This document shows, one piece after another, positions 1-46,478 of a stretch of 46,478 nt of DNA (the stretch's first letter is position 1; each line of letters begins with the position of its first letter). The notes under the pieces are model-generated. The model was given only the letters and a program-made list of their open reading frames with translations. It searched no databases and was not told the origin of the DNA. This DNA comes from an uncultured Thiotrichales bacterium (GTDB lineage Bacteria > Pseudomonadota > Gammaproteobacteria > UWMA-0217). The stretch is taken from contig CAZNYF010000001.1 of the NCBI GenBank assembly GCA_964577195.1, positions 1 to 46,478 of the forward strand. Reading direction: 5' to 3'. Position numbers and translations under genes: made by a program.

Positions 1-167
1 GTTACTCCCAGCCAATTTTTATAGTGAGCGAGGATTCTGGATTTTAAAATCTGTTCTTTGTGCTGTGCTGATGGATCATTTTTGTAACGCGCATTTTGGT
101 GAGCGCAGCCTGATATCACCAACAGTAGTACTAGGTATCCAGAGTATAAAATACACTTTCTAATCAT
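1..167 (-). CDS. lipoprotein, N-terminal part only (gene runs off the left edge); possibly NlpC/P60-type
   Basis: Not in the ORF track because fewer than 60 aa are visible. Hand translation of the reverse strand from ATG at 167-165 gives MIRKCILYSGYLVLLLVISGCAHQNARYKNDPSAQHKEQILKSRILAHYKNWLGV. It has a hydrophobic signal region followed by the lipobox V-I-S-G-C. The start overlaps the stop of the 160..585 gene by 8 nt. The YKNWLGV stretch resembles the region before the catalytic Cys of NlpC/P60 lipoproteins, but too little sequence is visible to be sure. Confidence 0.45.
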   Translation of the reverse strand, partial: MIRKCILYSGYLVLLLVISGCAHQNARYKNDPSAQHKEQILKSRILAHYKNWLGV

Positions 168-585
168 GTTCAAAATTTAAAGGTGCTTTTTTAGCTTTTT
201 TTCTTACCCAGTTCATGCTTTTAGTCACAGCTGGGCGACTCAACAGATATTTTTCAAATTTATACTTCGCAGGAAAGTCCATTAATGAAAGCCCAATCAG
301 CATTGTCAGTATTCCCTGACCGGGTAGCGCGAGCATAATGAGCCCCAGCAAGAAAAGTAAGACACCCGCTATATTTTTTAATATTTTTATCGTGATATAG
401 ACGACAGGGTGGAGGTTCTTTATTTTACTGAGCCGTCGTTCGCTACCGAGAAAGTAATTTTCAGGTAAACGAATGATTAACCAGGGTATGATGATTAACG
501 ACCCAATAAAGGAAATAACCGATACCGTTATCAGGAAAGTGACTAAATCGGTGTTTGAATATAGTTGTTGTAGCATAGGGGCCAA
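160..585 (-). CDS. small inner-membrane protein, possibly PGPGW-type
   Basis: 141-aa ORF with several hydrophobic helices (ITVSVISFIGSLIIIPWLII; GVLLFLLGLIMLALPGQGILTMLIGL). The LPGQG turn resembles the PGPGW-family signature. It overlaps the downstream lipoprotein start, suggesting one operon. Confidence 0.6.
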   Translation of the reverse strand: MAPMLQQLYSNTDLVTFLITVSVISFIGSLIIIPWLIIRLPENYFLGSERRLSKIKNLHPVVYITIKILKNIAGVLLFLLGLIMLALPGQGILTMLIGLSLMDFPAKYKFEKYLLSRPAVTKSMNWVRKKAKKAPLNFEHD

Positions 586-589
586 TTTA

Positions 590-868
590 ATGAAAACATT
601 ACCAGCAAACTTAAATTCTCATAAAAGAACGCCAGAGTTTGATGAAAACTCAGTGCCTAAAGGCTTGTTGGGTGAGCATACTACAGCGAAAGATGTCTGG
701 GGGCTGATTCGGGTGACTGAAGGGTCTTTGGTCTATCGAATCCTAGAGCCCGAGGTTGAAGATATTCTGCTCGATCCCTCTATGGCTGGGGTGGTGGAGC
801 CACAAGTCGTCCATCAAGTCATTGTTGACGGGCAGGTGAAATTTTTTGTTGAATTTTACCGAAAATAG
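590..868 (+). CDS. DUF1971 domain protein (TehB C-terminal / YeaR-like)
   Basis: Tail of ORF 473..868. The first in-frame ATG that does not overlap the opposite-strand gene is at 590 (MKTLPANL...). The sequence RTPEFDENSVPKGLLGEHTTAKDVWGLIRV..GSLVY....PQVVHQV...GQVKFFVEFYR matches the DUF1971 pattern as I recall it. Confidence 0.65.
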   Translation: MKTLPANLNSHKRTPEFDENSVPKGLLGEHTTAKDVWGLIRVTEGSLVYRILEPEVEDILLDPSMAGVVEPQVVHQVIVDGQVKFFVEFYRK

Positions 869-3800
869 CTTTTAGCCAGTTTATCCAGGCGTTTGGGGGA
901 GACTTTGCCTTTTACTCCTAGCTCTTGAGCGAATAGAGAAACTCGTAGTTCTTCTAGCAACCAACGAAATTCTATTGCCGCAGCGGACGTGCTCTGGCCT
1001 TCTGTTAGGTCGCTAAATATTTTTTGAAGTGGTTCTATTTCTACCCGCCTATGGCGGTCTTTATCTGGTTCTATGTCGAGCTTTTGCAGTCGTTTCTCTA
1101 TCGCATGAAGATAGCGGGGAATATCTGCCAGCCGCTCGAACGGAGTGACTAAAAGGAATCCCGGAAAGACCAGTGCTTCAAGCTGTGTTTTAATATCCGC
1201 AGCGGCTTCGATCCGGTTCAGTGGCAAATTGCCTTTGAGTTGTTTTCTGATTTTAATCGCTGGTTCAAGAATTGGCTCCAGCGCTGCTGCTATGGTAGTG
1301 GCGATTGGCAAGAGCTCTGACTCGTGATTTTCGAGTAATTGTTTAAAGTCTTCTGCGGAACGAATCTGGGGATCGCCGCTAAGAAATGCGCTTTGGATTG
1401 ACGCGCTGATCAGGTCATCTTTTAAGGTTTGACAAGTTCCTATGGTGGTAAAGCGCAGGCAGTTTTTCTGCATCTCAGGCAGGTTGTTATCGAGATAGCG
1501 TATTTGGTGTTTCAATTTACTCCGCAGTAATTCTCGTAAACCGCTGGTCATAGCTTGTTGCGCTATCTCCTTAGTGTTGAATAACTTTAGGCTTATGCCA
1601 TTTTTTGATACGCTGAGTGCCGGATACGATTTAACGCTGTAGCCACCCTCATCCTGATCTATAAACTCAGGAAGCTCGCCAAAATCCCAGTCGGTAATAT
1701 GACTGCGCTCAAAGCTTTTGGTTGATTTTTTCTTGGGTAGCTTTTGAAGGGTGTCTGCCAATGCAGCTTCTAATTTAACGATGTTTCTACCACTTGCCAG
1801 CGTTTTACGCTGTGAGTCGAATACTTCAAAGCGCATGGTTAAATGTGGCTCAAGCGCCTTGGGCCATTCATCTGCCGGCACAACCACCCCGGTCATGCGT
1901 CTTAGTATTTTATCCAAAGCAGATATAAGACTGCCTTTGTTTGTTTCAATGCTTTGCATGGCGGCGTGAGCAAAATCCGGAGCAGGTACAAAGTTTTTTC
2001 GCCAGCGTTTTGGTAGCCCCTTAATTAGGGCAAGTATTTTATCTTCCTGCATCCCTGGTACCAGCCATTCGCATCGCTCAGCATTAATTTGGTGTAAAGC
2101 GCCGAGTGGTACTCGTAATGTCACCCCGTCTTTCTCTGCTCCCGGTTCAAAGCAGTATTCTAGCGGTAAGCGCATTCCATTCTGATCCCAGGTGAGAGGA
2201 AAGGCGTTAACCAATGCATCTTCTGGTTGCTGGTTTTGCAGCAGAGATTCGCTGCTAAGATGAAGAACAGAAGGGTCATCAAGTGTCTTAAACCATTTGT
2301 TAAAAGCAGCACCCGAATGAATATTGTTGGGTAATTTTTGATCATAAAAATTAAATAAGTCATCATCATTAATGAGTAAATCACGTTGTCTTAAACGATT
2401 TTCAATTTTTTCAATATCTTCAATGCTTTTGCGATTATTTTTTATCACTGGAATTTTGCAATCCCATTCACCATAAACTAACGCAAAGCGAATAAAAATT
2501 TCGCGCGCAATGACAGGGTCAACTGATGCATAGTTGATTTTTCGCTTAGGATTAATGATCAATCCATAGAGTGAGAGCCGTTCAAATCCACCCACACGCG
2601 CAGCGCGTTTTTGCCAATGAGGTTCGCTGTAGCTGTGTTTTAATAGGTGTGCGCCGATATGCTCGACCCATTGTGGTTGTATGCCGCCAACCGTTCGCGC
2701 GTAGAGTTTTGTGGTTGCGCTAATTTCTGCAGCCATTAGCCACTTGGGTGTTTTCGTACCCAACCCTGAGCCTGGAAAAATAAATAACTTTTGATTACGG
2801 CAACCTAGATAGAGTTGCTTTTCATCCTTGAGGGCAATGTGATCGAGTAATCCATGTAGTAACGCTTGATGCACTAAATCATATTTCTCTTTGCTTTGAT
2901 TGGCTTTTGCGGGTTTAAATTTAAGTTCTTTACATGCAAGCACCAGTTGTCGATGTGTATCACGCCATTCTCTGAAGCGGCGATAGTTGAGATAAGTTTT
3001 CAGGCATAGCTTGCGGAGTTTTGATTGTGATAATTCCTGATGGTTTTCTTCCAGGTAATTCCAAAGGTTTACCAGTGTGAGAAAATCAGAAGCAGGGTTC
3101 ACAAATGGCTCGTGTTTTAAATCTGCCGCTTGCTGTTTATCATGAGGTCGTTCGCGTGGGTCGCGTACCGTCAGTGCGGTCGTGATTATCAGTATTTCGT
3201 TTAATACTCCTAGTTTATTGGCCGCAACGATCATCCTGCCAAATCTTGGATCAATCGGTAGTTTGGCAATCTGTCTACCCATTTCAGTGAGGTTCTTGCG
3301 TTTGTCGATCGCCTGTAGTTCTTCGAGTAAGCGATAACCATCTCGAATTAATCGGCCATCTGGCGCATCAATAAAAGGAAACTGATCTATCGTACTCAGC
3401 TTGAGTGACGCCATTTGTAAAATGACGGAGGCTAAATTGGTGCGGAGTATTTCGGGATCAGTAAATTCCGGCCGATGATTAAAATCCTCTTCATCGTAGA
3501 GCCTGATACAAATCCCGGGTGCCTCTCGTCCGCAGCGCCCAGCGCGTTGATTGGCTGAAGCCTGAGAAGTTTTCTCGGTAGATAATGTTTGAATTTTGGT
3601 GCGCCAGGAATAGCGAGAGATACGGGCAATGCCTGTATCTATGACATAACGAATACCGGGAATCGTTAGTGATGTTTCAGCAACATTGGTTGAAAGAATC
3701 ACGCGGAGTTTGCCGCCACGGCGAAAGATTTGTTGCTGCTCTTTAGAAGGTAGTCGCGCGTAGAGCGGCAGAATATCCATGCGCTCACGTCGATGCTTCA

Positions 3801-4707
3801 AGCTACGAGATGCTTCGTGAATTTCTCTTTCTCCTGGTAGAAAAACCAGAATATCTCCACGCATACCTCTGCTTAATTCATCAATGGCAGAATCAATTTG
3901 CTGATAAATTGTTTGTGATTCTGCATCAATCGGCACGGGATGATATTGAATATCGACTGGGTAGGTCTTGCCACTCACCTCGATGATTGGGGCATGATCA
4001 AAATGTTTAGCGATACGTTCTGCATCAATCGTTGCGGAGGTGATAATTAGTTTCAGGTCTTTACGTTTTTTTAATAACTGCTTGAGATACCCAAGCAAAA
4101 AATCAATGTTTAGACTGCGTTCATGCGCTTCGTCAATAATGATGGTGTCATATTTACTCAACCACCGATCGTGCTGAATTTCCGCTAGCAAAATACCATC
4201 GGTCATAATTTTAATTAAATTTCGCTCGCTGAGTTTTTGATTAAATCGAGTATGAAAACCGACCAAATCCCCCAGTGATGTTTTTAATTCTTCCGCGATG
4301 CGATTGGAAACAGCCCGTGCAGCAAGTCGCCGAGGCTGAGTATGACCTATGATACCATCTCTGCCCCGCCCGGCTTGCAGGCAGATTTTAGGGAGCTGAG
4401 TGGTTTTTCCTGAACCTGTTTCTCCACACAGTAGAACTATCTGGTTTTTTTGAATAATCTCAGCAATTTCATTATGCTTTTCGCTGACAGGCAGTTGTTC
4501 TGGATAGTTGAGTTCTGGAATGCTTTCTTGTCGCTGCTCTCGTTTAAGTAAGGAAAATTCTATATCGCTTTTAAGCCGAGCCAGTTTTGCCTCATCAGGT
4601 TTTTGCTGTAGCTGGTGGAGCCTTTTAGACAGGCGAAAATAATCACTCCGCATGCATTTATTCAGGGATTGCTGTATTGACCGTTGATCTGAGTTTTGGG
4701 TCATCAA
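856..4707 (-). CDS. hrpA: ATP-dependent RNA helicase HrpA (DEAH-box)
   Basis: 1283 aa, typical HrpA length. Walker A GETGSGKTTQLP, DEAH box IIDEAHERSLNIDF, and helicase motifs VI QRAGRCGR. A long C-terminal extension is characteristic of HrpA rather than HrpB. Confidence 0.95.
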   Translation of the reverse strand: MMTQNSDQRSIQQSLNKCMRSDYFRLSKRLHQLQQKPDEAKLARLKSDIEFSLLKREQRQESIPELNYPEQLPVSEKHNEIAEIIQKNQIVLLCGETGSGKTTQLPKICLQAGRGRDGIIGHTQPRRLAARAVSNRIAEELKTSLGDLVGFHTRFNQKLSERNLIKIMTDGILLAEIQHDRWLSKYDTIIIDEAHERSLNIDFLLGYLKQLLKKRKDLKLIITSATIDAERIAKHFDHAPIIEVSGKTYPVDIQYHPVPIDAESQTIYQQIDSAIDELSRGMRGDILVFLPGEREIHEASRSLKHRRERMDILPLYARLPSKEQQQIFRRGGKLRVILSTNVAETSLTIPGIRYVIDTGIARISRYSWRTKIQTLSTEKTSQASANQRAGRCGREAPGICIRLYDEEDFNHRPEFTDPEILRTNLASVILQMASLKLSTIDQFPFIDAPDGRLIRDGYRLLEELQAIDKRKNLTEMGRQIAKLPIDPRFGRMIVAANKLGVLNEILIITTALTVRDPRERPHDKQQAADLKHEPFVNPASDFLTLVNLWNYLEENHQELSQSKLRKLCLKTYLNYRRFREWRDTHRQLVLACKELKFKPAKANQSKEKYDLVHQALLHGLLDHIALKDEKQLYLGCRNQKLFIFPGSGLGTKTPKWLMAAEISATTKLYARTVGGIQPQWVEHIGAHLLKHSYSEPHWQKRAARVGGFERLSLYGLIINPKRKINYASVDPVIAREIFIRFALVYGEWDCKIPVIKNNRKSIEDIEKIENRLRQRDLLINDDDLFNFYDQKLPNNIHSGAAFNKWFKTLDDPSVLHLSSESLLQNQQPEDALVNAFPLTWDQNGMRLPLEYCFEPGAEKDGVTLRVPLGALHQINAERCEWLVPGMQEDKILALIKGLPKRWRKNFVPAPDFAHAAMQSIETNKGSLISALDKILRRMTGVVVPADEWPKALEPHLTMRFEVFDSQRKTLASGRNIVKLEAALADTLQKLPKKKSTKSFERSHITDWDFGELPEFIDQDEGGYSVKSYPALSVSKNGISLKLFNTKEIAQQAMTSGLRELLRSKLKHQIRYLDNNLPEMQKNCLRFTTIGTCQTLKDDLISASIQSAFLSGDPQIRSAEDFKQLLENHESELLPIATTIAAALEPILEPAIKIRKQLKGNLPLNRIEAAADIKTQLEALVFPGFLLVTPFERLADIPRYLHAIEKRLQKLDIEPDKDRHRRVEIEPLQKIFSDLTEGQSTSAAAIEFRWLLEELRVSLFAQELGVKGKVSPKRLDKLAKSYFR

Positions 4708-4795
4708 TACCCTTTAAATACCGGGGTTCTAGCGAAAGTTAAGCTTCTTTTGGGTGGGGCAATGTTGTCAGAATGTTGGGCTAAGTGAGTACGAT

Positions 4796-5455
4796 TTACT
4801 TTCCCGTACTAATCAACATTGTTTGAATTTTCTCGCTTAGTAACCGAGTTCGTAATTGATTGGCTGCTGCTAAATCTTTAAAAGGACCCACCCTGATTCT
4901 ATGCCAGATGCCATCATTTGATTGGACTTTTTCTATCCGCGATTCCACCCCTAAAATGGCAAGCTTGGCTTTCTGTCTATCTGCCTTGGCGAAAACCCGA
5001 AAAGAACCTGCTTGTAAAATATATTGCCCAGCCTTGGCGGAGTTCGATTGTTTTTTCACCTGCAATAAAGGCTGTATATTATCTTTGCCTTTATAGTGAT
5101 CGATTGGGCTATCAATGGTCTCATCCCGCAGAGTTTCGTAAAAAGTAAATTTATTTTTTGCTGGAGGCGGTTCGATGATAGCGACTGGAGGTACGGCAAC
5201 TTCTGTCAAGGAGGCGGGTTGTTTTATTTTTGGTGTGACCACTTTCGGCGTGGCAACAATTTGCTTAGATTTTGCCGGAGTATTCGCAATTGGCTGTGAA
5301 CCACGAGGGTTTTCTATTGAATAAAGCCAGATAAAAGTCGCAATTAATAAGCCCACAGACAGCCCGGCAACCGCCCATACCCACCCTGGCGATTCTTTTT
5401 TCTTGCTGCTGCTGCGTTTTCGCGAGCGTCTGCTGGTGGTTTTACGTCGTGCCAT
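4796..5455 (-). CDS. SPOR domain-containing protein (bitopic, cell-division associated)
   Basis: Basic N-terminus, one transmembrane helix (WVWAVAGLSVGLLIATFIWLY) and a Pro/Lys-rich linker. The C-terminal SPOR-like repeat is YILQAGSFRVFAKADRQKAKLAILG...WHRIRVGPFKDLAAANQLRTRL. Its position directly downstream of argS is common in Gammaproteobacteria. Confidence 0.8.
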   Translation of the reverse strand: MARRKTTSRRSRKRSSSKKKESPGWVWAVAGLSVGLLIATFIWLYSIENPRGSQPIANTPAKSKQIVATPKVVTPKIKQPASLTEVAVPPVAIIEPPPAKNKFTFYETLRDETIDSPIDHYKGKDNIQPLLQVKKQSNSAKAGQYILQAGSFRVFAKADRQKAKLAILGVESRIEKVQSNDGIWHRIRVGPFKDLAAANQLRTRLLSEKIQTMLISTGK

Positions 5456-5500
5456 ATTATCTTTTTAACGGTTGTGTTTCTAAAACGTTATCTTCCAGGG

Positions 5501-7273
5501 TTACATTTTTTCAGGTGCGGATACGTCAAGCAATTTTAATCCATTTTGAATCACAATTTGCGTTGCACGGCACAAGCTAAGACGCGCATCACGCAGCTCG
5601 ATGTCATCAATCAAAAATTGGTGAGCGTTGTAATAAGTGTGGAATAGTGTAGCCAACTCCCGCAAATATTGTGCAATCCGATGCGGCTCGCGATTAAGTC
5701 CGGCCTTTTCAACCTGCTCGGGATATTTCGCCAGTTGGGTAATTAAACTATTTTCCTGCGGCTCTATCAGTCGAGCATAGCCAGTGCCATCTGCGTTGCC
5801 CGCACCACTAGCAGCTCCGCCGCCATAGCTAGCGTTCGCCTGACGCAGCACGCTACAAATCCGCGCATGTGCATATTGAATGTAATACACCGGGTTTTCA
5901 TTGGATTTGGAGGTCGCGAGATCCAGATCAAAATCCAGGTGCTGATCGTGTCTGCGCATCACGTAAAAGAATCGTGCCGCATCGCGGCCAACTTCTTCGC
6001 GCAGCTCGCGTAGCGTTACGAACTGACCGGAGCGGGTGGACATGGCGAGTTTTTTACCGCCCTTATAGAGTACGGCGAATTGAATCAGCAGCACACCGAG
6101 TCTCTCAGGGTTTTCGCCCATCGCTTCAATTGCGGCTTTCACGCGCGGTACATAACCATGATGATCTGCGCCCCAAATGTCGATGGCTTCATCAACGCGT
6201 TCCAGTTTGTTGAGGTGGTAGGCAATGTCAGAAGCAAAATACGTCGTCTGGCCATTGTTACGGCGCACCACACGATCCTTCTCATCACCAAAATCCGTCG
6301 AGCGAAACCACAACGCGCCATCCTTTTCATAGATTCGGTCGGCAGCTTGCAAACGCTCGATGCAGTTATCGACCGCATTGCTGTCCATCAGCGAGCGTTC
6401 TGAAAACCACTCATCAAAAGTCACGCCAAATTGGGTTAGATCATTGCGAATATTTTCAACAATGGTGTTTAGCCCTTCATCAAAAACCTCGCGGTAAAGA
6501 TCATCGCCAAGTAAATTTTGAGCGCGCTCGATCAGTGCATCAATATGCAGTTCCTTATCGCCACCGGCAGGTTCATCGGCGATGATGTCTGCAAAAATCG
6601 TTGCGGCGGGATGGCGAAACTTATCACCTTGCTCGCGGTGTAGCGTAGCAGCGATATCCCAAACATAATCACCTTGATAACCATTGGCAGGAAACACAAT
6701 CGTCTCACCCGCAAGGTCGAGATAACGCAGCCACACGGAAGCAGCCAGAATGTGCATTTGCCGACCCGCATCATTTACATAATATTCGCGATGTACCTCG
6801 TAACCCAGCGTGTCGAGCAGGTTTGAAACCACTGCGCCATAGGCTGCGCCCCGGCCATGGCCGACATGCAAAGGCCCGGTAGGGTTAGCCGAAACAAACT
6901 CGACCTGCACAGATTTTCCCTCGCCCAGCTTGCTGCTGCCAAACGCTGCTTGCTGCTCGATGATCTGCGCGACAATGCTCTGAGTCACCGCACTGTTTAC
7001 AAAGAAGTTAATAAAGCCTGGCCCCGCGATGGTGGTTTTTTCCACCAGCTCACTCTCCGGCAGAGCCGCAATAATTTTCTCCGCCAGTGCGCGAGGGTTC
7101 ATCCCCGCCATGCGCACAAATTTCATCGCCGCATTGCTGGCAAAGTCACCGTGAGAAGCATCTTTGGTGCGGCTGACTTCGATAGCGCCAGCATCAGGCA
7201 TCTCGCTAAAAACACCTTCTGCGTGCAAAGATTGCAGGGATTCAAGTAACAGTTGTTGGATGGATTCTTTCAA
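5501..7273 (-). CDS. argS: arginine--tRNA ligase
   Basis: Class I HIGH-type motif ANPTGPLHVGHGR and the ArgS-type MSTRSG motif. The open frame extends to ATG 7456 (651 aa), but similarity to typical ArgS N-termini begins at ...KESIQQLLLESL. An in-frame TTG at 7273-7271 would give about 590 aa, the usual length. The start is uncertain; alternatives are 7393 (ATG) and 7456 (ATG). Confidence 0.9.
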   Translation of the reverse strand: MKESIQQLLLESLQSLHAEGVFSEMPDAGAIEVSRTKDASHGDFASNAAMKFVRMAGMNPRALAEKIIAALPESELVEKTTIAGPGFINFFVNSAVTQSIVAQIIEQQAAFGSSKLGEGKSVQVEFVSANPTGPLHVGHGRGAAYGAVVSNLLDTLGYEVHREYYVNDAGRQMHILAASVWLRYLDLAGETIVFPANGYQGDYVWDIAATLHREQGDKFRHPAATIFADIIADEPAGGDKELHIDALIERAQNLLGDDLYREVFDEGLNTIVENIRNDLTQFGVTFDEWFSERSLMDSNAVDNCIERLQAADRIYEKDGALWFRSTDFGDEKDRVVRRNNGQTTYFASDIAYHLNKLERVDEAIDIWGADHHGYVPRVKAAIEAMGENPERLGVLLIQFAVLYKGGKKLAMSTRSGQFVTLRELREEVGRDAARFFYVMRRHDQHLDFDLDLATSKSNENPVYYIQYAHARICSVLRQANASYGGGAASGAGNADGTGYARLIEPQENSLITQLAKYPEQVEKAGLNREPHRIAQYLRELATLFHTYYNAHQFLIDDIELRDARLSLCRATQIVIQNGLKLLDVSAPEKM

Positions 7274-7561
7274 GTCCAGACTCGTCAGTGGGGAATCAAG
7301 GGATTGTACCGAAATTGGCTGGATGAATGATAGGTTTCCCAAGTAACTAGGCAACCCGCTTCTAACAAATATGACGCACGGGTTAAGAGGCATTGCTTGT
7401 CTCTCAATAAGCCCATATGTGTGTGAGCCAAGCTTGTTTGACATCAATGTATACATGATAAGGCTCGTTGTCTCTCATATTTAAGGTTTTTTGATGCACA
7501 AGTTAAGTAGGCCTTTACTGATTAAGGTCGACGCTTTTTGATGGTCAAATATTTAAAAGTA

Positions 7562-7591
7562 TTGACATTAAACTGTTTTGTCATCAATAAT
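7562..7591 (+). promoter_or_regulatory. candidate sigma70 promoter for the fic gene
   Basis: Perfect -35 TTGACA at 7562-7567, an 18-nt spacer, then AATAAT at 7586-7591. The ATG at 7620 lies about 25 nt downstream of the predicted start site. Pattern match only. Confidence 0.35.
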
Positions 7592-7619
7592 ATTGAAATA
7601 TTTAATCACAAATATTGCG

Positions 7620-8741
7620 ATGGAACTCAATCTCAAAGACGCAACTCGCTATCATTACGACAAATTTCCGCCTGAAAGCCTTAATTACGAGGCGTTTGTT
7701 CCCCAGCTTCTGGCAGCGACAGATGCGATTGCAAGATATGACCAAATGCTTAAAAGCATGCACAACAGTGAGATTTTGTTGGCTCCTATGCGAAATCAAG
7801 AGGCGGTAGTGTCATCTCGCATGGAAGGAACCATCAGTACAATGGATGAAATCCTGCAATATGAAGCTGATTATGGGGATGAAACCGAGGTAAATACCAA
7901 GGTTCGATCAGAGGTGGTTGAAACTATTTTATACCAGCGGGCACTGCGTAGTGCTCAGCAAGCGATGGAGTCTGGATACCCGCTTTCAATTTCTTTAGTG
8001 AAAGCTATCCATAAGGAGCTGCTTTCATTTGGACGTGGTGCTAAAAAATCCCCCGGGGAGTTAAAGAATGAGCAGAATTATCTGGCAGACAAGTATAAAA
8101 AGAGCATTCTATTTATCCCGATCAGCCCGGAAAAGCTTCAAGATGGTTTGGATGAATTATTCAAATACATGCAAAGTGACCGTCATCCTGTACTTGTTCG
8201 TACCGCTTTGGCGCACATTGAATTTGAAGCGCTGCACCCCTTTAAAGATGGCAATGGTCGAATTGGCCGAATGCTGATTACGCTGATGATGTGGGCTTCG
8301 AATTCAATTTCAGCACCTCATTTTTATATCAGTAGCTACTTTGAAGAGAATAAGGATTTATACATAGATACGATGCGTAATGTTTCGGAAAATGGGGATT
8401 GGGATGCATGGTGTCGATTTTTCCTTGAAGCGGTGTATCAGCAAGCGACTAGAAACCTTGAAATCGCGGAAGAAATTCGCACGCTTTATGAAGCAATGAA
8501 AATTGAATTTGCAGATCTTTTAGCATCCAAATGGAGTGTTGTTGCACTAGACTATATTTTTACTAACCCAGTATTTAGAAACAATCGCTTCACTCAAAAA
8601 AGTGGTATTCCTGCGGCATCTGCTGCTCGTTTCACGCGAGTGTTATTGGATAATGGGCTGCTGACGACTAGAGAGGAAGCATCAGGTCGTCGACCTGCAA
8701 TGTATTCCTTTGAGCCGCTTATGCAGCTTGTTCGAGTTTAG
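7620..8741 (+). CDS. Fic family protein (AMPylase-type), class II with N-terminal inhibitory helix and C-terminal winged-helix-like region
   Basis: Fic core motif HPFKDGNGRIGR at 8235-8270. Inhibitory motif (S/T)xxxE(G/N) as SSRMEG at 7812-7829. The track start 7578 is a TTG lying inside the predicted promoter, so ATG 7620 (MELNLKD...) is preferred. Confidence 0.9.
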   Translation: MELNLKDATRYHYDKFPPESLNYEAFVPQLLAATDAIARYDQMLKSMHNSEILLAPMRNQEAVVSSRMEGTISTMDEILQYEADYGDETEVNTKVRSEVVETILYQRALRSAQQAMESGYPLSISLVKAIHKELLSFGRGAKKSPGELKNEQNYLADKYKKSILFIPISPEKLQDGLDELFKYMQSDRHPVLVRTALAHIEFEALHPFKDGNGRIGRMLITLMMWASNSISAPHFYISSYFEENKDLYIDTMRNVSENGDWDAWCRFFLEAVYQQATRNLEIAEEIRTLYEAMKIEFADLLASKWSVVALDYIFTNPVFRNNRFTQKSGIPAASAARFTRVLLDNGLLTTREEASGRRPAMYSFEPLMQLVRV

Positions 8742-8765
8742 TATGAGCCTTATTGAGTCCAAACT

Positions 8766-9263
8766 ATGACATACAACGATATTTTACGTCGGCTACGTTA
8801 CAGCTTTAATTATTCTGATGACAAAATGATGGCCATTTTCGCTTTGGCCGATCACAAAGTCTCACGGGAGCAGCTGAGTAATTGGTTAAAGAAAGATGAT
8901 GCTGACGATTTCCAGGAAATTAAAGATGCTGATCTAGCGCTATTTTTAAATGGCTTAATCAATGACCGGCGCGGTAAACGCGAAGGCGCGCAGCCACCAC
9001 CAGAGCAGCGGCTTAATAACAATATTATTCTTCGCAAATTAAAAATTGCGCTGGATCTGCAAGATCACGAAATTCTGGATTTAATGGATCTTACCGACAT
9101 GAAATTAAGCCGTCATGAGCTGAGTGCGTTTTTTCGTAAAGTAGGGCACAAGCATTATCGCCAGTGCAAAGATCAGGTGTTGCGTAATTTTATTTATGGC
9201 GTGCAGCGAAAATATCGTCCAGACAAGCCAGCGCCTGCCGATTCGCCGTGGACAAAGAAATGA
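8766..9263 (+). CDS. DUF1456 family protein (YehS-like)
   Basis: 165 aa. Two internal repeats begin NDILRRLRYSFNYSD and NIILRKLKIALDLQD, the duplicated DUF1456 architecture as in E. coli YehS. Confidence 0.75.
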   Translation: MTYNDILRRLRYSFNYSDDKMMAIFALADHKVSREQLSNWLKKDDADDFQEIKDADLALFLNGLINDRRGKREGAQPPPEQRLNNNIILRKLKIALDLQDHEILDLMDLTDMKLSRHELSAFFRKVGHKHYRQCKDQVLRNFIYGVQRKYRPDKPAPADSPWTKK

Positions 9264-10660
9264 CGGAAATCGAAGTTGAATCTCTAGCATTTTCATCTCT
9301 AAAGATACGACCTGAGTTATTAACCAGTTTAAGCTCGTTAAAATACGAAACAATGACGCCGATTCAGGCACAAAGCCTGCCGCCAATTTTGGCGGGTGAT
9401 GATGTCATCGGGCAGGCAAAAACGGGATCGGGAAAAACAGCAGCTTTTGGCTTGGGTCTATTAAACCAGCTCGATGCCAAGCGTTTTCATGTGCAATCAT
9501 TGGTGCTATGTCCCACGCGCGAGTTGGCAGACCAAGTCGCAACAGAAATCCGCAACCTGGCGCGCGGCATTCCCAATGTCAAAGTACTGACCCTCTGCGG
9601 TGGCGTACCGTTTGGCCCACAAGCAGGCTCGCTAGAACATGGAGCGCATATCATTGTGGGTACCCCCGGTCGCATCGAAGATCACCTAAATCGCGGCACT
9701 TTACATTTTAAAGGGCTAACGGCTTTGGTCTTGGATGAGGCTGATCGGATGCTGGATATGGGTTTTCAAGCTTCAGTGGATGCGATTGTCGAGCAGCTGC
9801 CAACGCCGCGACAAACCTTGTTATTTAGTGCGACTTTTCCACCAAAAATTAAGTCGATGAGCAAACGGATCATGCAGCAACCGGTGATGATTGTGGTGGC
9901 AGCAACGCATAATTCTGACAGCATCGAACAGCACTTTTATCAAACTGATCATGATCAGCGCATGGACGCATTGCGCTTACTGTTATTGCAACATAGCGCG
10001 GAATCAACCCTGATATTTTGCAATCTAAAAATTGAAACGGAAGAAATAGCCAGGGCGCTCAATGCCGACGGGTTTAGCGCCATCGCTTTAAATGGAGATC
10101 TAGAGCAACGTGAGCGCGACCAGGCACTCGTTCGCTTTGGCAATAAAAGCACCTCTATCCTGGTGGCGACTGATGTCGCCTCGCGGGGGCTGGATATTGA
10201 AGCGCTGGATGTGGTCATCAACTATCAGACCGTGCGAGACCCCGAAGTGTACGTGCACCGAATTGGCCGCACCGGGCGCGCTGGCAGCAAAGGTGTCGCC
10301 TGCACACTGTTTACCGACAAAGACAGCTACAATATGGCGCTACTCAAGGATGTGCTAGGCGCTGATATTGATATGTCAGGCGAACCCCTACCCCCCACCA
10401 GCCTGCTAAACAAATCAGCGCCTAAACCCGCAATGACAACCTTGCAGATTGATGGCGGCAAAAAACAAAAAGTCCGACCTGGCGATATCGTCGGAGCCTT
10501 AACCGGCGCGAATGGAATAAAAGGCAATCAAATAGGAAAAATCCAAGTGTCAGCCACTTGGGCGTACGTCGCAGTCAAACACGAAGTGGCAAATCAAGCA
10601 CTCAAAAAACTGGCAAAAGGCAAACTCAAAGGCCGGTCGTTTCGGGTGCGTTTGGTTTAG
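9260..10660 (+). CDS. dbpA: ATP-dependent RNA helicase DbpA (DEAD-box, 23S rRNA hairpin 92-specific family)
   Basis: Motif I AKTGSGKT, motif II VLDEADRML, SAT, and HRIGRTGRAG. C-terminal DbpA RNA-binding domain (LQIDGGKKQKVRPGDIVGALTG...IGKIQV...YVAV). ATG 9260 overlaps the DUF1456 stop as ATGA; GTG 9248 is an alternative start. Confidence 0.9.
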   Translation: MTEIEVESLAFSSLKIRPELLTSLSSLKYETMTPIQAQSLPPILAGDDVIGQAKTGSGKTAAFGLGLLNQLDAKRFHVQSLVLCPTRELADQVATEIRNLARGIPNVKVLTLCGGVPFGPQAGSLEHGAHIIVGTPGRIEDHLNRGTLHFKGLTALVLDEADRMLDMGFQASVDAIVEQLPTPRQTLLFSATFPPKIKSMSKRIMQQPVMIVVAATHNSDSIEQHFYQTDHDQRMDALRLLLLQHSAESTLIFCNLKIETEEIARALNADGFSAIALNGDLEQRERDQALVRFGNKSTSILVATDVASRGLDIEALDVVINYQTVRDPEVYVHRIGRTGRAGSKGVACTLFTDKDSYNMALLKDVLGADIDMSGEPLPPTSLLNKSAPKPAMTTLQIDGGKKQKVRPGDIVGALTGANGIKGNQIGKIQVSATWAYVAVKHEVANQALKKLAKGKLKGRSFRVRLV

Positions 10661-10677
10661 ATACGGCGGAGAAAACG

Positions 10678-11223
10678 ATGGCGCTGAAAGCAACAATCTT
10701 TAAGCTTGACCTTAATGTCGCTGACATGGATCGAAACCACTATGGCAGCTATACGCAGACGCTGGCTCGTCATCCGTCAGAAAACGATGAGCGGATGATG
10801 GTGCGTTTACTGGCTTTTGCTTTGAATGCGGCTGATGCGCTGGAGTTTACTAAAGGTATCAGCAGCGATGATGAGCCTGATCTTTGGCAGAAGAATCTCA
10901 GCGGAGAAATTGATCTCTGGATTGATCTTGGGCAACCGGATGAGAAGCGCATTCGTAAAGCCTGCGGTCGATCCAGAAAGGTTTTGATTTATACCTATAA
11001 CCGTCGCAGTGCTGACGTATGGTTAAAGCAGATTACTCCTAAATTAAAGCGTTTTGACAACTTAAAGATTGTCAATTTGCCTGATGGAGCTAGCCAACTA
11101 TTGGCGAGCTTGGCGCAACGAAACATGCAGCTGCAATGCACCATTGAAGATAGTGTCGTATGGCTTTCTGACGATCAAAACAGTGTCGAAATAGCTTTGT
11201 CTAATATGCAGGGGGAGCGGTGA
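10678..11223 (+). CDS. yaeQ: YaeQ family protein
   Basis: The N-terminus MALKATIFKLDLNVADMDRNHYGSYTQTLARHPSENDERMMVRLLAFAL is the typical YaeQ opening. The part of the track ORF upstream of ATG 10678 overlaps the dbpA 3-prime end and is discarded. Confidence 0.85.
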   Translation: MALKATIFKLDLNVADMDRNHYGSYTQTLARHPSENDERMMVRLLAFALNAADALEFTKGISSDDEPDLWQKNLSGEIDLWIDLGQPDEKRIRKACGRSRKVLIYTYNRRSADVWLKQITPKLKRFDNLKIVNLPDGASQLLASLAQRNMQLQCTIEDSVVWLSDDQNSVEIALSNMQGER

Positions 11224-12137
11224 GCAGCGAACTCATCATTCCTTTTGGCAAGTACAAAAACAAACCTGTTGATGTGCTGGCTAAAGATAAAGGTTATCTG
11301 GAATGGGTACTGGAACAGGACTGGTTTAAGCCAAAGCATCCTGAGTTATACGCGGTGCTGGTGGGATTAGCCAGTTCTGAAAATGCGCTGGATATGGAGG
11401 AAAACTTTCTCCTGTCTATCGCCTTAAAAAAGCAGAAAATCGAAAGTTTTGAGGCATATCCTTTTTCACTTCCAGCGGTCAAAAACCTGCAAAGAACCCT
11501 TTTACATCCCAATGTAACTTTTTTAGTTGGAGAAAACGGTAGCGGTAAATCTACCCTGCTGGAAGCCTTGGCGATATCGCAAGATTTTAATCCGGAAGGC
11601 GGTACCGTGAATTTTAATTTTTCCACGCGCTCTTCTCATTCCTCGCTGCATGAATATTTGCGCGTCGCTAAAAGTAGTAAAAAACCCAGCACCGGATTTT
11701 TCCTGCGTGCGGAGAGTTTTTTCAATGTCGCAACCGAGATTGAGAGGTTGGATGAGGATGAATCAGGCGCAAAAATAATCCGTTCTTATGGTGATAAATC
11801 GCTACATGAACAATCACATGGAGAAGCGTTTTTCTCATTGATGAAATATCGCTTTGGGTCGTATGGGCTGTATCTTTTAGATGAGCCGGAAGCTGCGTTG
11901 TCACCCAATAGACAAATGTCGATGATCACCTTGATGCATGACTTGGTGATGAAAGGGTCGCAATTTGTTATCGCCACACATTCACCGATTCTTTTGGCCT
12001 ATCCACATGCAAAGATTTATGAAATACAAGAGGACGGCTTAACCGCTGTGGGCTACGAAGAGAGCGAAACTTTTCGGGATAGTAAACGTTTTTTGGATAA
12101 CTATGAAAAAATCCTGGAAATCCTCTTAGAAGATTAA
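11220..12137 (+). CDS. DUF3820 (ExoX C-terminal-like) domain fused to an ABC-type AAA ATPase (COG3910-like)
   Basis: The N-terminus IIPFGKYKNKPVDVLAKDKGYLEWVLEQDWF matches the FGKYKGK...D.GYL.W signature. Walker A GENGSGKST at 11529-11555, Q/signature-like HEQSHGEAF, Walker B LYLLDEPEAALSP, and H-loop ATHSP. The GTG start overlaps the yaeQ stop as GTGA. There is no in-frame ATG before residue 59, so the GTG start is needed to keep the DUF3820 domain. Confidence 0.8.
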   Translation: MSSELIIPFGKYKNKPVDVLAKDKGYLEWVLEQDWFKPKHPELYAVLVGLASSENALDMEENFLLSIALKKQKIESFEAYPFSLPAVKNLQRTLLHPNVTFLVGENGSGKSTLLEALAISQDFNPEGGTVNFNFSTRSSHSSLHEYLRVAKSSKKPSTGFFLRAESFFNVATEIERLDEDESGAKIIRSYGDKSLHEQSHGEAFFSLMKYRFGSYGLYLLDEPEAALSPNRQMSMITLMHDLVMKGSQFVIATHSPILLAYPHAKIYEIQEDGLTAVGYEESETFRDSKRFLDNYEKILEILLED

Positions 12138-14335
12138 TTCATATCTACCGGATCAACATCAATCGACCATCGAACTTGCCGCGCGGCTTTTAGCTTTTGA
12201 ATTTGCGGGCGAGTTATTTTAAGTAGCTGATGCAGTGGCTGCCGCGTTTCAGCGCGAATTAACAATTGAAAACGAAACCTGCCAGCAATTCTGCTCATGG
12301 GGGATGAAACCGGGCCGAGTACCTCGAGGTTGTCGGTGCTAAAGGGCTGGCAGAGCGAGCGTACTTCGCGTAGAAACCCGGTGGCTTTTTCTTTGTCAAT
12401 CGCGGATGCGTGGATGAGCGCCAGGTGAGAGTAGGGAGGCCAGCCGGCTTCGTTTCTTTCCTCGAGTTGTGCGTTTGCGACTGCGCCGTAGGATTCGTGT
12501 AGTAGTTGTTGCAGCAAGGGGTGCTCTGGTTGATGAGTTTGGATAACAACCTCTCCGGGCATATCGCCTCTGCCAGCGCGGCCGCTGACTTGCAGAATTT
12601 GCTGCGCTAAGCGTTCGGGGGCGTGGAAATCGGTGCTGAAGAGTCCTTGATCTACGTCGATCATGCCGACTAATGTGATGTTGGGAAAGTCGTGTCCTTT
12701 GGCGAGCAGCTGTGTGCCGATGATGATTTTATACTGGTTTTCAGCGATGGCTTTGAGCGTTTCTGTTAGCGAGTCCTTTTTGCTCATGCTGTCTCGGTCA
12801 ACGCGTATCACCGGTTCGTTAGGGAAGCAGCTTTGAACGACTTGCTCCAGCTTTTGTGTGCCTAGTCCGATCGCGAGTAGATTGGTTTTTTCGCAGCATG
12901 GGCAGGCGGCTGGTGGCCGGGATTGATAGCCGCAGTGATGGCAGCGTAGCTCATGGATACCGGCGTGCCAAACGGTGTGTGAGGAGCAGCGTGGGCAGTC
13001 GATGGCTTCGCCGCAGTCGTGGCAAATTAACACAGGGGTATAGCCACGGCGGTTCAGAAACAGCAGGATTTGGTTGCCGCGCTTGATGTGCTCACGCATT
13101 TTCTCCAGCAGCGCGTGGGACAAACCTTCGGTAAGTTCTTGACGACGTAAATCCACCAAATGCAGGCGCGGTGGCTTGGCTCCGCCTGCGCGTTGGGTGA
13201 GTAGCACAGATTGGTATTTGCCCCGGATAACATTTTCCAGTGACTCCAGCGATGGCGTGGCTGATCCCAGTACAACGGGGCAGCCATCTATCTGCGCGCG
13301 TAGCAAAGCAATATCGCGAGCATGGTAGCGGAAGCCCTTTTGCTGTTTCAGCGAGGGGTCGTGTTCTTCATCGACAATGATTAATTGCAGCGATTTGAAG
13401 GGTGTAAATACCGCCGAACGAGTGCCGATAATGATGCTTAAATTACCGACGCTGGCAGCACGCCAGGCCGCGAGGCGCTCGCTGTTATTCAGGCCTGAAT
13501 GCAGGGTCGCAACAATATTACCTAGTCGTTTTCGAAAACGTTGCTCCAGCTGCGGAGTGAGGTTGATCTCTGGAACGATGATTAGCACTTGTCCCTGCTG
13601 TGCAAGAATGGTCTCGATCAACGCCAGATAGACCTCGGTTTTACCGCTACCGGTGACACCATCGAGCAAAGAGGTTTGAAAGCCGCCGAGGGTTTTTTCT
13701 AACGTTTGAACCGCAGCCGCTTGTTCGTCGTTGAGTGTGGGGGCAGTCGTTCTGTTTTGAGGCGAGTGGTTGTTATGTAGCATGACGGCTTGCCGTTCAG
13801 ATCGAATCAGCTGTTTGGACTTGAGCGCATCTAATAATGCCCTGGGGTTTTTGAACTGCTCGCGTAGCGCGGCTGTGCTTATGCCCTGTTCAGCAGCCTG
13901 TATCAATGTAAATAGTGCGCGTTGTTTGGGTGAGGGGTTGAGTGCGGCAATGCTGTCAGCTGGATCGGTAGTGTGGCTATACCAAACTTCCTGATCATTG
14001 CTATCAAGTGGTTTGCCTTGGCGTAGTTTGACCGGCAATGCTGAAAAAATCACCTCACCTAGTGGATGGTGGTAGTAGCGCGAGATTCTGGGTAGCAGCG
14101 TGAGCAAGGATGCAGAAAATACTGGCTCATCATCCAGAATCGCTTCGATAGGCTTTAGTTTTTTAAGATCAAAATCGGTTGAATCTTTAACTGCCATCAC
14201 CACACCGGTCAGTACACGACCAGCAAAATTTACCCGTACCCGATATCCGGCTCGGATTGCGGTGCTGGAAAAAGCGCCTCCCAAGTAGTCAAAAGTGTCA
14301 CGTACCGGAGAGTCGATGGCGATCGAAAGGATCAA
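12134..14335 (-). CDS. priA: primosomal protein N' (replication restart helicase PriA)
   Basis: 733 aa. Walker A GVTGSGKTEVY, Walker B IIVDEEHD, and a Cys-rich zinc-binding insert (CHDCGEAIDCPRCSSHTVWH...LRCHHCGY...CPCC). Confidence 0.95.
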   Translation of the reverse strand: MILSIAIDSPVRDTFDYLGGAFSSTAIRAGYRVRVNFAGRVLTGVVMAVKDSTDFDLKKLKPIEAILDDEPVFSASLLTLLPRISRYYHHPLGEVIFSALPVKLRQGKPLDSNDQEVWYSHTTDPADSIAALNPSPKQRALFTLIQAAEQGISTAALREQFKNPRALLDALKSKQLIRSERQAVMLHNNHSPQNRTTAPTLNDEQAAAVQTLEKTLGGFQTSLLDGVTGSGKTEVYLALIETILAQQGQVLIIVPEINLTPQLEQRFRKRLGNIVATLHSGLNNSERLAAWRAASVGNLSIIIGTRSAVFTPFKSLQLIIVDEEHDPSLKQQKGFRYHARDIALLRAQIDGCPVVLGSATPSLESLENVIRGKYQSVLLTQRAGGAKPPRLHLVDLRRQELTEGLSHALLEKMREHIKRGNQILLFLNRRGYTPVLICHDCGEAIDCPRCSSHTVWHAGIHELRCHHCGYQSRPPAACPCCEKTNLLAIGLGTQKLEQVVQSCFPNEPVIRVDRDSMSKKDSLTETLKAIAENQYKIIIGTQLLAKGHDFPNITLVGMIDVDQGLFSTDFHAPERLAQQILQVSGRAGRGDMPGEVVIQTHQPEHPLLQQLLHESYGAVANAQLEERNEAGWPPYSHLALIHASAIDKEKATGFLREVRSLCQPFSTDNLEVLGPVSSPMSRIAGRFRFQLLIRAETRQPLHQLLKITRPQIQKLKAARQVRWSIDVDPVDMN

Positions 14336-14393
14336 AGTGAAGTCAGTCCTGATGAGATTTGATAGAGCTTATTATCGACTTAAAAACGTGGAT

Positions 14394-14474
14394 TGTGGAT
14401 GATTATTTTATTGACCATTCATCTGTGAGAAATACCCAGTTATCCACAAATCCTGTGGATAACTCTGTGGATAA
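14394..14474. promoter_or_regulatory. cluster of DnaA boxes upstream of priA
   Basis: Perfect consensus TTATCCACA at 14440-14448. Its complement TGTGGATAA occurs twice, at 14454-14462 and 14466-14474. A one-mismatch TGTGGATGA lies at 14394-14402, and a further one-mismatch box TGTTGATAA lies at 14647-14655. Confidence 0.6.
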
Positions 14475-14774
14475 GCCCCTCGATTTTGCGCTGAAACCTA
14501 CTGCTTACAGGGGTTTCAGTTAAATTGATCAAGTTTTGACCAATTCGTATTATTTGTTAATAATCAGGCACTTACTGATGATATTTAGCGTAACTGGTTC
14601 TAATGTTGGCGTATCTGACGGAAATTTGACTGGGTCGCTATGTGCCTGTTGATAACTGATTTCTAAAATAGATCGCTGTCAAGCCCTAAATTGTAAATTT
14701 TGTGACTCATTTACTAGGGTGATTACCCTATTAAAGTTAAGCCAGTGTGCTTGTACTCTTACATTTAAAGTGGT

Positions 14775-15323
14775 TTATAAAATATTTTTTAGTTCCGCAA
14801 AGGATTTACCGTTGCGATCTTGCTCGGAAAGGACGATTTCGCTGTTGCCGATATCAGGCCAGTCGATAGCGATTTCCGGATCATCCCATTTGAGACAAAA
14901 TTGATCGTCAGGGTAGTAAAATTCTGTGCACTTATAGGTAAACACAGCAACATCGCTCAGCGTGAAATAGGCGTGACCAAAACCCGGCGGAATCCACAGT
15001 TGGTGTTTATTTTCGGCAGAGAGTATCTCACCCACCCATTGACCAAAGCTTGGGGAGTCTTTGCGTAGATCTACAGCAATATCAAAAACTTCACCCCAGA
15101 CGACCTTCACCAGCTTGCCTTGAGGGTGTGCGTGTTGAAAGTGAATGCCACGCAGTGCGCCTTTTTTAGACAGGCTTTCGTTGTCCTGCACAAATTTCAC
15201 GTCCAAATCCAGATCACTGAGCGTGCGTTGATTCCATGTTTCTACAAAATAACCACGATGATCCTCAAAGATTCGAGGTTGTAGTAATTTGACGCCGTCA
15301 AGCGCAGTCGATTTTATTTCCAT
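14775..15323 (-). CDS. rfbC: dTDP-4-dehydrorhamnose 3,5-epimerase
   Basis: 182 aa with a cupin fold pattern: FEDHRGYFVETWN, RGIHFQ, KLVKVVWGEVFDIAVDLR and GFGHAY. Confidence 0.9.
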   Translation of the reverse strand: MEIKSTALDGVKLLQPRIFEDHRGYFVETWNQRTLSDLDLDVKFVQDNESLSKKGALRGIHFQHAHPQGKLVKVVWGEVFDIAVDLRKDSPSFGQWVGEILSAENKHQLWIPPGFGHAYFTLSDVAVFTYKCTEFYYPDDQFCLKWDDPEIAIDWPDIGNSEIVLSEQDRNGKSFAELKNIL

Positions 15324-15383
15324 AATGACAAATAATTTCCAGCAGTGGCGGCAGTTTATCGAAACCCGGGTTGATGTAAATGA

Positions 15384-16574
15384 TTACCTGATAGCTTTTT
15401 GCCGATGCAGGTTTTTTTCCGCCGGGATCGCCTGCAGGCAAATGTCATGGGCAATCTCGACAGCGCGTGACTCTGGCAGGCTGACGTCATCCCAGTTGAG
15501 AGTTTGACCTGGTTCGATGGCTCGATTAACAATCGCATTGTGTAACACGCCAATCGGAACATGCTTGGGGCTGTCATCAAATTTAACGGCTTCTCCGCGC
15601 ACTTCAAAGCCGCCAATGCCGCGCTGAATTTTATCACCGGGTTGTAACCCCGTTTTGGCAATTGCCGCAACGCTGATCTCTGGCTTAGCCGAGTTATTGA
15701 GTAATACACCGCCACCATTTAACACCCGTCGAATGGTCTTAACAATTTCAATAGCGCAGAGATGGTAGTTACGCACCAATACATAATGCGGCCCATCGCC
15801 CATCTTAATATTTCGTAACACACCTCGCTCTGCTTCATCGTGGGTTGCAGTGATGAAAACGCCAGGCGCCTGGCCAGCAAACACTGCAAAATCCGCAATT
15901 GGTCGGCCTATATTCTCAGCTATTACGCCAAGTGCTTTGGCGGCAGATTCAGTATCTTCGTGGTGCAGCAGCCCTTCCATACCCTGTTGGGAGATGGTTG
16001 CACCCAGGCCGTTGGCGATAAACGCCTGTTCAATTTGTAGCTTGGTACCATCCGTAAAAGAAGTGGTCTGATCAACGCTGAACCCCTGCTTGTTGGCCCA
16101 ATAGTTCATGTCTTTACGACTAGGAGTGTGATTGAGGTAGCCTTTCATATTGCCGTAGACGAGCGGTTTGAAACCCATCTGGATAATGTCCTCGTGTAGC
16201 GCTGCAAGACAACCTGGTTGATCGCCTTCCGCCTCGGTGAGCAGACCTTTTCCAACAAAATGCGTACCAACCGTGACGTGAAATTCCGCACCCATTGTGA
16301 CCACTGGTATGCCTGCTGCCAGAGCTTTTTCAACGACGATGGTGGCGTGAATCGGGTCACCACTACATTCCACAATCAAGTCAGAATTATCGACTAACTG
16401 TTCAACCGACTGAGTCAATACATCGGCTGCAGGAAAATCGTTAATTGAATGAATGGGTCGGCGCGTCAGTGCGCCACACACGTTGAGATCAGCGTGATGC
16501 GCTAGAATTAACCGCGTCAGCCCCTTGGCGATAAAGCCAGTGCCAACAATGCCGATTTGCGTTGAATTAGTCAT
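15384..16574 (-). CDS. NAD(P)-binding oxidoreductase with C-terminal SAF domain (COG4091-like, homoserine-dehydrogenase-related)
   Basis: N-terminal Rossmann motif IGIVGTGFIAKG. The C-terminal segment (GDKIQRGIGGFEVRGEAV...IEPGQTLNWDDV) looks like a SAF domain. Substrate unknown. Confidence 0.7.
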   Translation of the reverse strand: MTNSTQIGIVGTGFIAKGLTRLILAHHADLNVCGALTRRPIHSINDFPAADVLTQSVEQLVDNSDLIVECSGDPIHATIVVEKALAAGIPVVTMGAEFHVTVGTHFVGKGLLTEAEGDQPGCLAALHEDIIQMGFKPLVYGNMKGYLNHTPSRKDMNYWANKQGFSVDQTTSFTDGTKLQIEQAFIANGLGATISQQGMEGLLHHEDTESAAKALGVIAENIGRPIADFAVFAGQAPGVFITATHDEAERGVLRNIKMGDGPHYVLVRNYHLCAIEIVKTIRRVLNGGGVLLNNSAKPEISVAAIAKTGLQPGDKIQRGIGGFEVRGEAVKFDDSPKHVPIGVLHNAIVNRAIEPGQTLNWDDVSLPESRAVEIAHDICLQAIPAEKNLHRQKAIR

Positions 16575-16677
16575 AGTTTTTCTCTATACAATTGGCGGTA
16601 ACAAGCCCGTGCTGCCAATGGTTTTTTAGTTGTTTAGGAGTAACCACTCACTGAGTAGTTACGTTTAATAAACGTAC

Positions 16678-18165
16678 TCAATAAACGTGTTTGCCCCAAA
16701 AGCCTTTGAAGATAGTCAGAAAAATGATGCGGAGATCAAAAAACAAAGACCATTGCCGGATATAGTCGAGATCATAATCAATGCGATTCTGCATTTTTTG
16801 CAGCACATCTGTCTCACCACGATAACCGTTCACCTGCGCCCAGCCGGTAATCCCCGGCTTGGTCTTGTGTCGCAACATATAACCTCGAATGGTGCTGCGA
16901 AATAACTCGTTGTGCGCTACTGCATGGGGACGAGGTCCAACGATGGACATGGATCCAGAGAGCACGTTAAAAAACTGCGGCAGCTCATCGAGTGAAAATT
17001 TTCTCAAGACGTGACCTATCCGCGTAATACGTACATCCTGCTTGGTTGCCTGGACGAACTCAGTCGCGCCATCTTCCATGACTGTCATACTACGAAATTT
17101 CCAGACATTGATTATTTCGCCGTTCAACCCGTAGCGTTTTTGCTTGAATATTATTGGCCCCCGGGAGGTGAGCTTAACGGCGATTGCAATCAGCGCCATC
17201 GGTAATGCAATAAGGACGAGAATCATCAGTGAAATCACAACGTCCTCGACCCGCTTGACGATGGAGCGGAGTCCGGAGACCGGGTTTTCAAATATGCTCA
17301 CCGCAGGCAGGCCGTTGATATCAACAAGATGCGTAAAATGTGCTCTAAAGGAAGCTGTGTAGAAATCGGGGATCACATAGACAGCAACGGTAGACCGGGA
17401 AGCCAGTTTACGTATGATCTCCTGAGTTTTATGTTCGGCGCGCATCGGCAAGGTGATGAAAATGGTGTCAAATTCACGATTGGCTGCGGCATCCAACAAG
17501 TCCTTAAAGTTACCATCAGCGGCCAGTCCGGTTTCTCGCTTACCAATGGATTCTCGTTTGCGCTTGTTAAGCAATAATTCCGTTTGCTGGACTTTATGTG
17601 ATCTATCATCAAACACCCCCACAATGTCATAACCTACCCAAGGGTTATTGTGCAGATTCTCGCTCAGGTAACGACCCAGTGGCCCAGCACCTGCGATCGC
17701 CACCTTGCGGACATTAATACCATTGCGACGTAATAGCCGGATGATGGAGTTTATGGTAATGCGTATCAGCGCAAAGATCGCCAGCGTCAGACCAAACCAA
17801 TAGCTGGCAAGACGCCAGTCCAACAATCGCGCTGATTGGTCAAACAGTAGTGCGATCGCCAGCAGCGTCAGACAGGTTACCGTCCAGGTGAGACCGCTGA
17901 TACTGAGCATCCACAGGCGAGAGAGGCTGTTGTTGTCGATTTTCCAGGTCTGATAAACGTGAAAAAACTCTGAGTAAAATTGCATCAGTAGCATTGCTAC
18001 CAATGCGTAAAATGCGTGAATGCGGCTCCAGCCGTCATCGGTTGTGGTGAGCAAGGTTGCCAGGTAAAGCGCCGTTCCAATGCCCAATGAGTCGATGACT
18101 CTGGCCATCAGCGCCAGAGGCTGTTGCGGGCTATGAATAGCGGTATTTGAAGATAATTTTGACAT
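16678..18165 (-). CDS. undecaprenyl-phosphate hexose-1-phosphate transferase (WcaJ/WbaP-like priming glycosyltransferase)
   Basis: 495 aa with four to five N-terminal transmembrane helices and a central CoA-binding-like domain (VAIAGAGPLG). The C-terminal bacterial sugar transferase domain has KRVEDVVISL, RFGL-like YGLNGEIINVWKFRSM, DELPQFFNVLSGSMSIVGPRP and KPGITGWAQVNG. Confidence 0.9.
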   Translation of the reverse strand: MSKLSSNTAIHSPQQPLALMARVIDSLGIGTALYLATLLTTTDDGWSRIHAFYALVAMLLMQFYSEFFHVYQTWKIDNNSLSRLWMLSISGLTWTVTCLTLLAIALLFDQSARLLDWRLASYWFGLTLAIFALIRITINSIIRLLRRNGINVRKVAIAGAGPLGRYLSENLHNNPWVGYDIVGVFDDRSHKVQQTELLLNKRKRESIGKRETGLAADGNFKDLLDAAANREFDTIFITLPMRAEHKTQEIIRKLASRSTVAVYVIPDFYTASFRAHFTHLVDINGLPAVSIFENPVSGLRSIVKRVEDVVISLMILVLIALPMALIAIAVKLTSRGPIIFKQKRYGLNGEIINVWKFRSMTVMEDGATEFVQATKQDVRITRIGHVLRKFSLDELPQFFNVLSGSMSIVGPRPHAVAHNELFRSTIRGYMLRHKTKPGITGWAQVNGYRGETDVLQKMQNRIDYDLDYIRQWSLFFDLRIIFLTIFKGFWGKHVY

Positions 18166-18496
18166 TAAGAGCGGTAGAAAAAGAGTCTTTATATCCTCAA
18201 GTGGAGTGTTGGTTATCAGTTAGTTGTTTAAGCGCTAACTTGATTCAGATGAAAAACCCATCCATCGGTTCCATTAAAACAGAATCATCGTTCTGTTTAT
18301 CAATCGTGTTCACAGTGTGGAGCAGCCATTGACCTCGATTTGAAGGGTAATTCACAGAGTTGAGAAAACTTAGGCGTTATCGACTTAAATTGCGCAACTC
18401 ATTGAAGATTATAGTGTCTCAACCTCGGAACAACAGTGAAATACTTAATAATTTTACTGTAAAAATGTTAACTAACGTAAATCTGAGGTGGACTGC

Positions 18497-19063
18497 ATGC
18501 ATGGGGCGTTAGGCTTATTACTTGCCATTGGCATCATTTCAACTATTGTGATTTCAGTGCTACAACGTGCCGCGGTGAATAACCCGGTGACAATCATCGC
18601 CAGCCCACATCTGGCGGTAATGGTGTATGCGCCTGCATTGCGTTGGAGCTGCTGGTTTCTAATGTTTGGATTAATGGGGCTGTGCGCGGCAACGTTACTT
18701 CGCTACGGAGAGAACCTGCAAGAAGTCCGTCTGTTTTATTCCTCTGTGGTGGTGTTGCTGGGCGGAAGCATCCTGCTGTTGATAGAGGTTAGAACCCGCA
18801 AAATAATACTAACGGATGAGGCGATAGCTTCTTTTGGTCGGTTGAGCAAAAAGGCCGTGAACTGGTCAGAAGTCGATTCAATTCAGTTTAATCGTTGGAT
18901 GAAAATGCTGGTGATTCATACCAGGACGGGGAATCGTTTGCGCGTTAATCCGTCGCTTTCTGGCATGGAGTTTCTGGAATTTATGGCGAGCGAAAAACTG
19001 TCGGTTGATCGCTACTCAGCAGCATTTTGTGAATTGGAGAAATTTTTACCCGCAAAAACCTAG
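18497..19063 (+). CDS. hypothetical membrane protein (three transmembrane helices plus a small soluble C-terminal domain)
   Basis: ORF 18488..19063. ATG at 18497 is preferred over GTG 18488. It has three hydrophobic helices and no motif I recognise. Confidence 0.55.
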   Translation: MHGALGLLLAIGIISTIVISVLQRAAVNNPVTIIASPHLAVMVYAPALRWSCWFLMFGLMGLCAATLLRYGENLQEVRLFYSSVVVLLGGSILLLIEVRTRKIILTDEAIASFGRLSKKAVNWSEVDSIQFNRWMKMLVIHTRTGNRLRVNPSLSGMEFLEFMASEKLSVDRYSAAFCELEKFLPAKT

Positions 19064-19304
19064 TGCTCCATCAAAGCAACGTTGTTGGAGTACTAGTACA
19101 GCAAACAGCAAGTTCGACCAATAATCTGAAGGTCTATATTCCCGATAGCTGCGTTAAACAAGCTTGGCGTAGCCCACTATGCCTGCGCTTGTTTGCCTTG
19201 CTCTCGGAAATCTATACCAACATCTCTTATTGATCGAACTTACCGCTTGCTGTACTAGTGCTTCATCGGTGAATTTTTCTAATATAATATTGTTGGAGCA
19301 CTAG
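19060..19304. repeat. 245-bp nested palindromic (MITE-like) element filling the convergent intergenic gap
   Basis: Outer inverted repeat ctagtgctccatcaa (19060-19074) pairs with ttgttggagcactag (19290-19304), 14/15. Each end also forms its own small hairpin (19060-19096 and 19255-19304). Inner arms 19097-19124 and 19227-19254 pair 24/28, and weaker complementarity continues inward. Confidence 0.7.
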
Positions 19305-19308
19305 CAAT

Positions 19309-20235
19309 CTACCGCTTCAATTTGCGTATGTCTGCAATCACGCCTTGCATAGATTTATCGAACATGGTTTTTTCTTCATCGGTGAGATTGAGCTGAATAA
19401 TCTGCTGCATACCATCTGCGCCAAGCACACAGGGTACACCCATTGCGACATCCTCATAGCCGTATTCGCCTTCCAGAATTGCAACCGTTGGCAGGATGCT
19501 GTTACGCGCTCGCCCAACCGCATCGACCATCGCTGAAATAGCCGCCGCAGGCGCATCGTAGGCGCTGCTGGTTTGGCGTAGCGCGAGGACTTCTGCGCCA
19601 CCGTGTCGGGTTCGCTCGATGATGGCGTCGATCTGCTGTTTTTCCAGTAATTGATCCACGCAGATACCGGAAATGGTTGTGTAGCGGATCATCGGCACCA
19701 TTGAATCACCATGACCGCCAAGCACCATCGCGTTAATTTCTTTCGCGGAATAGCCAGATTCCATGGCAATAAAAGCCGCCATGCGCGATGAATCCAGTAC
19801 GCCAGCCTGACCATAGATTCGATGTCGCGACCAGCCAGTGCGCTGCCAGGTTCGATAGGTCAGCACATCGACGGGATTGGAGACGAGGATAATCTGGCAA
19901 TCCGGCGCATAAAGCATTACATAATCGAGAATGCTATCGAGAATAGAAACATTGGTTTCCAATATATCAGAGCGAGACATGCCGGGTTTTCGGGCAATGC
20001 CAGCGGTGATAATGATGAGGTCAGAATCAGCGATTGATTCTGGATCTGTGCCGCCAGTCACGCGGGTATCAAATTCGAACAGTGGCGCAGTTTGCTGTAC
20101 ATCCAGTGCAGCACCTGCAGCGACTCCTTCTTTCACATCGAGCAAAACAATTTTACGGGTGATATCGAGTCTGGCGATAAACTGAGAGGTTGCTTCGCCG
20201 ACACGTCCTGCACCAATTATGCTGATCTTTTGCAT
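19309..20235 (-). CDS. mdh: malate dehydrogenase (LDH-like, NAD-dependent)
   Basis: 308 aa. Rossmann motif ISIIGAGRVG, substrate loop GIARKPGMSRSDIL with the Arg typical of MDH rather than LDH, and GGHGDSMVP. Confidence 0.88.
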   Translation of the reverse strand: MQKISIIGAGRVGEATSQFIARLDITRKIVLLDVKEGVAAGAALDVQQTAPLFEFDTRVTGGTDPESIADSDLIIITAGIARKPGMSRSDILETNVSILDSILDYVMLYAPDCQIILVSNPVDVLTYRTWQRTGWSRHRIYGQAGVLDSSRMAAFIAMESGYSAKEINAMVLGGHGDSMVPMIRYTTISGICVDQLLEKQQIDAIIERTRHGGAEVLALRQTSSAYDAPAAAISAMVDAVGRARNSILPTVAILEGEYGYEDVAMGVPCVLGADGMQQIIQLNLTDEEKTMFDKSMQGVIADIRKLKR

Positions 20236-20339
20236 GGTCGCTCTCCTGATCTTGTTGTGTAGTATTTCTACGAATCAATGAGCGTTTTAGACACTCATAG
20301 TAAATTCATAGTTGAGGTGAGGCTTCTAAGCAAGTTTGG

Positions 20340-20560
20340 CCAACGTAGGATCAGCTGAGGCACGACCACCAAGGATGGTGGAAGTGCTGGGAACGCAGGA
20401 GCAACTCTCAGTACGACCACCAAGGATGGTGGAAGTGCTGGGAACGCAGGAGCAACTCTCAGTACGACCACCAAGGATGGTGGAAGTGCTGGGAATGCAG
20501 GAGCAATTCTCAGTACGAAGCGCATCAATCGAGGAAGATGCAATCGGTTATAGATAGAGG
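20340..20560 (+). ncRNA. candidate Csr/Rsm-family CsrA-sequestering sRNA (hypothesis)
   Basis: There are 15 GGA and 8 AGGA motifs on the + strand, and no TCC (antisense GGA). Three CCACCA-AGGA-UGGUGG hairpins are present (first at 20366-20381), plus a GCAUC-AAUCGAGGAA-GAUGC hairpin at 20521-20540. The element is antisense to both flanking genes. The ends are undefined; I could not find a promoter or terminator. Confidence 0.3.
20362..20514. repeat. 3 x 51-bp direct tandem repeat
   Basis: Unit acgaccaccaaggatggtggaagtgctgggaacgcaggagcaactctcagt at 20362-20412 and 20413-20463 (identical). The third copy at 20464-20514 has two substitutions. A fourth copy starts with acga and then diverges. Confidence 0.97.
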
Positions 20561-20607
20561 GAGTGAGCTGAAAAGTTTTTGCGCTTCGTACATAGAAAAT
20601 TTACGAA

Positions 20608-21384
20608 CTACTCGCCAAATTGAAATAATTGCTCCGCATTGCGGGTGGTGACTTGGGCGACTTCTTCAACTGAAATATTTTTTAGCGCAGCAATTTTTTC
20701 AGCAACTTCCAAAATCCATCCAGGCTGATTACGTTCCCCGCGATGTCGTTCTCCAGCTTGATCCGGTGCATCGGTTTCGAGCAGCATCGCGCTTAGCGGT
20801 AGTGCTTGTATCACTCGGTGCAAGCGTTTGGAGCCATGCCAGGTAATTGGCCCGCCAAAGCCGAGATAAAAACCCTGTTCGATCAATTTGTGCGCCTGAT
20901 CAATACTGCCAGAGTAGCTATGCATGACGCCGCCTAAATCGTTGAACTCCCTAAACATGAGCATCACCTCTTCCACCGCTTTGCGCGCATGAATAATCAC
21001 GGGGAGATTATATTTCTCTGCCAGCGCCAGCTGTCCATGGAGATAGAATTTCTGTTGTTCGCGATCAGGGTTATCAATATAAAAATCTAATCCGCACTCG
21101 CCCACTGCAACGGGATGCTCAGTAGTAATCAGCGCTTCCAGTTCGATGAGATGTTCTGGTTGATGCGATTCCATAAACATGGGATGTAAACCAAAAGTCG
21201 GGGAGACGGTTGGATATCGAGATCCTAATTTTTTTAGCTCAGACCAAGAGGCTGCGGTAATCGCCGGAGAAATAATCCGCTTAACATGATTTTTAAGCGC
21301 TAGCGTCATGACGGCATCGCGATCTGCTGTGAAAGCTGCCGCATCAAAATGGCAATGAGTATCGATTAGCTCCATAGTATTCAT
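20608..21384 (-). CDS. TatD family metal-dependent hydrolase/DNase
   Basis: IDTHCHFD opening motif, GECGLDFY, HARKA, and ETDAPD near the C-terminus. The frame is open to 21408. ATG 21384 (MNTMELIDTHCH) is preceded by AAGGG and is preferred. Confidence 0.88.
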   Translation of the reverse strand: MNTMELIDTHCHFDAAAFTADRDAVMTLALKNHVKRIISPAITAASWSELKKLGSRYPTVSPTFGLHPMFMESHQPEHLIELEALITTEHPVAVGECGLDFYIDNPDREQQKFYLHGQLALAEKYNLPVIIHARKAVEEVMLMFREFNDLGGVMHSYSGSIDQAHKLIEQGFYLGFGGPITWHGSKRLHRVIQALPLSAMLLETDAPDQAGERHRGERNQPGWILEVAEKIAALKNISVEEVAQVTTRNAEQLFQFGE

Positions 21385-21463
21385 TGAGACCCTTTCGTAG
21401 ATTGACATTAATTCGATATTTCGTCACGCTCCACTTCAACTTAAGAAAATACTAAATTACTTA

Positions 21464-24391
21464 ATGAGTGAAACAGCAAAACAAGCAGAGGGCAGTATAG
21501 AGGTCAAAACCACGACCTGTTATATGTGTGCCTGCCGCTGCGGTATTAAAGTGACGCTAAAAGATGGCGAAATTCGCTATATCGAAGGCAATAAAAATCA
21601 CCCGCTGAATAAAGGCGTGCTTTGTGCCAAAGGTGCATCGGGGATTATGAAACAGTATTCCCCGGGTAGGCTTACCAAGCCGCTGCTTCGTAAGCAAGGC
21701 TCAGAGCGCGGCGCTGGGGAATTCGAAGAAATTTCCTGGGACAAAGCTTTTGGCTTGATGGAAGAACGCCTCGGCAAAATTCGCGCGGAAGACCCCAAAA
21801 AATTCGCCATCTTCACCGGGCGCGATCAAATGCAGGCGCTAACTGGCTTGTTTGCCAAGCAATTTGGCACGCCCAATTATGCGGCGCACGGTGGCTTTTG
21901 CTCGGTCAATATGGCTGCGGGGATGATCTACACCATTGGCGGTTCTTTCTGGGAATTTGGCGGGCCTGATCTGGAACGCTCCAAGCTGTTCTTCATGATC
22001 GGCACGGCAGAAGATCACCACTCCAACCCGTTGAAAGTGGAGCTGGCAAAATTCAAGCGCAACGGCGGACGCTTTATTTCGATCAATCCGGTGCGTACCG
22101 GTTACTCAGCCATCGCTGACGAATGGGTGCCGATCAAGCCGGGTACAGATGGCGCGCTATTTTTAGCCATCATTCATGAGCTGATTAAGCTCGGTCTTTA
22201 TGACCGTGACTTTCTGGTTCGCTACACCAACTCGGCCGAGCTGGTAAATATGGACGAAGCCAGTTCTGAGCACGGCATGTTTGTCCGCTTTGAAGTACCA
22301 GAAGAAGAAGGTTGTTTTGATCCACAGAACAAGCTCTGGTGGGATCGTGATCTCGATAAACCTATCTCCACGCACACCGAAGGTGTTGACCCGTTTCTGA
22401 TGGGGGAATTCGAGCTCTCGGATGGCACCAAGGTTAAACCTGCCTTTCAGTTATTGAAAGAGCGTGTTGAAGAATATACACCAGAATGGGCCGCAGGCGT
22501 TACGGGCATTGATGCCGATACGATTCGCCGGCTTGCGCAAGAAATGGGTGTTACCGCCCGCGATCAAAAAATTGAGCTGCCGATCCAGTGGACGGATTGC
22601 TGGGATAAGGATCATGACACTGTCGTGGGTAATCCAGTGTCATTCCACGCCATGCGCGGGCTCGCTGCACACTCAAACGGTTTCCAGTCGATTCGCGCCC
22701 TGAGCATCCTGATGACGATCCTGGGTACCATTGATCGTCCCGGTGGTTTCCGTCACAAAGCACCTTTCCCGCGTCCGATACCGCCCTGCGCTAAACCCCC
22801 CAATTCACCGGATGCGGTGCAGCCAAACACGCCGCTAGATGGTATGCCCCTGGGCTGGCCAGCTGATCCCGATGATCTGTTTGTTGATGACGATGGCGAA
22901 CCCGTGCGCATCGACAAAGCCTTCTCCTGGGAATATCCGCTCTCGGTGCATGGCTTGATGCACAATGCGATTACCAACGCCTGGCGCGGTGATCCGTACA
23001 AAATTGACACATTGCTGCTGTTCATGGCGAACATGGCGTGGAACTCCTCTATGAACACCACCGAAGTTCGCAAGATGCTGGTGGATAAAGAAGAGGATGG
23101 CGAATACAAGATTCCATTCATCATTGTCTCCGATGCGTATCGCTCCGAAACCGTCGATTTTGCCGATTTGGTGCTGCCGGATACTTCCTATCTGGAACGC
23201 TACGATGCAATGTCGATGCTGGATCGCCCAATCTCCGAGTTTGATGGTCCGGTCGATGCCGTACGCATCCCCGTGCTTGACCCAAAAGGGGACTGCAAAC
23301 CGTTTCAGGATGTGCTGGTAGAGATGGGTTCACGCTTGAAGCTACCCGCCTTCACCAAAGAAAACGGAGAGGCAAAATTTAACGATTATCGTGATTTCGT
23401 GATCAACTACGAAACAGCTCCCGGCTCCGGTATCGGCTTTCTTGCGGGCTGGCGCGGTAAAGGCGGTGAGAAATTCCTGCGCGGCGAACCCAACCCGCGT
23501 CAGTGGGAAATGTATGCAGAGAACGATTGCTTCTATCACCACAAATTGCCCCGTTCCTACCAGTACATGCGTAACTGGAATAAAGGTTATCTGCAATGGT
23601 CGCAGGATCACGGTATGACCCGTTACGCTGAACCGATCAACATTCATGTGTATTCCGAGGTGCTGCAAAAGTTTCGTCTCGCAGCACAGGGCAAAACAAT
23701 CGGTCGTCAGCCGCCAGAGCGTCTGCGTAAACGCGTCGAAACCTATTTTGATCCACTACCGTTTTACCATGAACCACTGGAAACGCAGCTCACCGACACT
23801 CAAAAGTATCCGCTGAGTGCGCTGACGCAGCGACCCATGGCAATGTATCACTCATGGGATTCCCAGAATGCCTGGTTGCGCCAAATCCACACCCACAACT
23901 ACCTGTATATCAATTCAGCGTTAGGCCGAAAGCATGGCCTCGAAGATGGTGATTGGGTTTGGGTGGAATCCCAATGGGGTAAGGTGCGCGGCATGTGCAA
24001 ATTCTCCGAATCGGTCGAGCCGGGCACAGTCTGGACCTGGAACGCCATCGGCAAAGCGGCCGGTGCCTGGGGCTTAACGCCTAAAGCCAATGAATCGCAA
24101 AAAGGCTTTTTGCTGAACCATGTAATTTCCGAAGAACTCCCCGCACATGATGCCGGAGAGCATATCTCCAACTCGGATCCTGTGACCGGGCAAGCGGGTT
24201 GGTATGATGTCAGAGTCCGCATCTACAAAGCCGATAAGTCAGAACCTAAAGAATCATTTCCTCAGTTCAATCCGCTCAAAGCATTGCCGGGAATGGATAA
24301 AAAACGAGGCAAATGGCAAGGCTATGTCGCCGGTAAATTTCGCCAGAGCCTAGGTATGAAACCTAGCAAGCGTAAAGAGGAGAAATCATGA
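21464..24391 (+). CDS. soeA: molybdopterin (Mo-bisPGD) oxidoreductase catalytic subunit without a Tat signal; SoeA-like sulfite dehydrogenase subunit
   Basis: 975 aa. N-terminal FeS cluster motif C-YM-C-ACR-C...C (TTCYMCACRCGIKV...LCAKG). No twin-arginine motif precedes it (MSETAKQAEGSIEVK), so the protein is cytoplasmic. Size and gene order match Allochromatium SoeABC as I recall it. Substrate specificity is inferred. Confidence 0.7.
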   Translation: MSETAKQAEGSIEVKTTTCYMCACRCGIKVTLKDGEIRYIEGNKNHPLNKGVLCAKGASGIMKQYSPGRLTKPLLRKQGSERGAGEFEEISWDKAFGLMEERLGKIRAEDPKKFAIFTGRDQMQALTGLFAKQFGTPNYAAHGGFCSVNMAAGMIYTIGGSFWEFGGPDLERSKLFFMIGTAEDHHSNPLKVELAKFKRNGGRFISINPVRTGYSAIADEWVPIKPGTDGALFLAIIHELIKLGLYDRDFLVRYTNSAELVNMDEASSEHGMFVRFEVPEEEGCFDPQNKLWWDRDLDKPISTHTEGVDPFLMGEFELSDGTKVKPAFQLLKERVEEYTPEWAAGVTGIDADTIRRLAQEMGVTARDQKIELPIQWTDCWDKDHDTVVGNPVSFHAMRGLAAHSNGFQSIRALSILMTILGTIDRPGGFRHKAPFPRPIPPCAKPPNSPDAVQPNTPLDGMPLGWPADPDDLFVDDDGEPVRIDKAFSWEYPLSVHGLMHNAITNAWRGDPYKIDTLLLFMANMAWNSSMNTTEVRKMLVDKEEDGEYKIPFIIVSDAYRSETVDFADLVLPDTSYLERYDAMSMLDRPISEFDGPVDAVRIPVLDPKGDCKPFQDVLVEMGSRLKLPAFTKENGEAKFNDYRDFVINYETAPGSGIGFLAGWRGKGGEKFLRGEPNPRQWEMYAENDCFYHHKLPRSYQYMRNWNKGYLQWSQDHGMTRYAEPINIHVYSEVLQKFRLAAQGKTIGRQPPERLRKRVETYFDPLPFYHEPLETQLTDTQKYPLSALTQRPMAMYHSWDSQNAWLRQIHTHNYLYINSALGRKHGLEDGDWVWVESQWGKVRGMCKFSESVEPGTVWTWNAIGKAAGAWGLTPKANESQKGFLLNHVISEELPAHDAGEHISNSDPVTGQAGWYDVRVRIYKADKSEPKESFPQFNPLKALPGMDKKRGKWQGYVAGKFRQSLGMKPSKRKEEKS

Positions 24392-25119
24392 CACAACTCG
24401 CATTGGTAATTGATCTAAATGTTTGTGTTGGCTGCCATGCCTGCGTGACCAGCTGCAAGGAGTGGAACACGTCTGGTCTGGCCGGGCCGATGTATGATCA
24501 GCAATCGTATGATAAAGACCCCACCGGCACATTTTTTAATCGCGTCCAGACCTTTGAAGTGGGCGAGTATCCGAATTGCGAAACCGTCCATTTTCCGAAA
24601 AGCTGCCTGCATTGCGAAGACCCGCCTTGCGTGCCTGTGTGTCCCACCGGTGCCAGCTACAAGCGCGAGTCAGATGGCATTGTGTTGGTCGATTACGATA
24701 AATGCATCGGTTGCAAATATTGCTCATGGGCTTGTCCTTATGGCGCGCGCGAGCTGGATGAAAAGCAGAAGGTGATGAAAAAATGCACCCTCTGCGTGGA
24801 TCGAATCTATAACGAAGAGCTGCCAGAAGAGGATAGGAAACCAGCTTGTGTAATGGCCTGCCCCACCAGTGCGAGATTATTCGGTGATGTACATGATCCA
24901 GACTCGGAAGTCTCTGTCGCTATCCGCGAAGAAGGCGGCTACCAGCTGATGCCCGAATGGGGAACCAATCCGGCCAATCACTATTTGCCGCGCCGTAAGG
25001 TAAAAATCAAACTGCACCCGGATGAACTTGAGCGTGCTGATAATCCGCTTTCCAAAGAGGAACGCAGACCATCCGGTGCAACGGATAAACCAACACTGGA
25101 CGACTTCACCACTTGGTAG
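24388..25119 (+). CDS. soeB: 4Fe-4S ferredoxin-type electron-transfer subunit (DmsB/PsrB family; SoeB-like)
   Basis: 243 aa with four Cys clusters (CVGCHACVTSC; CLHCEDPPCVPVCP; CIGCKYCSWACP; CTLC...CVMACP). The start overlaps the soeA stop as ATGA. Confidence 0.75.
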   Translation: MTQLALVIDLNVCVGCHACVTSCKEWNTSGLAGPMYDQQSYDKDPTGTFFNRVQTFEVGEYPNCETVHFPKSCLHCEDPPCVPVCPTGASYKRESDGIVLVDYDKCIGCKYCSWACPYGARELDEKQKVMKKCTLCVDRIYNEELPEEDRKPACVMACPTSARLFGDVHDPDSEVSVAIREEGGYQLMPEWGTNPANHYLPRRKVKIKLHPDELERADNPLSKEERRPSGATDKPTLDDFTTW

Positions 25120-25134
25120 GCATTAGCTACTAAC

Positions 25135-25178
25135 AGTAAATTCGTAGGCTGTGCTGAGCCTGCGAAGCGCATCATTCG
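25135..25178. repeat. REP-like palindromic element (second copy of the element framing the 51-bp repeats)
   Basis: The sequence is agtaaattcgtaggctgtgctgagcctgcgaagcgcatcattcg. It forms the hairpin ttcgtaggct/agcctgcgaa (25141-25166, 9/10). Its left 13-mer matches 20299-20311 (12/13) and its right 16-mer matches 20516-20531 (15/16), in the same order and orientation. Confidence 0.55.
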
Positions 25179-25236
25179 CGAAAAAAAGATGTGCGATTCT
25201 TCAGCACACCATCAATATTTTTTTGGACAAAGAACC

Positions 25237-26217
25237 ATGCATCCTGCTTTCTCAGTCATCTTCTTAACCACCTTGATCGGCGCTGGTCAGGGTTTGTTTC
25301 TGGCGCTCTACACCGCGCAGGTTTACTCGCGCTTTAAACTGTTACCGCAGCACAATATCGAGCAGTTCTATATTTACGGCACAGTCATTGCCGTCGCTTT
25401 GTTGGTGGCTGGTTTGATTGCATCATTCTTCCATCTCGGCCACCCTGAACGCGCCTGGCGTTCTGCCGCAATGTGGCGTACCTCCTGGTTATCGAGAGAA
25501 GTTATTGCCTTGCCAATCACCATGCTACTCATTGCACTCTATGGCGTGGCACACTACTTCGAATTCACCCAGCCGCTATTTCAAATGCCCGGTGGAACCG
25601 CGGTAGACCCAACCTTGCTGCTGGGACTCGCTGCAACCATTGCCACTTTCGCACTCTTCGTTTGCACCGGCATGATTTACGCTTGCATTAAATTCCTACA
25701 AGAATGGCACAGCCCGCTCACCGTAATAAACTACACGCTACTAGGTACAGCTTCCGGCTTTACATTGGCAACCGCATTATCCGCCTGGATGAAAACAGGA
25801 CTCACTGGATTCTATGCAGGTTGGTCGCTAATCATTACCGTACTGGCATTGATATTCCGTCTCGCATCGCTGAGAAGAAATCGTCGCCTGAGGCCAAAAT
25901 CAAACCCTAAAACCGCAATCGGTGTCAGGCACTCCAACATCAAGCAAATATCCATGGGTGCGATGGGCGGAACCTTTAACACCCGTGAGTTTTTTCACGG
26001 CAAAAAAGAAAGCTTCGTTAAAAGCACTAAAATGATTTTCCTCGTGCTGGTATTTTTAGTCCCAATAATTTTATTAGGCGTAACATTCTCCAACCCTGTC
26101 TATCTCATTCCCGCCATCGCTTTCGCCATTCAATATCTCGGCTTGCTGGCAGAGCGCTGGTACTTCTTTGCCGATGCCAAGCATCCGCAAAATATTTACT
26201 ACCAAAGTATTGGCTAG
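25237..26217 (+). CDS. soeC: DmsC/NrfD-like membrane anchor subunit (SoeC-like)
   Basis: About eight hydrophobic helices. The typical family opening MHPAFSVIFLTTLIGAGQG begins at ATG 25237. The upstream part of the track ORF (25189) lacks similarity and is discarded. Confidence 0.7.
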   Translation: MHPAFSVIFLTTLIGAGQGLFLALYTAQVYSRFKLLPQHNIEQFYIYGTVIAVALLVAGLIASFFHLGHPERAWRSAAMWRTSWLSREVIALPITMLLIALYGVAHYFEFTQPLFQMPGGTAVDPTLLLGLAATIATFALFVCTGMIYACIKFLQEWHSPLTVINYTLLGTASGFTLATALSAWMKTGLTGFYAGWSLIITVLALIFRLASLRRNRRLRPKSNPKTAIGVRHSNIKQISMGAMGGTFNTREFFHGKKESFVKSTKMIFLVLVFLVPIILLGVTFSNPVYLIPAIAFAIQYLGLLAERWYFFADAKHPQNIYYQSIG

Positions 26218-26258
26218 AAAAAAATGATCTAAGCGACGCTATACGCTAGCCTTGTAGA

Positions 26259-26672
26259 ATGAAAAAAGATAATCACTTACTTACACAAAGTCAGGTGTAC
26301 TTTAAAGCGATTGCCAATAGCCGCTTGTGTTGTGCTTATCTATTCGGCAGTGTTGCACGCGGAAATGCCCGCAAAGACAGCGATATAGATATTGCTGTTT
26401 TATATAACGCTATGCCGGAAGCAACATTGAAAGATTCTGGATTGGATATCGCCAGCGGTTTGGAAGAACTACTAGGCCGGGAAGTTGATTTAATTATACT
26501 AAACCGAAGCTCCCCGGACCTCATTCATAAAGTTTTACGCGATGGTGTTCTGATTTTCGATCATAACCCAGGCAAGCGAATTGCTTTTGAAATACAAGCA
26601 CGTAATGAGTATTTTGATATCAAACCTTATCTGGATGAATATCGATCAAGTACCCACCAAAATACGGGATAA
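26259..26672 (+). CDS. mntA: MNT-domain nucleotidyltransferase, type VII antitoxin MntA
   Basis: Minimal nucleotidyltransferase motif GSVARGNARKDSDIDIAV (GS...DxD). It lies immediately upstream of a HEPN/DUF86 gene. Confidence 0.85.
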   Translation: MKKDNHLLTQSQVYFKAIANSRLCCAYLFGSVARGNARKDSDIDIAVLYNAMPEATLKDSGLDIASGLEELLGREVDLIILNRSSPDLIHKVLRDGVLIFDHNPGKRIAFEIQARNEYFDIKPYLDEYRSSTHQNTG

Positions 26673-26678
26673 CAACCT

Positions 26679-27089
26679 ATGGTTGATCAGGATTTACTGT
26701 TTAAAAAACTCGCATTTATTGAAACCTGCGTAGCTGATTTGCAGCGGCATGCCAATCTCCAGCAAATAGAAACAGATATCCGTGAAGAACGGTTCGTCGA
26801 ACATACGCTTCAGTTGGCGATTCAAGCGGCTCTGGACGCAAGTTCTCATGTCGTATCAGCAGAAAAGCTGGGTGAGCCAGAAACCAATCGGGCGCTATTT
26901 CAAAAACTGACAGCAAATGGATGGATTCCTGAAGCGCTGGCAGTGAATTTACAGAATATGGCAGGGTTCAGAAATATACTGGTGCATGGTTATGCCGATG
27001 TTGATCTTAGTATTCTTAAAGATATTGTTGAGCACCATCTGGATGATTTATTACATTTAGTCAGGTGTGTTCGAAGAAAGACGAAATGA
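26679..27089 (+). CDS. hepT: HEPN-domain (DUF86) RNase toxin HepT
   Basis: 136 aa with the Rx4HxY motif as RNILVHGY. It starts 6 nt downstream of mntA. Confidence 0.85.
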   Translation: MVDQDLLFKKLAFIETCVADLQRHANLQQIETDIREERFVEHTLQLAIQAALDASSHVVSAEKLGEPETNRALFQKLTANGWIPEALAVNLQNMAGFRNILVHGYADVDLSILKDIVEHHLDDLLHLVRCVRRKTK

Positions 27090-27260
27090 GACAATCACCC
27101 ATTGTTGATCCAGAGATTGTGAATCGAGAGTCTAAAACCAGGATGCTTCCAAACTACTGAAGAAACTTACTGTTTTTACAGAATGCTACTGGCGATAGAT
27201 TTTCTGCTTTCGAATAAGTCTATATAATCCAGTTCTTTTAATTATCTTGGAGTGCCCGGT

Positions 27261-28424
27261 ATGGAAGTTGGACCTAGAGAGATCAGTACGCCTTTTCGAC
27301 CCATTTCGCTGGAAGTGCCAGAAGGGATGGAGCGCAATGAGTTTTTTAACAGTACCGAAAATCTCAATGATCTCGAGCATAATAATGGGCTGTTAAGAAA
27401 CCCTGAGAACCTGCTGATGTATCGCAAGGCGCTGGGGCATAGCACGATTTTTGATACCTCCATTATCTACAATACGTCCAAGACTATTCTGAATCCTTTG
27501 GGCAGGCCGGTGCGTCGCACGCAGGTGCCTGAAGATGTGAAGAACGTCTGGAACCGGATGAATCAGATCGTGATTAGCTACATGCTGGAAGCGTTTCCTG
27601 ATCCTGGTGAGGCGCTGGTGCTTGCGGGCGAAGCCAGTCTGGATGCGACTTGGCCAATGAGCTCTCCAGGGGTTCCGAGTATTCGGATGCTGCATAACCA
27701 TTTTATGGTTTTTGATATGCAGCAGCTGCAGACTGCAAAATCAGCGGATCCGAAAAATCCGAATCTTACCGATGGCGGTCAGCACAGTTTGTTTCAGTCC
27801 TACATGAGCGATGTTTATCGGGATTTTTTCAATTCTCTGGATCTGAAAATTCTCAGACCAATTGATGAGCAATCTGCGACCATAAAACTCACTGGCTACC
27901 CTCAAGGGTTGCCTAGCTGGGAGATTCAGGGTGGTGAAGATGCGCTCAAGAACATTTGTTTCTGGCGTGAGTACGATTTAATTCTTAAAGGCTTTATTGA
28001 TTTTTACAAAACCTTTTTTACCCAGGTTTCTTCGCGCAACGCATCTATGCCAAAAGATCCTTGGTTTCCTGATCAGATTGAAACCAAGTTGCTGTTTAAT
28101 AATGATTTTCTCGCTGCTGCTAAAAAGGTCAGAGATCAATGTATTGTCGATGCAAAATACGCCAGCTCGATTCGCTGGCAACCTGCCTTTAAGCAACTTA
28201 TCTATCGCAATGATGATGGCAAATTAATCGTCACCATCAGCCAGAATTCCATCGGCAATGCGATCACAGAGCTGCTTGGTGTGGTGGTGAAGCGAACACC
28301 CGATGTGGATGCCTATGAAAAAGCTGAGCCGGCATTGATTGCGCGGTTGCTCGAGGTGCGCAGCCGTTTGGTCGCAGCAGATTTAGGTGAGGGGATTAAA
28401 ACGGATCATTGGGATGCCGTTTAG
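27261..28424 (+). CDS. hypothetical cytoplasmic protein, possibly a degenerate HIT/GalT-like fold
   Basis: GGAG lies 8 nt upstream of ATG 27261. No signal peptide or transmembrane helix. The only motif noticed is SIRMLHNHFMVF, which is HxH followed by hydrophobic residues. I did not recognise the family. Confidence 0.6.
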   Translation: MEVGPREISTPFRPISLEVPEGMERNEFFNSTENLNDLEHNNGLLRNPENLLMYRKALGHSTIFDTSIIYNTSKTILNPLGRPVRRTQVPEDVKNVWNRMNQIVISYMLEAFPDPGEALVLAGEASLDATWPMSSPGVPSIRMLHNHFMVFDMQQLQTAKSADPKNPNLTDGGQHSLFQSYMSDVYRDFFNSLDLKILRPIDEQSATIKLTGYPQGLPSWEIQGGEDALKNICFWREYDLILKGFIDFYKTFFTQVSSRNASMPKDPWFPDQIETKLLFNNDFLAAAKKVRDQCIVDAKYASSIRWQPAFKQLIYRNDDGKLIVTISQNSIGNAITELLGVVVKRTPDVDAYEKAEPALIARLLEVRSRLVAADLGEGIKTDHWDAV

Positions 28425-28558
28425 CGGTGTTTTTCCAGTAGTCACAATTTGTCACTTTTCTGCCGAGAAGCGGTACGGGTAAGCGCTTCAATAACAGCGC
28501 ATTACAGCTATTTAGCTGGTATATTGTGCGACTTTGAATCCACTAGGTTCCGGTTCGC

Positions 28559-29563
28559 ATGAGCAAGAAGAAGACTAAAGAAGAAAAAGCGATAAACCCC
28601 AGGGTTGCGATAAAGCATCTGGAAGAATACCTGCGGGGGCAGGTGGTGGGGCAGAAGAAGCTGATTCACCGCTTGTTGGTAGGCTTGCTCGCTGATGGAC
28701 ATTTGCTGGTGGAAGGCCCGCCGGGGCTGGCGAAAACGCGGGCGATTAACTCGCTGGCGAAGGGTATGACAGCCGATTTTCATCGGGTGCAATTTACCCC
28801 GGATTTACTGCCTGCTGATTTGACTGGTAGTGATGTTTACCGCCCCGAGCAAGGTGTTTTTGAGTTCATCAAAGGGCCGATTTTCCATAACCTGATTCTA
28901 GCTGACGAAGTGAATCGTGCACCCGCCAAGGTGCAATCTGCGCTGCTCGAAGCGATGGCTGAAAAGCAGGTGACAGTGGGTAGTTCGAGCTATCCGTTGC
29001 CGAAGCTGTTTCTAGTGATGGCAACTCAAAACCCGATTGAGCAGGAAGGTACGTATCCACTGCCGGAAGCTCAATTGGATCGATTTTTACTGCATGTGCA
29101 GGTTGAATATCCCGATCGGGATGCCAGCCGTGAGATTTTGAAAATCACCCGTGATGAAGCGCGAGATGAGCTCGGTGATAAGAAAGCCAAAGAGCTAAAC
29201 CCGCTGACGCAGGAATCCATTTTTGAAGCTCGTAAAGAAATTCTGGACTTGTACGTTGCTGATTCAGTTGAAGAATATATTCTGCAACTGGTGGAAGCCA
29301 CCCGTGATCCAGGCCAGTACGGCGATGATCTCAAGCAATGGGTTCGCTGGGGTTCCAGCCCTCGGGGAGCGATTGGTCTTGAGCGTGGGGCTCGCGCTGT
29401 TGCCTGGTTACTGGGGCGCGATTATGTGACTCCTGAAGATGTCCAAAGCATTGCTCCAGACGTGCTTCGGCATCGAATTTTGCTCGATTACGCCGCCGAG
29501 GCGGAAGGCAATACCTCATCGGGATTGATTGATGAGCTGTTGAATCGAGTACCTGCACCTTAA
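28559..29563 (+). CDS. moxR: MoxR-family AAA+ ATPase
   Basis: Walker A GPPGLAKT, Walker B LILADEVNRA, sensor MATQNP, and typical MoxR length (334 aa). Confidence 0.92.
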   Translation: MSKKKTKEEKAINPRVAIKHLEEYLRGQVVGQKKLIHRLLVGLLADGHLLVEGPPGLAKTRAINSLAKGMTADFHRVQFTPDLLPADLTGSDVYRPEQGVFEFIKGPIFHNLILADEVNRAPAKVQSALLEAMAEKQVTVGSSSYPLPKLFLVMATQNPIEQEGTYPLPEAQLDRFLLHVQVEYPDRDASREILKITRDEARDELGDKKAKELNPLTQESIFEARKEILDLYVADSVEEYILQLVEATRDPGQYGDDLKQWVRWGSSPRGAIGLERGARAVAWLLGRDYVTPEDVQSIAPDVLRHRILLDYAAEAEGNTSSGLIDELLNRVPAP

Positions 29564-29726
29564 GGGCACCTCTAAAAATACAAGCACCACTGCGAAAAAC
29601 CATGATCAGCACCTTTTTTATGCGAAAAATCGTTAAATACATCCAGTATTCGCCTCATTTTCGCATAAAAAATATACTAATCCTGATTTCCCTCAGCAGC
29701 ACTTCTATTTTTAGAGATGCCCTTAA
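29560..29726. mobile_element. 167-bp MITE-like element with 21-bp terminal inverted repeats
   Basis: ttaagggcacctctaaaaata (29560-29580) pairs with tatttttagagatgcccttaa (29706-29726), 20/21. Inner inverted repeat ttttttatgcgaaaaat (29614-29630) pairs with attttcgcataaaaaa (29657-29672). Both termini are TTAA, and the left one contains the moxR stop codon. No transposase is present. Confidence 0.6.
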
Positions 29727-29750
29727 CCCCAGAATTTCTGGGAATCGGCG

Positions 29751-30665
29751 ATGACATCAGGCGTAACTGTGACATTAAATGAGCTGGTAGCCTTGCGCGC
29801 CAGGTCTCGCAGTTTGCCGCTCGATGCGCGTCGTGCCGCAATGTCTGCTTCATCCGGCGGCTACCATTCTGCCTATCGTGGTCGCGGCCTTGAATTTGAT
29901 GAAGTGCGGCTTTATCAGTCTGGGGATGATGCCAGAACCATCGACTGGCGAGTATCAGCCCGGCGCGGTCAAATCCATACCAAATTATTTCGTGAGGAGC
30001 GAGAGCGTCCTGTGTTTTTGCTGGTCGATCTGCATCCAGGAATGTTTTTTGGTACCCGCACCGCTTTTAAATCTGTCATCGCAGCGCGGCTGGCGACGCT
30101 GGTTGCCTGGGCTGCGGAGCACGCTGGAGATCGCATTGGCGGTATTGTGACCAGTGAAAAAGGCCATATCGAATTGCAGCCTCGAGCACGGCGTGAAGGC
30201 GTGCTGCGCCTAATTAACGCTATCGTAAAACTGCAACCCGAGACACAAGGAGAAACTCAACCGGGTCGTCTGGACGAGGCAGTAGCACGCCTGAGCCGAG
30301 TCGCGCATACCGGCGGTTTGGTTTTTCTATTGAGCGATTTTCGCGAGATGGGTTCGAGCATGGAAAAGCATTTAACAAGGCTCTCGCATCATCATGATGT
30401 GATTGCCGGATTGATCTATGATCCACTCGAAGCACATCCGCCTCGCAGTGGAATTTTTGAATTAGGCAATCAGCAGTCTCGGCAGGTGGTTGATTTTGGC
30501 CACGCAGAAACACATCGAAATTGGCAGGTCAGGTTCCGTAAACATCGCGGTCTGGTGATGGATTACTGTCGCCGTCACGAAGTACATTTTATGGATATCG
30601 CGACCAACGCCAATCTGGTTAACACGCTGCGGATGGGGATTTCCAGCCGAGGTCGTGGATCATGA
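29751..30665 (+). CDS. DUF58 domain protein (MoxR-associated, vWA-like)
   Basis: The conserved GRGLEFDEVRLYQSGDDARTIDWRVSAR motif is typical of DUF58. It has the standard position after moxR. Confidence 0.88.
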   Translation: MTSGVTVTLNELVALRARSRSLPLDARRAAMSASSGGYHSAYRGRGLEFDEVRLYQSGDDARTIDWRVSARRGQIHTKLFREERERPVFLLVDLHPGMFFGTRTAFKSVIAARLATLVAWAAEHAGDRIGGIVTSEKGHIELQPRARREGVLRLINAIVKLQPETQGETQPGRLDEAVARLSRVAHTGGLVFLLSDFREMGSSMEKHLTRLSHHHDVIAGLIYDPLEAHPPRSGIFELGNQQSRQVVDFGHAETHRNWQVRFRKHRGLVMDYCRRHEVHFMDIATNANLVNTLRMGISSRGRGS

Positions 30666-31123
30666 ATGATCCATTAGAACATTTAAAACCTCTGCACCAT
30701 CCTGAGGCAATTTCATGGTGGCCGCCTGCTCCGGGCTGGTGGATTTTGTTGGCAATTGTGGTGCTGGCAGCAATCCTGTTTGGCTGGTTTCGATACCAGC
30801 GCCGTTTGCAGCGTCATGCTTTGAAGGAGTTGGAGCAACTACAGGCGCAGGATTTAACCGCTTCACAAATGGCGAATCAAGTGAACCAATTGCTTAAACG
30901 CTATGCGCTGGTCTGTTATCCGCGAGTAGAAGTTGCTGGGTTGAGTGGCAAAAACTGGCTACGCTTTCTAAAGAAAAGTAGCGATGACCACATGTTTTTA
31001 CGTGCGGGAAAACTGTTGCTGGATACGCCCTATCAGCGCAAGGCTAAACGTGGTGATGAGCGTGCACTGCTTGATTTTGCGGCAGACTGGATCAAGCGTA
31101 ATCAATCCGGAGCGAGCCGTTGA
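30662..31123 (+). CDS. DUF4381 domain protein
   Basis: WWPPAPGWWILLAIVVLAAILF signature followed by one transmembrane helix. ATGA overlap with the DUF58 stop. Confidence 0.8.
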   Translation: MNDPLEHLKPLHHPEAISWWPPAPGWWILLAIVVLAAILFGWFRYQRRLQRHALKELEQLQAQDLTASQMANQVNQLLKRYALVCYPRVEVAGLSGKNWLRFLKKSSDDHMFLRAGKLLLDTPYQRKAKRGDERALLDFAADWIKRNQSGASR

Positions 31124-32139
31124 TCTATCAACTCGCATGGCCGTGGATGGCGCTGGCTTTGCCTTTGCCGTTGCTGATGTGGTGGCTGTTGCCGCGCGCT
31201 CAAGATCGTAGCGGCGGAGTTCTATTTGCGCCGTTTGCGACCTCCCAAGGCAGCGATTCACGAATGAAATTATCCACCTCAAAACGCTGGCGCAAGTTGT
31301 TGGCGTTACTGGTGTGGCTATTGTTGGTTACGGCCTCAATGGGGCCAGAGCGACTCGATGAAGCGGTGGAACTACCGCGCGAAGGCCGCAATATCATGCT
31401 CGCGGTAGATGTCTCCGGCAGTATGCAAACCCCGGATATGGATCCCTCTAAACGGCGAAACCGGCTGGATGTGGTGAAAGAAGTTGCCAGTGAATTTATC
31501 CGTCGTCGTGAAGGGGATCGGACAGGCTTGATTTTGTTCGGTAGTCGTCCTTATATTCAGGCTCCGCTGACTTTTGATCGTGATACGGTACAGACTTTAA
31601 TGCAGGAATCGGTGGTTGGTATTGCCGGTCAGGAAACTGCGATTGGTGATGCGATAGGCTTAGCCATCAAACGACTACACACTAAAAACCAAAATGAGAC
31701 AGTACTTATTTTGCTCACTGATGGTAGTAACACTACCGGTCAGCTCAAACCGCGTCAGGCGGCGAGATTGGCGAAGCAGGTCGGCTTGAAAATTTACACC
31801 ATTGGTGTTGGCGGAGAGCCAGTCGTCGGACAGGATATTTTTGGTCGTCCTATCACCACCTACCGCGCCGAGCTGGATGAAGATGCACTCAGATACATTG
31901 CGGACACCACCGGTGGACAGTATTTCCGCGCCACGGATAGAGGCGCACTACGCTCAATTTATTCGTTGCTGGACCAGCTCGAACCGGCTGCGGGTAAGGG
32001 TGAGACGCTTCGCCCTATCAGCGCCCTGTATTTTTGGCCGCTGAGTGCCGCTTTTCTATTGAGTCTATTGCTGGGCTTGCCGATTATCTTTGAATCTTTG
32101 TCGCCAAAGCAAGGCGCTCGTTCACGGGGAGAAGGGTAA
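31120..32139 (+). CDS. batA: vWA domain protein BatA
   Basis: N-terminal transmembrane helix, a vWA MIDAS motif DVSGSM, a second motif LLTDGSNT, and a C-terminal transmembrane helix. The TTG start overlaps the upstream stop as TTGA; ATG 31147 is an alternative start. Confidence 0.85.
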   Translation: MIYQLAWPWMALALPLPLLMWWLLPRAQDRSGGVLFAPFATSQGSDSRMKLSTSKRWRKLLALLVWLLLVTASMGPERLDEAVELPREGRNIMLAVDVSGSMQTPDMDPSKRRNRLDVVKEVASEFIRRREGDRTGLILFGSRPYIQAPLTFDRDTVQTLMQESVVGIAGQETAIGDAIGLAIKRLHTKNQNETVLILLTDGSNTTGQLKPRQAARLAKQVGLKIYTIGVGGEPVVGQDIFGRPITTYRAELDEDALRYIADTTGGQYFRATDRGALRSIYSLLDQLEPAAGKGETLRPISALYFWPLSAAFLLSLLLGLPIIFESLSPKQGARSRGEG

Positions 32140-33944
32140 TGGATTGGTCTGCGTTGCAATTTTTACGCCCCTGGTGGTTTTTGGGCTTGCTGCCGGTGGT
32201 GGTATTATTACTGCTGGCACTGCGTCGTAGTCAGGTTGCTTCTCCGTGGCAAAAATCCTGTGATGAACATTTGCTGGAGCACTTGTGGCTAACGCCGCCG
32301 GGTGGTTTGAGCCATCGGTTTTTACTTTTGCTGGGGATTGGCTGGTTGGTGACGATCATTTCGCTGGCGGGGCCGGTTTGGGAGCAACAGCCGCAGCCGG
32401 TGTACCGCGCTGATTTATCCAGAGTGGTGCTACTCGATCTTTCTGATTCCATGAATGCTGTAGACATTGCCCCCTCACGTTTACAGCGAGCGCGATTCAA
32501 GCTTTCGGATATTCTGAAACGCTCTGGCGAAGGCCGCACGGCGCTAATCGTGTTTGCCGGTGAGGCGCATATTGTCACGCCGCTGACCAGCGATACGCAG
32601 ACTATCGAGACGATGATCCCGGCGTTGGCGACGGATATTGTACCCGCGCGTGGCAGCGCTGCAATGCCAGCTTTGAATTTGGCACAAACGTTGTTGAAAC
32701 GTGCCAAAGCACGGCTTGGCCAGGTGATCTTAGTGACCGATGGTGTCGATGATATGGCCGCTTCACTCAAAGCGGTGCGTGCGCTTAAGCAATTGGGTTT
32801 CCCCGTTTCGGTGTTGGGTGTCGGCACAATACCTGGCGCACCTACGCCGAATGCCGATGGCAGTTTTGGCAAAATGGCGCGGCTGGTGCCAGCAGAGTTG
32901 ATTGAGCTGGCGAATGCTGGCGGCGGCGTTTACAGCCCGATGACGGCAAATTCGGAAGATCTGGATGCGGTTTTGAGCGATATTGATGATGAGGCACTGG
33001 CAGAAAAGGTAGAGAGCGAAGCGCAGGTTGAACGCTGGGTTGAGCATGGTTTTTGGCTGTTGCCGTTGGTGCTTTTGCTGGCTGCAACGGGGATGCGTAA
33101 GGGCTGGTTGGGTGTTGTGCTGGCGGCAGTTGTGTTACCGATGTTGATGCCAACGCAATCGGCAGCGGCTGGCTGGAGCGATCTTTGGATGCGCTCTGAT
33201 CAGCAGGGTTTGCGAGCATTAAAGCAGCAGCAGCCAGAGCGTGCAGCAGCGCTATTTGAAAATACTGCATGGCGAGGTACGGCGCTTTATTCGGCGGGTC
33301 AGTTCGATCAGGCAGCCGCTGCCTTTGCCGAAGTTGAGGGTCCGGATGGCGACTATAATCGTGGTAATGCGCTGGCGCGAGCCGGGCATCTGGAGCAGGC
33401 GAAAACGGCTTTCGAGGAAGTATTGGCGCTAGAGCCAAAGCATTCTGATGCCGCTGCAAATTTAAAATTGGTGGAAGACTTGCTTAAAAAAGACCCACCT
33501 CCAGGGAAGCCACCCCAGCAACAACCGCCGCCACCCTTACCTGATCAAGACAATAGCCAACAACAGCCACCACCGCCGGAGGAACAGCAAGGTGATGGCG
33601 AGCAACAAGATCCGTCTGATCCTGAGCGCGAACGCAAGGATGAAAAGGATCAGGATACTCCAGAGAAAGATGATGCAGAGGCTGCCAGACGTGATGCTGA
33701 GCAGCAAATGAAGAAAAATCAGGAAGATAATCCCGAGAATAAGCCCCCACATCAACCTGAAACGGGTTCACAGTCTCCGCCTCCATCCGTTGCACATAGC
33801 GCCGCTTTACCTAATGATGAGCAAGTACGCGATCCGAATCTGGATCAGTGGTTACGACAGGTTCCGGATGATCCGTCGGGATTGTTACGCCGCAAGTTCA
33901 TGTTGGAGCATTTGCGCCGGAAAGAAGGAGAGTCATCTCAATGA
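32139..33944 (+). CDS. batB: vWA + TPR fusion protein (BatB/BatC-like)
   Basis: vWA MIDAS DLSDSM and VTDGVDD, then transmembrane helices, then TPR-like repeats (NRGNALARAGHLEQAKTAFEEVL). This is followed by a Pro/Gln/Glu/Asp-rich low-complexity region and the conserved tail DDPSGLLRRKF. TAATG overlap with batA. Confidence 0.85.
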   Translation: MDWSALQFLRPWWFLGLLPVVVLLLLALRRSQVASPWQKSCDEHLLEHLWLTPPGGLSHRFLLLLGIGWLVTIISLAGPVWEQQPQPVYRADLSRVVLLDLSDSMNAVDIAPSRLQRARFKLSDILKRSGEGRTALIVFAGEAHIVTPLTSDTQTIETMIPALATDIVPARGSAAMPALNLAQTLLKRAKARLGQVILVTDGVDDMAASLKAVRALKQLGFPVSVLGVGTIPGAPTPNADGSFGKMARLVPAELIELANAGGGVYSPMTANSEDLDAVLSDIDDEALAEKVESEAQVERWVEHGFWLLPLVLLLAATGMRKGWLGVVLAAVVLPMLMPTQSAAAGWSDLWMRSDQQGLRALKQQQPERAAALFENTAWRGTALYSAGQFDQAAAAFAEVEGPDGDYNRGNALARAGHLEQAKTAFEEVLALEPKHSDAAANLKLVEDLLKKDPPPGKPPQQQPPPPLPDQDNSQQQPPPPEEQQGDGEQQDPSDPERERKDEKDQDTPEKDDAEAARRDAEQQMKKNQEDNPENKPPHQPETGSQSPPPSVAHSAALPNDEQVRDPNLDQWLRQVPDDPSGLLRRKFMLEHLRRKEGESSQ

Positions 33945-35809
33945 TGCGTTTAAGCCGATTTAAAATTATCCACAGATTTTTTGCACCACGTCTGTGGCTC
34001 ATGCTGATTATCCTCAGCGTGTCATCTACAGCGGTCGCTGCGGTGGTGAGCGTGAAGCTGAGTAAAAGCCAAATTTCATTAGCAGAGACGGTTACGTTGC
34101 AGATTGCGTATGACGGTCAAACACAAAAAACCCCTGTTACCGGCGGATTGTCCAAAGATTTTAAAGTGTTGGGAACCTCAAGAAGCACCAAGGTAGAATT
34201 TGTTAATGGTCAGGTATCTGCGCAAACCACCTGGCAGGTTCGTCTTAAGCCCAAGCGCGTGGGGCAGTTAAAGATTCCCGAAATCACGATAGAAGGAAAA
34301 AAATCCGCTGCAATGACGTTGAAGGTGACAAAGGTTGCTGCTGCCAAGAAAGCACCAGTGGCTCCCAAAGCGGCGGCAAAAGGAAAGGGTAGCGGCAAAA
34401 AAACTGCCGCCAGTCGCGATGAAGTATTGATTAAAACCAGCGTAGAACCCGCTAACCCGTATATTCGAGAAATGTCGATTTACACGGTGCGAATCTACCA
34501 TGCGACAAAATTGGTCGAAGGCGAGCTACCCGATCCCGTGATCGAGAACGCGCTGGTGAAACGACTGGATCCAGATAAAAAATACAGTGAGAAGCTGGGC
34601 AAAAATCGTTACAAGGTGATCGAACGACGTTACGCAATTTTCCCACAAACCAGTGGCGAGCTTATAATCCCGGCGCCGGTGTTGTCGGCAAAAATTCTGG
34701 ATCGAGCGAGTGGGGGATTGATTGATGATGATTCTATTTTTTCTCAGGATCCATTTTTCTCACAAACACCGTTTGGCAGCATGCTTCAACCGATGCGAGT
34801 TATACGTGTTGACGGAACGGCATTGAGCCTTAAGGTCCGCGCTCCCAAGTTAGATACAGCAGGTGATTGGCTGCCAGCGCGTGAAGTAATCTTAAGTGAG
34901 ACTTACGATCCCGAGCACAGCAGTGTGAAAGTGGGTGACCCCGTTATTCGTGAAATTAGCTTACGTGTCGATGGGTTAACGGGCGCACAAATTCCACAAG
35001 TGATAGTGGGTGATGTTGCTGGCACTAACGTTTATGAGGACAAACCGAAGTTACGTACACGTGGTAATAGTACCGGTGTATTGGGCGACATCATTCAGCG
35101 TTTTACCTACGTACCAACGGAAGCTGGCGAGATTAAAATCCCGGAAATTAAGCTTCACTGGTGGGATGTTGTAAATGAGAAGCCTGGCGTAGCGATGTTA
35201 CCCGCCAGGACAATACAGATTTTATCAGTTGCCGGTGAGGTGGTTAAGCTCAAGCCTCCGACTGCGGCCTCCGAGCCGGTGATTGAAAAGCCGGTTGAGG
35301 CAATGAATCAGCTAGCGGAAACAGCTTCTCCGGTAGTGGAGCCTGCACTGCCAGTCAGTTCTGGCGGCATCTGGCGTTGGTTAGCCATTGTATTAGGGCT
35401 TTTGTGGCTAGCTACTTTGCTACTACTGTGGCAGAAGAATTATCGAAAAAATAACATTGCGACTATCGAGCCTGCTCGTGTTCCAGCGTCACTCTCGGCG
35501 GTGGAATCCAGAAGAAAATTTGAACAGGCTTGTCGGGCAGATAATCCTACTCAGGCACGTAACTATTTACTCAAGTGGGCAGATGCTCACTGGCCTGATA
35601 ACTCACCCAAAGGACTGACCCAATTATCACAGCGCCTTAAAGACGCGCGGGCAAAAAAAGCCGTTCATGCGTTGGATTCCTTCCTGTTTAACTCTCGTGG
35701 AAAACAATGGAAAGGAAAAGATTTACTCAATGCGCTTAAGAAGTTACCCGTAAAAGCTGTGAAGAATTCTAACCCTTCTGGCTTGCCTGGTTTATATCAA
35801 TCAAACTGA
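33941..35809 (+). CDS. batD: BatD (oxygen-tolerance family) protein
   Basis: 622 aa with a signal peptide, a long beta-rich ectodomain, a late transmembrane helix (WRWLAIVLGLLWLATLLLLW) and a cytoplasmic tail. ATGA overlap with batB. Confidence 0.8.
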   Translation: MMRLSRFKIIHRFFAPRLWLMLIILSVSSTAVAAVVSVKLSKSQISLAETVTLQIAYDGQTQKTPVTGGLSKDFKVLGTSRSTKVEFVNGQVSAQTTWQVRLKPKRVGQLKIPEITIEGKKSAAMTLKVTKVAAAKKAPVAPKAAAKGKGSGKKTAASRDEVLIKTSVEPANPYIREMSIYTVRIYHATKLVEGELPDPVIENALVKRLDPDKKYSEKLGKNRYKVIERRYAIFPQTSGELIIPAPVLSAKILDRASGGLIDDDSIFSQDPFFSQTPFGSMLQPMRVIRVDGTALSLKVRAPKLDTAGDWLPAREVILSETYDPEHSSVKVGDPVIREISLRVDGLTGAQIPQVIVGDVAGTNVYEDKPKLRTRGNSTGVLGDIIQRFTYVPTEAGEIKIPEIKLHWWDVVNEKPGVAMLPARTIQILSVAGEVVKLKPPTAASEPVIEKPVEAMNQLAETASPVVEPALPVSSGGIWRWLAIVLGLLWLATLLLLWQKNYRKNNIATIEPARVPASLSAVESRRKFEQACRADNPTQARNYLLKWADAHWPDNSPKGLTQLSQRLKDARAKKAVHALDSFLFNSRGKQWKGKDLLNALKKLPVKAVKNSNPSGLPGLYQSN

Positions 35810-36338
35810 AACCGCCTTGGCTATTTGACAGTCAGTAAGCGCTTTCTTTTCGCCTATCTTTAATCTTCTCCTGAGATTGTTTGTTCTTCTATTACTGTAG
35901 TCATAGTAGATAATTACTCGGCATCTTCCCATCTATCCCTTTTGCGTTTGTCTTTTCTGACAGAGATTGATTGAACTTAAAGAATCAATCGCAGCTCTAA
36001 CCCTCGATCCTAACTCAACTAAGATCAAGTTATTGCCTAGGACATTCGTGCTATCTCATTTGCTAAGTCACTTTTTATGTGACTAATGGCGCTTAATGAT
36101 TTAGCTGAAGACGTCGAAATGGAACCATTTTGGTTTTCATCTTTCGAACCTTCCACAAAGCGTGTATTTACACCAAGCACTTTTGGAACGAATGCAGGTT
36201 ACTTCTTTATTCAGCGATTGTTGTTTAACAGTATTGTGCTGTTAGCTAGATAAAAGAATCAATAACAAAAATCAGCGCATGTGGCATAGAGATGTCGCTC
36301 AGCTAAGCGCAGTTAGTCAAATTAAATAGTGGTTATTT

Positions 36339-37625
36339 ATGTATCTAGAATATTACGGTTTAAATACAAACCCTTTTCAAATTGCAGTGAACCCCGATCT
36401 TGTTTACTTGAGTCAAAGTCATGCAAGAGCAAAGGCCTATTTATCCTATTCAATTTGGAAATGGGATGGTTTTTCGGTTATTACCGGTAAACCTGGTACG
36501 GGTAAAACGCTGCTGGCGAAAAATTTAATTTCACGCCTTAAAGAGGATGTAACAGTTGTTTATTTAAATCACACGCGGCTGTCTACCAAAGAATTTTTAA
36601 GAAGTCTTGCAGCTAATTTAGGTGTTCCAGCGTTCAATGCTGAAAAAGCCGGGTTGATTTATACGATTACTCAATTTCTACAAGAGCAAAATAAAGCGGG
36701 TAATCAGGTGTTGCTGGTCATTGATGAAGCGCACCACCTGAGTCGTGGAATTCTTGAAGAGATTCGTTTTCTAACGGCCCTGGAGCATGATTCGAAACCA
36801 CTACTTAATATTATTCTTGTTGGCGATGAGACTTTATTAAATAAGTTTGATCATCCGGGGATGGAGCAGCTACGCCAGCGTGTGAGACTTTGGTATTCAT
36901 TATCTCGTCTCGATAAGCAAGGCGTAAAAGAATATATCAATTATCGATTGACTATGTGCGGACGAGAAACACACGGAATATTTACGGATGCTGCTATATC
37001 TTTATTGCATAGTTTTACAGAAGGTACGCCCCGTCTTGTGAATGTGCTTTGCGATGCCGCAATGGTTGCTGCTTATGTTAAAGAAGATACAACGGTAAAC
37101 ACCTCGCACGTTCGAACAGCTTTGGATGAACTGGGTTGGGATAAGTTTACAGGCAAATCAATTATGCAGAAGAAACAACGAATGTTGGATTTATCTGCCT
37201 CGGATATTACTGAGCCCAGAAAAAAAAATTGTTATCCCAAGTTAGAGATCAGCAACAAAGGTCTTTTAATGGCGGAGCTGATTCTCGATAAGGAAAGTAT
37301 TTCTATTGGTAGTCAGGAATCAAATGACTTTTTGTTTGAAGGTTTGTCGGTATGCGAACACCATGCGGTCATAAACCTTGTTGATGGTGACTACCTTTTA
37401 GAAGATTTAGATACCCATAACGGGACTTATGTCAACGGAAGAAAGATTAAAAGTCATGTTTTAAAAACAGGAGATATTATTGGAATTGCTACCTATCAAC
37501 TCCAATTTACGCTTCACCAACGAGAAGATACAGAGCCATTACAGTTATCGATTAATGATCTATTAGAAAGATCTATTGAATTAGATACTTTTGAATCCAG
37601 GAGTATTGATCGTCTCACAGGATAA
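36339..37625 (+). CDS. ExeA/GspA-like AAA ATPase (PEP-CTERM-locus secretion ATPase type) fused to a C-terminal FHA-like domain
   Basis: The opening YLEYYGLNTNPF, Walker A GKPGTGKT and Walker B LLVIDEAHHL are typical of ExeA-like/AAA_22 ATPases. Residues about 300-392 (nt 37236-37514) follow the FHA pattern (ISIGS....F......VCEHHAVI......YLLEDLDTHNGTYVNGRKI). Confidence 0.8.
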   Translation: MYLEYYGLNTNPFQIAVNPDLVYLSQSHARAKAYLSYSIWKWDGFSVITGKPGTGKTLLAKNLISRLKEDVTVVYLNHTRLSTKEFLRSLAANLGVPAFNAEKAGLIYTITQFLQEQNKAGNQVLLVIDEAHHLSRGILEEIRFLTALEHDSKPLLNIILVGDETLLNKFDHPGMEQLRQRVRLWYSLSRLDKQGVKEYINYRLTMCGRETHGIFTDAAISLLHSFTEGTPRLVNVLCDAAMVAAYVKEDTTVNTSHVRTALDELGWDKFTGKSIMQKKQRMLDLSASDITEPRKKNCYPKLEISNKGLLMAELILDKESISIGSQESNDFLFEGLSVCEHHAVINLVDGDYLLEDLDTHNGTYVNGRKIKSHVLKTGDIIGIATYQLQFTLHQREDTEPLQLSINDLLERSIELDTFESRSIDRLTG

Positions 37626-37747
37626 ATTTACTTAAGGACTTTCTTACCTATCTATGAACTCGTATTTGTATTCAACTCTGGCGTCTGTGTCCAACCTGCT
37701 TTGTCCAGAACAAATCAGTGATTCTTCAATAAAATAAGTATTCAAAT

Positions 37748-39175
37748 ATGGCAAGTATTCGAATTTTCGGTCAGCGAGTACCCATTGTGTTTTTTATACT
37801 CGCATTGGTAGAGCTAGTAATATTCGTTGCATCAGTCTACATGGGCGCCTATTTTCGTAACTTTTTGACCGGTGATCTTGCCGGATCAACAAGTATCGAC
37901 ATGGTCGAGCGAATTACCGGGCCACTCATTCCTGCGTCGCTGGTTTTTGCTTCGGTAATGATTGTATCGATGGTCTCCATGGGGCTGTATAACATCAGTT
38001 ATCTTAGGTTACGACGAGACAGCGTGATTTTACGGATATTCTCCGCACATGTTTTTGGAACATTGTTATTTATTTTTGTAGTCTATGCGATCCCGAGTTT
38101 TTTTCTAGGGAGAAGCGTACTCATCATTGCGATTATATGCTCTTCGATTTTAATCTGGGTTGCCAGAAAAGTCTTTGTTGGGATTTTTGACTCAAGTATC
38201 GGGCGACGAAATGTCCTTGTTTATGGTTCTGGCACGCGAGCAAAGTCTATTGAATTAATAGAAGAACAGTTAGTGCATCATGGCGTCAGGTTGTGTGGAT
38301 TTATTCGTGTCAATAAAGAGGCTGTTGACGTGAGTTCAATTCATATTGTTGATAATTTTGAGCCGTTACCTGATCTAGCAGTACGGTTAGACGTTGATGA
38401 AATTGTTGTTGCAGCGGAAGACCGCAGAAATTCTCTAATGATAGATGAGCTTCTAGAGTGTCGTCTAAAAGGTATTGTTATTACGGATATTGCAACCTTT
38501 TTTGAGCGTGAATCTGGGAAATTACAGCTAGAAGTGATGTCTCCCAGTTCGCTGATATTCTCTTCTGGATTTGATCATAGTTATTTCAGAGCTTTTTTTG
38601 AGCGCTCTCTTGATCTGTTTGGTAGTAGTGTATTACTAGCCGTTTCCTGGCCAATTATGCTAATTACAGCATTGATGATAAAAATGGAAGATGGGTTACA
38701 TGCCAGTGTTATATATCGTCAAACACGTATTGGTAAAAATGGTCACCCTTTTAGTGTTCTAAAATTTCGTAGCATGCGCGAGGATGCTGAAAAGCTTGGA
38801 GCAGTTTGGGCGATAGAAAATGACGATAGAGTTACCCGGGTAGGTGCAGTAATTCGCAAGTTGAGGATAGATGAATTACCTCAAATATTGAACGTGTTGA
38901 ATGGTGAGATGAGTTTTGTAGGACCACGTCCAGAAAGGCCTGAGTTTGTAAAAGAATTAATTAAGAAATTGCCATATTACGGGGAAAGGCATCGAGTTAA
39001 ACCAGGTATAACTGGATGGGCGCAGCTAAATTATCCTTATGGAGCATCCGATCGAGATGCGCTGGAAAAACTACAATACGATATGTACTACACGAAAAAC
39101 CACAGCTTTCTATTGGATCTTTTTATACTTGTACAAACGGTAGAAATTGTTGTTTTCGGAAAAGGGTCTCGTTAG
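37748..39175 (+). CDS. exopolysaccharide priming sugar transferase (PEP-CTERM-system-associated EpsB-type)
   Basis: N-terminal transmembrane helices and a central Rossmann-like region VLVYGSGTRA. The C-terminal bacterial sugar transferase domain has LKFRSM, DELPQILNVLNGEMSFVGPRP and KPGITGWAQLNY. Confidence 0.88.
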   Translation: MASIRIFGQRVPIVFFILALVELVIFVASVYMGAYFRNFLTGDLAGSTSIDMVERITGPLIPASLVFASVMIVSMVSMGLYNISYLRLRRDSVILRIFSAHVFGTLLFIFVVYAIPSFFLGRSVLIIAIICSSILIWVARKVFVGIFDSSIGRRNVLVYGSGTRAKSIELIEEQLVHHGVRLCGFIRVNKEAVDVSSIHIVDNFEPLPDLAVRLDVDEIVVAAEDRRNSLMIDELLECRLKGIVITDIATFFERESGKLQLEVMSPSSLIFSSGFDHSYFRAFFERSLDLFGSSVLLAVSWPIMLITALMIKMEDGLHASVIYRQTRIGKNGHPFSVLKFRSMREDAEKLGAVWAIENDDRVTRVGAVIRKLRIDELPQILNVLNGEMSFVGPRPERPEFVKELIKKLPYYGERHRVKPGITGWAQLNYPYGASDRDALEKLQYDMYYTKNHSFLLDLFILVQTVEIVVFGKGSR

Positions 39176-39230
39176 TAAGCAGAGGTGCTAGGTAGTGTTT
39201 GGTTTTTCAATAAAGAATAAAAGTAGAAAA

Positions 39231-41840
39231 ATGACTTATATATTAAATTTCGCATATTTAACTAGAATAATAAGTGCTTTGGGCATTACCTTGATCTTGG
39301 GCGGCTGTCTTTCATCAGAGACGGGAAATCAAACATCTGATGAAAATATGGAAGCAGTAAGAATTGCTATGTCAATCAATGATGATTATGAAGCAATTAA
39401 CTTATTGAAAAAAATTCTGTTACAAGATCCAGCCAATTATAAGGCTAGAATACTGATAAGCCGAGTATACCTTAAAAATGGTGAGTCAGATAAAGCGATA
39501 GCTAATATAGAAAAAGCTGCTCAACATGCACCACAGAGTGACCTGGTTCTTTTGGATACAGGCAATATTTTACTAAGTCTAAGAGAATATAGTGCTTTAC
39601 TAAAACGAATTGAAGTGGATGATAATTTGGATGAGGTGAGTAACTCTAATATTATTGGTTTGCGTTCACAGGCATTTTTGGCACTCGATAACATTGAGGG
39701 TGCAAAAAAGGAAATCTCTCGATCTAGTAAGTTTTCAGAGCGTGGAATGAATAATGTGTTAGCTCGAATTAAAATAGAAATTGCCAGCGAAAATTACTCT
39801 CGTGCCAGTCAATACCTTGAAACTGCGATAGCCAGTTTCCCAGATGAGAAGCGTTTTGAATGGCTGCTGGCTAGAATAGAGCTTAATCGTGGCGACAATG
39901 AAAAAGGTTTAAAAAGACTTAGAGGATTGATGGACCATCAAAGCCCCGGTTATTCTCCGATGTTAGCGCAAAGATCGGGTTATGAATTGATTAAAGCGGA
40001 AGTGACTGAGGGTAACTTGGAAGAAGCTGAGAAAATTGTTAAGGATCTCTTCGCACGCAACAAAAATGATGTTAGAGCGCTATATTTGGGTGGGCTAGTA
40101 GCATTGATTAGCGGAAAATATCATCTGGCAGAAAGGCGACTTCTGAAATTGGAAAAGAGCTACTCAATAGAATCAACCAGATTGCTACTTGGCGTAGTTT
40201 ACATGGCAACAAAGTCGTATGAGCGATCGAGGTATTATTTGGCAAATTTCTATGAAAAGAATCGCGGTAATATCTGGGCCGCGAAGCTACTGATTAGAAG
40301 CTATATTCTCCTGGGTGAGACATATGAAGCAGCACAAGTATTAGCGACTTTGGATAATGAGATATCGGATACTAATGATGATGCGGAGCTACTTATATTA
40401 CGTACGATGTTGTCTAGATCCAATAGTAGTCGAGCGACTATTTCTGAGCAATTGCAACGCGCATCGTCAATCGTTAAAGATAACTTGATAGTACGCAAGC
40501 TACTTTCCAAAGCACTTTTAGACAATGGTCAGTTGAATGAATCTTTGGTTCATTCAACTTACGTGCTTGAACGTCAACAACTGGATGCGGGAGCATTAGA
40601 GCTTGCGGTTTTGGCGCTGACTCGAAGAAATAAAAATCGAGAAGCTACCGACTTGATTAAAACATTCGCTTCAGCGGGAGGAGACCAGGTTGTTGCCGGC
40701 AATCTACAGGGGTTAATTCACTTGTTTTCCGGAAATTATTCAGAAGCTATTGAAACCTTTGAGCACTTGCCCGAGGCGTATTCCAAGCATTGGGAAATTA
40801 AGCTTAGTCTAGCAAAAGCTCATGAATTAAACGGAGATCTCGCATCAGCTAATAAGTTATTTAACTCATTGGTGCTTGAGCCTGAAGCCAGAGCTGAGGC
40901 ACTGAATGGTTTGTTGAGAACGGCATACCTGGAAGGTAGTGTCCAAGGCTTGGGTAAAGCGGTAGAAATCTCTAGAAACTATAACTATAAGTCTGTTGAT
41001 CCACTGATTTATTCAGGTGCAAGATATATTCAATTAGAAGATTTTGAGAATGTTAAAGAAATAGTTGAATCGATTCGTCTTCTAAGTCCTGGGCATCCTA
41101 GTGAAAAACTTCTTTTAGCGATTGCAGAGAAAAAAAAGGGTAATTATATTTCGGCCGAAGAAATCACTCGAACGACACTAGCCAGTAACCCTGATTATCA
41201 GCCGCTGCTGTTCTTAATGGCTAGCCTGAAAAAAAGAACTGGCGACATAGCCGAGGCTGAAAAATATTTCAGTCAATTAGGTGGCTCACCGAGTCTTAAA
41301 CAAGAAGCTGATCTTAATAAGTTAGAATTTACCGAGATTGAATGGGCAAGAAATATTCTACCTGTATTGAGTTCTGCATCATCTGATACCCTGTCTGAAG
41401 ATAAAGCTTTTATTAGTTTATTGAAATTAGGAGAGGATGAGATACAAAACACGACGTCTCATAGCGAATTAAGGTTTTCTGATCCTTCGACAAAACAAAA
41501 CTATTCCCACGGTCGTAGTGGCGATATGGCGCGTATTAATCGTACTTTGCTGTTTAACTACTACGGTGGTTTTGTTGAGGGTGCGATGAATGAGAAACAA
41601 CTGGCACGAAAAGCAAAAGATGGTCTGCTGTATGATAAGGGGTCTTGGGAAGTATACGAAGAATTAAATTCTATCTTGGGGCGCCAGAAACAATTTGGGC
41701 GTGGTTCGAGTTATAAAGATTTTAAACGTGAACTAAAGCTGCCTTCCTGGGTGGCTCTCATAGGAATAATTATTGTCATAGTCGTTATAATTTCACGTTC
41801 ACGTGCGCACAAAAGGAGACGTAAGGTGTTCGCTGATTGA
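39231..41840 (+). CDS. large TPR-repeat lipoprotein (PrsT / PEP-CTERM system TPR lipoprotein-like)
   Basis: Signal peptide with lipobox L-G-G-C (MTYILNFAYLTRIISALGITLILGGC). About 800 aa of TPR-like repeats follow. The unusual C-terminus has a transmembrane helix plus RSRAHKRRRK. The track start 39195 is GTG, so ATG 39231 is preferred. Confidence 0.8.
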   Translation: MTYILNFAYLTRIISALGITLILGGCLSSETGNQTSDENMEAVRIAMSINDDYEAINLLKKILLQDPANYKARILISRVYLKNGESDKAIANIEKAAQHAPQSDLVLLDTGNILLSLREYSALLKRIEVDDNLDEVSNSNIIGLRSQAFLALDNIEGAKKEISRSSKFSERGMNNVLARIKIEIASENYSRASQYLETAIASFPDEKRFEWLLARIELNRGDNEKGLKRLRGLMDHQSPGYSPMLAQRSGYELIKAEVTEGNLEEAEKIVKDLFARNKNDVRALYLGGLVALISGKYHLAERRLLKLEKSYSIESTRLLLGVVYMATKSYERSRYYLANFYEKNRGNIWAAKLLIRSYILLGETYEAAQVLATLDNEISDTNDDAELLILRTMLSRSNSSRATISEQLQRASSIVKDNLIVRKLLSKALLDNGQLNESLVHSTYVLERQQLDAGALELAVLALTRRNKNREATDLIKTFASAGGDQVVAGNLQGLIHLFSGNYSEAIETFEHLPEAYSKHWEIKLSLAKAHELNGDLASANKLFNSLVLEPEARAEALNGLLRTAYLEGSVQGLGKAVEISRNYNYKSVDPLIYSGARYIQLEDFENVKEIVESIRLLSPGHPSEKLLLAIAEKKKGNYISAEEITRTTLASNPDYQPLLFLMASLKKRTGDIAEAEKYFSQLGGSPSLKQEADLNKLEFTEIEWARNILPVLSSASSDTLSEDKAFISLLKLGEDEIQNTTSHSELRFSDPSTKQNYSHGRSGDMARINRTLLFNYYGGFVEGAMNEKQLARKAKDGLLYDKGSWEVYEELNSILGRQKQFGRGSSYKDFKRELKLPSWVALIGIIIVIVVIISRSRAHKRRRKVFAD

Positions 41841-41887
41841 TTGTGGAACTAAAGCCAAAATACAGCGTCTATAATACAACCATGAAG

Positions 41888-41917
41888 GAACATCTCTTAC
41901 AGAAGAGATGTTCTTAT
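41888..41917 (+). terminator. candidate intrinsic terminator after the TPR lipoprotein gene
   Basis: Perfect 11-bp stem gaacatctctt/aagagatgttc (41888-41898 / 41903-41913) with loop acag, followed by ttat. The stem is A/T-rich and the U-tract is short. Confidence 0.45.
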
Positions 41918-42055
41918 AACAATAACAATCATGACGGAAATATTCAAAATATCGACCACTAGTCCGGCGATACCAAATTACCTCCGTAGTTGTTTCAATT
42001 ACTAATCTGGTCAATTTTAAGACATTTATAAATTAACTAGCTGGGAATAAATTTT

Positions 42056-43633
42056 ATGAAAGAAAGTATCGATCAACTCTCAGATTATCTGTCTGCTATC
42101 TATAAACATAGATGGCCAATGTTGCTAACGACAGCCCTAGTTTGCCTACTCGGCTGGACAGGCGTGTTCTTGTTGCCTGACAAATTTCAAGCTACGTCTA
42201 AACTATTGATGTCTAATGAGTCAATGATGGGGCCTTTGCTCAAGGGCTTGGCAGCCGAAAGTAATCTAACAAGAGAAATGGCTTCGTTAATGCGGCGTAC
42301 TTTACTTAGCCGCCCTAATTTGGAAAAAGTGATTGATGTCACTGATCTCAATCTTTTGGTTTCAACAAGAATGGAGCGGGAGGGATTGATTCGTGATCTA
42401 GGCGACGAAGTTACGGTGACTGGCAATGAAGATAGCAAGGTCTATAGTGTTTCCTATATAGGTGAAGACCCTAAGCTGGTGACTGATATTGTGCAAACAT
42501 TAACAGACCTGTTCATTGAGCTTTCCATTGGTGCAACTAGAAAAGATACGAGTATTACTCGAGAATTTTTAGATCGAGAAGTGTCTGATTACGAGCGCAA
42601 GCTGCGTAACGCAGAGGAACGGCTAAAGATTTTCAAGCGAGAAAATATAGGATTAATGCCATCAGAAGGCGAGACTTATTTTTCTCAGCTTCAAGAAAAA
42701 TTGGAGCTGTTGGAACTAACGAAACTGACGCTGGCTGAAGCAAATAAAAGAATGTCTTCAATAGTGTTAGAGCTTACAAAGGTTCCAAAAATAATACCGC
42801 GAAAAACGCTTCAGATTTCTGATAATTCTCTAAATGAAGAGATCACTATATTGCAGTCTCAGCTAGAAGATTTGAGATCAAAATATACCAATGCGTATCC
42901 TGGAATTATTGCTGCGGAACAGCGCCTCAATTCATTGATGCAGCAGCGGTTAGCGCGAGACTCTGCAACAACTGGAGTTCAAGGAACTTCGCCAGAAGCA
43001 GCAGTTTCAATCATAGAATCTCGTCAAAATCTTAATCTTGAATTGAGTCGAGAGCGTGGGGAGGTCGGGGCGTTACGTGTCAGGGTAAACGGGCTATCTA
43101 ATCAAGTGGCAAGAATGAGAAAGAACGTCGATATTATGCCTCGAGTTGAAGCTCAGCTTGCACAGTTAGACAGAGATTATGGTGTTATCAAGCAGACTTA
43201 CGAGGGGCTCGTGCAAAGAAGAGAAGCAACGGCTTTATCTCATCAGGCGGATACTAGCTCCAGTGATTTTCAGTTTCAAGTGATCGAGTCACCAGTAGTA
43301 CCTACGCTACCGGTCTCACCAGACAGATTTAAACTTGTGATAGCGGTATTTATTATGGGTTTAGGTGCAGGCATTATGTTGGCAATTATCTTGTCACAAA
43401 TGAAAGAATACATTCCTAGTATTTCCAAGCTAAAGGAGATTGTAAACTTTCCAGTGTACGGTTCTATCACTGAGATTATATCCAGAAAAGATAGAGCTCA
43501 TTCTAGGCGACGAATGGCACTGTTAAGCGCGTTTTGGTCGATGCTTCTGATGGTGTTTGTAGGCCTGATGTATATCACTCTTAATAATATTAGTCTTGCC
43601 AGCTTATTGGCAAAACAAGGTGGGTTAGTTTAA
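42056..43633 (+). CDS. polysaccharide chain length determinant (Wzz/PCP family, PEP-CTERM-locus type)
   Basis: N-terminal transmembrane helix (MLLTTALVCLLGWTGVFLL), a long coiled-coil periplasmic region, a proline-rich motif (SPVVPTLPVSPDR) before a second transmembrane helix, and a further C-terminal helix. Confidence 0.85.
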   Translation: MKESIDQLSDYLSAIYKHRWPMLLTTALVCLLGWTGVFLLPDKFQATSKLLMSNESMMGPLLKGLAAESNLTREMASLMRRTLLSRPNLEKVIDVTDLNLLVSTRMEREGLIRDLGDEVTVTGNEDSKVYSVSYIGEDPKLVTDIVQTLTDLFIELSIGATRKDTSITREFLDREVSDYERKLRNAEERLKIFKRENIGLMPSEGETYFSQLQEKLELLELTKLTLAEANKRMSSIVLELTKVPKIIPRKTLQISDNSLNEEITILQSQLEDLRSKYTNAYPGIIAAEQRLNSLMQQRLARDSATTGVQGTSPEAAVSIIESRQNLNLELSRERGEVGALRVRVNGLSNQVARMRKNVDIMPRVEAQLAQLDRDYGVIKQTYEGLVQRREATALSHQADTSSSDFQFQVIESPVVPTLPVSPDRFKLVIAVFIMGLGAGIMLAIILSQMKEYIPSISKLKEIVNFPVYGSITEIISRKDRAHSRRRMALLSAFWSMLLMVFVGLMYITLNNISLASLLAKQGGLV

Positions 43634-44751
43634 TGAGTATCTATGTAGATTTACTGAAAAAAGCAGAATTTCAAACGGAACCTAAACGAAAGATTGTTGA
43701 TCGAGTTGACACTGATTTGGAAACTAAGAGCAGGAGTCAGTTTAAAACTCCATCGAGGATAGAGTCGGAGCAACTGACCAGCGCTGACCTGGGGCTACCG
43801 TCGATAAAGAACTCTTGGGAGAGAGTGCTCGCTGGTTCAGCGGCCCTATCTGAAGACACTCGAAGGGTGCCGAAGCTTCCAGTTGAGCTCGCTGCAGAAG
43901 AAAGCCTAGATTATCAGCCTGCTAGTGATATGCAATTTTATGACACCGAAGAATCAAAAAAAATTGTTCGCGATAATTCTGGCATGGATAGTGCGATAAA
44001 ACAGCCAGTAGAAGAGCTAGAAAATACTCAAATTAATAAGCAAAGTTCTATTGTCTCGATTCCTACCCGTAAGCTAAGGCAGAAAGGTATGGTGACACTG
44101 GATATGAAAAATAGAGGAATTATTGAAGAGTTTCGTCATTTAAAGAGAAACCTCCTGAAAAACATAACTAAATCAGACGATCCTATGGGTGTGGGAGTCG
44201 TTGTCAGTAGTGCTTGGCCAGGTGAAGGTAAAACATTTACCGCACTTAATTTGATCATGAGTTTGTCTATGGAAAAGACCAAAAAAATTCTGTTTGTAGA
44301 CGCTGATTTAGAAAAAGGCGAAGCAACAAAATTTCTCGATTTGCAAAATCATCGCGGGCTAACAGACTACCTGGAAGACTCGTCTTTGGACGCTAATGAT
44401 GTGACTTTACAAACCAATATAGAGAGCTTAAAGATAATTCCTAGAGGTATTACAGCGACCCATAGCGCCGAAGTATTTTCTACTCGACGCATGGAGGAGT
44501 TGGTTAAAGAGATTTGCCAAAACGGTTTGTACGAGATGGTGGTCTTCGATTCTCCACCGGTTCTCGTATCGTCATCAGCAAATATACTTTCTGGTATGGC
44601 TGATCAAACTCTGGTTGTTATTCAAGCAAACGAGACAACCGGTAAGTCGATACGGGAAGTGGAAGAAAAGTTAGTGGATAGCCGTTCTATCGGATATGTA
44701 TTAAACCGTGCTTCATTTAGCGAGAAAAAGCAGAATAGTTACTACGCATAA
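43633..44751 (+). CDS. BY-kinase-like P-loop ATPase (EpsG/Wzc C-terminal domain type)
   Basis: Walker A SAWPGEGKTFTALNL, Walker A-prime LFVDADL, and Walker B VVFDSPP. The C-terminus carries only two Tyr (NSYYA). The start shares a base with the Wzz stop (TAATG). Confidence 0.8.
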   Translation: MSIYVDLLKKAEFQTEPKRKIVDRVDTDLETKSRSQFKTPSRIESEQLTSADLGLPSIKNSWERVLAGSAALSEDTRRVPKLPVELAAEESLDYQPASDMQFYDTEESKKIVRDNSGMDSAIKQPVEELENTQINKQSSIVSIPTRKLRQKGMVTLDMKNRGIIEEFRHLKRNLLKNITKSDDPMGVGVVVSSAWPGEGKTFTALNLIMSLSMEKTKKILFVDADLEKGEATKFLDLQNHRGLTDYLEDSSLDANDVTLQTNIESLKIIPRGITATHSAEVFSTRRMEELVKEICQNGLYEMVVFDSPPVLVSSSANILSGMADQTLVVIQANETTGKSIREVEEKLVDSRSIGYVLNRASFSEKKQNSYYA

Positions 44752-45040
44752 AATCTTCAATTTAGCGCTATCGCGTAACGTCGCAGCTTTACCTTCAAGG
44801 GATTTAGCCAAGGCATTCGATACCTGTCTAGAAGGCAGAATCGGAAATTAGGAGAAATATACAGAACTATAATAATAGAGCCGTAGTATTGGGCACCTAG
44901 GATACAAGTGTACTTCTTTAAAAGCCAACGCAGCTATGAATATTTAAAGAACTTGTATAAGAAGATAACGCTCAAACCTAGCTTTTACACGTTATATACC
45001 AATAATAAAGAGAAATAAACAATTTCTCAGGAGTGCCAAG

Positions 45041-46321
45041 ATGACGCTGGGCCTGATTATATTTTACATTGCGTTGGTTATATTAAGACCGCAGGAATAT
45101 ATCCAGAGCATGGAGAATGCGCCGATCTTGTCGAGCGTGTTTATGGTGACGTTTGTCGCGTGGATTATAAGCGTTAAGAAAGATTTTTCGGTGCCCCAGC
45201 CGTTTTTGATTACTAGCTTTTTCATTGTCGCATTAGTTTCCGTCGTTGCTTCTGGTTGGGCAGGAGGCGCGTGGTTGAGTGCGCAGTCCATACTTCCCGG
45301 CTGGGGAATTTTCATGATGCTCAGTATGACGGCTATCACAGCATCAAGAATAAAGTTGGTACTGGATGCTATTACAATCTGTGCGTTTATAATTGCAGTG
45401 CATAGTATCGAACAGTATTTTACAGGTATGGGTTGGACTGGTTTACCGTTGGAGACCCTCGATAATCGAGTTCGCTATCTGGGTATCTTTCATGATCCTA
45501 ATGATTTAGGTACGTTGCTTGTTTCAACAATTCCTGTGGTTATCCACTGGTTTGGTAGAGAGCCCTCTGGTGTTCTTAAGCTGATCTATCTTATTATGCT
45601 TGGCACTTTAGTTACTGCAATTTATCTCACTGATTCAAGAGGCGTTCTCTTGGCGATTGGTGTGATTTTGATATTCGAACTCAGTAAAAGAATAGGTAAG
45701 GTTAAAGCGGGGATACTAGGGTTGATTGCTGCAGGACTTGGTGCTGCCTACACGCGTCTATCTGAGCTAAGTGTTGATGAAGCATCAGCTTCTGATCGGA
45801 TTGAAGCGTGGTATGCGGGTCTTGAGATGTTTAAGCAATATCCGCTGTTAGGCGTAGGTTTTGATAATTTTACAGAGCACCATCCCCTCACTGCTCATAA
45901 TTCATTTTTATTAGTCCTGGCAGAGACAGGTATTATAGGATTCTATTTTTGGTTTTCGTTGATCACCATAACGCTTGTTATTTTAATAAATTTTTTACGC
46001 AAGTCCAAGGAGGATTTGAACCTCGGTAATAACAGCGCTGATCTCGCTATCTGGACTGATTACAGAAGTCTAACCTGGACGTATTTAGTATCGTTACTAG
46101 CTTACCTAACTTCAATCGCATTTTTAAGTAGAAGTTATGACACTTATTTTTTGATATTGTTTGCCATAGGATCCGGACTTTGCCTGGCACTACAAACGCG
46201 CTATCAAATAGTCCCTAATTTGAGATTTGTGAATAAAATGGGAGGGTGGGCTGTTACATCAGTAGCAGGAGCATTATTCATCTATTTCTCAGTTATAATG
46301 CTCTTGAAATTACAGTCCTAG
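45041..46321 (+). CDS. O-antigen ligase-like (Wzy_C) polytopic membrane protein
   Basis: 426 aa with about 10-12 transmembrane helices. A periplasmic loop carries RIEAWYAGLEMFKQYPLLGVGFDNF....HPLTAHNSFL, typical of the O-antigen ligase / exosortase-associated ligase family. Confidence 0.8.
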   Translation: MTLGLIIFYIALVILRPQEYIQSMENAPILSSVFMVTFVAWIISVKKDFSVPQPFLITSFFIVALVSVVASGWAGGAWLSAQSILPGWGIFMMLSMTAITASRIKLVLDAITICAFIIAVHSIEQYFTGMGWTGLPLETLDNRVRYLGIFHDPNDLGTLLVSTIPVVIHWFGREPSGVLKLIYLIMLGTLVTAIYLTDSRGVLLAIGVILIFELSKRIGKVKAGILGLIAAGLGAAYTRLSELSVDEASASDRIEAWYAGLEMFKQYPLLGVGFDNFTEHHPLTAHNSFLLVLAETGIIGFYFWFSLITITLVILINFLRKSKEDLNLGNNSADLAIWTDYRSLTWTYLVSLLAYLTSIAFLSRSYDTYFLILFAIGSGLCLALQTRYQIVPNLRFVNKMGGWAVTSVAGALFIYFSVIMLLKLQS

Positions 46322-46348
46322 TAATTAATATAATTACTAATTTTGTCT

Positions 46349-46378
46349 GGCCTAAGTGTTGTACCTACTAGGCCTTTA
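46349..46378 (+). terminator. weak candidate terminator after the ligase-like gene
   Basis: Stem ggccta/taggcc (46349-46354 / 46369-46374) followed by tttata. The stem is short and the loop is long. Confidence 0.25.
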
Positions 46379-46478
46379 TATGTAGAAGTTTAGACCCAAT
46401 CTGACACATGGCTAAATCAAGTGAGCGTAAGCGAACTTGATTTAGCGAGAGTTACCCGTTTTGATGTAACTGCTTAAT

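What the first reader, a model, noticed from the sequence alone, without database searches (positions are those of the whole stretch)
20340..20560. Triplicated 51-nt module presenting AGGA-loop hairpins: candidate CsrB/Rsm-type CsrA sponge RNA between mdh and tatD
The 372-bp gap between two minus-strand genes holds three tandem 51-nt units (20362-20514).

Read on the + strand, each unit folds as CCACCA-AGGA-UGGUGG, a 6-bp stem with an AGGA tetraloop (first copy 20366-20381). The local sequence CAAGGAUG equals the core of the SELEX CsrA site RUACARGGAUGU, in which GGA sits in a hairpin loop. Each unit also carries a second AGGA (GCAGGAGC).

Flanking the units are GUAGGAUC (about 20346) and the hairpin GCAUC-AAUCGAGGAA-GAUGC (20521-20540). 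By hand count there are 15 GGA and 8 AGGA motifs on the + strand across this region, and no TCC (antisense GGA). The signal is therefore strand-specific and antisense to both neighbouring genes, as expected for an independent sRNA gene.

Modular GGA-hairpin repeats are the defining architecture of CsrB/CsrC/RsmX/Y/Z.

Weak points: I found no GacA/UvrY box (TGTAAG-N6-CTTACA), no convincing sigma70 promoter and no canonical intrinsic terminator. The repeats are also embedded in a REP-like element (see the finding at 25135).
Basis: partly seen in the sequence, partly recalled or inferred. Interest (0 to 1): 0.7.

Follow-up and report, generated by a model that had tools for sequence, protein, structure and literature searches.

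The report
Amplified hairpin-repeat module, not an sRNA gene
The three 51-base repeats are real and do carry CsrA-site-like AGGA hairpins, but they are a locally amplified module of a scattered, mosaic hairpin-repeat family found in unrelated places (even inside a gene) in several gammaproteobacteria, not a conserved CsrB/Rsm-type small-RNA gene.

Summary
Exactly 153 nt (3 x 51, window 20366-20518) sit in the 372-nt tatD-mdh gap. Each unit folds into two hairpins capped by AGGA.

The interpretation as a CsrB/Rsm sponge gene is not supported. No Rfam family reaches its gathering score (RsmY 26.8 bits against 57). There is no GacA/UvrY box, promoter or terminator. The nearest relatives with the same synteny (MDH 86% and 79% identical) lack the element.

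The same unit occurs at 10 other loci, including Bowmanella denitrificans and an uncultured Pseudomonadales genome. The genomic contexts are unrelated and both orientations occur. Copy number runs from 1 to 4 tandem copies. One copy is an in-frame insertion in a DNA methylase gene, and one is nested inside another unit. Units are often interleaved with other hairpin modules of opposite polarity. In the window the array splits a copy of a second repeat, whose intact copy lies at 25141-25185.

Across 25 distinct units the stems covary strongly. The loops keep A(N)GGA(N) and GCA(N)GGAGCA. CsrA binding of any transcript therefore remains possible but untested.

Best reading: a BIME/BOX-like mosaic repeat, apparently undescribed, with a recently amplified module.

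The parts
20236..20607 (.). 372-nt spacer between the TatD-family gene (upstream on the minus strand) and mdh.
   Evidence: ORF list. NCBIfam assigns malate dehydrogenase and YchF/TatD family.
20366..20518 (+). Tandem array of exactly 3 x 51 nt (module B). Unit slices are 20363-20414, 20414-20465 and 20465-20516.
   Evidence: TRF score 300. Copies are 100/100/96% identical. The covariance model R1 scores the units at 76-79 bits.
20366..20381 (+). Hairpin 1 of unit 1, CCACCA-AGGA-UGGUGG. It is repeated at 20417-20432 and 20468-20483.
20384..20414 (+). Hairpin 2 of unit 1: GUGCUGGGA / UCUCAGUAC stem with two G.U pairs, capped by GC-AGGA-GC. It is repeated at 20435-20465 and 20486-20516. In copy 3 both substitutions lengthen the stem.
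   Evidence: Folds and pair counts.
20338..20365 (+). Left half of a second repeat (module C), GGCCAACGTAGGATCAGCTGAGGCACGA, which the array interrupts.
   Evidence: With 20366-20518 removed, the gap aligns contiguously with 25141-25185 (alignment A7). The contiguous pattern matches only at 25153-25178.
20519..20541 (+). Right half of module C, AGCGCATCAATCGAGGAAGATGC, including the GCAUC-loop-GAUGC hairpin.
   Evidence: Direct-repeat family D17 links 20516-20536 with 25163-25183.
20513..20591 (.). 12-bp perfect long-range inverted repeat, GTACGAAGCGCA (20513-20524) / TGCGCTTCGTAC (20580-20591), directly after the array. No U-run follows it on either strand.
   Evidence: It forms in the minimum-energy folds of both strands. 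No terminator call.
25141..25185 (+). Uninterrupted paralogue of module C, between the Fe-S subunit gene and the DmsC/NrfD-like gene.
   Evidence: It folds with a 10-bp stem.
19309..20235 (-). mdh (LDH-like malate dehydrogenase), whose start codon lies 127 nt from the array.
   Evidence: NCBIfam TIGR01763 and NF004863.
20608..21408 (-). TatD/YchF-family hydrolase gene.
   Evidence: NCBIfam TIGR00010.

Best explanation
The array is a recently amplified module (B) of a scattered, mosaic family of short hairpin repeats. In kind it resembles REP/BIME elements of enterobacteria and BOX elements of pneumococci.

Shown:
- One B unit is about 51 nt and forms two hairpins.
- B units occur singly or as 2-4 tandem copies.
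- They are often interleaved with other small hairpin modules in the opposite polarity.
- They sit in unrelated intergenic sites, and once inside a gene.

Inferred:
- In this genome a B unit entered a copy of another repeat (module C) in the tatD-mdh spacer.
- It was then triplicated by slippage or unequal recombination.
- The element is probably transcribed passively with its neighbours and acts, if at all, as an RNA or ssDNA hairpin (for example as an mRNA 3'-end stabiliser or a recombination substrate).
- The conserved unpaired segments (CGAC, A(N)GGA(N), GGAAGUG, GCA(N)GGAGCA) with freely covarying stems indicate recognition of the single-stranded folded form by some sequence-specific factor. 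That factor is unknown; a mobilising enzyme and CsrA are both candidates.

It is not an orthologously conserved, GacA-driven Csr/Rsm sRNA gene.
For: 1. Same unit, unrelated contexts.
- L002: uncultured Pseudomonadales, between divergent EamA and poly(A)-polymerase-family genes.
- L021: between convergent fliL and gcvH.
- L018: upstream of a GH17-like gene.
- L028: upstream of rlpA.
- L029: Bowmanella denitrificans JL63, between two co-directional genes.
- L041-L045.

2. Insertion behaviour.
- In L017 the unit lies within a 21-residue in-frame insertion in an N6/N4 DNA methylase, absent from three homologues 59-71% identical.
- In L043 an inverted B-like unit is nested in loop 1 of another unit.
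- In the window, deleting exactly 153 nt restores module C.

3. Absence from orthologous spacers. L030 (MDH 86% identical; the upstream gene there is only presumed to be tatD) has a 154-nt spacer. L035-L037 (MDH 79%, same ActB-TatD-mdh-WcaJ synteny) have 202 nt. These spacers cannot be aligned with the window, and the model finds no unit in them.

4. Copy number and mosaicism.
- Copy number runs from 1 to 4, with identical neighbouring copies in the window and in L028.
- A 103-nt A+B super-repeat occurs in Bowmanella.
- GGA-loop hairpins lie on both strands in 7 of 11 regions.

5. No sRNA gene signals.
Against: - High copy number within one genome, the hallmark of REP/BIME, is not shown. There is only one locus in this 46-kb contig and only one exact 25-mer in the whole Pseudomonadales assembly.
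- No RAYT or other candidate mobilising gene is seen in the sequence held.
- No target-site duplication is evident.
- In classical REPs the stems and GTAG are conserved and the loops vary. Here the loops are conserved and the stems vary, and the unit is shared across different gammaproteobacterial lineages. That fits a conserved host factor such as CsrA better than a lineage-specific REP/RAYT pair.
- In four mosaic arrays the B-sense strand runs into an A-run/hairpin/U-run terminator. In L002 that terminator lies between divergent genes, which hints at an independent transcript there.
Confidence: 0.7

Rival explanations
1. One reading: the plus strand of the gap is an independent sRNA gene. 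Its six AGGA-loop hairpins would sequester CsrA/RsmA dimers, making it a CsrB/Rsm-type sponge.
For: - 14 GGA and no TCC on the plus strand.
- Hairpin 1 matches the SELEX core, and the 26-nt inter-site distance lies within the CsrA bridging range.
- A sub-threshold RsmY hit, E = 1e-4 in a 451-nt search.
- GGA is kept in 24/25 loop-1 and 25/25 loop-2 sequences, with 12 of 16 stem pairs showing compensatory changes.
- In the window, L002, L017a and L028 units, G.U pairs make the GGA strand 4-7 kcal/mol more stable than its complement.
Against: - RsmY scores 26.8 bits against a gathering score of 57, and its terminator stem is aligned to a unit hairpin with no U-tail.
- No Csr/Rsm hit appears in six related loci.
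- There is no GacA/UvrY box, promoter or terminator.
- The element is absent in syntenic relatives.
- Units occur inside an ORF and in both orientations.
- The strand energy advantage is not consistent across the family; Bowmanella units favour the other strand.
- Hairpin 2 is a 9-13-bp helix, whereas SELEX ligands mostly had 4 or fewer contiguous pairs.
- No csrA gene lies in the 46 kb, though that is uninformative for the genome as a whole.
Confidence: 0.12
2. Cis-acting element of the tatD/mdh transcripts. Read on the minus strand, the array would form UCC-loop hairpins in the tatD 3' UTR or the mdh leader. There it could protect the mRNA end, attenuate read-through, or mimic the anti-Shine-Dalgarno sequence.
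For: - Both neighbouring genes are on the minus strand, and the array lies 127 nt upstream of the mdh start and about 90 nt after the tatD stop.
- The minus-strand RNA also folds well (z = -5.7).
- In the window, L028, L029 and the L017 in-ORF copy, the sense strand of the neighbouring genes carries the UCC version.
Against: - There is no conserved partner gene.
- Orientation relative to neighbours is not uniform: L021 and the second L017 copy are GGA-sense.
- The orthologous spacers do without the element.
- Two pairs per hairpin 2 become C.A mismatches on this strand in the window's units.
Confidence: 0.12
3. The repeat encodes a small repetitive protein: the 73-aa plus-strand ORF at 20336-20557 or the 82-aa minus-strand ORF at 20295-20543.
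For: - The period is a multiple of three, and two frames on the minus strand and one on the plus strand are open.
- Gene callers have annotated such ORFs elsewhere (P0001, P0002, P0126-P0131).
Against: - Both ORFs start with TTG, and the open frames overlap on opposite strands.
- The called ORFs elsewhere are fusions with unrelated sequence, for example an N-terminal extension of RlpA.
- Conservation follows the RNA/DNA pairing pattern (covarying stems), not codon positions.
- Single units and partial units (hairpin 2 alone in L042) also occur.
Confidence: 0.02

Closest known systems
BIME / REP (PU) mosaic elements of enterobacteria and REPINs of Pseudomonas
   Same: - Short imperfect palindromes in extragenic DNA.
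- They are combined into mosaics in which successive hairpin modules alternate in orientation.
- Tandem copy number is variable.
- They are frequent next to terminators and between convergent genes.
- They are thought to act as single-stranded hairpins.
   Different: - No GTAG motif; module junctions here read GTAC, TATAC or ATAC.
- No RAYT gene is seen in the sequence held.
- Here the loops are conserved and the stems vary, the reverse of REPs.
- Abundance per genome is unproven.
- The unit is shared between different gammaproteobacterial lineages, whereas REP/RAYT systems are mostly lineage-specific (from the abstract listing and general knowledge).
BOX elements of Streptococcus pneumoniae (boxA-boxB(n)-boxC)
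   Same: A modular repeat in which an internal module of about 45-50 nt is tandemly amplified a variable number of times between two other modules. In the window the arrangement is C-left, B x3, C-right. This comparison rests on my own knowledge of BOX.
   Different: Different phylum. No sequence comparison was run; I recall no similarity. B units also occur alone or with other partners, so C-B-C is not a fixed architecture.
Rickettsia palindromic elements (RPE)
   Same: A palindromic repeat that can insert in frame into protein-coding genes without destroying them, as in the L017 methylase. This comparison rests on my own knowledge of RPE.
   Different: RPEs are 100-150 nt and confined to Rickettsia. 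Only one in-ORF case was seen here.
CsrB/CsrC/RsmX/RsmY/RsmZ sponge sRNAs
   Same: Repeated hairpins with A(N)GGA in the loop. Hairpin 1 resembles the RsmY hairpin to which the covariance model aligned it. The spacing of the two sites suits a CsrA dimer.
   Different: - Below the Rfam thresholds.
- No GacA/UvrY box, promoter or terminator.
- Not syntenic.
- The copies are near-identical, pointing to recent amplification, rather than anciently diverged repeats.
- Family members are scattered, occur in both orientations and can lie inside ORFs.

Membership tests
Csr/Rsm sponge sRNAs (Rfam CsrB, CsrC, RsmX, RsmY, RsmZ) | Covariance-model match at or above the family's gathering score. | tested here: not met
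   No hit at gathering threshold in the window or in eight related loci. The best match is RsmY at 26.8 bits against 57. No Csr/Rsm hit at E <= 1 in six related loci.
Csr/Rsm sponge sRNAs | Many GGA motifs on one strand, mostly in hairpin loops. | tested here: met
   14 GGA and 0 TCC in 20340-20560. Six predicted AGGA-capped hairpins. However, this is one unit copied three times.
Csr/Rsm sponge sRNAs | GacA/UvrY upstream box (TGTAAG-N6-CTTACA) and its own promoter. | tested here: not met
   No box with up to 3 mismatches within 19900-21000, and fewer matches in the window than in shuffles. None near any of the 10 related arrays. No promoter-like site in the gap.
Csr/Rsm sponge sRNAs | Rho-independent terminator at the 3' end. 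| tested here: not met
   No terminator-like site. The 12-bp stem at 20513-20591 is not followed by a U-run.
Csr/Rsm sponge sRNAs | Orthologous conservation of the gene in related genomes. | tested here: not met
   The spacers upstream of mdh in the nearest relatives (L030; L035-L037 with confirmed TatD-mdh synteny) are 154 and 202 nt, cannot be aligned, and lack the unit.
Csr/Rsm sponge sRNAs | Expression as a discrete RNA, and CsrA binding or titration. | not testable with these tools
   No transcriptome or binding data. No csrA in the 46 kb, and the rest of the genome is not available.
REP/BIME-type mosaic interspersed repeats | Short imperfect palindromes that fold as hairpins. | tested here: met
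   Unit folds. 89.5% of cells paired across 27 rows.
REP/BIME-type mosaic interspersed repeats | Many copies scattered over unrelated extragenic sites of one genome. | tested here: inconclusive
   11 loci in unrelated contexts across genomes. Two copies lie within the 2.9-kb contig L017. But there is only one locus in the 46-kb window and one exact 25-mer in the whole CANKXO01 assembly.
REP/BIME-type mosaic interspersed repeats | Mosaics of modules in alternating orientation with variable tandem copy number. | tested here: met
   L002 is A-B-A and L029 is A-B-A-B-B-B-A'. L021, L041 and L043 are also mosaics. Hairpins of opposite polarity were counted.
REP/BIME-type mosaic interspersed repeats | Conserved GTAG and a cognate RAYT (Y1 transposase). 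| tested here: inconclusive
   Junctions read GTAC, TATAC or ATAC rather than GTAG. GTAGG does occur in module C. No Y1 transposase appears among the Pfam calls for the loci held. Whole genomes were not searched.
BOX-like modular repeats | An internal module amplified in tandem between two terminal modules. | tested here: met
   Removing 20366-20518 rejoins the two halves of module C.
BOX-like modular repeats | Sequence homology to pneumococcal boxA/B/C. | not tested
   No BOX sequence was available in the tools. I recall no similarity from memory.

The most novel reading that the evidence does not exclude
The B unit, and the other modules with CA(N)GGAUG loops that accompany it, may be a mobile two-hairpin cassette whose conserved loops are genuine CsrA/RsmA binding sites. 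Insertion or amplification of a unit would then place a bidentate CsrA-dimer site into whatever transcript covers it. That would create ad hoc sponges or bring neighbouring genes under Csr control. It would also explain why loops, not stems, are conserved across Alteromonadaceae, Pseudomonadales and vent gammaproteobacteria.
Probability: 0.15. Interest if true: 0.8.

Novelty: new variant of a known kind. Interest (0 to 1): 0.4.

Why it matters
For annotation, this is a caution. A dense, strand-specific run of GGA hairpins can arise from a single amplified repeat unit and can even draw a sub-threshold RsmY hit.

For repeat biology, it defines what seems to be an undescribed mosaic hairpin-repeat family. 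It has no Rfam family at gathering score, and literature searches found no description of it. The family has an unusual signature: conserved unpaired segments and freely covarying stems, shared across distant gammaproteobacteria. One host, Bowmanella denitrificans JL63, is cultured, so transcription, CsrA binding and mobility can be tested directly.

Tried and rejected
1. Rfam at gathering threshold on the window and eight loci gave nothing. In E-value mode the only Csr/Rsm-related hit was the sub-threshold RsmY match, plus chance hits to mir-2970, IRES_Pesti and BSnc120.

2. An exact-protein look-up of the TatD gene found nothing on record. The MDH look-up found only a short Logan contig that breaks inside the repeat.

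3. The metagenome pattern scan returned 25 loci, most of them chance matches to the 19 fixed bases. L003, L006, L013 and L025 form one coding-looking family that I judged unrelated.

4. Viral contigs gave two chance matches in coding DNA. A plasmid blastn search gave no match.

5. I tested whether RNA stability is consistently higher on the GGA strand. It is not.

6. I looked for an excess of GGA-loop hairpins elsewhere in the window. There is none: 17 found against 11.9 +/- 3.3 in shuffles, and six of the 17 are the array itself.

7. The simple terminator scanner missed terminators that are obvious on reading and folding, so its negative result in the window gap is weak evidence on its own.

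8. Literature searches for REP plus CsrA/GGA and for RAYT in Alteromonas found nothing relevant.

9. Four of the ten representative-library hits (P0123, P0124, P0125, P0130) are unrelated repetitive proteins.

10. P0127 is a probable further array, but no DNA could be fetched for it.

Full report
**What is in the sequence**

The gap between mdh (19309-20235, minus strand) and a TatD-family gene (20608-21408, minus strand) is 372 nt. Tandem Repeats Finder reports 3.1 copies of a 51-nt unit at 20362-20518, 98% matching, score 300. Copies 1 and 2 are identical and copy 3 has two substitutions.

A single unit is CGACCACCAAGGATGGTGGAAGTGCTGGGAACGCAGGAGCAACTCTCAGTAC. It folds into two hairpins (-20.9 kcal/mol, z = -3.5):
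- Hairpin 1 is CCACCA-AGGA-UGGUGG.
- Hairpin 2 has a 9-bp stem, GUGCUGGGA/UCUCAGUAC, with two G.U pairs, topped by GC-AGGA-GC.

I count 14 GGA, 8 AGGA and no TCC in 20340-20560. The caveat is that 12 of the 14 GGA are four motifs copied three times.

The whole plus-strand region folds very stably (z = -8.0) and the minus strand less so (z = -5.7). Part of this comes from pairing between neighbouring identical units.

**Tests of the sRNA-gene reading at this locus**

- No Rfam family reaches its gathering score anywhere in the window.
- In a permissive search of the 451 nt around the gap, RsmY scores 26.8 bits against a gathering score of 57. The model's hairpins, including its terminator stem, are aligned to copies of hairpin 1, and there is no U-tail.
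- There is no promoter-like or terminator-like site inside the gap. The scanner is crude, though, and missed clear terminators elsewhere.
- There is no GacA/UvrY box near the gap; matches in the window are fewer than in shuffles.
- No csrA lies in the 46 kb. That says nothing about the rest of the genome.

**The locus is not conserved**

The window is a complete 46,478-nt NCBI contig. Its MDH occurs otherwise only in short Logan contigs, and one of them is identical up to the repeat and breaks inside it.

The nearest MDH relatives are 86% identical (L030, a hydrothermal-vent metagenome) and 79% identical (L035-L037). L035 has the same ActB-like, TatD, mdh, small ORF, WcaJ order as the window. 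In L030 the gene upstream of mdh is cut by the contig end and is only presumed to be tatD. The spacers upstream of mdh are 154 and 202 nt. They cannot be aligned with the window's spacer (alignment A2) and contain no unit detectable with a covariance model of the unit.

**The unit occurs elsewhere, in unrelated places**

Three searches found further copies:
- An exact 25-mer scan of 185,579 species genomes found one copy, in an uncultured Pseudomonadales genome (L002).
- A metagenome scan that fixed only the stem and linker bases, leaving both loops free, found three true homologues among many chance hits: L017, L018 and L021.
- Spurious ORFs called across such arrays were fished with a chimeric peptide and with the window's 82-aa ORF. 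This added L028, L029 (Bowmanella denitrificans JL63, identified through PMC5887035), L041, L042, L043 and L044/L045.

The contexts all differ:
- L002: between divergent EamA and poly(A)-polymerase-family genes.
- L021: between convergent fliL and gcvH.
- L028: upstream of rlpA.
- L018: upstream of a GH17-like gene.
- L043: downstream of rpmE.
- L029: between a CarboxypepD_reg-domain gene and an amidase gene.

Copy number runs from 1 to 4.

**Evidence that the unit behaves as an insertion**

- In L017 the unit lies antisense inside a 641-aa N6/N4 DNA methylase ORF. Aligned with three plasmid-borne homologues (59-71% identical), the protein carries a 21-residue in-frame insertion exactly there.
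- A second, more diverged unit lies 1 kb away on the same 2.9-kb contig.
- In L043 an inverted B-like unit is nested in loop 1 of another unit.
- In L042 hairpin 2 occurs duplicated on its own.
- In the window, removing exactly 20366-20518 (153 nt) joins GGCCAACGTAGGATCAGCTGAGGCACGA to AGCGCATCAATCGAGG. The joined sequence aligns contiguously with a second repeat at 25141-25185 (alignment A7).

**Mosaic organisation**

In L002, L021, L029, L041, L043 and L044 the B units are interleaved with other small hairpin modules. On the B-sense strand the loops of those modules read UCC, which is GGA on the other strand. Examples are TCGCA-TGGA-TGCGA, GTCCA-TGGA-TGGAC, CTACA-GGA-TGTAG and TTCA-AGGA-TGAA.

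A count of perfect-stem GGA-loop hairpins finds them on both strands in 7 of 11 regions. Bowmanella has a 103-nt A+B super-repeat as well as the 51-nt repeat. Alternating polarity and variable tandem number are the architecture of BIMEs. A middle module amplified between two end modules is the architecture of BOX elements. The strand-specific GGA signal in the window is thus a property of a pure B-B-B array, not of the family.

**What is conserved**

A covariance model built from 14 units recovered 25 distinct units from 11 loci.

- Hairpin 1 arms are CCACC/GGTGG, CCGCC/GGCGG, CCCAC/GTGGG, CCTCC/GGAGG or CTGC/GCAG.
- Hairpin 2 has 24 different arm pairs.
- On the model-fitted alignment, 89.5% of cells are paired.
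- 12 of 16 pairs show changes on both sides.
- 66 cells carry compensatory changes, against 17.8 +/- 4.3 in shuffles.
- All slid controls score far lower. The MAFFT alignment, which is not fitted to the structure, gives the same direction.

By contrast the unpaired parts are conserved. Loop 1 is A-N-GGA-N in 24 of 25 units, and loop 2 is GCA(N)GGAGCA-like with GGA in 25 of 25.

There is an ascertainment caveat. The peptide-based fishing favours conserved loops. Among the three loci found with loops unconstrained, GGA is present in 2 of 3 loop-1 and 3 of 3 loop-2 sequences.

Conserved single-stranded segments with covarying stems imply that some factor recognises the folded single strand. Which strand, and whether as RNA or DNA, is not settled. 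The GGA strand is 4-7 kcal/mol more stable in the window, L002, L017a and L028 units, but not in the Bowmanella units.

**Bearing on CsrA**

The loops fit CsrA sites. The SELEX consensus is RUACARGGAUGU with GGA in a hairpin loop, and a dimer can bridge sites 10-63 nt apart (PMC7652899). The two GGA of a unit are 26 nt apart. If the GGA strand is transcribed, CsrA binding is plausible.

Several points argue against a dedicated sponge gene:
- There is no GacA/UvrY box at any of the 11 loci.
- Polarities are mixed within arrays.
- One copy lies antisense inside an ORF.
- Hairpin 2 is much longer than the stems of 4 or fewer pairs typical of SELEX ligands.

One point remains unexplained. In L002, L021, L041 and L043 the B-sense strand runs into an A-run/hairpin/U-run terminator. 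In L002 this terminator lies between divergent genes, so an independent transcript may exist there.

**Verdict**

The feature is real. Its most likely nature (about 0.7) is a recently amplified module of a mosaic, scattered hairpin-repeat family. I found no description of this family in Rfam or in the literature searches. It is not a member of the CsrB/Rsm families.

Whether its AGGA loops bind CsrA is an open and testable question, most easily addressed in the cultured host Bowmanella denitrificans JL63. High copy number per genome, and the mobilising mechanism, are not shown.

Noticed in passing
window 25141-25185: An intact copy of the second repeat (module C: CGTAGG-N5-GCTGAG-N4-CGAAGCGCATCAWTCG) lies between the Fe-S subunit gene (24388-25119) and the DmsC/NrfD-like gene (25189-26217). 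It folds with a 10-bp stem and carries GTAGG, as REPs do.
   Followed up: partly
L001 1137-1976 versus window 19255: The Logan contig from SRR17622022 is 100% identical to the window from inside the repeat down to window 19255. It then continues into a DUF4096/DDE_Tnp_1 transposase instead of the window's sequence. This looks like a population variant with an IS insertion 54 nt downstream of mdh.
   Followed up: partly
L043 602-654 (within 560-660): An inverted B-like unit (CCTCC-ATGGAT-GGAGG ...) is nested inside loop 1 of another B unit, with ATGG on both sides of the insert. This suggests that the loop itself may be an insertion target.
   Followed up: partly
L002 4859-4909: An AT-rich copy of hairpin 2 (AAGTACTAAAAATGTAAGAATCGTTTTTAGTAC) differs from the B consensus almost only by G>A and C>T transitions. 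It keeps the stem but has lost GGA, so it looks like a decayed unit.
   Followed up: no
L029 11009-11471 (Bowmanella denitrificans JL63): A separate tandem repeat, period 204, 2.2 copies, 86% matching, lies in an intergenic region after an HTH_6 regulator gene.
   Followed up: no
L003, L006, L013, L025: Four metagenome contigs share one GGA-rich segment containing CCACC-TGGRCT-GGTGGAAGTGCTGG, apparently inside long coding sequence. The unit model scores them at 26-32 bits. I judged them unrelated but did not examine them further.
   Followed up: no
window 36000-46478: G+C drops from about 0.47-0.54 to 0.38-0.42 over a block of polysaccharide genes (Bac_transf, TPR protein, Wzz/GNVR, Wzy_C, plus an AAA_22/FHA protein). 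This may be a horizontally acquired EPS island.
   Followed up: no
window 26259-27089: An MntA-family (type VII toxin-antitoxin) nucleotidyltransferase antitoxin gene is followed by a 136-aa ORF that could be its HepT-like partner.
   Followed up: no
L002 5070-5104, L021 7522-7560, L041 258-285, L043 352-385: Clear A-run/hairpin/U-run bidirectional terminators follow the mosaic arrays, yet the simple terminator scanner did not report them as such. Its negative calls should therefore not be over-read.
   Followed up: yes
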